Under the pieces are notes generated by a model. The model had not been told where the DNA came from. It ran no database searches and saw nothing but the letters and a program-made list of their open reading frames with translations. A stretch of 63,796 nucleotides of DNA, the filler included, from Diploschistes diacapsis (taxonomy: Eukaryota): the NCBI GenBank assembly GCA_023645945.1. It is 14 parts of 14 records of this genome, joined end to end, with 100 filler letters (N's around TTAATTAATTAA, not from the genome) between each part and the next. Parts side by side here need not be neighbours in the genome. Positions count along the whole stretch, not along the records: positions 1 to 22,081 come from JALAIB010000291.1; 13 more parts are not named here. One strand, written 5' to 3'. A program made the position numbers and the translations under genes. Shown piece by piece: positions 1 through 63,796 of the stretch (position 1 is its first letter; each line of letters begins with the position of its first letter).

Positions 1-223
1 GGCCAGGGCGGGCTGTTAACGATTTTTGAAGCCCGGAAACAATAGTGGGTGGGCAGAGGGGGGTGGTGGGTAGCCCAAACCCGCCCAACGGCAATGCGTA
101 AAATTGACAGAGGATGATGACTGCACCACATTTTTAATCTCTTTATTTCATCCATCGCTTCTTTCGGTTTTTACCCACAACACTGATGATCGCAAGAGGG
201 CCGCGCTCTGCGCTTGGCGTAAC

Positions 224-2840
224 ATGTCTTATAGAGCGGTAGGTGATCTGCTTCCTTTATTTAATCTTGGAAGGGTTTACATCTGGCAGACACTGATCTC
301 CCTCACATAGGTCGCCGCTGCCACCCCTTTGGCTCGATCGCTCATTCGTGCGAGCCCGCGTCGAAGCCTTGAGCGTTCTCAATACAATCAGCCCGCGTTT
401 CGCCATTCCTCAACAACTGTTTCCGCCTTTCATACGAACCTCCAAGAGCCAGCGCTGCCTAACAGCGCGCCTGGGAAGAAGTTGACAACGCCACAAACGC
501 TGACGGAGAAGATCCTTCAACGCTATTCGGTCGATCTTCCGATGGGCAAGGTTGTCCGAAGCGGTGACTACGTCCAGATTCAACCTCACAGATGCCTCAC
601 GCATGATAATACCTGGCCTGTGGCCATGAGATTCATGTCCACAGGTGCTACCAAGATCAAGGATCCTGCTCAGCTTGTCTTTGCACTTGATCATGATGTA
701 CAGAACACGAGCCCCAGTAACTTGAAGAAGTACGATCAGATACAGGAGCTTGCGAAGAAGCATGGTGTCAACTTTTTTGGCGCAGGTCATGGGATCGGCC
801 ACCAAATCATGGCAAGCTTCTCTGCATCGATTTCATACCAGGGACCTTTAGTTTGCTAACGGATGCGTAGGTTGAAGAGCTTTTCGTTTGGCCAGGAACC
901 TTATGCGTTGGATCTGACAGCCACAGTAACATGTACGGAGCTCTGGCAAGCTTGGGAGTGGCCTTGGTCAGGACCGACGCGGCCGGAATATTTGCTACTG
1001 GGAAGAGTTGGTTCCAGTGTCCCCCAGTCGTGCAGGTGAATCTTCTAGGCACACTACCCCCAGGCGTTCGCGGCAAGGATGTTATTGTTGCGCTTTGTGG
1101 GCTCTTCCCACTGGATGTGCTGAACCACAGCGTTGAATTTATGGGATCGGAGGAAACCATGACTAGTATCTCCATGGACGACAGACTGACAATCAGTAAT
1201 ATGTCGACTGAGTGGTCTGCAACATCCGCAATGGTATGGCACCTGCTTGAGCTACAGTCTGCATTTCCATGAGCCCGTCTAATTGGTCTTCCTATAGTTT
1301 CCGATGGATGCGATACTAGAATGTTGGCTCCGATACAAGGCTACAGAGGCAGCAATGCTAGAGGATCGAACGACTCGACAACGGATTACGCACGAAATGG
1401 TTGACGAACTCTTTTCCAACCCTCTCCGATCTGATCCCGGAGCGCACTATGCAAAGAAACTCTACCTTGACCTCTCTACTCTGTCGCCTTATATCTCTGG
1501 ACCTAACTCCGTCAAAATCTCGACACCACTGCATGACCTCGCTACAAAAAACATCAAGATAGACAAGGGATACATTGTAAGCTGCACTAACTCGCGAAGC
1601 TCAGATCTGAAGGCTGCAGCCAAGGTATTTCAAGCTGCCGCCGAGTCAAATGGTGGTAGAATCCCCAAGATTGCAGATGGTGTTAAGCTATACATTGCAG
1701 CAGCTTCAGCCAGAGAGCAGGCTATTGCTGAGGATGAAGGTGACTGGCAGACCTTGGTCGAGGCTGGAGCTACCGTGCTCCCACCTTCATGTGGCCCATG
1801 TATCGGACTGGTAAGTAGTCACTGCTCCCCGTGTGGAATTTCGTGTGGAATTGATGCTGAGTATTAATAATACGTAGGGCACGGGTCTGCTAGAGGATGG
1901 CGAGACGGGAGTCTCTGCATCAAATCGCAATTTCAAGGGCCGTCTCGGATCAAGACGTGGGTTCTCCTCTTTCTATTTCAATCATGTTTGTAGCATTTCA
2001 GAGGACTGACAGCGAGAAGTTGCTCATGCGTACCTTGGTAGCCCCGAGGTTGTGGCTGCGAGCGCCCTGAACGGCGTTCTTTCAGGTCCCGGCGTCTACA
2101 AGATGCCGGAGACCTATACTGGCGTAGAGTACGGTTACGGCACCGAAAAACCTGCAACTATCGAAAACCAGCTCGGCAATGCCCTTGAACAGCTCGAGTC
2201 TCTTATCGACAGGGTTCAGATGACTGCTCGTATCGGCGATGATGGTGCCCAAGCAGTCACGAAGATCCTCCTAGGCTTCCCAGCCAAGATAAGCGGTGAA
2301 ATCGTCTTCGCTGATGCTGACAATCTGGACACCGACAACATATATGCTGGCAAATTTACCTATCAAGACGATATGACGACGGCAGATATGGGAAAAGTCT
2401 GCATGGAGAATTATGACCCGGAGTTCAGGTCAATCACAAAGCCCAACGATATCCTCGTCTCAGGGTTCAATTTTGGGTGTGGTTCATCAAGAGAGCAAGC
2501 CGCAACAGCTCTTCTGGCTAGGGAAATCCGACTTGTTGTGGCGGGCAGCTTCTCTAACATCTTTGTCCGGAACGGCGTTAATAATGCACTGCCTTGTCTA
2601 GAAGTGCCACGACTAGTGGAGCGTCTTCGTACTATCTTCTCAGAAAACAAGGTACCTACCCGGCGTACAGGCTGGACCCTGACATGGGATATTGCCCGGA
2701 GCATTATTGAGGTACAGGAGGGGGAGAATGGGGAACGCTGGGAGGAGAAGGTTGGAGAGTTTCCTGAGAATCTGCAGGAGATTATAGCAAAGGGGGGGTT
2801 GGTAGGATGGATCAAGCATGAGCTTGCGAAGGCTGCCTAA
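224..2840 (+). CDS. lys4: Homoaconitase (aconitase family, mitochondrial); 6 exons: 224-238, 311-811, 871-1233, 1298-1810, 1878-1956, 2020-2840
   Basis: Spliced protein has [60 protein letters not shown] and [12 protein letters not shown]. The N-terminus is Arg/Ser-rich like a mitochondrial presequence. All introns have branch sites and AG acceptors that keep the frame. Confidence 0.9.
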
Positions 2841-3725
2841 TAGACGGCAGTGTGGAGAGACAATGAACTCGATTCGGACTGGTTGTTCAATCTCAATGGA
2901 TGCGGCATGCGCACGTGACCTTCCGCTTCCTACTGTAGATGCCTTATGACTCCGCAGACATGGAGTCCAAGACCCTTGGCACGCACATGCTATATATACG
3001 CAGCGTGTACAAGTGTACGCAGTATATCCTCAAGGCTTTTATAGACTATTAAATAACTATTTAAATTCTCTATTATTTAAACTACTATTAACGTTAGGTT
3101 ATCATATAGAAACTAAGATAAGGGTCTATATAAGTGAGGCCTCCAGATGCGCCTTAATAATAAAGGCGCGGTTAACGTTAACGTGTTTCCCCATGAAACG
3201 GAACACCCCACCCCACGAAGCGGAACACTACATTATAATGTAACTGCGCTAGATTGAGCGCTTCCATATTTGTACGAAGCTAAATCTGTTCTCAACTACA
3301 CTACCCCGTTCTTCAGCCTTTAAGAAATACATTTTACGAAGGTGCAGGGATTGTGACCCGCTTCGTGGTGTGACCCGTTTCCTGGTGAAACACGTTAGTG
3401 AAGCTACGCTAGCTAATTATAGTGCAGCATTTGCGGTGAAGATTATGAGGCTGTGGGTGAATCGTAACACGCTCTCTCCTCGGCCATGCTGGCATTTTTG
3501 GCTTTTTACGTTTGACTGTACCTTAGACCGCACACATCCGCACGAACCTGATCCTAAAATTTCTGGAGAACCGATGCTGAACCCTCTCTCGGAACCAACC
3601 AAGACCGGTGCATATCTCGGGGTGCTAGGAAAGTTAAGAAGCGATCTTCAGCAGTCATAGTATCTGCAACGCGGTCGTTGCAGCACAGCCGTCAAGCAAA
3701 GGATATGTAAGAAGAACAGCAAAAA

Positions 3726-6542
3726 ATGGCTGCAGAACCGTCACAGGTGAAGGCGCATATTACGCAGCTATCGCGAAAGGTAAAGGGCCCATTCACTTCA
3801 TAAACTCACTAAAGTAGTACTGAATTCTGCGACTATAGATGTTCCCGTGCCGTTACGTCAGTGAACACGACTGCGACGAGGCCTTTCAGAGTCAGGTTGA
3901 GGCTTCCCACCATGCCATCCTCGGTCATCAGGTGGTACCCATCCACAAGACAAAAGCTGGACAATTCATATGCTTGCACGCTGAGTTTGGCTGCTCAGCA
4001 ACGTTTGAGACGACGACTCTTCTCACTACACATACTCAATCTGAACACCGAAAGGAAGCGTTTCCTTGCACACTTGCATAGAGCCGCAATTGCACAAAAA
4101 CGTTTTCACCACCATAAAGGGCATGGCCATGCATATCAACGCCAAACTTCGGCAGATTCGGGAACCCTGTCCTTCGGCAAAAGAGACGGGCTGCAAAGCT
4201 ACCTTCTCCAATGTGTGCAGCGCACGCTCACATGCCAGACATGTACACGGAGAGAAACCATACCCATGTCCATTGGCTGACGAGTACGATTGCACTGAGC
4301 GGTTCTACACTGTTGCGTTGGCTCAACGTCATGCTGGCATATGCCACAAGAAACTTGGATTTCCCTGTCCGCGCGCTGAGCAGCTCGACTGCATGGGTAG
4401 ATTCAACTCTAAAATAGAGGCGCAAAAGCATCTCCACGAGGAACACGAGCCGAACCCGTTTCCTTGTCCAGGGGCTGAGAAATACCAGTGCGAGAAACGA
4501 TTCCCCACATACGACGCTGCTCGAAAGCACATGGGAAGGGACCACGAGCGGTTTCCTTGCCCACGCGCTGAGGAACTTGGCTGCTCACAGACATTCTCCT
4601 TGAAGCTGAGCGCGACCAAACATGCTCGACTCGTGCATGACCATATCAAGTTCCCATGTCCATATGCAGATACAGCGGCTTGTGACAAGGTGTTTGCCTC
4701 AGTGGGTGGCGCGAGTCGGCATGCAAAATATCATACAAACCGCTTCCCTTGTCAACATCAGCATTGTGGAAAACGATTTCTCAATGCCCAGGAAGCTATC
4801 GAACATTCCCGCGATCCGCAGCATTCGCTCGCAGCTCTCTTCATCTGCACGCTTCAGGGGTGCCGAGGCGCTATTGCCGGTAAACGATACCTTGCACCAG
4901 CGATGAGAAGGCACCACCAGACACATGTCGAGTTCGGCGAGGTTGTACGTGGTGATGAGTCTTGTATATCGTCTGCGGAAGGATCACTACCAAGCAGTCA
5001 GCTATCACTCTTCTGGTCTATCCTTGAGCACAGTAGCATGGATTTAATTAAGACTGGTGATGGATGCAACGATGACGACATGCCTATTGAAGGTGACTGC
5101 GATGAGGCAGACGAAGAAGATGACACTCTCGCTCCCTGGGAAGAACAAAACAGCATCGAGGCCTCACCCGAAGAGCGTCGACGTCAGATTCACGAGTCAA
5201 ACACTGCCAAGTGGAGTAAGTCGTCCTTGCTTATTGAAGACTAACAGCAAGTTCCCGGAGTAGCTAGCCTACACTTTTGCCCTGTGGGTTTGACGAATCT
5301 TGGTCTCAAGTGTGTTGGACCGTCGATTCTCAAGCGTGAGATTGATGAACCATGCCCCCAACAGTGCCATAATCGACTTGGATACCGCACGCCTCCTTAC
5401 CAAGAAAAGACACGCAAGCAACTCTCACCGACTACATCTAGACTGTCGCTGCATCACATGCCACGCTGAGTATCGGGTGAGAGAATGTGTTGCGAAGAGT
5501 TCTCTTCATCTTCAAGTTCCGGGCTATCTATGCACGCGGCCAGGTTGCTCACGGCCTTGTATAGACGGTACTACGGGGTGTGATCTTCATCTTTGGGGTC
5601 TTTCGTTCGATTCCACCCCTAAAATCGACCTCCGACCTCTCCAGGAGGCGTTCAAAGCGACAACTTGCACAAGATGGGTTGCTTCTCCAACTTACGACGT
5701 AGTACGCCAAAGACTGTCGAATATCAGAGATGGCAAGCGACCTGGCTCAGATCTTGTCATCCTAGACGACGAGTACTCATTCGCTTCCAAACAACTGTGG
5801 GAATTTTCCCTTATCGAGCGAGTGTCAGGAAATGTTTTGATCAATACCACCATCGTACATCAGGATGGACTCGACCATACCCCAGTAGGTTCTCGCTATG
5901 TCAAAATGTGGAGCGAGATACAAGCCAAGAAGGTGTTTTCCTCAGGACGTCAGAACATCGACAGCATGACTGTACATCAAGTTGCTCAGAAGTTGAAGCA
6001 GACAGGCATCCATCCCGGAACAATCATCCTGGTATGGGCTGTCAACATTGGTGATTTGAGAATTCTGAGGAACTTCTTGGAATCTGCTGGGTATTTCGAC
6101 ATCCTGCCCCCTGACGAGAACTGTATACCGTTGATTCATGTTCTCCGTCCGAATCTGCCTGAATTCGGACAGAGGCCATTCCCCCTGAGACTTGAAGTCT
6201 TGTTCCCTGTTATGTTTCCTCGGCATCAGTTAATCGGACTCAATCATGCGGCGCTTGTCGACTGTCAGCAGACGCGACTGATCTGTATGGGGTTTGATCA
6301 ACTCTGTATGCCTGTTGAGAAGCGGGGGAAAGATTGGCAGCCGGAATCGGTTGCGAGGATTTCGCAGACTTCTATCCTTGATTGGTTAGGGAAGGGAAAC
6401 GAAACAGAGGAAGGCATGTGCATGTTTCTTACCTTGTGAGCATTGAGAATGCCAGCTGACTATTTGTATAGGGATTCACAAATGTGGGCACTCCTTTGTT
6501 AGGGGCCAAGGTGCGACGCTCAAGCGGTTGCGAAGATCCTGA
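3726..6542 (+). pseudogene. Multi-C2H2 zinc-finger protein fused to a C-terminal DEDDh (DnaQ-like) exonuclease domain; disrupted
   Basis: ATG 3726 and intron 3780-3838. About 11 repeats of F/Y-P-C-x4-7-C-x3-F-x8-H-x3-5-H lie in ORFs 3839-4081 and 4066-5244. ORF 5300-6439 has LVILDDEY, GDLRIL and NHAALVDC. There is an in-frame TAG at 4079-4081 and apparent frameshifts near 4104 and 5356. The intron at 5216-5263 and the last intron at 6414-6471 are inferred. Confidence 0.7.
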
Positions 6543-7474
6543 AGCTATGGATCAAGATTGGACAAATGCTTGTTGTTGTGGGCGTATCCGCGTTCTCTTG
6601 AAAGATGGTGAAGGCCGGTTGCCAGGTTGGGTGAGCGACCAGCATGAGGATGACACCAAGCGCCTCCGCCTCAATTGGCCCTTGTGTAGTTTGTCAGCAT
6701 ACTAGGTTCGGATTTAAAGCATTCCTCGTGATTTAACACGGCCGTGATCGGAGGCCTAGGCCTAGTACATGAAAGAGTAAAGACGCAACGGAAACAGAAG
6801 TGTTTCCATAACTTAGTAGCTTCTGTTGCGGCTTCGGTTGTATTTATGGCCACCGAGAGCCTGGGACGACGCGGAGCCAAAGATAGCGTACCGCGGCCCT
6901 AAATTCGGCACTCAACTTGGTTCCCAGGCAGCAGCGCCAACACGGGCGCATAATCCATCCAATCACCCCAGCCCTCACCCCAGCTTCACCCAGCTTCACC
7001 CCGACGCCGCCAACAGCGCACCCGGCCCTCACCCGGTCGCGCGAGCTCAGGGCAGCGACGCTCACCCGCCAGAACCGGACAGGAAATGGTCTTGGCATCT
7101 GCCCCGAATCCTGCTCCCCCCCATTATGAATCCGCATTTAGAACCAAGCCCAACGAGAATTACAGTCCTATATAGTCTTGACGGTCAACGGCGCCGATGG
7201 TCATGCTCAAAGTAACATTCGAGCATCTAATAACACAGGTTGATCTCAGAAAGGAAATTCAGAAGGGGAATATGAAAAGGGAGCACGATAAGGGTCATGG
7301 ATGATCCTGAGCAAGGCGTGTAGTACCTCTTAGGAAATACTTAAATTTTTTTATAGCAGCTCAAAGTAGTTTAAAAATAGTTGAAACGTTTGTAAAGTAG
7401 ATAAGGTGGCAAGGAACGTCAGAAGATTTCCCCTGAGAGTAAAATATGGGTAGAAATATAACAGCCATTTGCAA

Positions 7475-8815
7475 CTAAATCTTCTTTCCGTCTACTCTTC
7501 CGTCGCTCAATGCCATCGCTGAAAGCTGTTCCCCCTCCATCTGCGTTTCTTTCACCTCCGTTTTGGCTGACTCTATTACCAGCTTTGCCATGTCCCTCTC
7601 TGTCTTGTCGCTCTCCACCTTCCCCCGGTCCTCGGCAATGTGAGTCGCCGTTTGCTTCTGCAGTTTCTTTTCCACCGACCTTCTCTTTGCATCTCCAAGT
7701 TTCTTCAACCTTTGTGCTTCGTCCGTCGTGTTCCTCAAGTACATTTCCACGAAGACCAGGTGCAGGACACAGCACACCCAGGCCGCTGGGCCAAAGCTCA
7801 GACTCATAGCTGGCGCGAATTGGTCAATCCTCTTGGATATTACATTCGCCATCAATGTCGCCGTCGCATTTTGAGAGATTGCCGCGTATCCACCCAAAGG
7901 ACAAGTCAGTATCGCATTGAGCGGCGTGGCTGGATGCGTCATTCCCACTAGCCCAGGAGCGCACTCACTTCCATAGGTAGCGAAAAAATCTGGCTTCCGT
8001 GTAACGTTGCCGATATCGAGGCCAATGTTCAGCATGTAGAAAACTTGTGCACACGGCAACTGGATGGCGGCATAGTAGTCTATTCCGGGCGCGCCGAATT
8101 TCCGCAAGAGCGAGATGATGATGGCGTACGAGATCATAAAGGGGCGCATACTAACGATACCACCCATCGTAACCCATGTTCTCAGCATCCATGCTCTGTG
8201 CTCGTCTATGCGGTAGCTCTTTATTGCCTTGTATGCTTGAAAATGTCCCGCGAGGACGAACAGCGCAAGGGCCCACATCGCCAACCGCGCACTGGGCATC
8301 CCACCAAAGGCACGGTCCGAAATCATTATCGCAGAGATAGCAGCCGTGATGCCGCACGCCCAGCACGTATAGCCAACTGTACGGTGAACCTTAGGTCGAC
8401 GGGCCCTGATAGATGGAACGAATTGGGTGATGGCGAGCAGAGAGCCGGAAAAGACGGACCATAGGTGCAGGTAGATGCCGATCTGCCAGCGAGACCAGGG
8501 TTGAGTGTACCAATAGCATTCGCCTGGCGACGCATCACCGGCATCGGGGTCACAGAAGAAAGTGGAAACGAGGGCGACGCGGGAACGGAGAAGGACGAAA
8601 AGGAACAGTGATCCGGCTGTCCAAAGAACTAAAGAAGGTATTAGTGAGAATGTTGGAAAGAGGGAAGAGGAGCTGGATGGAAAAAGGTGGGAATCACAGT
8701 ATTTGAGGTTGGAGCGTTCAGTGAAGCCGAGGCGGCGGGAAAGTGTACTCATTGTCCGCTCGGTGAAGGAGGGCAAGGTCGAGGAGGTCATGGTGGTTGA
8801 CGAAGCTAATATCAT
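7475..8815 (-). CDS. DUF2306-like multi-pass membrane protein (start may be one of the downstream Mets)
   Basis: 446-aa intronless ORF with several hydrophobic segments and His motifs LHLW, QFVPSIR..PKVHRTVG and RIDEHRAWMLRTW typical of DUF2306. Confidence 0.75.
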   Translation of the reverse strand: MILASSTTMTSSTLPSFTERTMSTLSRRLGFTERSNLKYCDSHLFPSSSSSLFPTFSLIPSLVLWTAGSLFLFVLLRSRVALVSTFFCDPDAGDASPGECYWYTQPWSRWQIGIYLHLWSVFSGSLLAITQFVPSIRARRPKVHRTVGYTCWACGITAAISAIMISDRAFGGMPSARLAMWALALFVLAGHFQAYKAIKSYRIDEHRAWMLRTWVTMGGIVSMRPFMISYAIIISLLRKFGAPGIDYYAAIQLPCAQVFYMLNIGLDIGNVTRKPDFFATYGSECAPGLVGMTHPATPLNAILTCPLGGYAAISQNATATLMANVISKRIDQFAPAMSLSFGPAAWVCCVLHLVFVEMYLRNTTDEAQRLKKLGDAKRRSVEKKLQKQTATHIAEDRGKVESDKTERDMAKLVIESAKTEVKETQMEGEQLSAMALSDGRVDGKKI

Positions 8816-10118
8816 TCTGACGAGAAGCTTAGGAGCTTTTCACACACCCTCTATGGAGTTTTTTTATTGTATCCAACTGAAGTGGGTTTTATCAGGCCGA
8901 CTATGCGATTGCATCGAAGGGCAGGCCATTGACTTATAGCATCTCGTCAAAAAGTTTTATATAGCGTGCAACGCCTTCTTGCGGCCATTCTCTTGGGTGG
9001 CATATCTCAATAATGACCAATCAATGTTGAGTTGACTTGGCCTTGCGCCACGTTTTCGACGAGTTGTCGATGAAAGTTCTGTCGCTACGGCCATAGGCTG
9101 CTACCCGGATGAGTAGAGCTGTTGGACTCGGAGCTCGGGTTCGGGCCATCTTTAACTTGGCCCCATTGTTTTACGGCCGTTGCGCAAACATCAAAGCTTA
9201 AAACCGAATCATGGCTGGAATGAGACTCCTTAGGAGCCTTCATCTTTCCCAATCTACGTTCTAATATTAGCAATCGTTTTTCTCACCCAATTCACGCTGC
9301 TAATCAGGTGAGAAGTAATGACTCATTTGTAGTCCTGCTCAAACAGAAGTCTTGGCCCCTTACTGTGCTATCCGCGTCTGTTATCTGACCTGCTCATTAC
9401 GTACTTCACAACATCCGGGCCATCCTAAGCTGCCTTTCGCCTTGTCAGCATTTGATCCATTATATGGGCATTGTTATGCGATGAATATTTAATGAAATAT
9501 AGGTAGGCAGAATAATAGTATCCGGGAGCATGCTGGCACAATAGGTAGGTTGTAAAGTGTCATTGTTGTTGGACGAAGATTCGAGACTATTGTGCAATAG
9601 TGAGTATTCCCCAGCACCATGCGTTACATAATCACAAGTGTCCTTGCTTCAACAGTATCCATACCCAAATCCTCTACGAGACCGCGACGGTCGCCCTAGG
9701 GCAGCATCGTGACTTGAACAGTCACAGCCTGAAGTGGTCTGATCATTCCCATAAAAGCTGCCGTTGCTAAGCGTTTGCGTTAGAGCTGTTATTGGATAAT
9801 CGAATTAGTGCAAAAGGTGGAATCTTTGCTGCGTTTTAGCGTTGATGTAGGAGGTTCGACAGCTGTCGAGACTCTCGACCAAGTCACTTGCAATCGACAG
9901 CATAAAGCATACTCGAGGACGAAGCAGGAGAGCGATGCTTGAGCATGGTAGCAGCAGGGCAGAGCCATATGGAATTGCTAACCTAGGTCGCTTTCAGTGC
10001 CACTTACGCGGCTTTGGTGTGGTGTGTAAAGATCGTACATGTCGCCTATTATCCGTCGCTACAAATCCGACGCCAACCAAGCGTTGAGCCGCTGATTAGT
10101 ACAGTAATAGTTACCTTA

Positions 10119-10866
10119 TCACTCCTCCTCCCCCTTGTTCTTCTTCTTCTTCGCCGAAGTGGGCGCACCTTCCTTCTTTTGATGTACAACCAGCCGAGTC
10201 CATGACTCCTCCTTGTCCCATTCGAAGCCAGCTAATATGGGCAGGTCCATCTCATCGTCGGCCTGTGACACAAGACATCAGCATGCGCCAGCGAGACCTT
10301 TGCAGGCTGGGCTCACTTGCCTTCTTCTTGTACTGTTTGTATATCGCATCTAGAGCATCCTTAATCGTGACGCCTTTCAGATTTCTTGCAGTGACTTCGA
10401 GGCCCAGAGGGAAGTGGAGATCAATCTTCTTTACAGGAGGATCGGTAAGCAGCTTCTTCATGACATCCTTTTCATCTAGTGTCGTGGGGGAGGTGTTCAA
10501 TTTCCTAGAATTTGTGTTAATATTCTCCAACCTGCCCAAACGGCGTTGATATAGGCGAGGGTTTCATAGAGTTTAGTGGGGAAAAAAACGGACCAATTGA
10601 GCTTTTGCGTCTCCTTGGCTATCTTCAATTCCTTGCCCTCTTTTTCTATTACAATATCAGTTATGGCTGGCGAATTCGGAATGGGAGCAAGCATAAGAAC
10701 ATAGTGGAATGAGGCAACAAAGCTTACCCAGATCAGCGACGTTCCACACACCAGTTGCACTGGAACTGGCTCGCCTGTGGCCCTTCTTGTCCGCAGTGGG
10801 TGAGCCTCCTACGCCTCCGACAGCAGAGTCGACCTTGGTAAGGGTGTCATCAGCTTCAGCAGACAT
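10119..10866 (-). CDS. Small conserved fungal hypothetical protein; exons 10866-10728, 10645-10594, 10504-10321, 10262-10119
   Basis: Splicing gives one continuous frame MSAEADD...WNVADLEKEGKELKIAKETQKLNWKLNTSP...KIDLHFPLGLEVTARNLKGVTIKDALDAIYKQYKKKADDEMDLPILAGFEWDKEESWTRLVVHQKK...EEE*. Confidence 0.8.
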
Positions 10867-11890
10867 AGTGAGATGTAGAAAGAACCAAAGATGGACTCGA
10901 GAGAGTGATTGCTTTTGCGGTTTCTACTATAAAGCTTGACGGGGTAGAGATAGTCAGGAACAGTTTGGCTTGGATATGTAGTGTTTGTGAAAGGAAGTTG
11001 GACAGATGGCGTGAGCGAGGGGGGCTCATGCTGTAGTAAGGCGGGCATAGCACAGCAGCGGTGCGGGGGTGCTGTGTCCTTGGATACGTATTACAACCCG
11101 GAAAACGTAGGGTCAGGGGGGCAGGGCTGACGACGAGCTCGAGGTCACGGACTCACCATGATAGGTGCCAGTGGGTGGGTGTTCGAGCCGAAATGCGGAG
11201 TCAGGGAGAGAGCTATTGTGATTGGTCCATTGAGCAGCTCTTATTTTGCTTTCCCCGCAATACACTAGTCCACATTCGACATAGCCCCTTATTTGCAGAA
11301 CAAGCACCGTGAACACCTAGTGGCCTAGTAGACACGGCAGAACTGAGCCGCATAAAAACAACAATGCCTTGTATTGATGTGTGAAATATAGGTGTCTTTG
11401 TATCACGACAGTCTGGAACTAAGAAGATACAACTATCAGTGCTTCGCTCCGATTGATGCAAGGTTGGATTGCTTTCTCCTCGGCTGACAACCCATAGTGG
11501 CCTACTTAGTCTGACGTCAATCACTATAAGAAACCTCAATGCAAAGGCCACAGATGGAGAGAAGTGCAGAGAGAACTAGTTTCCAGAACTCCATCTAAGC
11601 AAGAGCCGTTTTGGCAGATGCCGAGCGTGTAAGACACAGATATGCCCAGAGCTGGAGGTTTCGATTTGATGAGACCTTGAAGTTCATCCCTGAAGCTAAC
11701 CTGCTCGGTTCTGACGATGACATGCAAATATTTTCTACTTCGGTACCCCTTTTGAGTATGCTTAGCGGAGATGCCTCTGGTCGTTGGCGCAAGCTAGAGA
11801 GATGGTCCTAGACAACGAGCCGAAGCTCATAAACAGGAAGTATAGCCCAAGAATCCCCAAACAGAGTAGCCTGGGGAAATTCGAAATTCT

Positions 11891-12997
11891 TCATGAGCTT
11901 AACAGATCCCGGACACTGAGACCGCCACCTAGCGTCCTCCTTTCTGGTCGTACATGGCGTCGGTCGTGATTTAGCATCAACAATGCGGCAGTCGCTTCAT
12001 GCGCCGCATCGTACATTACGGTGGGTAGTATGGCCGGCGACGTATTTGCAAAATGACCACTTTCCACGGAAGTTCTATCCAGGGGTAGCAAGCCATCATT
12101 ACAGGCGCCAAATGCCGCGGAAGGACTAAACACGTTTGTTGATCGATTGATCGGTTGTTGAGGCAAAATGTCTGGAGACGTAAAAGTAGAGAGACAACCT
12201 GCTGAAGGCCTCCGTGATGATAGGCTCTCGGGGGCCGAGAATGATTCCTGCCGAGTCTCTTCCAGACCCTCCATTTCCTCGAATGAATCATCCTCTTCGT
12301 CTTCCAAGGAGATCTCGGAAGCGGCCGGACTCCGAGGTCTCGGGGTGGGGGCCTGGGAATGCGATAGCACCGGAAGTGCTGCACGATTCGCGCCTTTAAG
12401 GTCAGCAACGCATTGCTCAAGATACCTCATATAGTCGATTCCAGCTTGTAGTATTGCTAGCTTGTGCATAGAATGCCCACGGCAAGCTGGAATCATTTCC
12501 CGGAGCGTTTCGAACTCCCCATTCATCTTTGATCTCCTCCTTCGCTCGATGATGCTGTGCGCCGTCTTACGAGCCGTCTTCTTCCCTGCTACTGTTGCTG
12601 TAGGGTTCGGCCTTGTTTGTCCTCCTGCAGCTTTTTTTTTGTCGGGCTTGGTGGGGGTAGTCGTTCCTTTCTCTACTGTTCCCGGCTTCATCTGAATGAT
12701 CCTCCGAGGTCGTGTTGGAGGTGGGGGCAAAGTAAACTGTGCGCTTTGCGGGAACTCCATTTTTCCTGGGCGCTGACGTGCATCTGGTTTCCCAGAACGC
12801 CTCCCACTTGAGGTAGGGGCCAAAGGTCCGCATAACGAGTCTGCATTGACTGAAGCAGTCGATGCACTATTTTCTATAGACTCAATCGCTGGAGGAGGTA
12901 GATTGAACGCACGACCAATCGATTGGTCGTCACGATCATCGTTCGCTAGTAGGTCGACTGAAGATGTGGGAGTTGGGGGTAGGCCAGGTCGAGGCAT
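11891..12997 (-). CDS. bHLH transcription factor
   Basis: KTAHSIIERRRRSKMNGEFETLREMIPAC...MHKLAILQAGIDYMRYLEQ is a canonical bHLH; the rest is P/S-rich and low complexity. Confidence 0.9.
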   Translation of the reverse strand: MPRPGLPPTPTSSVDLLANDDRDDQSIGRAFNLPPPAIESIENSASTASVNADSLCGPLAPTSSGRRSGKPDARQRPGKMEFPQSAQFTLPPPPTRPRRIIQMKPGTVEKGTTTPTKPDKKKAAGGQTRPNPTATVAGKKTARKTAHSIIERRRRSKMNGEFETLREMIPACRGHSMHKLAILQAGIDYMRYLEQCVADLKGANRAALPVLSHSQAPTPRPRSPAASEISLEDEEDDSFEEMEGLEETRQESFSAPESLSSRRPSAGCLSTFTSPDILPQQPINRSTNVFSPSAAFGACNDGLLPLDRTSVESGHFANTSPAILPTVMYDAAHEATAALLMLNHDRRHVRPERRTLGGGLSVRDLLSS

Positions 12998-13614
12998 GGC
13001 AAACGAATTTCAAGAAAGATGAGCGAGGAATTGGGAAATCGTGATCGCGTGACACTCAATGTATCGAATCATTTCGTGAGCGCCTTGTATAATCCAAGAT
13101 CAAAGAATTGTCTTTCACTTCGTGATCGCATTTGTGTTGTTACTGTCGCTGAAGTCCTAAAGCAAAATGGAAAAGGGGTTCGATTGAGGGGGAGCATGAA
13201 TGTTGTCTCTTGTAAGGTAAGTAGAGACTTGCACAGTGGGAAAAGGTGAATGCATGGTCCCTTCGTGATAGGCTTATTTGCATGTTGTCCGAGCCAGACA
13301 GCACGTTCTTCGAAGCAATAAGTGATTGGTCTAACTAAGTACATCAGCAGCCATGACGCGGTGGGGGATTCGCGTGGGGGAGACTTGAAGTTGTAGGGCT
13401 GCGAGCGCTGGAAACGGTCAGTCTGTACGTTAAGCCTCTTCTGGTTTAGTTTGTCGTTCATCCGCCTGTTTGCATCAAATCACCCAGCAACTTGAACTTT
13501 CGTAGTCTCTCACGACCTTTGTCAGCCTCTGTTTTCTGCTGCTTTATCACCTCTGCTACCTTGTCAAGTACCAGGTGAGATGGATCACAGAGTTCGCTTA
13601 GAGCATGTAGCGCC

Positions 13615-14721
13615 ATGAATGTCGATAGCAGCGCCAATATCGGCTCTAACAAACCTGACGAACCTGATCAGAAGACAATCATCGCCAACAAACCTCAGAT
13701 TCCTTCCAGCGCTCCGGTCAAAACGACAGTAGGAGCAAAAGCCCAAGATGCGCCGACAATATCAGTGTCGGCCCCTGGAGGAGAGAAGCAGCTGAAGTTT
13801 GACCAACCCTTCAGAGCCGCGCATACGGGTAAATCATCCAAAATCTTTCCACATGAATGTCCATGTTAAAATCACATGTTGACATTATATATCACATTTA
13901 GCCTACGCCAAATCAAGACCGCATTCCGAAAACGATCTGATCAAGCTTTACGGCCTGGGTTGGTTAGAAGCGAGCGTTGCCCGAATAGATCCGAAGACTG
14001 GGAAAAAGATCAATAGGTTGAGGAAATCATATGAAGGCCAAATCAAGAGCTTTGGACTAGCGGGAAGGAACAAAGCAACTCCCCATAACGGCGAGACCGA
14101 TGGGATGAGCTTGTTAGATTTGGGTCACTGGCCGGAAGAGGAGTTTTACGTACAAAAAGTACAAGGCAAGGAGGTGGAGAACGGCCTGTCGAGCGTAGCT
14201 AAATCAAAGATTGAGAAAGCTTTGAATCTGATGCCTGGAAGAGTACCAAGGAACGCAGATTGGGAGAATGTGCTCGGTCTAGACAAGAAGGGCGTTGTCG
14301 ATGATTCTAAGGCAAGAAAACCGGAATCACAGAAGGAAGATGTTCCATTAGCGTCGAGCAACTTGGTCAGAGTCAATGGATACGTCAATGGTGGTGCTAC
14401 ATCGGTGCCCGAAATACATCGACCCAAGCGGGCGGGTAAGAAACGAAGTTATATAGACAGTAGCTTCGAAGGCTACGGTGAGGGCTTTGACGATGATGTA
14501 CAAGGTGACGATTCGTCGAATGAGGGGAGCCGACGAAGCTCCAACTCGAGGCAAAAGCGACAGAAAGTAAGTTCTTATTCAGATTGATACAACAATCTCG
14601 TACTCATAATTGGCAGTCTTCGCACAACTTCTCCTCCTCGTTACAAAGTGGAAACTATGCCGTTGGCGTCTCGCCGACAAATCAACTCAGCAGAGGGATC
14701 TCTTCATACGCTGGCCGGTGA
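13615..14721 (+). CDS. med19: Mediator subunit Med19/Rox3; exons 13615-13828, 13902-14566, 14617-14721
   Basis: Motif RPHSENDLIKLYGL...VARIDPKTGKKINRLRKSYEGQIKSFGLAGRNK and later RPKRAGKKRSY.DSSFEGYGEGF; GT-AG introns keep the frame. Confidence 0.8.
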
Positions 14722-15626
14722 CGAAAAATGGACAATGGTTACACGATCTGAGTATAGCAGCTAGTTCACGGGCCATATCGCAACTATCTGGGTCTTATTA
14801 TATCCCAAGATAAGAAACCGATGCTTGGCGGCATGGATCAGCCAAAGTCACTTATACAGATGAATTGGCTGTTCTCGCTGTTTCTCGACCCAATACTTGT
14901 TGGCAGGTTATGCATTGGAATTTCCTACCAAACAGTGGTCGCAACTTGTTACTTTGCTTTTCGGCGTTTCGGAACCTGGATATACCCTGGGAGAGAGGAG
15001 TTTATGCATTTTCGAGCTTTCCAGCAGCAATACAGAGACTATCGACCTGAGCTATCAAGTTCGATAAGTCGGTCCTCAGCAATTAGAACCATGAAGAATG
15101 CTGTTGATTGGGGATTTCCCGGACTGGTAGTGGATGATCGAATCATTGCTAAATACTGATGAAAGGGTCGCCTAGTCAAGTCACTGCAAGCGAAAGGCTC
15201 AGACTCACCTTTAAGGTTTTACAAACGTATGTTTAGAGCCGAGCTAAATGAAGACGCGAAGCAAGCGCTCTAGCGTCTTCATAGAGTAATTGTATATTAT
15301 CTTGAAGTTATGATTTCCATATCGAGATCATATCTCAGAGTACTGGGAACCTGAATCACTTATCCTTACAAGCCATCCCCCTGCATATAGGTCCACGTCA
15401 CAAAGCGTTGCCCTCAAAAGCTCCATAATTTAGGTATGTAATTCCTTTTGTCTTTGGTCAAGGGAAACGATCCAACTGCCAGAAGATACAACCATTGGAG
15501 CTTTAGATGGTCCAAATACTACGCTTGAGAATTCAACATACCTACATTATAGGCAAAACCGTGCATCAGAGAAAGAAGAGTATCATGCATAAAGAAGACC
15601 TAATTGGGATATCCATCGGACATCTT

Positions 15627-16837
15627 TTAATGGGAAACTTTAAGCACTGCCCTCCCTAGCAACTTTCCTTCCTTCATCAAACCACAAAACTTTTCAACGT
15701 CCTCCAGAGTCCCTTTTGTGAGGATTGGCTGGCACACGATGAGCGTTATTCACCACCAACACGGAAGGTCCAGAAGAGATGTACGCACCTTAACCAAACC
15801 CCGAGCCGTAAAGTCTAAACATTCTTCCACATCCTTCAACGTTCCCGTCACACTGCCCACAACATTGAGCCTTTTTAGCGCCAACAAGATCGGAGGAGCA
15901 CCCGCTACAACTGTCGGATCGGTCGGCAAGCCCACCGCCACCATTGTGCCACCAGGTCTAAGCATTCTCGGCGCACTCTCATAGCTAGCCCTGGAGCCCG
16001 CCGTGACAACAACACCGTGCGCGCCATACTTGGTGGTTTCTATGACCTTAGCCGGCACATTCGTTTCCTCAACATAGTCAATGAAGACTTCCGCTCCTAG
16101 CTTCTTGCACAGCGCCTCCTTATCCGTCCCTCCGTCGATGGCGATTACGCGCATCCCCATGGCTTTGGCATACTGCACAGCCAAATGACCCAGCCCGCCG
16201 CCTGCACCTGGAATGACGATCCACTGTCCTGGCCGCACCGTGCTACGTTTGCACGCAACGTAAGCAGTGACGCCACCGCACATGATGGGACCGGCTTCCT
16301 CATCCGAGACGCCGTCCGGCAAATGAGTGGCATAGTAGGCGTCTGTTAGGGCATACTCTTGAAAGGTGCCAGGGGTGGAGAAACCAGAGTTTAGCTGGGA
16401 AGGGCATTGGAGTTCATCGCGGCCGTTCGTACCTCGATCCACAGTCAGCGTACGTGGGGTTGAACATGCCTTGGAGAAAAGAGAGAAAGCTAAGACAAAC
16501 AGAACTCGCAACTCCGACACACGCTTGCAACCCACTTGATGCCTGCCCTATCCCCTACTTTCCACAGATGCTCTGCGTCGTTTCCAACGGCGACAACCTC
16601 ACCTGCCCCCTCATGCCCAGCAATGCCATTAGCCGCGTCCTTCATCGTGAAACCGAACTTGTCCCATTCATCATAGAGTATAGACTTGTCGCTGCCGCAG
16701 AGGCCAGACCAATTGATCTTCACAAGTATCTGCCCTCTGCCGGGCCGCTGCGGTATGGGAATGGACTGGATTGAAACTTTAACTGAAGTGCCGCTGCCGG
16801 ATTTGACAGCCGCTGATTGCTGCTCAGGAAGACCCAT
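15627..16837 (-). CDS. Zinc-dependent alcohol dehydrogenase (MDR family); exons 16837-16501, 16432-15789, 15728-15627
   Basis: Catalytic Zn motifs GLCGSD and GHEGAG, structural Zn CRSCEFCTNGRDELQC, GPIMCGGVTAY and Rossmann GAGGGLG. Confidence 0.92.
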
Positions 16838-16962
16838 GCTGAAAGCCGATTTCAAGGATTCTTGATTCTCGCAGTGATCGCAAGAGTTATCTTTTTAGCC
16901 CTAAGTTCAAAGGTTGTTCTCACATAGCTGTACTATTGTACAACATCGCCTCAATGCACGAC

Positions 16963-16985
16963 CCCCGCAGTCCGGGTGACCCGGA
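16963..16985. promoter_or_regulatory. Candidate CreA-type site and palindromic CCG/CGG site in the divergent ADH/hmgA promoter
   Basis: Inverted repeat TCCGGGT-G-ACCCGGA at 16971-16985. GCGGGG (SYGGRG) on the minus strand at 16963-16968. Confidence 0.3.
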
Positions 16986-17437
16986 AAGGGAGGCCGTTTT
17001 GGTCATTATACTGTTTCATAACTGAGGACCTATGTCTCTCTAAGGGTTGATAAGTAATCCCGTAAAACCCGCAGACGGAGATCCGAAGGAAGCCGAGATG
17101 AACCCATAAAAGGGCCGTGTCCAACCGAAACCCCCACTCACATCCAACGTCATTTTACTCCTTAAAATCCACCTGTGAGCAACTTTGGAATATTACTGTG
17201 AGGCCGTGTCGCAAAACATCGGCTTCTCCCATGATATAACAGAACCAAAGCTCATTTCAAAAAAACAAATGCCGCTTTTCAGCTTTCGGAACGTAAGGGA
17301 GCACTTTGCACGCCGGCATGCTGCCACGTTCAATCCGCTTGATAAGATCCCGCTTACAGAACGAAACATTGAATACCTCAACGACGGTAGCTACAAGGAC
17401 ACTGTAGACGACTTTGACAGTGAAAGCACGACTCAGA

Positions 17438-18904
17438 ATGCCCGTCTCAAAATTCAGTGTTCCCGAGAAGTACAGATACATGAATGGCTTCAATTCCTAC
17501 AATGAGTTGGTTGAGAAGGCACCTGACAAGTAAAGGCCCTGGTATTAACAGCACTATAGGACCGAAGCAATTGAAAGGGCACTGCCGATAGGTGCCAACT
17601 CGCCCCAAAAAGCCCCGTATGGTCTTTACAACGAGAAGCTCTCGGGTACCGCATTCACCGCAGCCCGCCATGAGAATCAGCAAACCTGGCTCTACCGGAT
17701 TCTCCCCGCTGCCGCGCACTCCCCTTTTGAGCCCCACGAGCCCAGCACGTACAACACAAATCCAGAGTCTGGTAAGCTACATCAAATTCCCAACCAGCTG
17801 CGCTGGGACCCCTTTGACCTCGATGAGACGGTCGACTGGGTCCACGGCTTGCACCTTGTTGCTGGCGCAGGCGATCCGACGATGAAGCAAGGCATTGGTA
17901 CCTTCATCTACGCGGCCGGCAAATCTATGGACCTCAACACAGCCTTCTACAGTGCAGACGGCGATTTTCTGATCGTTCCCCAGCATGGCACGCTCGATAT
18001 ACGTACCGAACTTGGCTATCTCCTCGTGCGACCCAACGAGATCTGCGTAGTCCCACGGGGGATTCGGTACCAGGTTTCCTTACCCGAAGGGCCAGTGAGG
18101 GGCTATATCCTGGAGCTCTATCAAGGACACTTCTCCCTTCCCGAACTGGGTCCCATCGGGTCCAACTGCCTCGCAAATGCCCGCGACTTTCAAGCGCCCG
18201 TTGCTTCTTTTACCGAAGACCACTCCGGCTCAACAACCCATACACTACTATCTAAATTCAATGGCCGTCTTTTTGCCGCCCGGCAAACACACACCCCCTT
18301 CGACGTTGTCGCTTGGCACGGAACATACTACCCTTATAAGTACGATCTCGGGCGCTTCAACACCATCGGCTCCATCTCCTTTGACCACCCAGATCCTAGT
18401 ATCTTTACCGTCCTCTCCGCGCAGTCAGACCACCCTGGAACCGCGATTGCGGATTTCGTTATCTTCCCACCCCGTTGGCTAGTGGCGGAGGACACCTTCC
18501 GCCCTCCCTGGTACCACCGTAACACCATGTCTGAGTTCATGGGCTTGATACACGGAGACTATGATGCTAAGTCTGGCGGCGGATTCAAGCCAGCTGGTGC
18601 GAGCCTGCATAACGTGATGAGCGCGCACGGGCCGGATAGCGAGACACATCTCAAGGCCTCTACAGCGGAACTCAAACCGATGAAGGTAGGGCAAGGGAGC
18701 ATGGCATTTATGTTCGAGAGTTGTCTCATGGTGGGGGTTACGGAGTGGGGACTGAAGAAATGCGCAAAGGTTCAAGAAAATTACAATGCTGAAAGTTGGG
18801 AACCACTGAAGGTTCACTTCAAGCGTCCAGAGACGCTGAAGAATGAGAAAAACGGCACAGATGGGAAAAAGCCCGATTTAGGAGCTTGGGTAGGAGAAAG
18901 CTAA
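17438..18904 (+). CDS. hmgA: Homogentisate 1,2-dioxygenase; exons 17438-17505, 17560-18904
   Basis: [85 protein letters not shown] and HGPD. Confidence 0.96.
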
Positions 18905-19682
18905 GATGGTGATGGCACAATAGGAAAAGATGTGCTTTCTTACATTCATGAGATTTCAGAAAAATCTAGAAGCAATCAGGAGCTTTTCATAGCTTACACA
19001 ACCGATTACAATACTTTCTGTACTAACTGATTGTTAGTTCATCACAGTTAATATATCAGATTATATCTTAATTTGTTACTCAACCAAAGCCATTCTTTCA
19101 ACGGCACGAGGACGTGATAACTTACACTTCATTGTAATTGCGCGCTTGGTATACTATTCTCAAGGAACCTCCAATCTCAAAAAAAAGGCGCCAGGGAATA
19201 ACCAGAGTGCTATTTAACCTGTTCCCTTGTCTTCCCTTCGAGTAGCTTATATTTAAGTCCATGTCTCTACGCCGACCGATTTCGAAACAGCCTCGATTCC
19301 TCAAAGCTTCCATTGCCTTGATACTGGAGACAGAAAGACCACATTTTCTCCAAACCTCCCTAAGCGCCAGCAACCCTTTCATTTCTATCGAATAACCGGT
19401 AGATTATTATTATCAGCTTATGCAGGAGCACCCTCGTGTTATTCATTCTCATCAACGCAAAATAACCCGTGCGCTGGCTCGGAGTGTTAAAATGAGTCAA
19501 TTCTTATTTTTCACAACTTGATTTTCTTCATATTACGATTCGGGCTGCATGTCATCCCTGTTATTGACTTAAAACCTGCTTTAAATACTCAACCTACGAG
19601 ATACCAAACTGGTATTTATTGACGCTTGAAACCAAAGAATATCCCTCAAGTCATCCTCTGCTAGGACAAAATCGTGATCACC

Positions 19683-21000
19683 ATGGAACCAATTCACCTG
19701 CCAAAAGCATCACAAAGGCGTTCAAAAATGCTCTCCGAAGCAAGTTCCACTGGTACAAGGTCTACTTCCTATCAATCAGCCTTGCTAGCCAATATGCAAC
19801 TCTTGTCTCTATTAGACGACGAAGCAGAAGCCAGCATACCTCCTCCTGATGCCGATAGTCTTGAACTTCGCCTGGGAAGAATGTTGTCGGTTGGGTCTGT
19901 CATATCGATCACTTCTAGTATTGCCGAAGAGCAAGATGCTGGTGCAAAGACTGGGGTAGAAGCAGCGCCCTATAAGCTCATCGGTTGGGGTGCTTGTGGC
20001 GCAGTTTACACCCAAGATGGATCCACCAAAGTATTAAAGCTGGCAAAAACCGATGATGAGCAGCTGTGGATCGACTTATCGTATGATGACCAGAGTATGG
20101 GAAGCCTTCGCGCGCACGCCAGAGGTCTCTGAAGAGACTTTTGTCCCTCAGCCCGAGTTTTTTGTGCCAAGAACTGAGACGAGATGGTGGGAGGAAAGAG
20201 AGGCCAACATTCCTTCCGGTGTGGTGGACTTGCCCACTGCCGCTCTATCATCGGAGCGTATCTTTCCTCTCCCGCAAGAAATCCGCTCCGTATTAATCGA
20301 AAAATTCTGTCAACCACGGAACCGTCGGAAGGCCTTGGAAAGCGAAAGCAACAAAGACTGCTTAGTGAGGATATATTTAGGCAGCATGAAGGGGAAAGAC
20401 GGCGGTGCTTTTTTCTCACTGAGAAATTTTAAGTTACACTTGAATCACATGATCGATCTAGTTATGGATGTTCTGGAACTGGCGCGCTACGTTGGAGGGG
20501 CGTTAGCAACACTACACTGGCAAGCAAAGGTGGATGGAAGAGACGTGGAATTCGTGCTTGGAAGCTCACCTACGAACCATATCTATGGGCCCCTTACCTC
20601 GGATGAATTGGACCGACTGCCAGTTAATACCTACACTGAGTTGAAAGTGAGAAGCAAGGTCGACTTTGGGAGAAGAGTCCTACGACTCTGGGTGATAGAT
20701 TTCAATCAGTGTGCTTTGATGAGCATGGACGACGCTGGCGTTAGTGCTGCAGTTGGGGCCTGGAGCATTAATGATCCCTATTTTCCTAAACCAACTTCAG
20801 ATACGCAGCAAGAAATCGAGGTCTGGAACATATTTATTCTTCGTTACCTCGAGGTAGCAACCCGGATTCTGAAAAACGAGACGGTAGCAATCCAGAAGCT
20901 ACCAAGAAAGTTCCTTGCTGGAATTGAAAGAGAACATAAGCATAAGGTGAAGGTGCAGAAAGCAGCTGCAGCGAAGTCTTCGACTGCCGCTCCCATATAG
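19683..21000 (+). pseudogene. DUF3669-like atypical protein-kinase-fold protein, split by a single +1 frameshift near 20076
   Basis: ORF 19674-20132 has IGWGACGAVY and VLKLAK. ORF 20053-21000 has FSLRNFKLH, LHW...DGRDVEFVLG, LWVIDFNQC and NDPYFPKP. Removing one T from GAC-T-TAT joins LWID to YRMMTRVW. Confidence 0.7.
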
Positions 21001-21499
21001 TCTAAAGGCTCTTTAGAATTAGCTAAGAGCATGTAATAGGAAATAGAAATTGCTACAAGAAGCTTTTGATTAACTGAACATTATAATATAGTCCTAATGT
21101 ACATTAGAAATATGTCGTCATTAGTCATTAATGTGCTTGTTTACCCAAGCTTCAGCCTAGAAGCGCTCATCAGGGGCTCATACACTAAATAAGTGAAACA
21201 ACCGATTGCTATACAATGCTGAAAAGCATTTCCTATGGACTCTTTATCACTTTGTCCATGAGCCGTTGTTTTAACTTCTTCTTGAAAAGGGCCTCGATCT
21301 TCTTGCTTCAGCTCCTGAAACCAATAAGTTCTAACTAGTTAGATTAAGCCCCGTTGGGTTAATATCATGTGTCGGCAAATAGCCTCCAAGTTCCTAAGCG
21401 AAGCAGTAAGTATTAAGTAAAAAATCTAGGCTTAAAAATTAAGTAGATTTATTGCACATGACACCCCTAAACCCCTATCTTTTTTTATTTTTAGGATGC

Positions 21500-21747
21500 A
21501 ATCCTTAAACCTTTATTCCATAATTAAAGCTTAAATAACTAAGTAAGTTATTAAGCATTATATTTCCAAACGCTTATTTTTTTGTTTTCATAACTCCTTT
21601 ATTAAAGAACTCGACCTAATCTAGAAGGTATTTAATTAAATTATATAGATGTGCTGAATGATTCCGCCTATAGAGGAATGTTAAGCAGACAGATAGAAGA
21701 TATGGCTGGGAATTCGACTAAATTCTAGAATAAGGTTTAGTTCAGCT
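21500..21747 (+). mobile_element. RIP-degraded Ty1/Copia remnant (RNase H tail and start of 3' LTR at 21679), interrupted by a hAT MITE
   Basis: TTTATTAAAGAACTCGACCTAATC and TAGAGGAA|TGTTAAGCAGACAGATAGAAG match the copies at 22182-22774 and 53053-53579. Confidence 0.65.
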
Positions 21748-22081
21748 TAGGCTGGCCGTTTCGTGCCACGGACACTTCCACGGACACTACCGAGAAAATT
21801 TTTAAAACACGATATTGCCACGGACACTACCGCTAAAATTTTAAAACACGGACACTTCCACGGACACTACCGCCAAAAATTTTAAAACACGATACTGCCA
21901 CGGACATTATACTGCAGTAAATCTACCGAAACATTACCGTAAATCCACCGAAACATCGCGATAAAAAAATAAAAACATGAAAAATAAGCGTGATAATTCC
22001 AGAACTATTAAAAAATAAATATTATTTAAAAGTGTTTCGGTGAATATACGGACATAATAATAAATCTATTAACACGGATAT
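21748..22081 (+). mobile_element. hAT-family non-autonomous element, left end (cut by contig end)
   Basis: Begins TAGGCTGGCCGT, followed by many ACACGG/CACGGACAC subterminal repeats; reverse-complement match to about 57550-57887. Confidence 0.8.
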
Positions 22082-22181
22082 NNNNNNNNNNNNNNNNNNN
22101 NNNNNNNNNNNNNNNNNNNNNNNNNTTAATTAATTAANNNNNNNNNNNNNNNNNNNNNNNNNNNNNNNNNNNNNNNNNNNN
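22082..22181. other. Artificial contig linker N44-TTAATTAATTAA-N44; also at 23721, 45797, 47436, 49075, 50713, 52350, 53986, 55622, 57257, 58892, 60527, 62162
   Basis: An identical 100-nt spacer with stop codons in all six frames occurs 13 times. Confidence 0.98.
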
Positions 22182-22774
22182 GTCTTATAGTGCTTATAAT
22201 TTTTGAAAATATTAATTAATCTGATCTTATAGGACCATTTTTATATATTGTTAATCTATTCGGTGATAATATTTGTTCTTTAGATCTAATAAAACACGCG
22301 AGGATTAACGATCGTTTAAAATACGTCGATATTACTTATTATTACATACGAGATCTTGTTAAGCAAGAACGTATTAAGGTATCTTATATTTTTATCGATA
22401 AGATAATTATTAACGGGCTTACGAAGCTATTAAATTATTCGAAACACGACGCTTTTATTAAGGAACTCGATTTAATTCAAAAGATATTCAATTAAATTAT
22501 ATAAATATACTGAACGATTCCGTCTATAAGAAAATATTAAATAAATAGATAAAAGATATGACTGGAAATTCGATTAAATTTTAATCAAAAGTTTAGTTTA
22601 GTTGAATTCCGAGGTTCAATTTACCTGAACTTTTTGGAACTCTGATTAGACCGATCGGGAGTAGTGTTAGTAATAAGATTTAACGAAATTTATAGGATAT
22701 AAAAGTCTGCGCAGTAGGATATTTTCATAGGATAAGACCTCTAGACTTCAATATATCCATTACGTTGCCAAACA
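22182..22774 (+). mobile_element. RIP-degraded Ty1/Copia 3' end: RNase H remnant plus 3' LTR (about 22535-22774)
   Basis: Translates as ...KYVDITYYYIRDLVKQERIKVSYIFIDKIIINGLTKLL (Copia KHIDIxYHxxR...ADGxTKPL). The LTR ends CATTACGTTGCCAAACA. Confidence 0.8.
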
Positions 22775-23984
22775 ATATATTATATATATTTTAGAATTAA
22801 AAGCGAACCTTATATCGGAATAAAAGTTATGTAAGGCAGACTTACAGAAAAGTTTCGACAAAAACGGCCTATATCTACATAATGGCGAAAGACGGATCAT
22901 TCTTATATGTAAGAAAAAGAATGAAATCTATTACATAAGCAAAATTGTCAAAAAAGAATATACATATGTTACAAAAGCGTACCCAACGAAAATAATTAAA
23001 CCTGAACTGAACCCAAAAGTTCAATCGAACAAAACTAATTATCAATTATAACATGCGCGTATTACCCATATAGGATCCAAAAGGCTTCAGTACCTTCATA
23101 AAATAATAATTTTTATTAATCCGATTCGAGTTATGCCACATACTTATAAAATATACCAATTAACTAAAGCCTGACAGCAGATAAACCATACGCTCGTTAA
23201 ATGTCAGTATAGACTCAAATTGTAATGTGTGTAGAAGATGGATTACTAAAAGCTAGGTAGGCAGCGAGCCCTTATAGCTACTACAATAGCTGTTAAATGG
23301 ATGAAAGCCCAAGGACATCATTACTCATGACATCACGAGCGACGCCGGCGAGGGCAGGAGTAAGCGACACCCTTAATAATTTAATAATTATTACAATATC
23401 CACCGACATAAAATGCTTATGTCCATATAAATAGTGTTTTAAATAAATACTAAATGAGCGAGATAAACCCTCGACATTTAGTTTTAAAACATTTTAATAA
23501 TATTTCTTATATTATTTCCTTTTTTTTTATCTTTAAAGCAATTCTGTTTTTTTATTAAACTTGTTTCTATTTCGTAGACATAACTCTAATCCTATATTCC
23601 TAATAATTCTGCTTTTATAGCGTTAGCGTGTTTTATTTCGAATTCGAGGATCCGGTTTATCGAATATCGTTATAATTCTCGATCGGTGATTTATATGTTA
23701 TCGATAGTATTGTATTTTAANNNNNNNNNNNNNNNNNNNNNNNNNNNNNNNNNNNNNNNNNNNNTTAATTAATTAANNNNNNNNNNNNNNNNNNNNNNNN
23801 NNNNNNNNNNNNNNNNNNNNGAAAGGAGGAGGAAGAGGGAGGGGGAAATCGAACAGAGCCAATGCACAGTTGCATCGCTTCGCTCTCCTACCGTACCCGT
23901 GCTGGCTGGTGACTCCCAACGCAGAGCGAAAGAGCGAGCGGGAGGGATACTCACGGGCCTGCGGAAGAGTAGGGAGGGGATGCT

Positions 23985-24006
23985 AGAGAGAGAGAGAGAG
24001 AGAGAG
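23985..24006. repeat. (AG)11 microsatellite
   Basis: Directly visible. Confidence 0.9.
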
Positions 24007-27000
24007 AAAGCTGCCAAGACCGCACATGTCACAGTCCTGTTTCTTAGTTCTTGGAAGACAGGGAGCGCAAAAATCAAAAGGATGGATGAATCATCATACT
24101 TGAAAGCCACCGGGGGGTACAGGCAGTGGTGGCGAAAAGTTGTCTGAATGTTCTACCGGCTCCGCGATGGTGGAGGCAGGGAATCAGATGGGAAAGAATA
24201 GCACCTGGAGCGGAGAGGCATTCGGCGCGGTGTCGAGGGAAGCGGGCTGCAAATGGGCTTGTTTCCAGAAGCAAAGCAGTGGGCTGGTGTTGGGCATGCC
24301 GTTGGCTGAGTTGATCTGAGGTCGCGGGAGCGATGTGGAAGTTTATGGAGTCGATAGGATTGATGGTTCACGATGTCTTGGAAGTTGTATGCCGAGAGAC
24401 CGAAACCGCTTGATAGACGAGAGCAATCTAAGGGATTGCCGGTGCATTAAAGCTTGACGCTACGTGTTCGTTGTGGACGGCCTATGAGCCCCCTTCTTCG
24501 CTTTTTGCTCGTCCTCGAATAGGATTGCCTCCTCTGTTCGAAGGGGGCGGGAGAGAAGAGCGACAACACAGCATGGCTCAAATGGTGGAATCCGCGTTCT
24601 TATTAGCTCTTCTCCTAGATGCCCTGGCTATCCTCTCGTCTGGCATGTTGTCTCTTCTTCTAAGATCGCGGCTGGCAAAGCACTGGAAATAGATACAGAG
24701 ATGCTACTATCAAATGATGATATTTTTTTTCTAAGCTACTTTTGCCGAAGCAGTAACCATATTCGACAAACACGTTCCTGTGCCAGTGGCAGAGAGTCCT
24801 TTGAAGTGTTTCGAGTTCCACCCATTGAACTTGGCGTGACGCAAAGAGCAAGTTCGAAGACACGGAACCTCAAGGAAGTGGCTCTGTGACTGAGTGGGCG
24901 CAGAGCCAGTGGAAAGGCACATCATGACTTCCGAATAGCCTACCTGAAGTATCGGCGAAAAGGAGAAGGTGGGCTGCCAAGACAGGATCAAAAATAAGTC
25001 CAGACAAGAACAAATGTCTCTGACCTGAAGTACGAGATACACACGGGTACCGCCTATTTCCCAGTAAGCTCATGCCTTGAAGAACAAACGCCTGTTCGGT
25101 ACATTTGAAAACTAACAGAGTGTTTCTGATATTCTTGCTCGACGATGGGGATACATCTCGATTATGTAATCAAAAATGGGCTGGTACAATGTACTCTTGT
25201 CTTCCAAAGGGCAGCAGCATTCTGGCTCCGACCCATCTAGCTGCTCTGTGTTTGTAACACAGTTGAAGTGAGGAAAGATTTGCTGCGCATAGTCCTCTGA
25301 CTCGAATGAACTCCCATGCACTCCACACGTTGTATTCTGTGTATTCGTATTAGCTCTCGACGTTTGCACCTTGTAAGAGCCTGCAAAGGCACTTGGTTTT
25401 GCCCCTTCGGATCCGCTCCAGGCTTCACGTATGCTACCTTCGTCGTGTAGCTCATCATCGACGGCTGCTACCAAAACCTGAGCGTGAACTATCCTTATGG
25501 TAGCTAAACAAGAAGGGCTGAGCCAGGCGGTCTTTTCCACATTGGGGAGCTGACCTTCTTTTGAGACCAAGTTAGGAGTCATTGCTTGCCCTTTCTAGGG
25601 GTTGCGTGCGATGCCTCTGGTTGAGAAATTAGCCGCATGGCTTGGACGTCCTTTGTGGACTTGTATTCCGATTCGTCTGTGGCCCGGTGTGGAGGCCGGT
25701 AATGGTATCGCAGCCCGATCGGCACATAAACCTAGTCAAACTGGAAAGCTCGCTACTACGCTGGAGCATGACCTGCACCATACACCCAAGAGCCCGTGCT
25801 AAGTCCCCCCTGGGTCCCAGCACAAGGGCTTATTAGAAGCCAGGCCTCATTCTCACGAGACCTATTCTGCAAGTACGAGGCGAGCAGGCACCATTCCCTG
25901 ACGATATGGGCCCTGGCCGTTATTACCTCAACCGAATATCTGACAATCTGGACTAAGCGAAGAATGAGGCTATTCTGTGTAGATATCAATCATGGTCCAC
26001 ATGCCTTGTTATTTGCTCAGACGCGCAATGAGGCGGTACATTGTACAGAAGGAACGAGCAAGGTGTGCGGCGCAGATCGCTTTGCCTCACTTCAGGTCCT
26101 CTACCTCACAATTTCAGGACCTGGAATAGAGAAAATTGGTCGGCGGATTATCAGGGATGCGCCCATGCTCGCTATGGCTTCTTACGGCACTCAAAGTGTC
26201 GGGTTGATTACACGATATCGTGACAGCCCCCCCCTAAGAGACTCGATCTGCTGTTCTGTTCTGTTGCCTTGTTGTGCTAATCCTTCAACTGATTTCTGGG
26301 ACGTATCACGTCCGTCCCTTCGAGTAGTGATAAGCAATCAGCATGTGGAAGCAAGTCGTTTGGAACAGTACCCCTGGTGCCCGAGGGATTGGACGGTTTG
26401 TAGCCCCGCAATTGATGAAGGGGAGTAAGCTTTGTTCAAGGAGGCAGGGGCCACAGTGTGATCCTGTCAAGGAACGAAGGGTGTGACTCATGGTATTATT
26501 ATTGAGATGCGTTGAAAACAAGTCTCGTAACGTGCAAAGCTTGGTTGCGCCCCCTGCATCCTGATCTCGAAAGATTCGTACGTCTCGCGCGGCGTCTCAG
26601 GCTCGGGATAGCGGATGAGTAACGCTTCAAAGGACTGTGACGTGGGGCCGACTGCGGCCGGTTCGAAGCATGGGCTGGAAGACCCAAGGCGATTGTGATC
26701 ATCCCCATGCCTTGCTAGTGAGTGAACTTGACCCGACTGAGCCACTCAGGTATATGCGTGTAAATCACGATGAACAAATCTTGTTGAAGACATAGAAGGA
26801 CAAGTAGGGAATAATGCCGCCATCGTTTCAAGCCTTGTATAACGAGAACGAACGAACAATTCGGTAGATTCGCTCGCACCCTTCTACCGGACAGCCAAAC
26901 AGCCTCAAGCACCTTACCTACGAGGCCACCCGAGACATGAACGACGTAAAGGATTATTTTCACCTTCTGCGACAGCCTCGTTCGCTCTCCATGTCCACCC

Positions 27001-28238
27001 GCACACGCCTTGGGCCGGCACTGGTCCCGTCTGTCTGCGTAAGCACTTAGAAAGTAGATACAAAGTAACAGCAACGTTTGTACCTGCATGCAAATGGGAG
27101 TGGGCAAAGCTACCCGTCCGTACTTGAACCCGGACGAGTTCTTGCGCAATAGAAAACGTACCTCTCTGCACAAGACTTTTGTATTTTCCAAAACGGAGCC
27201 CGATAAACTGTACCGTAATTGGTGCTCAGGAATACGCAGTAGCTGTGTACGGTTACTACTTACGCAAAAGGAAGGCAGGTAAGGGGACTGGCGGCCCTGA
27301 ACGACGCACGCTGCGCCCATTCAGGGTATAACCCGGAAAGTGGTTTTCAACCAGCAGCCGCAGGGCCCCATCGGATTTTGCCGATTGGCTTCCAGCAACG
27401 CGCCACAGGGAGAATTTTGGTACAACATCGGTCCATGTCGGTGCTTTGTCCTGGTGGTTTTACTTTCTCTTCCGAAGTTGACTCGTAACTTCAACAGTTC
27501 GGACGGTAGGAAAAGCAGGTATTGGGCTGAGACGCCCGTGTCCCATGTTCATAGTCCGAAGCCTTTGCCTTGAAAAAGAAGCATAGGTAGTGTGGCTTGG
27601 AGCTCGGAGTGTGGGCGTTGGGGGAAGTGATGTGATGTGGAAGAAGGCGAATTTGAAGCAAAGTTTTTATCTACACAATCCACTAGTATGGTGGCGGTCA
27701 CGTGTGGGATTTGCTGATTGATTTTTCTTAATCGCACATGGCATTTGCTTCAACACTAGATACCCTTACAGTTGAGATGTTCGACTATCCAAGCCTCAAC
27801 AACAACGCTCTCCGTTCTTTGTCTATCTGTGTAACAGAGCTTTCTCCTATTCATCTATTGCCTCATGGCTTTTCCTCTCTTATACAAAATGTCTGCGCTA
27901 TCTGGCCAGTAGTCTCGAAGATCAGTGAAACACGAATGGGGCTTATAATATACAGCCCACGGGGAAAATTTCTATAAATGCACCCAGGGGTATAATCCAT
28001 GCTGTTTCCAAACCCATGAAAAAAACCCCCCCCAATTCCCTTGGCGGGTTTCTGTATCCCATCTTCTAATACCTTGCGCCTGTGTACGAAGATCAAACCC
28101 GAGGATGAACAGACATACCAATGCCCAAGAAGCTGATGCGCCAAGTTTACATGTCATAATTACCCAAAGAAAGAAAGTCTGCGTAGTCCCAGGCAGTAGT
28201 AACACAGAAGAAATTTATGGTGGAAAGGAACGTGTAAG

Positions 28239-29301
28239 TTATCCTTGTCTTGCCGAGCGAGAAGGCATGGGAAGATTCGGCCTCGGTCCGGGTCCAGTCG
28301 GCTCTTCGGCGCCATCTTCTAGGAGATGCAGGCATTCGAGTAGAACTTCGTCCAGAATCAGCAAATCGTCCACATGATGCTCGATGCAGGTGTTGTTACC
28401 ATTCATGATTTCCTCCTCCCAGATGCCCATTTCGTAGTCCACAAGACCATGTTTCTCCATCGAGTCGCACATCCGGACCAGCTCGCGCGCCATGCGTTCG
28501 AGAAAAGCTTCCTGCAGCAGCGTCTGATTCTCCGGTAATCGCTGGTTCGAATCGATCATCTGCTGCGTGTTGTCCTTCTGTCGCTGCAGAACGGCAAGCC
28601 AGCAGTTGTTGAAGTCGGTCCACAACTTCAGGCGCTGGCTCTGCAGCTCGGGCTCGTCCTTGGTCAGGCCTGCATCAAGTGGGTCAGGGCGTATGCAACT
28701 ACCGAATAAGGCGAACTCACCCAGCTCGCTTGCGTGACCGACCAGCCAGTCGGAGAGATCCAGAAGTCGATGCCCTGCTTCGACCAGTCTCCCCTCGTGT
28801 GTGTACCGGTACGTTTGCTTGAGCGATTCAAGGTAAGTCTTGTACGGTTCTTCGTTCGCCGAAGGGTCGTGAGGCGCTTCCGCCTGTTCGAGCAGGTTTG
28901 ACATGGTGAGCGGAGGGTAATCGGCCGTTGCTGCAGCATACGGAGTGCTCTCTGGCGGTCGATTGGTGGCAAGGCTTTGTGGGAAAGGAGCTTGCTGCTG
29001 ATATTGTGCGGAGGCATACACTTGAGGTATTTGAGTTGATGCGCTGGTGGGTTCGCCGGTATTATAGTACTGTGGAACGCCAAATTGAGTCGAAAGGACC
29101 TCGATCGCCGCCGACTGCCTTGGTTGGTGGTATTGTTGCACAGGATCATAGCTGGAAGGCGGCTGCTGAGCTGGCTGGACTTGGGCAGGTAGGGGATACA
29201 TCATACTCGATGAGTATGACGGATACTGCTGATGTCTCTGCGCGTCATGCGGGAACCCCGTCTGGTAGTTCATCGAGGAGTCTTGCATTTGTGGTGCATA
29301 G

Positions 29302-29343
<42 letters not shown>

Positions 29344-29552
29344 CGTCCCTGTTGCGCGTACGGGTAGACTCTGAGCGGCTGGCCGTGAGTTCCAGCGCTT
29401 GCTTCTGAGCTACTTGTGGTTATCTGCCGTGCTTGGGCCTGCGGCTGCCCATATCTTTCTGGAACATTGCTCCCCGTGATGTTCCCCCCGTAGCCCCTGG
29501 CTGTCTGGTATGTTGTCTGCTCATACTGTCGATCCGGATCGACTCCTTCCAT
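28239..29552 (-). CDS. Conserved Pezizomycotina-type protein of unknown function with Q/Y/P-rich N-terminus and helical C-terminal domain; introns 28670-28720 and 28346-28399
   Basis: 437-aa open frame. C-terminal GRLVEAGHRLLDLSDWLVGHASELGL..D...RLKLWTDFNNCWLAVLQRQKD...LVRMCDSMEKHGLVDYEMGIWEEEI. GT-AG introns have branch sites. Confidence 0.8.
29304..29342 (-). repeat. (CAG)13 coding polyglutamine tract
   Basis: Pure TGC run on the plus strand; Q13 in the translation. Confidence 0.92.
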
Positions 29553-31710
29553 TCCAGACTGACTTGGCTTAACGAGCCCAGGAAGCTGCGTCGGATTCTG
29601 AGAAGCCGTAGGCTACACCGGTGGCGTAATCAAATAAGCCAGCCTCTCGGAATCCCTCAGGTCGACAATTTAGGAAGAATCGGTTTGGCTGCGCATGCGG
29701 ACAGCAAGAATACTCTGCTGCTGCAAGTAAGCTATACGAGGATTGCGCAATGCCTGTGGACCATGGGAGCTGGGTATTATGTAGTTTTCGATCGGGCGTA
29801 CTCACCGTGGAGCGGATCATTCACGCCGTCCTCTGGTTTTGGTCTTCTCCAGCCTCATGTGTTGTGATCGAGTATGCTGTTTTCTCCAGTCAAGCAGAGG
29901 AGCTCGACAGCTCGAGCCAAGATAATCGCCCTGACACAACAGCGATCCGCAAGCCTTGAGATCTACCCGACTGCGCCCAGAAAATAGCTAATACATGCAA
30001 CTTGCCCTATTCAGAAGTCGAATCGTAGCGGAGACTAGAGACGCTCCAGGGGTTTGCACAATGACGAGGTTCTCGCGTGGTCCGAACACATCTCTTGAGG
30101 TTTTGATCAGACTGTAGTGAAAAATGCGCTATGGATTCCGATAAGGTCATGCAGAATCCGGGTGTCGAACTTGTAGGTTAGGCTTTCGAAGAGAGAGTCG
30201 CGTCATCAAAACTGGGGCGTTCTCGGTTCATTGGCAACGGACCGTGCGTGGTCAGAGGTAGCAGCAACCGGTGAAAGCAAGCTTGCGGTCGTTACTTTTC
30301 GAAGACGTTGATAGGTGAGTAGGTTCGACGCTAGTGAATGGGTTCTGTGTCCGATATGGTGGTATTCCCGAAGCAGGGCTTGGAATATGTCTCAAGTGAA
30401 GCTTCTATGCGGTGTCGACGAGGGTATAAAAAAAAATTCCTGCCCGAGGTGTGTGCCGACAAGGATGTGGTGGGGATTTGGTTTGAGGCGCTCACGATCC
30501 AAGAAGCCCAAGAAACGGACGAAGAACGATAATCTTACGGATTGTATGCAGTATCCGATCCGAGGGGTTGGGAGGTGTGCTGTTGGTCAGGCAAATGATG
30601 ACTGCGTTGGAATCACACGGTTCCAGCCGCGGAACGCTTGAGTCGGTAATCAGGAGGTATCCAAGCACCTCGAAGCACGACAAGGCAGCAGAACGTCAAT
30701 TATCGTCCAGGGGCGAGGACGTCCGTGCAGGATTGCGAAGACAAGGCTTGATTGGCAGTGGTCTTGATGGTGCCCTATAAGGATCATGGGCCGTGGGCCA
30801 TGGAGCAGTTCTTTGTAATATATCCCTCTCCTGCAATGACCGAGAGACACAGCTGGAGCTCGCCGACCGCGAGCAGGTCCTGCTGCGAAGAGGATGAATA
30901 AACCAGTTGCAAGGAGAATAGCGCGTCAGATGGCGAGAAGAAAGGTGGCAGTGTCAAATTAGCTCCATACCTCAGCCGTTCACGAGCTTGACGAGCTGCC
31001 AGGCAGTTAAGCATGAAACGAGGAAGAAGGAATAAAAGAAAGGGGAAAGAACTGGGCCGACAGGCCTGGAAAGTGAAGCTGAAATGAGATGGAGCAGCCA
31101 ATTACTGATGCCTAACAGGAGCTTGATGCTGTTTCGCGAGCTGAGGCTACAAGGGAGGTACAAGAGGTGAAACTAAAATAGGGCCGTCTCCGGCCAAGAG
31201 ATGCGCCGAGTTTGTAGCGTTGCTGCGTTCTGGAAAATATAAAATATCCAGTGCGGCAACTTCCATAGAAAGGCGAGAGCAACAACAGCTGGTTGGAAAG
31301 TGAAATCAGGAATGCGAGTTAAAAAGAGTTAAAATACGGAAAGAATGCGAAGACAAGGAGCGACAGAATCATGTTGCAAGTCTGGCAAAGCAGTGGAGAA
31401 TAGAGCGAAGCGTTTGAAAGGTCAGATGGTTTTTTTGACTAGCAGTTCCGTCCGTGACCATGTTGGGAAGCCTTTCTTACTTGGAAAAGCATAGAGCCCA
31501 TTAAGTGACTCGGCTTTGGACTTCGCCCACTCGCAGTCGTTATAGGACCAACGCTGGGCAAAACATGTTGTGGTAATACTGGTGGACCTGGTGGTGAAAG
31601 CTCATCTCCGTAATAAGTCGAAGCTGTTGCACATTCATTCGCATTAGAGACAGGGAGAGGGGAGGAGGGTGGGTGTAGGTGATCAGATCAGCGAAGATGC
31701 ATTGTACGAA

Positions 31711-31978
31711 TAGTAGTAGTAGTGGTAGTGGTAGTAGTAGTAGAGTGATTCTATCCCATCCCATCCCAATCCCATCCCATCCCATCCACTCACGTCATAT
31801 TTATTCCAATTGCGTCCCGTGGTGCACGTGCTTTGGGGCTGTTTTGGGGGCCTCGTGCGCGTGTGTTGCGAGTTGTTTCATGTCCCACGAGGGTGAAAAG
31901 GATGGGTTTGGGGTTTGGCTGTGGCTGTGGCTGTGGCTGTGGGTAAGAGTTGAGTGTGAGTTTGAGTGTGTGAGTGTA
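31711..31978. repeat. Cluster of simple repeats: (TAG/TGG)n, (ATCCC)n, (GGCTGT)4 and GAGTGT-like
   Basis: Directly visible at 31711-31743, 31753-31787 and 31917-31978. Confidence 0.85.
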
Positions 31979-34900
31979 CGCCACATCAATTGTGGCGTTG
32001 GGGGCCAATCTCAACCCGTGACAAGTGCACACCCCACTTAAGGTCTCCCAGAACGATGGAATCCAATAGATGGCCAGCCAAGAAAATATCGCATGTTTTA
32101 ATGTCTTATTATTCCATCAAAGCAGCCTCCACTACCAGATCGACACAGAGATATTACCATGATACCACACAATGCAGCACTTCCTTGCCCAGTGTAGTGA
32201 CTATTACGAAACTGATTCATTTGTGGGCACCGTAATGTATCTGACAAATTGGAAAGGTTTGATCACCGATATTGTTGCAATCGAGGTTATGAGTTTGAAT
32301 CGGCTTTGAAATCGTGTTGAACCGGGTCTTTGTGTATATAATAGTCAGCTAGTCTACCCAATTATTTAATTATTTAATAACGCATACCTGGTAAGACGGT
32401 GGTGTGGACCCCTCCCACCAAGTAGCAATACTTATATCCGAAAAATTGCCAAGCCTGATCGTCACCTAACGAAACTTAAGTCAAACAATCTCCTACCCAC
32501 TTTTTAATGCGGATTCAAGGTCATGTTAAGACAATGTCTCATCATCATCAGCAGGATCAAGGGCCATTCTTGGTACTTTTCCGAATACTTCGAGGCCGGA
32601 AACGTGGCCCACGTCAATCCATACTGCATATCTGGTAGCCCTTGGGCCGCATCGTGTGGTTTGCTAATGCAGAACCCAAAATGGCTTCCCACGAAGCGAA
32701 CATATGTACAGCCGGTACTGTCTTCTGATTCGCCAGATCTAACCTCGTTCTTGCGGAAGGCAGGACAAGGCATACGATGGGAAAGAAGGTGAAGCCCAAC
32801 GGCGGGCATTTTTTCCGAGATATCGGTTGAAGAATGGAAACTTAGACGCAAGACAATTCGGAGTTTCTCGCATTATAGGCATCAAACTCTCATTCTCGCC
32901 TGCAATCAGGCCTTATACGTCCTACAAAGTCATATCCTCCTCTCCACTCTTTGAAAAGCACGCCAACCGCGTGAGATGACATCGCTCGTCGGTGCTTGGC
33001 TCGGGGTTCCTTGCTCGACCATCCCCTGTGAGCCGCAGTGTCGGGCAGAGCCGCATGGCCTGTGCGAGGTCGATCATTACAACCTTGTACGCCGCTTGAT
33101 GACATATATATTTCTGGAAAATCGACTCCATAATAGCCCGGCTACTTAACATTGTCCCTTAGTTGCCTTTTCAGAGTTACTTTTTGCAATGGCTGTTGTC
33201 TTGCGCTTATGAAACGGCTAATCTCCGTTCTATGTGTGTTTCTAATTTGATGCTATACTATGCCCAGTGGCACACCTCTAGGGCATCGGTCCTCGGCTGA
33301 CCCGAGAGCGAGCTCGCTTGCGGAGCTGCATACCCACCGCATCCAAGTCAAGCTCAAACTAACTAGTAAGGTGGTGGAAGAAGCCGTCTGTCTAACGGAC
33401 TATAGTTAGATCATTCCAAAATTTCCGAGTCAGAACCTAATATAGTTTAGCGCATGGCCTAATAGAGTAGCTTCTGCGTACATCCCTTAAAAAGGTTAGC
33501 GCCTCTCGCCAAGCGCCAAGTCTCGTTAAGAAAGCCAATTGCAATGAAGTGGTACAAGGCCAAAAGCGATTATTATCTCTTGTATCTCTTCAGAGCGCAT
33601 CAAAATTCGATTTCCCCTGTTCAATAGTCACACATATTGGCTCGCCTATAAGAAATCTGCTCCAACCAAAAATCATGTCGCGTTGGTTTTTGCCTCAGCC
33701 GCCTTGAAGTTCCCTCATGTGAACCCCAATCTTTGTTTGTCTCTCTCTCATGAGGATACTTTCGGTAACTCGATTTGCTTGGATTGGCGCATAAGGATCC
33801 TCCTTCAGTGTTTCCGGGACCAGCTGCGCAAGACAGGAGCCAGTTGATGCAATATCATAGGCCAAAGACCCGCGGTCTTCCGTCCATTACCACGAACTAG
33901 GCGGATCTAAGAGGAGGAAAATGGCCTACCGCTAGCAGAATTCAGACTCCCGTCTCACAATGTCTATAGATTTTTTTTGCCCATCTCAGCGTCTATGAGC
34001 GGCGTCCTAACTACCAACTTGGAGGGAATCAAGTTCTTTGGAGTGAGCTCTATATGACACACTGCTTTGTACCTGAATCAAGGAATATGGATATGCATTC
34101 ATCCATCAGCGCGTTCGAACACAATAGTGCCGCCTACAAAATATTGTGTCCGGGCTACATGGAAATAGACATATTCGGGTTCTTATTGTTCACAACTACG
34201 GGAAAAGTGTGGCAACTAACTTCAGACACTCGTAGAGGCCCTGAAGCCATCCTTCTTTCCATTCAGCCGGTAGCTGTTCGCTGCAGAGGTTTCCTCAATT
34301 ATTCAACTTCAATCAGGTCATATCGCCCAGCTGAAAGTGGAACACACATGTCGTACAGCTTGATCTGTACCACACACTGCGCCACTCGAATCCAGCCAGC
34401 CCTCAGTCAGGCAAAGTTGACCCCAAATAGGTTGATTATGCTGCATAAGGCCTGTTGGTTTCTTGCAATCCCCTATAACTGGAAGAGTCGCCCCGAAAAT
34501 TGCAAGCATGGAATGATTCACATTCATTTCGCTAGCACAATTCAGCCATTTGCAATGTAGGAGCGTGGACTTTCCGATCCGTACTATACGGGTGGGGCAG
34601 CTTACATTACTGAACCCATCCTATGGTGTCTCCAACTTGCAGCTTTACGATGGCAATCAGCTAACGATGCCTTGCGCTTGGAACTGCTATTGCGCTCACT
34701 CCGTGCCGATAAGTCCGACAATGATGAACTAACAACTCTTAGGGATCGATTACCCTGCTGACCTCGTGGATTTGAGAGCCCTTAGGCAGACGTTCCGTAT
34801 AGCTGGTGCTCGGATATTTGATTCTTCTGCATTCGAGGGCCACCAACGTTGGATGAGCGCCAGCCCGTTCTAGTTATGTCGAGTATCGATGTCGAGACGC

Positions 34901-36453
34901 TGCTGATGCATGTCTCTCCGTCACTGCAACATTGTATCTGTTTTTGAGCCATGATTTGTGTACTTGAAGCCGTGCATAGCCATTTTTCTTATTGCCGCCT
35001 GATTCTCGGTACTGTTCTCGCTGGTTGCTTATGAAGCCTCCTGGCAACATGCATACCGCGCACCGAGATCTTTCCTGTGGCCTTGAGTAACCAACAGCAG
35101 GAATTCTTACGCATGACGCGGGAGGTTACGTTCAACCACGTCGCTCTAGGACGCGTCCGCGTAAGATTATAGCAACGACTAGACTGGTTAGGCGTTGTGC
35201 ACGGTATTGCTTTACCACCGAGAGCCTAATCGATGGCAGATTGTCTCGGTAAATATAGAATTATATTGCCAATGAACGACCAAGCCGGCCACGTCCAAGA
35301 TCGCTGAGGCGTGTCTCCCCTCTTGACAGGATTCTTCGAGGCAAATAAGATTTATTTCCGTTTTTGCAACAGAATCTACACTATAGACATCCACGAGGCA
35401 CCCTCACGAATTACTTGCGCCCACAAGCAGAGAGCCCTGCCGGAAGAATGCATCTCGAGGATACCTGTACCACCCGCCCTTCAAGGCTCAAGGGTGAACA
35501 AATTAAAGATGAGAAAACCCCCCAAATTCCGGGCGCCCAACCTCGAACGTACTGCAAGCCTCACCCTCTCCTTCCCATCCCCCCCCCATCTCCCATCTCC
35601 CATCTCCCCGTTAGCAAGACGAGTGCATGCAACGCAATCGGGCATCCGCGCCGTCGAAAAAAGGAAAGCGACTCGGAGCTAGCAGAACATTGTGCGGCAT
35701 CGGCCATGCGGGACCCACTGCCCCTTTAATGCTCTGGGCCTCTCTGGGCGGGGATTCGTAGAGACCCGAAGAACTGTCGCGTCGAACGGGCACGCATCTA
35801 CCTGAATCCCTCTCTCTGCCTTTCGCTGAAGAGAGAGATCTCGAGATTTGCGGGTCCGGGGTCGTCGATCGACAGGGAGCGCGCGACGCAGAGCAAGGGA
35901 TTAAGAAAGTGGTCAAGAGGGAGAGAAGAAAGGCTTACGGGGATGTCGTGTAGTAAGAGTTTTTTTTTTTTTTTTTTTGGGAAACAGATTCTTACGAAAA
36001 CTTGGAAATACTTCTTTTTCTTGCTGGGGCCCGATGGGGGTTTCGCTGCTTAATACGTGCTTCCCCGTCACACACACACCAAACCACCGGACACGGTTCG
36101 TTTCACAGCATGCTTTTCGTTGTTGCAAGAAACCTTCTCGGGGATTCATCATTTGCTATCGTGGGGGTATGTGTGTGTGATACATGACAACATGGCTGCA
36201 TCTATCTGACGGAGAACCGCTCATGACGCGTTGCGCGTGGAAAAAGTGAACAAATCCTGGTTTTTCACCATAGCTAGTTCCCATGCTTCATAAAAAACAT
36301 TCACCTCGGCACAGCTCGGCCAGCTTAGTTGCGCTCCAACAATTGCACGTACCGTCCCCCTCACATGGCAGCATATCATGCCAGTCAAGCAGCGAGCATC
36401 GCCCCAATAAAGCGCTTTTTCCGACACAACCCCCAACACATAAGGAGACCAGT

Positions 36454-38066
36454 CTACTTGAACACCTTCCCGTCGGCCCACTCGTACGTCTTGCCCTTGA
36501 CTTCAATCGGCTTGTCCCAGGCCCACATGTCGTCGACGAAGGTGTGGTCCTCGGCCTTGGAGGGGTCGAGCTTGGTGAACTCATACGACTCGTAGTCCGG
36601 CGCCACATCGAAGGCTGGCAGTGCCTCCTGCCCGCGGACGACGAAGGCGCCCTGCACGATGCTGTCGTTCGGTTGGCCATAGACGGAGGCGCAGCCGAAT
36701 ATGTACTTGCGCGAAGCTTCGAGACGGGCGAAGAAACCCCCTGGAGGCGAGCGTGTTAGCACGAGCTTTAGAGAAAGAGAAGAGAAGGGAAGGGAGTAGT
36801 AGACGGCCGCGGAGGGCCGAGTAGTAGGACGCACCGATGAGGTTGGACGTCATGAATGTCATGGTCAGCTCGTCATTGTACTTGTAGTCGATCTTCCACA
36901 AACTGTATTCGTCCGATTTGAAGTTTTCCCAAAACCATGGCAGCGCCACTTCTCGCGTCTCCTCGTTCGAATACTTGCGCTTCCAGTCATCTAGCACCAG
37001 CGTAGGCTTGCCTAGCGACTCGAGTGGGTGCTTCGCTTTTGGCGCCGGCCTGTCTTCTTCTTCCTCGTCTGCCTCTGCCTCTTTGGGCTTGGAAGCCGCC
37101 TTTGGCGCAGTTGCAGCGGCCGGTGCCTTTTCTTTCTTCGGCTGCTCTGGCTTGGCCGGGGGTACGTTCTTGATGGGTTCGTCACAGAGCACGATTTCGG
37201 GGCACACGTCGGAGTACATGGGCTGGTTGGTGACGGTCTCGAACCAGCGGGTAGTGTTGGGGTTGGCTGCACGCCACTTCTTATCGAGGATGAATTGGAA
37301 CGCGCGCTGCATGAGGCCGGCCGCGAAGAGGTCTGCCAGAGTCAAGCGCTCGCCGACGAGGAAAGTGTTAATGAGTAGGTGCTTCTCGATCACATCAACG
37401 GCTTTATAGAACTTCTCGAGAGACTCTTCGCCTGCGCGCTTGTTGAAGGGTATGCGGCCTAACGGCCCGAGAAAGTAGCCAATTGCTGGTGGAAGGACCT
37501 CCGTGTTGACGAATGACATCCATTGAAGGATGGAGGCATAATCTTGCTTGGTCTTGCCGAGGAGGGTTGTTTTCTCGTTTTGGGAGGTGACTTGTTTGCA
37601 GTTAGCCTCTCGGAATAACAGGGTATCGATGGAAGCTAAGTGAAGAGATGGAGAAGATTTAGAGGTCAGAGTGTGGTTAATTAGATCAACAGTAGTCTTC
37701 AGACAGGGATAACTGTATTTGATAATGTCTCTCATCATGAAGGTGCAAGTAGCACCGTGAGCTGGGGAGGCTTGTGAACAGGGTCACATACAATAGATGG
37801 CAATGGCGAGGCACTCAGTCAAGACATAGCCGTCGGAACCCTCAAAGGACGGGACTTTGTTGAGAGGGTTGAGCTTGGTGTATTCTGCAGATGCACCAGC
37901 TCCCACCTCCTTTATGACTATATCAAGATCGAGCTCGTTGGCCTTGGCTACTGCTAGAATAGCAGTCGACCGGACATTGTCCTGAGCAGGACATTAGTAC
38001 ACCAATTAGGGCAGCAGATTCGGATACTTCTCTTACCTTGGTCATGTAGAACTTTCCGAAAGACAT
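36454..38066 (-). CDS. tef4: Translation elongation factor eEF1B-gamma; exons 38066-38037, 37981-37792, 37590-36835, 36740-36454
   Basis: GST-like N-terminus (LNPLNKVPSFEGSDGYVLTECLAIAIY, TSQNEKTTLLGKTKQDYASIL) and EF1G domain (LDDWKRKYSNEETR..ALPWFWE, FMTSNLIGGFFARLEASRKY, ADGKVFK). Confidence 0.96.
37697..37742 (-). ncRNA. snR38: Box C/D snoRNA, snR38 homologue, in eEF1B-gamma intron 2
   Basis: Box C ATGATGA (37738-37732), guide CAGTTATCCCTGT complementary to the LSU rRNA sequence ACAGGGAUAACUG, box D CTGA (37702-37699) and terminal CTTC/GAAG complementarity. Yeast snR38 lies in the TEF4 intron. Confidence 0.9.
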
Positions 38067-38306
38067 GATGGCGGTTTACTCTACGAAAATTGTAGAAAAG
38101 GACGATGTATGCAGAGTTTACAAGTGGGGTGTCGATTTGCTGTGATAGAAAAATTACATGTTTTTGTTGGCTGAGTAAGGATGTTAGTTTTGCCGGTGCC
38201 GAAATAGCTTAGAACTTCGTGCTTGTATGCCAATCCTTTTCTACAGACATATCTCACTTACATATAGGCGTCCAACGCCAGCCATTCGGACGCTCGAGCT
38301 GTCACT

Positions 38307-38894
38307 ATGTCTTCTATTGCAGCGGAGATCACTTCCACCATTCAAGCCACCCACATCAATCGTGCTCCTTCACCACATCACGACATCAACCCATCAACAG
38401 CTGCTGATACCAAAATCCTGGTGGAGCCGCGGTCATCACCGCAATCGTCTCTTCCTTCGTCACCCGGTCACATTTCAACAGAACCGCGCCGACGACGGCA
38501 GCCTCTTCCTCCACTTCCTGATCTTCGATTCGAGCAGTCCTATTTAGCATCAATACCCGATGGAGCCACTTGTACTACCGTTGCATTTATTACTATGAGA
38601 GATCAGGTTTTATTTCCCCTATTCCAAGGGGTTCTTTGGTCTTTGGCGGTAGCAGGATGGAAACATTGGAACAGGGCTACCAACCTGAAGGGTTCAAGCC
38701 TAGGCGCAAGAGTCAGGCGTTGGTGGTGGGATGTCAATAACTGGAAGATACCAGCAGAAGAGCCAATATTAAACGAGCCGGCAGCAGCAATGGCACAAGA
38801 TGTGAAAGAGGTGGGTCGGTAACCTGTGGAGTTCAGTACTTCACTGATGGGCACGCAGTTCTATCAAGGACAGTTTGGAGCTGGAGGCGATTGA
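38307..38894 (+). CDS. DUF1770 fungal protein; exons 38307-38810, 38859-38894
   Basis: LPPLPDLRFEQSYLASI, RDQVLFPLFQGVLWSL..AGWKHWNR and LGARVRRWWWDVNNW. Confidence 0.8.
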
Positions 38895-39112
38895 ATTCAT
38901 AATAGTGTACTTGAGACTTGGGTTCTCACTATTACGGCGATGCGCTTCTGGAGTCATCTTCTAATTATTCGGCTTTTACTCAGCTTCTCTAATGACTCGA
39001 AGCCACTATATCATGGGAACTTCCTTCGAGTAAAAGACCGAACCATCGGCAACGATGATGCACTTCTTTAGAAGTAGGTGAGGTGCTCAAATCCAGTGGC
39101 GGACAGCCTCCG

Positions 39113-40077
39113 TTATGGAGATCCCTTCTTATCCTTCATACGAACGCTCATAGGGATAAACTGCAAGGATGAGAGGCTACTGGTAATAACATCAATTTCT
39201 TCATCCGCAGTCGACTCTTCGTGGAAGGCTTTTATTCCTTGTTGCGCTGGACATGCCGCCTTCCATCGGGTTGTTTGATTTTGATTCCGGTTATCTGAGG
39301 CTTGTGCAGACACTTTCCTTGCGCTGATACGATCCTTCTTCGCGTTCACGGAAGGCTGCTCTGAAGTCGGAGCCATCGGGTTCGTATAACGCTGCCCATT
39401 CTTGCCTTCGGCCACTCTGGCTTGCCAATTTGAATCTCCGACCTCGCTGACTCGGCGCCGACGTCCATTGGGTTGTGTCTTCCCTCCTCGAAGCATTGAT
39501 GATTGACGACCGATACCTCTATCAACCATTCTGAAATCATAATTACGTGGATATTTGTGCTTGTCTATCATGTGCAAGCGGCGTTTCTCCGCTGTTGAAG
39601 TGATTTTCTCACAGTCGGCAAGAAAACATCTGTACTAGATCTCCAAGTCAGCAAGTTCCCTAATTGTCATATACAAAAGGAGAAAGAAGGCCATTTTACC
39701 GTCTTCTCTCCTTTATCCTTTTGTGCTCCTACGAGTGGGTTGTGGCGTTCGTTCAGATGGAGCTCAAGCAGCCATGAAGAAGGAAGGTTGGCAGTACACG
39801 CTGAGCATCGATTGGTATGCTCTTGCGCGTAGTGGATGTCAAAGGCTGCGGCGGATGACAGTGTCAATGGCGCGTGGGGCGGCAATGTGCATTGCATCGG
39901 GTGGAGATTGGGAACTTTGTCGGCAGATGTCGAGGGTTGAGGCGACGTAGAAGTGCGGAAGTACTTGGGATTGTGAGCAGGCGCGTTGTATACTGGATCT
40001 GGCACTTTCCCTGCAGGTTGCTGTTCCATAGTACCTGACTCTGCGACTGGAGACGTGGATCTCGAGCGTTTTGGCAT
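39113..40077 (-). CDS. ZNF511-like C2H2 zinc-finger protein; exons 40077-39700, 39634-39113
   Basis: CTLPPH..L......FDIHYAQEHTNRCSACTANLPSSWLLELHLNERHNP...KTYRCFLADCEK..ST.EKRRLHMIDKHKYPRNYDF, with C-terminal LSSLQFIPMSVR. Confidence 0.82.
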
Positions 40078-40901
40078 GTTGCAGAATTCGAAGTGGCGGT
40101 GAGGCTGCTAATGCACAGCGCTAGTAGCTTGACTTCCCTTCACTTTGCGAAAAGCAACAGATAGGATGTCCTTGCCGATGGTGACGAACAATCTTTTAAT
40201 ATAATTATAGTTTGCGAAGGTATAGCCGCACTACCACTTGTCTGATGTCGTGGTCACCTTCCTAGGGAATAGACCAGTTATTAACACACAAGGGGGAATT
40301 CTTGAGCATCTCGGAAGCTCATATTCTAAGAAACGCGAAGTTTGACGGATGTTAACATCACTCGTTCACCTAGGCAAGTGTAACCCCCATACGCCTCGCA
40401 AATTTGAAGCAGTTCAAGGGGTCAACCCAAGCTCTCCCACAGAAGAACAACAGGAAAGCCTTTGGTGACACCGGACTTGATTCGGGCCGAGATGCACCCC
40501 TTTCCTTATCTAATTCGACATCACTTCAAAAGAAACTTTGTTGATCCCGGATAAAGTGTATAGAGAGCGAATAGATTGCAGTCTCAACGTTCTTTTCCGA
40601 CAACATCGTGCAAATATATCCTATGCAGCAAAATGGATAGACACTAGGCCTCAAGTGGGGGTATCCGCAGTGCTACCTCCAGCTGGGCACGACACTCAAG
40701 CGGCTCCAAGGCTTTGTCTTCCATCCCAAAGCATTGGTCTTTTATTGCAAACAGGCAGGAACACTGACGGATTACCCATGTTGCTGGACAAACATGTCGA
40801 GCATGTGTTATGTTTTTATTCCAATGACCTCAGAACCTAGCCTCTTCGAAGGCATCCAAAGATGAATTGTAGCACGATCGCTGGATAAGCTCATACCCAC
40901 C

Positions 40902-43409
40902 ATGCCTGCTAATTCAAGTGCTGGCGACCTGCCGGCACTATCAATTTTGAAAGCTGCTTCAAAGTTCGTGGAAACAAAAAAAACTCGTGGAAAAAAATCC
41001 TCATGAGTGGAACGAGGGTTTCCAAGCTGACTTGCTCGCCCAGGATTGTCCGTGCTGAGATGAAAAAGGTCAATTCCCTCTTGCAAGACAAGGACATTGA
41101 CCCGAGTGAGATCAACACTCGTCTATCAAAGTATCTCTGTTGCTGTCCAGAGTCATCTTGTTGTAAGGCTAATGAGGGCTAGGTTTCGATCTCGCAGCGA
41201 AAGTATCGTTGTTGGGAACATCCTCTGCGCAGTTGAATTGAAGGTCGAAAACCTCGTTTGGGAATATCATACTTTGGCCAATAGTTGGTACAAAAATCGT
41301 GTGCGTCTGTCCCGCAATATGCATATAGCGTCTCACAGTTATGTCAGTTCAAACGAATACAGGGCCAGAAGAAGCATGTAGAAGAGCGCAAAGTTTCCAA
41401 ACGGTACCTGGAGTTCATCAAAGCGGGTCAGAGATATTATCGAGATCATATTCAAAAGCTCGCTATTTATTTTGGAGGCGTTCCAGAATTAGAAGCTATT
41501 GCTCTAAAAGTGTCTGTAGAAGGTCAGCGCGGTTAGCCTCGTATTCCATGGGTAACTAAGTGTCTTTGCAGAGCTCGAGGATGAGTACAAAGGTGTTATC
41601 GAGAAAGAACTTCGATCACATGTACTAAGCTCGTGTTTTTATGCTCTTATTCGCTTAGGAGACCTCTCCAGATGGCGAGAGCATAGAAGGCCAGACGCAG
41701 CAATTAACTGGGCACCTGCAATCGGATTCTACCATCTCGCAGCGACAATTAGACCTGAGTCTGGAATCCCACACAACCAACTCGCGGTTATTGCCGCAGC
41801 TACGAAGAAGGGCTCTTCAAGTAGCCTTCGTGCAATTTACCATTTCTATCGTGCACTTACAGCATCAGAACCTCATCCGGAAGCTGAATCTAACCTTGAT
41901 CGAGAATTCAAAAGAATCATGCCGACCCCACTATCTATTCCGTTTCCTTTCACTCCATTCAAACCGAAAGTCCAACAGGTGGATCATGAGGCTCAGACGC
42001 TCAACGATTTGGTCGCTTGGTTTATCCGTCTACATGCAAAATGTAGAGCTGGAACCGTGCTTACCGATCAGGAAACGATGGAGAAGCGTGTGTTGGGTTA
42101 TCTCACGGTAAACGTAAGAGAAATCGCGATGCCACGACTACTCATGCAGCTTGCTCTCGTCAATCTCCTGGCCGAATATGCTGCGATCCGCAAGGTTGAA
42201 GGTAAGGTTGACCCCCAAAGAGCTAATGCGGACCGTCTGACGTCGATCATAGCTTCACCCAACAGTATGCCATTGGTCCAGACGCGCTCGTATTTCACAA
42301 AGCTCAACGTTCGCTTCTTCACCGCAGTCCTTGACCTTCTACACGTGGACCTAGCTGAGCACCTACCAGATATTACCTGGTGTGTCAAATCTGCAGATGA
42401 TCGTGTCACTCCACTCATGCGCCGTGTTCTGCCATGCCTGCGTCTCTACTCTTCTTGGTTGTTGTGGTCTCTTCCGCTTCTGACGCGACCACTTCATGAA
42501 GGCAAATTTCACGAGTCACTAATGCATGATCTCAAACGCATGTGGAGCATCTATACCAGGGCTCTACAGTCCATGGTGGACGCATTTGCCGCTAGTGAGC
42601 TGATTGCTATCGATTATCTACTGGAAGAGGATTCGGAAACCATCGGATTCATGCCGTTCCAGACACCTGTAGTAAAGGAACGCTTTCTCGAAGATGGTAA
42701 ATACCGCAAAGCCGACCGCCATAGTGCTAAGCGCCACCATCCTAACAAGGAGATGCTGGGAAGAGTCCGTGACTTCATATCCGATGGGTTGAAATTGGCC
42801 GAGATGAGGGTACTGATACTTATTCCTTGCCCTTTCAGCATCTTCCTAATTGATTGATAGGATTCCCCAATCGATATTTCTTTCAAATCACACGGAGCCG
42901 ATGGGCCTGCCAACGAATTCGAAGCAGATATTCGCCCTATTTTCGCATACAAAACGACATTGACCTTTAGCCCTCATTCCGCTGCTCCCGATCGACGATT
43001 TTCTCTGGAATCCTCACATGCCTCTTCCAGATTTTCAACCCAGAGCCCAAGCTCCATGGTCGAAGCGCGCAAAAGATCTCTTTCGCCGGACGATATGATG
43101 CAAGAGTATTGTGAAAAGATGGTAGATGATCTTGTCGGCCCTGACACCACTCCAAACAACCCATGCTACAATTACCCAAGGTTCCAGCCTCGCCTGCCTG
43201 GGGATCCACCGAGATCGAATACACCTCCTTCGTGGTCTTTTGAGGACCCTGCTTTCGATCTCCAGCCGTTCTCTAAAAAGAATTCGCCGGGTAAAAATCC
43301 GAAAGTCTTCCAAGCGCAACCAATGGACTGGCTCAGCAACAACATTGAAGCGGGTCAATTGACGGGCAGGAAGAATGTCGGCGATCCTTACTATCATACG
43401 TCGCCGTGA
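40902..43409 (+). CDS. Est1/Ebs1/Smg7-family (EST1 DNA/RNA-binding, 14-3-3-like TPR) protein; multi-exon, 5' end inferred
   Basis: ATG in CCCACCATG context at 40902. Spliced motifs VENLVWEYH, KKHVEERKVSKRYLEFIKAGQRYYRDHIQKL, LIRLGDLSRWRE, NWAPAIGFYHLA..I.PESGIPHNQLAVIA, AIYHFYRAL and YLLEEDSETIGF.P. Confidence 0.82.
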
Positions 43410-43887
43410 AGGATGAAGGTGGAGTGCGTGCAATTCGAAGGACAAGGAATTTTAGGTGCTTGCCTTATGCGCCTTTACGCTGTTTATCCCTTCCGTGTTA
43501 CTCACGTCAGTATGCATAGCCGCTGTGTACGGGACTAGGGCCGGGTCGGTGGAGGACCTTACGAGGTGGCTGATGTCGCACAACTTGTAGTTTGCTTGCT
43601 TAGTAGTGAATTGCGATTTCAATGGAAGATAAATTGTGCTGAAAGCTTCTGAGGCTGAAAGCTCAGACTTGCCCAATGAGCGTGGGTAGTCAAGCCCCTG
43701 AAAATGAAGTTCTACCTACCATAAACGGCTAGCGCGGCGCATATAAGCGGACTTTAGTCCTCAGTCAGTGGGATCTATCCCACCAATTCCGTCATTAAGC
43801 GTGATGCCGCATTACTAAACCATTCTCCTCTAACTTCCTATCTGAAGCTATCCAATCGCAGTAAGTGACCCGTAGCCAGCCTTGAAA

Positions 43888-45309
<1,422 letters not shown>

Positions 45310-45768
45310 CACGCCTCAAAAAATGAAGTCTTTCCAGGAATAAGGAAAGGTTGAAAAGCATGGCATCGAGGCAAGGTTCAACCCACGTTTTTCGAATGGC
45401 ATGTTGCAAAGACACGAGCTCCCTCAACGCGAGCACGGCCTATGTTTTTCTTTTCTGTATCATTATTCAACAGATACTATGCGAAACGTGCGACGATCCT
45501 CAAGGGTTAGACATGGTAAAGGCTAAGGAAAACTGGGGTTCAACAGGAATGAACTTTGCGGCCAGGTTCAAGAAGTGTGCAGAGAATTATAGAGCATGTT
45601 CAACTCACGCACAACAGCACTTTCATTTTTGGAATGTGCAAGACCGAAAAGATTTCACAAGCCTACAACCTATGTCATCTTCTCATAAGCCATTGTATAC
45701 ATGCATATGCCCCTAGCTCTTGTCCTCCTCAAGCCATGCGAAGCACAAATCGGGGTATCATATCAAAA

Positions 45769-45796
45769 CCTCCACCTCCACCTCCACCTCCACCTC
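45769..45796. repeat. (CCTCCA)n microsatellite at contig end
   Basis: Directly visible. Confidence 0.85.
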
Positions 45797-46695
45797 NNNN
45801 NNNNNNNNNNNNNNNNNNNNNNNNNNNNNNNNNNNNNNNNTTAATTAATTAANNNNNNNNNNNNNNNNNNNNNNNNNNNNNNNNNNNNNNNNNNNNGTCT
45901 ATATCAGTATACGCCAGTTTATTTATTATAAGTATAACTTATTCCGAAATTAATATAATATTTTTATTTAAAGATTCTAAAATATCTTTTATATATTTAA
46001 TTATCTTTTAAACATCCGAAATTAATAATACTTTTATTTTATATATCCCAACAATCGTCCCTTTTAGACGAGCGGCCATCGTATTAATTAGAAGTTGTTA
46101 AATCAATCCGACGTTCTTATTTATTAGTATAATAAAGACGCTTATTATCTTTATATAATTCTTAGGGGATCTATGAATGCCTTCGGGATAAATTAATTTC
46201 GTAAACTGTTCGCTCTATATCTTGTTAATTTTTTTAATTATATTGCTTATCCGTAGTAACTTTTGCCTGTAATTTCGCGTAAGCTCCTTTACCGATTCTT
46301 ATTCCTTCTCATAATCTACTTCTAATACACCTGCCGCAATATATGAACTCTCTCTTTCAACCTCTTCAACAAGCTATCCTAGGTAATCTACCGTAAGATA
46401 AACTATTACCTTAATCTTGATTCTAGTTTCACAAATTAAGGGGTATCTGTCCCTTAACGGCTGCTTTCTTACATAATTAATGAAATTCTTTATCGTATTG
46501 AAGCTACTTCCATCTGCCAGTACAATTAATATTTAATAGCTTTTAGCTTGAATATGACTTCTTAACAGAATTAGGGGAGAAAAGGAGCTCGATGCTGGTA
46601 CGAGAGGTGTGGTTTCGGTTATTATGACGATGGTTCGTAATTCAATAAAATCTCTAAACGTAACTAGCAGGATCTTAAAATAAAGATCTCAGAAG

Positions 46696-47435
46696 TGTTA
46701 CAATCTAAGGTACTGTTCGGCAGTATTTGGCACGCAACAGCTAGTCGGGCACTTCCCAGCTATTCCTTATATATAGTCCAATCAGGATGACACGGGTCAC
46801 GTAATGAATAAAAGATCTTAAAAACCATTTTACCCAGTCGTAGGTAGAAAGGGAGAACGATAATTCTACTTATCTATTTATTTATTCTGCTAAAGAAGCT
46901 GTTGGTTATATAAAAACGTCGCCATGGTTTCTATAAATCTAGAACGTGTTTACTTTTATAAACATCCTTAGTCATTATTTAGGATTAATTTATATTCGTT
47001 ATCTTCTATTATTAGAAAGCTTTCTTTTTAAAAATAATTTAAGACCTATAACTATTCTATCTTCTTCTTTTATTATACTTCTTTTCTAACAGAAACCAAA
47101 CCTATCTTAATCTTACTCGTGTATACCTTATATAAATAGAGATTATAACACTTAAATACTTTTAAAAATAAATATTACTGGTAGCATAACCGAGCGATCG
47201 TTATCGATGGCTAAATCCGCACTATTTCGCGTATTTAGGATAATAATACTACTAAATAAAACCGATATCTCTATAAAGGACACTACGGAAGCTAAAGGCG
47301 ACGACCCCGGAAATAACGATGAACCTAACGATAACAAATCGAATAAAAAACTTATTATAAAAATTATAAAATTAATAACGTTTCACGGAAACCGAAAGAA
47401 ATTAAAATACTAAATACTTTAATTTTCAATATACT
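46696..47435 (+). mobile_element. Ty3/Gypsy family B: 5' LTR (46696-47150) plus start of gag, RIP-mutated
   Basis: TGTTA...TAACA termini. Downstream ...KLITFHGNRKKLKY*IL matches gag FxGDRxKLxxW. Collinear with 59722-60526. Confidence 0.8.
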
Positions 47436-47535
47436 NNNNNNNNNNNNNNNNNNNNNNNNNNNNNNNNNNNNNNNNNNNNTTAATTAATTAANNNNNNNNN
47501 NNNNNNNNNNNNNNNNNNNNNNNNNNNNNNNNNNN

Positions 47536-47701
47536 TAATTTATATTCGTTACTTCTATCATTAGATAGTAATCTTTCTAGAGATCAAAAGAGACCTGTTA
47601 CCGATCTACTTCTTCTACTGCTTGCACTCCTCTTCTAACAGAGACCAAACCCACCTTGATCAATACCTCGTGTCTACATTATAGAGATAGAGATCATAAC
47701 A
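47536..47701 (+). mobile_element. Gypsy family B LTR 3' part
   Basis: Matches 46987-47150 and ends GATCATAACA. Confidence 0.7.
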
Positions 47702-48164
47702 CTCGATAATCGAAAATAAGTTTTTATTATTTAGACTATTTACGCGGACGATTATACGTTAAATAATAATTCTTGAAATCGAGATTAAGATACTTCGTAC
47801 GGCGAATAAAACACTTAATAAACGAAGAAGGATTAAAAAAACGCGTGTACGAGCTGAAGAATTATTTAACGTATTAGGAATAATCGCATTATAATCTTTA
47901 AAGATCGAAATTCGTATAAAAAAGACTAATATATCTAAAAATAAAAGTCGTACGAAGGAAATCGGATTACGCGTACGATGTTATAATAAATATAATTAAT
48001 CCGGGCATAATGCGCGAATTTATAAAATAAAATTTATAACTTCTAAAAAAGATATTAATATAATAAATTATCGTAAGAATTGATTGCGTAAATGTAGTTA
48101 TAACTCGTACGAATCGAAAAGGGTGTCCGCTCGCTATGAGTATCCGCTCGCTATGCATATACGT
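47702..48164 (+). mobile_element. pogo/Fot1-type DNA transposon family 2, 3' end
   Basis: RIP-altered C-terminal CCHC knuckle (VRCYNKYN*SGHNARIY). Terminus with duplicated TCCGCTCGCTATG ending ATACGT|TA. A second copy lies at 55480-55621. Confidence 0.65.
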
Positions 48165-48643
48165 TAATGCAAAATGTGAGAATAAGGTATGGCGATGGCT
48201 ATTCAATTACAAGATTTATTTGCAGTAGTTGATGTATTGGTTAAATAAATTTGTAGAATTATCGTGTGGGCTGAACTCGGCCAATCATTAAGTAAACTTA
48301 AAAAGATCATAATTAAAACGATATACCTCAAGATTTTTTTCAAAATTACCGAATTCGAATTCGAATTCAATAAATATTAGTATAACGTGTTTGACGGGGA
48401 TTTCCTAGATGTTACGATCCGAGGTTCCGACCTCGTCATGTCTCAGCCATGGATTGTATCTAGTTACACTTCGCTAATAAAATTGGTAGAGTTACGTGAC
48501 TCACTTACTATTCGCGTTTAAAGCTTTATTTCGAGTTTATAATCGCTTGCGCGAATTTAATCTGTTATTAACGCCGACATCTAATATAATAAAAAGGTCT
48601 CGCCTGCTTCGTCGTTATTTAGAATTCTATTAATAATCGTATA

Positions 48644-49074
48644 ACGTGTTTCACGGGGATTCCGGCCACCCCCAGATTCCGGCCACCTCAAATCACTATC
48701 GTTAATATTCTCCGGTTTTTAGATACAACCTATTCGTCGTAATTAGAACTAATCGATTTAAATCGAATCTATCTTTTTTCTTTTTCTTTTTCTCGATTTT
48801 AAAAACGCGACGACGTTTTTTACGCGTTATAAATCGTTTCGAAATTATTTAACTTGACTTAACTCGAATTGTTATTTTAAGAATCTCGTCTATATTAAAT
48901 ATAAAACGATCTTTTAATTCGATTCGTTTATTTAATTTACGTTTTTTACGATTATTAAAAAACGTTTTTTTTTCGGGTTTCTTTACGAAGCGTTATGAAT
49001 TTAATATACGTCGATTTAAATATACGGATTATTCGATTCGAATAACGTCGAATCGGGTTAATTAATTTTAAAAC
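48644..49074 (-). mobile_element. pogo/Fot1-type DNA transposon family 1, 3' end
   Basis: TA|ACGTGTTTCACGGGGATTCCGGCCACCCCCAGATTCCGGCCACC terminus; reverse complement of about 50850-51286. Confidence 0.8.
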
Positions 49075-50812
49075 NNNNNNNNNNNNNNNNNNNNNNNNNN
49101 NNNNNNNNNNNNNNNNNNTTAATTAATTAANNNNNNNNNNNNNNNNNNNNNNNNNNNNNNNNNNNNNNNNNNNNGGTCTGGGCATAGGGAGGAGGATTGG
49201 GGGGGCGGTACCTGATGCTATATCATATCACATTTCGTCGCATGAATACGACAACGGTAGGGAAGCCCTCGTGGTGGAGCGAAGGCCGTTTCGTCGCAGA
49301 GAGAGTACAAATAGGCACCAAAAATCTCGATAAGAACCGAGAAGTCGCCAGCCAGCCAGGCTCGTTATGAATGCTGCTACTGTTGTTAGATTGATATGGG
49401 GGGCCAAGGAAGGCCACAGTTCGTTAGCCAGGTCTTTCCTCTCGCGCCTATAGAAGTTTGCAGTCGGGTCCCGTTCCTAGCATCCATCTCGTATCCTAAT
49501 CCAATCCAATAAATGACAAGTCAACAGCGATGGCCACCCAGCCCCTCTGCAGGGAGGGCATCTTCTTTTAGGGGGACACGAGTCTGACAGCAGCCGACTG
49601 GTCTCGGAACTTTCTTTTTTTTACTACTCTTCAGCATCAGAGGATGGCTCTCCGCGCGTGCTGCTGTGCGGACCTCCTTGAGCGAGACCAGTCTGGCGAG
49701 CGTGACCGGGTACGGGAAATGCGATGGCGCTGTACAGGTGGAACAGGCCCAGATACGTTAGTTGTTTCCCAGTGCAGTACTGAGCACGCAGTGGGTTCTG
49801 CACTCGTGGGAAGAACGAGTGAGGGGAAACACTATATGCCCAGAATGTATTTCACAATACCTGGAAAAGCTTGTCCACTTGTAGCTCCCTTCCTCAAGCT
49901 TTTTAACCCTCTGGCGTCCCATGGGAACTGCTGTATCCAGCATAGCTTCTTCGGATTCAACAGCCGGTAACCGAGAGGTAAGCTATGCCAGAAAGTTTCG
50001 TTTGTAGCGAAGGACCACGGCCTTGTCCGCAGTCGTGGTCTTTTTGATCATCATAGTGTGAATATTGAGTGAGGCCGTAGATGGCTGGGGTCGTTGTATA
50101 GCGGCATTGCGGCATTATTCGATGGCGGGAATGTCTTTGGTGGTGACAGCAATGATGCCGTTGAAAACCCATGATAAAAAGGTGGTGATAGTGTTCGCAA
50201 GCGATAAATCGATACAGAAAAACGATAGAAGAGCCATAGCACTCTGGTCATCCCATGACTTGCAAACTCTGGGGCACCCCAACGCAACAATATCCTCCCC
50301 CCCTCATACAACCTTCAGCATCGCCCATCTCGTCCTGTAGAATAAGACCCCTCTTTCATCTCTTCTCAACAGCTGCGTTAACAATCCACCCCGCCTGTCT
50401 TTCCACCAAGCCAAGCCATGTCAGGCTGCACTTCCTCTTCCGCTCCCCCCCGCCCTCTTCTCTCTCTCCGCCGCCGCAGCAGCCGCAGCTTTATCGGCCT
50501 CTTCTCCAAGGATCTTGGAGGAGGCCATGAACCTGTTTCCGAGGCAGAAAGTCAGCACAGAACCCTCAAGCAAGTGTACAAAAACCATGAGATAAAGTAA
50601 AGCTCAGCCCGCTCTCCGCCCCATCCAACGCTCCTTCCAACCAGAACGTGTGAAATCAATCCCTCGGCGTCCTCCTCGCCCTCAAAAAAAAAAAACCTAT
50701 TTCCCCAAAACCNNNNNNNNNNNNNNNNNNNNNNNNNNNNNNNNNNNNNNNNNNNNTTAATTAATTAANNNNNNNNNNNNNNNNNNNNNNNNNNNNNNNN
50801 NNNNNNNNNNNN

Positions 50813-51286
50813 GCGAAAGGCCAATAAAAAGTTTAATTAAACGTTACGAGCCGTTTTAGAACTAGTTAGTCCGATTCGACGTTATTCGAGTCGAGTAATC
50901 CGTATGTTTAAATCGACGTATATTAAGCTTAAAACGTTTCGTAAAGAAAACCGAAAACAAAAAACGTTTCTTAATAATCGTAAAAAATATAAATTAAATA
51001 AACGAATCGAATTAAAAGGTCGTTTTATGTTTAATATAGACGAAATTCTTAAAACAACAGTTCGGGTTAAATCGAGTCGGATAATTTTAAAACGATTTAT
51101 AACGCGCAAAAAACGTCGTCGCATTTCTAAAATCGAGAAGGATAAAGATAAAAAAGATAGATTCGATTTAGATCGATTAGATTCTAATTGCGACGAACAG
51201 ATTATATCTAAAAACCGTAAAATGTTGGCGGTAGTAATTTAAGGTGGCCCACTTCTGGGGGTGGCCCGGTTCCCCGTTAAACACGT
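50813..51286 (+). mobile_element. pogo/Fot1-type family 1, transposase C-terminus plus right TIR
   Basis: SPIRRY...RKENRKQKTFLNNRKK...KRIELKGRFMFN resembles a Fot1-type tail; ends CCCCGTTAAACACGT|TA. Confidence 0.8.
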
Positions 51287-51288
51287 TA

Positions 51289-52349
51289 TATAAGTTTAAT
51301 CGAATATTTATATTGAACTATTTTCTAAAGAACGTTAAATTAAATAGACATATGGATTATTATATTATTAGATATAATCTCTTTTACCCGCTTTTTTTTA
51401 TCTTGATCGCGTAATCGTCGAATGCGATTCAAAAACGTCTGAAATTTAATTAAACTGAATTCTTGATTGAATATAATATTATTTATTATCTTGACCCGCG
51501 ATATAATAATATAAAAAAGATTAATTGTAAAGTTTAGTAAAGATAAATCTAAAACTATTCGTTCTAATGTCAGGCCCTGAGATTTATGTACCGTAATAAT
51601 AAATGTTAGTATTATAAATAATATCGTACGTTTATAATACGTATTATTATCCTTTTTTTAACTTCTTATAAGAGGTTTTATAGGAACGATACGCTTTTCT
51701 TAATTATTTTTGAATAGTTCAGGTCTTTCGTAGGTATGTTGTATAGTTATAAGTAGATAAGTAAATAAATCTTGGATAGGATTATCGTTAAGACGTTATA
51801 CGATATCATATAAATGTCTAATAGTGCTATTAATTAGGCCTTATTTCGTAATAAGATTCGCGATAAGTATAATCTAAACACCTTTTATTAAAAGGATCTC
51901 TTAATGTAGGCCCTTAGTTTCGTCTTTATTAGTATTTATAATAATTGGTATATTATGGCGAGCCTTTATGCGTATTATAGGACGTCATAGGCGTTTTAAT
52001 TAATCGATATTATGTTTATAAATATATTTTTTGTATGGAAGTAAATGTAGAATTAAATTAAATTTTTAAACTTCTTCCGGCGGTAATCTTGTCTTAATTT
52101 TAGCGTTAAGGAATTCGAAAGTAGAATCCGAAATATTATCTATTCCGAATATTCGTAGTTTAAATAAGATCTTTTTAAATTTCCGGTTACGATTATTATC
52201 GTTTTTCTATCGTATGATTTAATTAAGTATCACGATTTTGTTGAAAAGCGCGTATAATTATTAACCATTTATGATTTTAGGTAAGGTATTCGTAGTAAGA
52301 TCGATATCGAAAAGAATCTTTTTATCGATAAGAAATAACTAATAAAAGT
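51289..52349. mobile_element. Heavily RIP-mutated repeat debris, unassigned
   Basis: Very AT-rich and TpA-rich, with residual C mostly in CpG; no readable ORF. Confidence 0.45.
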
Positions 52350-52449
52350 NNNNNNNNNNNNNNNNNNNNNNNNNNNNNNNNNNNNNNNNNNNNTTAATTA
52401 ATTAANNNNNNNNNNNNNNNNNNNNNNNNNNNNNNNNNNNNNNNNNNNN

Positions 52450-53052
52450 GCGTATTGCCTTTTATTATATTAAATTCTTATTATATCAAATTATCGTTAT
52501 ATAACCTCGTAATTTATCGTATTAAATCTATTAAACTCGATTTATCTTATTTAAATATTAATAATTTTAGGAAATCGTTTGCGAAATCGCGATACCTAAT
52601 ATTTATCGATAGGTTGAAGATTCGCGATTATAACTTTTAAATTCGAACCGAATCGAATACGTTCGCGTCGAATTTTTTCGGCTATATTTATTATTAACGT
52701 AAACGATGCAGGAAAGTTAGTTTATATAAAACGTATATTTTATCGTATTAATGTCTTTTTTTCTGAATTTAAAAAGATTTAAGTCGTTTCGTGGTTATTA
52801 AAGCATGATTAAGCTTTATTAAGTCGATCTATCATGATCGATCGAGATATTTTAAATACGCAGGTAGCTTCTCGAATGTTAATATATTATTATAATTTTA
52901 GGGCCTATAAATAATCGTTAATATTAAATTCTATTAAAATCGAATTATTACGATGCGAGGTAGTCATTGTTGAGAAAAATCGAATATAAGATAAAAATAG
53001 TGATTTGAGGTGGCCAGAATCTGGGGGTGGCCGGAATCCCCGTCAAACACGT
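52450..53052 (-). mobile_element. pogo/Fot1-type family 1, left TIR plus transposase N-terminus (psq HTH and CENP-B HTH)
   Basis: TIR ends at 53052. The minus strand reads NIREATCVFKISRSIMIDRLNK, then TNFPASFTLI and QPIDKY*VSRFRKRFP. 59581-59721 is another copy of 52612-52751. Confidence 0.8.
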
Positions 53053-53579
53053 TACTATTAATCTATTCGGTAATACCATTGATTCTTTAGATTCAATAAA
53101 GCACGTAAAAATTAACGATCGTTTAAAGAACGTCAATATTGATTATTATTACGTACGAGATCTTGTTAAGTAAGGACGCATTTAGGTCTCTTATGTTTTT
53201 ATTAATAAAATGGTTGTTAATAAATTTACGAAATTATTAAATTACTCGAAACACGACGTCTTTATTAAGGACTCGATTTAGTTTAAAAGATATCTAATTG
53301 AATTATATAGATATACCGGATGATTCCGTTTGTGGGGAAGTGTTGAATAAATAGATAGAAGGTATGGTTAAAAATATAATTGAGTTTTAGAAGGAGGTTC
53401 AGTTTAGCTGAACTCCGAGGTTTAGTTTAGCTGAACCTTTTGGAATTCTAATTAGACCGAATAAGGAATAGTATAGGTAGTAGGGCTTAGCGTATCCCAC
53501 AAGGATAAAAGTCTGTAAAGTAGGGTAACCTCCTAGATAAGACCTCTGGACTTCAATATATTCATTACGTTGCCAAACA
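53053..53579 (+). mobile_element. Ty1/Copia 3' end: RNase H remnant, PPT and 3' LTR 53341-53579
   Basis: KNVNIDYYYVRDLVK; PPT GTGGGGAAG immediately before TGTTGAA; LTR ends CCAAACA. Confidence 0.82.
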
Positions 53580-54603
53580 ATTATTATTATTATTTATTGT
53601 TTCACGTAATAAGATTTTGGTGATTAGCGGCCTGCCGTTTCTGGTTATTTCGGGATTTAATCGTAAAATAGACAGGATTTCTTCGACTTTCTTGTATCAT
53701 TTGATAGGGGGTAATCCTAGATGATTACAATAGTTTAATTTGAAGCTTATCTCGGAGGTAGTATAGTCTACCATTGTATCATGTAGGTGCAGTTATTTTT
53801 TATTAATAATCACGCGGTACTTCCGGATCTTTAATAAGATATAAAAATGAATTATATTATTAAAATGGTTTTTTAACTGAATTAGTAAATGAAACACGTG
53901 AATGATTGGTTTCTACGGTTTATCGTTGTAAGGCCTGCGGGGTTACACATCTACCGCCTACTGCCACAGCCACGCACCTACATATNNNNNNNNNNNNNNN
54001 NNNNNNNNNNNNNNNNNNNNNNNNNNNNNTTAATTAATTAANNNNNNNNNNNNNNNNNNNNNNNNNNNNNNNNNNNNNNNNNNNNAATAATAATTATCGC
54101 GCGATGCGTTATAAACTCGCGAAAAGAATTTAGAAGAATGATTATCGTAATAAAGGACAAGAACCGGAAAGAGAAATTCCGAGATATCCGTAATACGTAA
54201 AAGGGTAAGAACAAACGCGTCTGTGATGCAGAAAGTTTAGATAATAAAAGTTTAAAGATCGATATTGAATCTGAACCTGAATTTAAACTTTAATTATAAT
54301 TAATCTACTTATTTATTTATATATTGGATTTTTATTCGAAAACAACGAATTAAAATCGGGGGAAAAATACTTTATTTAGATATTGAACCCTACCATCTAA
54401 AATCTTCGATAGATTATAATATCTTAAGGGCTCCTACTTCCTATAATCGTCCCGAATCAGATGATGGTGGCCGACGGTTAATAAAGTTAAGAAAGTGTTT
54501 TTAAGTTTTAATATTCAGCGTTTAAGATATGTTGTGTTTTTTTTTGTATTGTCGAAGTAAAAGGTTATATAAGATAAAATTACGAAAAGGTCGTTAACGG
54601 GAT

Positions 54604-54848
54604 TAGGCTGGCCGTTCCGTGCCACTGACACTGACACTGACACTGACACTGCACTGCAGTAAAAGCACGGACACGGACACGGACACCGTAGTTAAAAAAT
54701 CTAAAATATTGATACTAACACTGACACTGCACTGCTGTAGAAGCACGGACACGGACACCGCAGCTAAAAAATCTAAAATATTGATATTAATACTGTTAGT
54801 GTCCGTGTTACTGACACGGCCGTGTCAGTATCAGTGACGGCCAGCCTA
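54604..54848 (+). mobile_element. Complete 245-bp hAT MITE with 8-bp TSD AACGGGAT
   Basis: 12-bp TIR TAGGCTGGCCGT...ACGGCCAGCCTA. Direct repeats at 54596-54603 and 54849-54856. Internal ACACTG/ACACGG hexamer arrays. Confidence 0.92.
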
Positions 54849-54896
54849 AACGGGATTACGACGCTTACGATATTATTATACTATTTAAATGTATAA

Positions 54897-55100
54897 TGTT
54901 AGAACGCCCCTACAGGAACAGGTGCTACACTACCGGGGGCTGGGCCTGATCCGGAAGGACTACGTGTAACTGGGCATCTGTAGGCTGAATGGTTCAGATT
55001 CGAAAAGGTAAGGAAGGAACTATCTAGGTGGGAGTAGGGCACAAATAAATAGTGGGTGCCAGCCCTACCGCCCTACGGGGTTCAACCCTTGAACCCACAA
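54897..55100 (-). mobile_element. LTR fragment related to Gypsy family A
   Basis: Shares CTACACTACCGGGGGCTGGGCCTGATCCGG...CTGGGCATCTGTAGG with 56118-56429. Confidence 0.65.
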
Positions 55101-55142
55101 ACGTTCAGGATGTTCCAAATGTTGTTTAGGGACAATCGGTCC

Positions 55143-55479
55143 TAATCGAAAAGATATTTAGATAAATTAACATGTTAGATATTTCCGTCTGTGGAGGAAT
55201 GTTGAACAGATAGACGGAAGATATGGCTATAAACTCGGTTTATTTTAAGACATTTATTTGAAGAACCCGGGAAGTTCAGTTCAGATAAACTTATCGAGGT
55301 TTAATTCAGTTTAATTTAGCTGAATTTCATGGAATCCGGTGGAATCCTAATTAGATCGATTAAGTGTAGTGTGGGTAGTAGAGCTTAGCGAGTCCCGTGG
55401 AGTATAAAAGTCTGTACAGTAGAATGATTTCCTAGGATAAGACCTCTAGACTTCAATATATCCATTACGTTGCCAAACA
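55143..55479 (+). mobile_element. Ty1/Copia PPT plus 3' LTR (55200-55479)
   Basis: GTGGAGGAA|TGTTGAACAG...CATTACGTTGCCAAACA. Confidence 0.8.
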
Positions 55480-55721
55480 AAAATAATCGTATTATAATTT
55501 TTAAAAATCGAAATTCGTACAGAAAAGATTAATATATCTAAAAGTAAAGGTCGTACGAAGGAAGTCGAATTACGCGTACGACGTTATAACAAATGTAATT
55601 AATCCGGGTATAATACGCGAANNNNNNNNNNNNNNNNNNNNNNNNNNNNNNNNNNNNNNNNNNNNTTAATTAATTAANNNNNNNNNNNNNNNNNNNNNNN
55701 NNNNNNNNNNNNNNNNNNNNN

Positions 55722-55768
55722 TGAGGTAGCCGGAATCTGGGGGTGGCCGGAATCCCCGTGAAACACGT
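55722..55768. mobile_element. pogo/Fot1 family 1 TIR
   Basis: GGTGGCCGGAATCCCCGTGAAACACGT|TA. Confidence 0.75.
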
Positions 55769-55774
55769 TATAAT

Positions 55775-56117
55775 TAGATTCGACCTTCGATTAATTTAAT
55801 AAAACTTTTATTTTATTCGTGCTTAAGAAAGATAAATTTTTGCGATTATATATAAACTACCGAGATTTAAAGAAAATAATAAAAAAGAATAGATACCTTT
55901 TATTCCTTATTAACGAAACGTTCGATCGTCTGAATAAAATTAAGATTTATTTAAAATTAAATTTAAAGAACGCGTATTACAGAATTCGGATTAAACGAAA
56001 AAATGAATAAAAGACAACGTTTCGTACTCGATACGGTTATTTTAAATATATAATAATATTATTCGAGTTAATTAACGCCCCAGCGATCTTTTAAATATAT
56101 ATCAATCGTATATTAAT
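55775..56117 (+). mobile_element. RIP-mutated Ty3/Gypsy reverse transcriptase fragment
   Basis: FVLKKDKFLRLYINYRDL..IIKKNRYLLFLI...KLNLKNAYYRIRI...E*KTTFRTRYGYFKY.I..FELINAPAIF is the RIP form of FVxKKDGxLRLCVDYRxLN...KTAFRTRYGHFEY. Confidence 0.88.
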
Positions 56118-57256
56118 GAAACGCCAGCGCAGGAATGGGATACTACACTACCGGGGGCTGGGCCTGATCCGGTGAGATTACGTGTAGCTGGGCATCTGTA
56201 GGTAAAAGGTCTCGATTTGAAAAGCTAGAGAAGAAATTATCTAAATAAGAGGGTGGCAGAAATAAATAGTGTGTGGGTACCAGCCCTACAGGGTTCGGGT
56301 CCTACCCGCCTATATCGCCACCTCCTAACATCCTTGGCACGGTTAGTACCCGTTATGTGACCCTACCGTCATATAACCCTACCGTCACGTGACCCCGGTA
56401 GCTTAGCACGTCTAGATTGATCTATCTTACTACCCCCCTTTCCAGATACTTGTGTCTCTTACAAACGCGATGATAGCTTTTTTAATCAATATTTATCTCG
56501 ATCTTCATCCCTTTCGCTAATTTATTTAAAAGGATACCCATTATTCTTTCGTAATAAATATTATCGTTTTTTTAAACTTCTTTCAATAATATTTTTACCT
56601 AAACATACTCTTAAATTTTATAAAAGAACGTAATCGTCATAATAATCGATACTACCTTATCTTAAAAACTCGCTCCCGTTTATAGTTTTTATTAACGTAT
56701 GCTATCTATCCTCAGGCGTTATTAATTATAAGAATCTCACCTTTTCGGGATTTAATTGATAAAACTCCCGTAAGATGTCGAAAATATTTTCGAAATTAAT
56801 AACAGGATATTAATTATCGTCGATTAATTATCTTACCTAACGTATTCTATATTAAACGTTTATTTCTCGCTCGGGGCCCTTTTTGGCGTCGAGGATCTCT
56901 TCGAGCTCCCATTCTTTTTTAACCTCTGTCTCTACCGGGGGTAATTTAGAATACGTCTGTCCTTCTAAAGGGTCCTGCGGGTCTTTTAAAAATAAAAACG
57001 CGTAAAACGTTTTGAATTATTTTATCGACGCTAGTAAATTTAGCTCGAAATCGATTTCGTTTACCTTTCGTAAAACGTTATAAAAACCGTTTTATTTATT
57101 ATTTAATTTTTTATAAGTCCGAGTAGTTTTAATATTGCGTATATTTAATTAAATCGAGTCGTCGGGATTAATCTTTTTAACGAAACGTCGGTGTTCGTTC
57201 GCGTATCGCTTTTATCGCTGTTACGTTAATGTTATATATCTTTTAATGAAGTTTTA
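56118..57256 (-). mobile_element. Chromovirus (Gypsy family A) 3' end: integrase tail, chromodomain, PPT and LTR (56118-56429)
   Basis: The minus strand reads IQNVLRVFI and KEWELEEILDAK; PPT GGAAAGGGGG lies next to the LTR; LTR ends GCGTTTCA. Confidence 0.8.
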
Positions 57257-57356
57257 NNNNNNNNNNNNNNNNNNNNNNNNNNNNNNNNNNNNNNNNNNNN
57301 TTAATTAATTAANNNNNNNNNNNNNNNNNNNNNNNNNNNNNNNNNNNNNNNNNNNN

Positions 57357-58284
57357 ATTACAATATAATGTCCGTGAAAATATCCGTGTTTTAAATTTTT
57401 TAGCCGTAATGTCCGTGTCCGTGTTTTTTATTATAATATAATGTCCGTGGAAGTATTCGTGTTTTAAAATTTTTAATCGTAATATCCGTTTTAATAAATT
57501 TATTATCGTATCCGTGTATTTACCGAAACATTTTTAAATAATCTTTATTTTTTAATAATTTTAGAATTATTACGTTTATTTTTTACGTTTTTATTTTTTT
57601 ATCGCGGTGTTTCGATAAATTCACGGTAATATTTCGTTGAATTTATTGCAATACAGTGTCCGTGGTAATATCGTGTTTTAAAATTTTTGGCGGTAGTGTC
57701 CGTGGAAGTGTCCGTGTTTTAAATTTTTTAGCCGTAATGTCCGTGTCCGTGCTTTTATTATAATGTAGTGTCCGTGGAAGTGTCCGTGTTTTAAATTTTT
57801 AGCGGTAGTGTCCGTGGCAGTATCGTGTTTTAAAAATTTTCTCGGTAGTGTCCGTGGAAGTGTCCGTGGCACGAAACGGCCAGCCTAATCCGTGTTAATA
57901 GATTTATTATCGTGTTTATACATTTACCGAAATATTTTTAAATAATATTTATTTTTTAATAATTTAAGAATTATTACGTTTATTTTTTACGTTTATATTT
58001 TTTTATCGCGATATTTCGATAAATTTACGGTGATATTTCGGTGAATTTATTATAATATAATATCCGTAAAAGTAACCGTGTTTTAAAATTTTTAATCGTA
58101 ATGTCCGTGTCCGTGTTTTTATTATAATATAATGTTCGTGAAAGTGTCCGTGTTTTAAAATTTTTAGCCGTAATGTCCGTGTCCGTGCTTTTACTATAAT
58201 ACAGTGTCCGTGGAAGTGTCCGTGCCGAGAAAATTTTCGCGGTAGTGTCCGTGTCAGTGACCGTGGCACGCAACGGCCAGCCCA
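57357..58284 (-). mobile_element. Two juxtaposed or nested hAT non-autonomous element ends (termini at 57887 and 58284)
   Basis: ACGGCCAGCCTA and ACGGCCAGCCCA termini with dense GTGTCCGT repeats. Confidence 0.8.
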
Positions 58285-58991
58285 AGGATAATTATCGCGC
58301 CTTTTTCGCGTAGCGCGGTAGCGGAAATAAGATTTGTTCCTAAATCCGGCGCGTATTTATAGTTCGTCAGTCGAAGAATCCGATTGATAAATTTAATCCG
58401 AAACTTTATTGTTCCGACGCCGAGGATTTTGATCTAGGCTACCTGGCCCCACCGTAGGGCTAAGTCATATGATTCGAATAATTCAAAAGCCGATAAATTC
58501 GAACAAATATACGAGGTAGCTGTTAAATCAAGAATCCAGTCTATTTAATCGGAAAAAGAGAAACTAACTTCCGAATTAAGTTTAATGTCCTTTAACGAGA
58601 TAAGCGAGACTAACGTGGTTTCTGAATCCGGCTTAACGCGTTTTGGTCTTTTTTTAAAATGTTTTTTTAGTAATCATTGTTATCATATCCAGTTTTTTTA
58701 CAGGTAAAGCATTTTTTAATTTCCTTTTTTGGATCAGCGCTAGTTACTTAGCGGCTATCGCTTATTAATCGATTAGCGTTTATTAATCGGCCAGCGTTTA
58801 TCGGTCGATTAACTAACGTTATTTCGATATCGATATCGCTCTTTTTTATCTTTAGCCGCACCGATTCGTCGATTAATTAAAAGAAAATAATNNNNNNNNN
58901 NNNNNNNNNNNNNNNNNNNNNNNNNNNNNNNNNNNTTAATTAATTAANNNNNNNNNNNNNNNNNNNNNNNNNNNNNNNNNNNNNNNNNNNN

Positions 58992-59580
58992 CACTAACAC
59001 GGACACGATAATTAAAATTTTAAAATACTAACACTAATACGGACACTACATTTCCGTAAATCCACGGACACGGACACTATAATTAAAATTTTTAAAATAT
59101 TAATATTAATACGGACACTACATTTCCGTGAATTCACGAACACGGACACCGTAATTAAAAAATTTAAAACACGGATATTAATACGGATATTATATTTCCG
59201 TAAATTCATTAACACGGACACTACACTATAATGAAAACACGGAAACACTTTTTTTTTTTTAATATTTTTAAAATTATCACGTTTATTTCTCACGCTTTTA
59301 TTTTTAAAAAAGTTTTTTTTAAATACGGACACGGATACGGAAACTGCATTATAATAAATACACGAACACGGACACCGCAACTAAAATTTTTTAAACACGG
59401 ACATTAATACGGACACTACATTTCCGTGAATCCACGAACACGGACAATATAATTAAAAAATTTAAAACATTAATATTAATACGGATACTGCACTTCCGTG
59501 AATCCACGGATACGGACACCGCAGTTAAAAAATCTAAAACACGGACACTAACACTGTCAGTGTCAGTGACGGCCAGCCTA
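58992..59580 (+). mobile_element. hAT non-autonomous element, right end
   Basis: CACGGACAC tandem units ending GTCAGTGACGGCCAGCCTA. Confidence 0.82.
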
Positions 59581-59721
59581 GGTTAAAGATTCGCGATCGT
59601 GACTTTTAGATTCAAACCGAATCGAATTCTTTCGCGTCGAATTTTTTCGGTTATTTCTATTATTAACGTAAACGATGTAAGAAAGTCAATTTATATAAGA
59701 CGTGTAATTTATCGTACTAAT

Positions 59722-60526
59722 TGTTACGATCCAAGGTACTAGTCGGTAGTACTTGGCACGCAACAGCTAGTCGGGCACTTCCCAACCATTCCTTGTATAT
59801 AGTCCAATTAGGGTGACACGGGTCACGTGATAAGTAGAAGGTCTGGGAGATCATTCTACCTAGTCGTGGGTAAAAAGAAAGAACGGTAATTCTATTTATT
59901 TATTTATTTATTCTATTAAGAGAGCTGTTGGCTATATAGGAACGTCGCCATGGCCTTTATAAGTTTAGGGCGTGTTCACTTTTATAGACATCTTTAGTTA
60001 TTATTAGAGATTAATTTATATTCATTATTTCTATCATTAAAAAGCCTTCTTTCTAAAAATAATTTAAGATTTATAATTACTCTATCTTCTTCTTCTACCA
60101 TATTCTTCTTTTAACAGAAACCAAACCCATCTTAATCTTACTCGTGTATATTTTGTATAAATAAAGATTATAACACTTAAACATCTTTAAGAATGAGTAT
60201 TATTAATAGTATAACCGGGCGATCGTTATCGATGGCTAGATCCGCATTATCTCGAGCATTTAGGGCAGGAACGTCATTAGGAGAAACCGATGTTCCTATA
60301 ACGGACATTGCGGAAGCTAGAAGCGACGACCTCGGAAGTAACGATAAACCTAACGAAAATAAATCGTATAAAGAACTTATTATAAAAGCTATAAAACTAA
60401 TAATGTTCCATAAAGACCGAAAGAAATTAAAACATTAAATACTTTAATTTTTAATATACTTCTATTAAAACCCGTATATCACAGACGATTAAAAAAAACG
60501 AATAATTTTCGTCGTAGGATTCATAC
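59722..60526 (+). mobile_element. Ty3/Gypsy family B: 5' LTR (59722-60175) plus gag start (ATG 60193)
   Basis: TGTTACGATCC...ATAACA; ORF 60193-60438 ends FHKDRKKLKH*. Confidence 0.82.
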
Positions 60527-60626
60527 NNNNNNNNNNNNNNNNNNNNNNNNNNNNNNNNNNNNNNNNNNNNTTAATTAATTAANNNNNNNNNNNNNNNNNN
60601 NNNNNNNNNNNNNNNNNNNNNNNNNN

Positions 60627-61299
60627 AATCTACGTTAATAAAAACTATAAACGGGGACGAATTTTTAAAATAAAGCGATATCGATTATTTCGACGATGAT
60701 ATTCTTTTATAGAATTTAAAAGCGTATTTAATTAAAAATAACGCTAAAAAAGATTTAAAGAAACGGAAATATCTATTATAAAAAATAACGAATATTTTTT
60801 TAAATAAATTAAAAAAAGAGATGAAAATCGAAATAAAATTTAATTAAAAAAGAATATCGCGTTTATAAAAGATATAAATATTTAAAAAAAAAAGGTAATA
60901 AGATAGTTTAATTTAAAGGCCTGTTAAGCTGGGCCTACTAAGTCACGGTAGGGTTAATATTTAAATATTTATTAAGACACGGTAGGATCAATACCCAGAT
61001 GCTTATTAAGCCACGGCAAGATTAATGCCCAAATACTTGCCAAGATACGGCAAAATCAATACCTAGATACTTGCTAAAACACGGCAGGGTTAGGAAATGG
61101 TTGTATAGACGGGTAATCCTCGAACCCCGATAGGTCTAACATTTATACTACTTAACGGTATCTTTCTCCCACTTAGATAGTTTTTTTTCAGCTTTTCGAA
61201 TCGAGACCTTCTACCTGCAGATGCCTAAGCTACACCTAATCCTTCCGGATCAGGCCCAGCCCCCGGTAGACTAGCATCCTTTCCTGCGCTGGCGTTTTA
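60627..61299 (+). mobile_element. Gypsy family A 3' internal region plus 3' LTR (60899-61299)
   Basis: Reverse-complement homologue of 56118-56700, with RIP-altered PPT and LTR ending CTGGCGTTTTA. Confidence 0.78.
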
Positions 61300-61470
61300 C
61301 CCGAATATATTTATAATATAAATAAGTTAAGTTTTAATATTAATAATAGTTCTTTTTTTAAAGTCTTTGTTTCGAGTCGAACAGGCTCGAATTAAAAAGT
61401 TATTAAAAAAATAAAAGTAAGTAATTACGATCGAATATATTTTAATTATTAACGGGATATTATCGTTTAT

Positions 61471-61905
61471 TGTTTGGCAACGTAATGGATATATTGAAGT
61501 CTAGAGGTCTTATCTAAGAGGTTATCCTACTTTGCAGATATTTATCCTCGTGGGATACACTAAGCCTTACTACCTACAATATTCCTCATCCGGTCTAGTT
61601 AGAATTCCAAAAGATTCAACTAAACTGAACCTCCTTCTAAAACTTAGTTATACTCCCAGCCATATCTTTTATTTATTTATTCAACATTTCCTTACAGGCG
61701 GAATCACCCGGCATACCTATGTAATTCAATTAAATATCTTTTAAATTAAACCGAGTCCTTTAATAAAGGCGTCGTGCTTCGAGTAATTTAATGATTTCGT
61801 AAGTTTATTAACAATTATTTTATCGATAAAAATATAAGATATTTTAATACGTTCTTACTTAACAAGATCTCGTATATAATAATAAGTAATATCGACGTAT
61901 TTCGA
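61471..61905 (-). mobile_element. Ty1/Copia 3' LTR (61471-61686) plus RNase H remnant
   Basis: Reverse complement of 22320-22774 and 53130-53579. Confidence 0.8.
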
Positions 61906-62261
61906 TGTTACGATCCAGGCTACTGACCTGTCACGTCCCAGCCACTCACTAAGGAACACTCACTGACGTTCAGGTCACGTGAGTTGTTGGAGCGAGCGGC
62001 GCCGCTTCATACGCTCTGTGAGAGCAATAGGCAGCGCTTCCTCTGCTCTATGGGAGCCATCGCCGGCGCTTCCTTCGTTCTAATAAAATATAAGGAGCTG
62101 GCATTGGTGCTCCATAAAAGATTTAAGTATATAATCTTCTTTTTAAACATACCTTTATTCGNNNNNNNNNNNNNNNNNNNNNNNNNNNNNNNNNNNNNNN
62201 NNNNNTTAATTAATTAANNNNNNNNNNNNNNNNNNNNNNNNNNNNNNNNNNNNNNNNNNNN

Positions 62262-62430
62262 TTCGAATTAGATAACGAAAACGAGTACGAAGTCGAAAGA
62301 ATTTTGAATAATGATTTTAAAAGATTTCTTATTAAGTGAAAAGGATATTTATTAGAATAGAACACGTGGGAACCTTTAGAAAACTTGAGTAATTATAAGA
62401 ATAAGATAAAGAAATATCGTAAACTTATTT
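62262..62430 (+). mobile_element. RIP-mutated chromodomain of a chromovirus integrase
   Basis: ENEYEVERILNN...RFLIK*KGY..E*NTWEPLENL. Confidence 0.8.
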
Positions 62431-63018
62431 AATTTAAAGGGATATAAACTTTATTTTTTAAAAATTAATTTAACTAAACCGGCGACATTACGATTAGTTT
62501 TAATAATTCTGAACCGAACTCCGAAGGTACGCTTTCTTAAACATTCGCGTACGCCTTAAATGATTTTAAATCCAGTTTTTTCGTTAAACATCTCGCTTAC
62601 GCGTCCGCACGATTTTTCGTTAGTTTAAAAATTTTTCGATTACGGCGAATACGACGTTTACGTTAGAAACGACGATTTTTAACTTCACGAAATTATTTTT
62701 TTAACTCTTTCTTTTATTTATTATCCTCGTCGATAAGTTTCTTATCCTTTTCGATCTCGCCTTTCTTCGAAAGAATAATCCGTTTAACTACTTTTTATAT
62801 AATAGAAACACAGTTCTTCCTATCAAACTCAACATAACGAGTATATTTTATCGAGATAAAAAACATCCTAATATAGTCGTGAAAAAATAGATAATAATTA
62901 TAAGATAATGTATCCAAAAAACCCCGAAAACGAATAATAAAATTTAAACGTTTCTTTTATATTGAAGATAGAGAAGATATCGCTGTCCTACGATTTAGGA
63001 TTTTCTTTTATTTAATAT

Positions 63019-63796
63019 TGAGACAGCCCAGCCCAGGGGCCTGCCAAGCCACGGCAGGGTCAATGCCCAGGTGCTTGCCAAGCCACGGCAGGGTCAATGC
63101 CCAGGTGCTTGCCAAGACACGGCAGGGTCAGGGGGTGGTTGTGTAGATGGGTAGTCCCCGAACCCCGGTAGGCTGGTCCTTATACTCCTTAACGGTGCCT
63201 TCCTTTTATCTAAATAGTTTTTTTTATAACTTTTCGAATCGAGATCTTTTATTTATAGATACTTAAATTACATTTAATTCTTTCGGATTAGGTCTAGCTC
63301 CCGAAAGAATAACATCTTTTTTTATATTAGCGTTTTATATTCGAAAAGTTTATTTTATTTTCGTACTCGTGATGAGAGTTTAATACGTTAATCGAATATT
63401 AAGTATTCGAGTGAGTTTACGATAATCGGAATTCGAAAATATTACCCGTCGATTTATTATAAATAATAATTTTCGTTAATAGAAAGGATTAAAAGAGAAA
63501 GAAAGAATCGATAATATTTCCGTCTTTTAAAGAATTAATCGAGATATTATCGGTTAAAGAATACGATTTAATAGACGAATCGTTAATTAAAGAATAATCC
63601 GTAAGATATCTCGCGTTATAATAATTATTAACGTTAGAGATCTTCGAAGGATTTAATATTAACTAAGAATTAATACGGAAAAGATTTTAAAAGGACTTTT
63701 ATAACGAACTTAAGCGACGAATGTTTTCGTTTAAAGAACCGATAAAAGAATAAATTAATTAAAATAACGTTAACGAGAATATGATGGATCTATAAT
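63019..63796 (+). mobile_element. Gypsy family A LTR (63019-63337) with 34-bp tandem repeats, probably the 5' LTR followed by RIP-mutated internal sequence
   Basis: Starts TGAGAC. Unit GCCAAGCCACGGCAGGGTCAATGCCCAGGTGCTT at 63043, 63077 and 63111 (partial). The 3' half is homologous to 61100-61299. Confidence 0.75.

Follow-up and report, generated by a model that had tools for sequence, protein, structure and literature searches.

The plus-strand locus at positions 3726-6542 of the window (the whole 63,796-nucleotide stretch of Diploschistes diacapsis DNA analysed here) is best read, with a probability of roughly 0.6, as the recently decayed form of a gene that is conserved in Pezizomycotina and joins an array of zinc fingers to an exonuclease, and whose intact product would function in trimming nucleic acids. 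That product would be a protein of about 880 amino acids with 11 fingers, an acidic linker, a Cys/His module, a DEDDh 3'-5' exonuclease and a basic tail; the window copy, having lesions in finger 3 and an extra C further downstream, would be unable to give the whole protein. The building blocks are textbook domains, and their fusion is a conserved, transcribed, Pezizomycotina-wide family that carries no functional annotation. The features of the locus and of its upstream neighbor are as follows.

311-2840, plus strand: homoaconitase gene, the upstream neighbor (Pfam Aconitase and Aconitase_C, TIGR00139)
3726-6542, plus strand: whole gene, ATG to TGA (sequence, spliced joints in RNA contigs X15 and X16, homologue alignments)
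3726-3779, 3839-5215, 5264-6413 and 6472-6542, plus strand: the four exons
3780-3838, plus strand: intron 1, 59 nt, GT..AG (joint 3777>3837, cut +2, in X15 and X16)
3848-3928, plus strand: finger 1, C-x7-C ... H-x4-H (regex match)
3971-4048, plus strand: finger 2, C-x6-C (regex match)
4067-4149, plus strand: finger 3, broken, C-x7-C (sequence, comparison with relatives)
4168-4248, 4267-4347, 4366-4446, 4465-4545, 4558-4638 and 4657-4734, plus strand: fingers 4 to 9, all C-x7-C (regex matches)
4750-4824, plus strand: finger 10, C-x4-C, H-x5-H (regex match)
4846-4926, plus strand: finger 11, C-x4-C-x15-H-x3-H (sequence)
4927-5215, plus strand: linker, including an acidic stretch and two conserved motifs, LSLFWSIL and NTAKW (sequence, homologue alignments)
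5216-5263, plus strand: intron 2, 48 nt, GT..AG (joint 5215>5264, in X15 and X16)
5264-5600, plus strand: conserved Cys/His module (GLKCVGP, EPCP, RCxxC, CxxxxC, CxxH)
5687-6331, plus strand: predicted DEDDh (DnaQ-like) exonuclease domain (AF2, VIA, Foldseek, conservation)
5765-5767 and 5771-5773, plus strand: ExoI D and E
6053-6055, plus strand: ExoII D
6245-6247 and 6260-6262, plus strand: ExoIII H and D
6414-6471, plus strand: intron 3, 58 nt, GC..AG (joint 6411>6470 with 3 ambiguous letters, in X16)
6472-6542, plus strand: last exon, with a basic tail ending KRLRRS

All three introns were observed as spliced in metatranscriptome contigs, X15 and X16 being RNA contigs from two studies. Intron 2 contains a branch-site-like ACTAAC, and an 11-nt insertion occurs at its position in relatives; for intron 3, a shift of the observed joint by +2 gives the GC..AG boundaries in the sequence. 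The end at 6542 given in the initial annotation coincides with the real stop in the last exon, and the basic tail encoded there, matched by similar KR.LRS tails at homologue C-termini, may have a role in nuclear localization. The acidic linker (DDDMPIEGDCDEADEEDD) and the Cys/His region with CITC, CTRPGC and CDLH, both described in that annotation, were found in the sequence. An Rfam search of 2800-7600 gave no match.

Four lesions were identified in the window copy: a TAG at 4079-4081, two additional T's at 4103-4106, a His-to-Leu codon at 4147-4149, and one additional C at 5355-5359. Together with the three real introns, they justify the earlier advice that the frame be repaired. The TAG corresponds to Trp (TGG) in the 94% identical relative P0200, which has an open frame across finger 3, and the Leu codon to the second zinc-binding His in relatives. 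The two T's are missing in RNA contigs X15 and X16 and present in DNA runs X2 and X3; position 4148 reads A instead of T in X2 and X15, and the His-to-Leu change is common to the window and X3. With the insertion common to X2 and X3 and the substitution to X3, the sharing of lesions is thus nested. The additional C breaks the Cys/His module and is absent in all six comparators (X2, X3, X15, X16, L001, L002); because it lies in a homopolymer and is found nowhere but in the window and the run that is its probable source, it may be an assembly error. Logan contigs of that run contain 1.00 of the sampled words, but they are the same data and hence not independent.

An intron that would remove both the TAG and the frameshift of finger 3 was rejected, since use of the sole upstream GT (4060) would yield an intron of 21 nt or leave the frame wrong. 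In relatives with the two-nucleotide insertion alone, translation could start at an ATG at 4123, which is in frame with the downstream part, and give a protein lacking fingers 1-3. Relatives with about 97% DNA identity to the window gene are intact, and other close relatives carry other frameshifts (P0201, P0075, P0076, and X3 at 4940 and 5103). A second clade contains an intact 983-codon ORF (L009/L014), a copy with one frameshift (L008) and copies with at least three each (L010, L011/L012, L013), and the ORF structure of the neighbor gene there is unchanged. Since close relatives in each of two separate clades include carriers of intact as well as broken copies, the gene appears dispensable; the window copy is probably a pseudogene. 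The initial annotation had missed both the decay of this copy and the existence of near-identical relatives with intact, spliced copies represented in RNA libraries.

It is unlikely that the window gene is instead functional, with breaks that are homopolymer assembly errors and a TAG that is converted to UGG by A-to-I mRNA editing. Sexual-stage editing of this kind is known in filamentous ascomycetes, and several features would agree with it: each of the two indels is located within a homopolymer (TTTT at 4103-4106, CCCCC at 5355-5359), the TAG, which has U at -1, derives from an ancestral TGG and is placed by folding prediction in an 8-nt hairpin loop (-13.2 kcal/mol, z -2.2, equalled by 7 of 200 shuffles), and all five catalytic residues are intact. 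However, the insertion occurs in two independent DNA runs and the His-to-Leu change recurs in X3, a nested sharing that real mutations give; frameshifts are beyond repair by editing; and the frameshifts of close relatives are different ones. Decay of a once intact gene remains the preferred reading.

The array had been described as about 11 fingers, mostly with C-x7-C spacing. Scanning all six frames of the entire window with the regex C-x2-7-C-x12-H-x3-5-H gave 11 matches, nine of them in the finger-exonuclease gene; the other two belong to another gene, at 39557-39807 on the minus strand. The nine and the two fingers that the regex missed, finger 3 (disrupted by the TAG and frameshift) and finger 11 (with its C-x4-C-x15-H-x3-H spacing), make 11 tandem C2H2-type fingers and bear out the description: C-x7-C in eight (fingers 1 and 3-9), C-x6-C in finger 2, and C-x4-C in fingers 10 and 11. 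Linkers between fingers 4-9 are 4-6 residues long, one reading H-GEKPYP-C. The pair 10/11 is the one kept family-wide (C168, C176 and H189 are invariant in alignment A3). In the AF2 model of the array (pLDDT 88.6) each finger is predicted as a beta-hairpin and helix, and fingers 4-9 (pLDDT about 90) are modeled with a 12-residue helix and a one-turn helix within the knuckle. Foldseek matched the model to 59 PDB chains at E<=1e-3; all among the matches listed are C2H2 arrays, the best being DNA-bound CTCF, ZFP568, PRDM9, TFIIIA and WT1. By this modeling the fingers have a predicted tandem beta-beta-alpha fold with the Cys2His2 ligand set. Their spacing is not the classical C-x2-4-C-x12-H-x3-5-H, which finger 10 alone fits, and Pfam zf-C2H2 scores in the window are 15.7-17.4 bits, below the 25.2 cut-off that some relatives pass (e.g., P0089, 67.3 bits). 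By our reading, residues typical of base contact are not notably enriched at helix positions -1, 2, 3 and 6; DNA, RNA and protein are all possible ligands.

A TRAF/SIAH-type reading of the "PCP...GC" fingers was also considered. TRAF/SIAH-type zinc fingers have a Cys-Cys-His-Cys ligand set, and the last ligand here is His, not Cys; model scores were weak (Sina_ZnF, E 0.068 and 14 bits against a 32-bit cut-off in the window, E 0.0055 in P0018), and the reading was rejected.

Between the fingers and the exonuclease, the Cys/His module is well conserved (C32 in 52/59 sequences, C35 in 55/60, C59, C64 and C75 each in 41/43, H78 in 44/46) and probably binds two zinc ions. The exonuclease domain itself was predicted by AF2 with a pLDDT of 88.9 and a pTM of 0.86. 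A VIA comparison with 48,161 chains gave 51 with Z of at least 8, of which the best 50 are DEDD exonuclease folds or inactive derivatives; matches span model residues 111-325 with Z from 13.4 to 8.2, headed by the DinG exonuclease domain (13.4), RNase T (12.9), Pol III epsilon (12.4) and 3'hExo (12.1). The Foldseek matches listed are all DEDD-type exonucleases or DNA polymerase proofreading domains, the best being REXO2 (E 9.7e-4), and the nearest ESM Atlas clusters are RNase_T PF00929 (score 0.88-0.89). The C-terminal DnaQ-like/DEDDh fold proposed in the initial annotation thus agrees with the AF2 model, VIA and Foldseek, and its D-x-E, D and H-x4-D motifs were located in LVILDDEY (5753-5776), GDLRIL (6050-6067) and NHAALVDC (6242-6265).

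Sequence models gave a different result. Pfam found no family at E<=1 in window positions 5294-6439 and no exonuclease family at E<=0.01 in any of 21 relatives; no NCBIfam model detects the domain; PDB searches with phmmer and with a 69-sequence profile returned none; and the gathering score of Pfam RNase_T (PF00929) was not reached. The domain is therefore classed at the superfamily/fold level only, and its assignment rests on the predicted RNase H-like exonuclease fold and on the ExoI, ExoII and ExoIII residues, which are present and conserved. Because current libraries miss the domain, it deserves a profile model of its own.

The initial annotation also raised a putative role in targeted decay or genome defence. 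In the mechanism proposed here, the finger array would bind a specific sequence, in double-stranded DNA or, as with TFIIIA and WT1, in structured RNA; the bound fingers would hold the exonuclease close to a 3' end, which it would trim using two metal ions, the D-E-D-D ligands and a general-base His. The basic tail suggests action in the nucleus. A quite improbable alternative is that the protein regulates by binding DNA or RNA, for instance as a transcription factor, with the exonuclease-like domain serving as a non-catalytic scaffold. Precedents for such scaffolds are Maelstrom, Exuperantia and the RNase H-like domain of ESRP1, and these inactive relatives are among the structural matches of the model (ESRP1 Z 11.1, Exuperantia 10.6, Maelstrom 8.4-9.3); moreover, sources name the relatives only zinc finger or C2H2 proteins. 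Inactive exonuclease derivatives, however, usually do not keep the catalytic residues, and here all five are kept in 64-68 of 67-69 relatives (alignment A2: D137 68/69, E139 68/69, D233 67/68, H297 64/67, D302 65/67), as are the neighboring N-H and Q-Q-T-R-L positions.

The family comprises 371 clusters at E<=1e-3; the named members, from five classes of Pezizomycotina, bear no annotation beyond "hypothetical" or C2H2 protein. Zopfia, Fusarium and Coniochaeta have full-length fusions. Among the 33 family proteins of at least 500 aa, 22 have at least one strict finger, and the fingers lie N-terminal of the exonuclease domain in 21 of these 22; L009 encodes the two in a single uninterrupted ORF. 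The fusion of fingers and nuclease noted earlier is therefore one gene in relatives too, and is the family norm. Finger arrays differ between relatives in the alignment. The architecture had not been recognized as that of a characterized fungal gene, and no source name or paper describing the family was found: full-text searches of literature outside subscription journals turned up no account of a fungal C2H2-DEDDh fusion, nor did passages of PMC3985635. Against L001, the finger part has a dN/dS of 0.33 and the exonuclease part one of 0.43, values that rest on few changes (non-synonymous/synonymous, 17/14 and 13/9, respectively).

The homoaconitase gene adjoins the finger-exonuclease gene in four lineages (the window, L005, L009/L014 and L011/L012) that have diverged to 44-48% identity in the exonuclease and 48-68% in homoaconitase. 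On these values the exonuclease part is not dramatically faster, and its description as fast-evolving was dropped. The AT-rich patches noted on either side do exist (GC 0.38-0.41 at 2851-3300 and 0.37 at 7201-7500), but are ordinary intergenic DNA. That the gene is cargo or an effector of a mobile or selfish element, as had been suggested, or a genome-defence factor carried by one, is very improbable, for although variable finger arrays, recurrent pseudogenization and the fact that L001 and L002, contigs of 97% identity, cease to match at 6773 (231 nt past the stop codon) would suit it, there is one gene copy within the 63.8 kb window, no terminal direct or inverted repeats were found around it, the flanking ORFs scanned hold no transposase or other element-type domain, and its neighbors are housekeeping genes, with the homoaconitase linkage kept in four lineages. 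Terminal repeats, multiple copies and variable sites are thus lacking within the window and the lineages compared, and the finger-exonuclease gene is very probably not mobile.

A further reading of the conserved family, which we regard as doubtful, is that it provides a natural, evolvable zinc-finger-guided exonuclease, in which lineage-specific arrays would direct the DEDDh nuclease to chosen DNA or RNA. If so, its targets could include invading or selfish DNA or RNA, or else particular transcripts or ends in the nucleus, and the variability of the arrays, like the recurrent recent losses of function in separate clades, would be accounted for by conflict-type selection. It would represent protein-only, sequence-addressed nucleic-acid degradation in fungi, distinct from RNAi and RIP. 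The intact and broken alleles of close relatives are natural knock-outs for phenotype comparison.

Compared with known systems, the domain resembles DEDDh enzymes such as RNase T, Pol III epsilon, TREX1 and ERI-1/3'hExo in its predicted structure (Z 12-13.4 over 158-181 aligned residues, rmsd 3.0-4.2), with its motifs modeled at the expected strand and helix starts; it differs in having 10-15% sequence identity to them and no PF00929, NCBIfam or PDB sequence match, and none of them has an N-terminal Cys/His module and 11-finger array. C. elegans CRN-4, which acts in apoptotic DNA degradation, and coronavirus nsp14 ExoN, which acts in viral proofreading, likewise combine a DEDDh core with zinc-binding elements (Z of 10.3 and 8.7 to the model, one nsp14 match covering model residues 9-326), but each has its zinc module as a single structural domain instead of a tandem C2H2 array, and they have no detectable sequence relation to the finger-exonuclease protein. 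The CTCF, ZFP568, PRDM9, TFIIIA and WT1 arrays share the predicted tandem beta-beta-alpha fingers and short linkers (Foldseek E 1e-9 to 1e-4, identity 19-29%), and a finger number and type that differ among relatives while the effector domain is constant. In contrast to their C-x2-4-C, the knuckle here is C-x7-C with an extra one-turn helix; Ala stands at helix position 4, by our reading, in place of the usual hydrophobic residue; and the effector is a predicted nuclease. Engineered zinc-finger nucleases (a C2H2 array joined to FokI) and aprataxin (a HIT hydrolase with a C2H2 finger) are alike in concept, without homology, in that a C2H2 module places a nucleic-acid-processing enzyme at its site; their catalytic domains, a FokI endonuclease in a man-made protein and a HIT hydrolase, are unlike the one described here. 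Should the exonuclease be active and the fingers sequence-specific, fungi, among them plant pathogens and biocontrol genera such as Fusarium and Trichoderma, would have in this family both a natural equivalent of such engineered nucleases and a new route of targeted 3'-end processing or nucleic-acid clearance.

Three stop-to-stop ORFs on the plus strand (3839-4081, 4045-5244 and 5294-6439), each in a different frame, form one gene once combined with DNA, starting at the ATG at 3726. Spliced joints in X15 and X16, RNA contigs from two different metatranscriptome studies, give a four-exon model:

3726-3779, plus strand: exon 1
3780-3838, plus strand: intron, 59 nt, GT..AG, removed in X15 and X16
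3839-5215, plus strand: exon 2
5216-5263, plus strand: intron, 48 nt, GT..AG, removed in X15 and X16
5264-6413, plus strand: exon 3
6414-6471, plus strand: intron, 58 nt removed at 6411/6470 in X16 only, GC..AG within a 3-letter ambiguity
6472-6542, plus strand: exon 4, with stop codon TGA at 6540-6542

The gene end at 6542 proposed in the initial annotation coincides exactly with this stop. Because the contigs are spliced, close relatives make real transcripts of the gene, the contigs showing presence and not level; at least part of the stretch is contained in 20 of the 24 listed runs, 6 of the 20 being RNA libraries. The probability of the architecture and fold assignment, a C2H2 zinc finger array fused to a DEDDh exonuclease, is put at about 0.9.

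The window copy differs from its relatives by the following lesions:

4079-4081, plus strand: TAG for the TGG of P0200
4103-4106, plus strand: two extra T, present in DNA runs X2 and X3 and absent in X15 and X16
4148, plus strand: second zinc-binding His of finger 3 changed to Leu (CTT); A in X2 and X15, T in X3
5355-5359, plus strand: one extra C, splitting the Cys/His module

P0200, a family protein 94% identical, translates finger 3 uninterrupted. Sharing of the changes is nested (the two T in the window, X2 and X3; His to Leu in the window and X3), a pattern that real successive mutations produce and assembly error does not. The extra C is absent in all six comparators (X2, X3, X15, X16 and the related contigs L001 and L002) and could be an error of the window assembly. 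L001 is intact from F4, the fourth finger, through the end of the exon-3 ORF. Compared with L001, the window has a dN/dS of 0.33 in the fingers (17 non-synonymous against 14 synonymous changes) and of 0.43 in the exonuclease part (13 against 9), so that, on these small counts, constraint held over most of the shared history. A functional gene, disguised by assembly errors and rescued by A-to-I editing of the TAG, was also considered. The ancestral codon is TGG. The A of the TAG, preceded by U at -1, sits in the 8-nt loop of a hairpin predicted at 4055-4105 (-13.2 kcal/mol, z -2.2, equalled by 7 of 200 shuffles), which matches the preference for U at -1 and a hairpin loop that PMC11156358 and PMC10776026 state for fungal restorative editing. 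The frameshifts, however, are beyond repair by editing, and this explanation is unlikely; the window copy is probably a pseudogene.

Decay was also seen elsewhere. X3 carries 1-nt deletions at 4940 and 5103, and the gene models P0201, P0075 and P0076 enter out-of-frame translations matching window ORFs 4610-4906, 5565-5702 and 5623-6054. In a second clade, contigs L009 and L014 have an intact, intronless ORF of 983 codons with 10 strict fingers, L008 is 99.9% identical to L009 with one frameshift, and L010, L011/L012 and L013 (90-94% protein identity to L009) have at least three frameshifts each. L009 and L012 share about 96% DNA identity across the gene and the adjoining homoaconitase gene, whose ORF structure is unchanged. 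Since intact and broken copies coexist in two clades, the gene appears from these sequences to be dispensable and repeatedly lost. L008 and L010 share one assembly prefix, and L013 and L014 another, so each assembly holds both types of this clade: one like L009 (L014 identical, L008 one frameshift away), the other multiply frameshifted (L010, L013). Either one sample contained two related fungi, or the two types are haplotypes.

Searched exhaustively with HMMER, 1.84 billion representatives yielded 371 family clusters at E<=1e-3; 230 of these pass E<=1e-10 and 76 pass E<=1e-30. Where members are named, the source calls them 'hypothetical protein', 'zinc finger protein' or 'C2H2-type domain-containing protein'. 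Members come from Fusarium, Trichoderma, Xylaria, Thozetella, Coniochaeta, Zopfia, Karstenula, Byssothecium, Trichoglossum, Lambiella and Acephala, and the five species checked represent as many classes of Pezizomycotina (Dothideomycetes, Geoglossomycetes, Lecanoromycetes, Leotiomycetes and Sordariomycetes). Among the fusions of full length are P0058, which at 863 aa has the identical 11-finger layout, and proteins from Zopfia (784 aa), from F. proliferatum (700 aa) and from Coniochaeta (715 aa). At least one strict finger occurs in 22 of the 33 family proteins of at least 500 aa examined. The finger-nuclease fusion first read from the window is borne out in 21 of these 22, with fingers N-terminal of the exonuclease domain in one protein; the exception, P0203, lacks an exonuclease motif. 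Among the others, several gene models seem to be truncated at the N-terminus; P0118 matches Myb weakly, and in P0095 the fingers are C-terminal. F10-F11 are constant across the family, as are the linker motifs, the Cys/His module and the exonuclease; the fingers upstream differ in number and type (C-x7-C or classical). Full-text searching of the literature outside subscription-only journals brought up no account of a fungal C2H2-DEDDh fusion, nor did passages of PMC3985635, a survey of the RNase H-like superfamily.

Searching all six frames of the 63.8 kb window with the pattern C-x2-7-C-x12-H-x3-5-H gave 11 matches, 9 in this gene and 2 in another ORF (39557-39807, minus strand). Two fingers escape the pattern:

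4067-4149, plus strand: F3, broken finger
4846-4926, plus strand: F11, C-x4-C-x15-H-x3-H

The total is thus 11, of which 8 (F1, F3-F9) have a C-x7-C knuckle, much as initially estimated; F2 has C-x6-C, and F10 and F11 have C-x4-C. Linkers are 4-7 residues, one being a near-canonical H-GEKPYP-C. Pfam zf-C2H2 sees the fingers weakly, its scores of 15.7-17.4 bits falling short of the 25.2-bit cut-off. F4-F11 were modelled with AlphaFold2 from a 24-sequence alignment, with a mean pLDDT of 88.6 and a pTM of 0.47, the latter expected of an array of beads on a string. In the model each finger comprises a pair of short strands and a 12-residue helix, and the long knuckle contains a further one-turn helix. 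Foldseek matched the model to 59 PDB chains at E<=1e-3, all matches listed being tandem C2H2 arrays, led by DNA-bound CTCF (E 1.3e-9), ZFP568, PRDM9, TFIIIA, WT1 and YY1. The predicted fold and these matches indicate that the fingers are truly of C2H2 type, the enlarged knuckle being unusual. Elsewhere in the window (20038-21000, plus strand) lies an ORF for a DUF3669 'zinc finger protein'.

The C-terminal half had no match to Pfam families at E<=1, to NCBIfam, or to the PDB by phmmer or a 69-sequence profile. A structure model of 5357-6436, built on the 69-sequence family alignment, has pLDDT 88.9 and pTM 0.86. The Foldseek matches listed are DEDD-type exonucleases or DNA polymerase proofreading domains, among them REXO2 (E 9.7e-4), ISG20L2, DexA, Pan2 and ExoI; scores are weak, with a single match at E<=0.001. 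Exhaustive VIA-align comparison with 48,161 chains gave 51 with Z>=8, the best 50 of the 51 having the DEDD exonuclease fold, some as known inactive derivatives of it. At the top, over model residues 111-325, are the DinG exo domain of S. aureus (Z 13.4), RNase T (12.9), Pol III epsilon (12.4), a TREX1 homologue (12.3) and 3'hExo (12.1). The nearest ESM Atlas clusters, leads only, are RNase_T families (score 0.88-0.89). In the alignment the DEDDh residues are near-invariant (D137 68/69, E139 68/69, D233 67/68, H297 64/67, D302 65/67), and they are intact in the window (5765-5773, 6053-6055, 6245-6247, 6260-6262). ExoI, ExoII and ExoIII fit the predicted secondary structure, at the end of the first strand and then at helix starts (232-242, 299-316). 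Model, VIA-align and conserved residues thus agree with the DEDDh call of the initial annotation. An exonuclease-like scaffold lacking catalysis is disfavoured by these conserved residues and is quite unlikely. The CITC, CTRPGC and CDLH motifs noted earlier all belong to a conserved Cys/His module upstream of the core (C32 52/59, C35 55/60, C59 41/43, C64 41/43, C75 41/43, H78 44/46). Adding the conserved cysteines of GLxCxGP and CP, which lie just upstream, to these six gives eight candidate ligands, which would suffice for two zinc ions. The proteins belong to a DEDDh exonuclease family that current sequence models do not detect and whose architecture is distinctive and conserved.

A homoaconitase gene (Pfam, TIGR00139), an enzyme of lysine biosynthesis, adjoins the finger-exonuclease gene in four diverged lineages:

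window 311-2840, plus strand: upstream, same strand
L005 3975-5867: upstream, same strand
L009 11600-14186 (L014 alike): downstream, convergent
L012 11439-14019 (L011 alike): downstream, convergent

Identity to the window is 44-48% for the exonuclease and 48-68% for homoaconitase. Such linkage in diverged lineages indicates an old, vertically inherited locus with one inversion. It may be plain synteny or a functional link. Further neighbours are a DUF2306 membrane protein, a bHLH factor, Rox3/Med19, a dehydrogenase and homogentisate dioxygenase. The early idea of mobile-element cargo, or of a selfish element, is disfavoured by this synteny, by the locus being the sole tblastn match of six family proteins in the window and by the absence of direct or inverted repeats flanking the gene, and is very improbable; the AT-rich patches noted with it are present but are plain intergenic DNA. 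L001 and L002, 97% identical over the gene, lose all similarity at window position 6773, 231 nt past the stop codon; beyond the breakpoint L001 (2636-4985) has unrelated DNA with a 14/31-nt minisatellite at 3360-3641 and lacks the DUF2306 gene. Comparison of the sequences indicates a recent rearrangement or insertion directly 3' of the gene. Upstream, a near-palindromic element at 3179-3397 has 33-nt arms (3179-3211 and 3365-3397, 85% complementary) and a nested pair (3209-3228 and 3353-3372); either a MITE-like insertion or a hairpin with a regulatory role would fit. Paired 44-N masked stretches recur every ~1636-1639 bases from 45.8 kb to the window end (11 pairs, 45797-62261), with 2 further pairs at 22-24 kb (22082-23820), and no ORF of at least 150 aa lies past 45021; the pattern suggests tandem copies of a ~1.64-kb unit, with parts withheld.

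For the intact protein, we tentatively propose as a possible mechanism that the finger array would bind a defined nucleic-acid sequence and tether an active DEDDh 3'-5' exonuclease, which would trim near the target. The site of action would probably be nuclear; a basic KRLRRS-type tail is common to the window protein and its homologues. The target may be dsDNA, structured RNA or a hybrid, and residues at helix positions -1, 2, 3 and 6 are not strikingly base-contact-like. Fold matches of the fingers are mostly DNA-bound arrays; TFIIIA and WT1 bind RNA too, and one WT1-RNA complex is among the matches listed.
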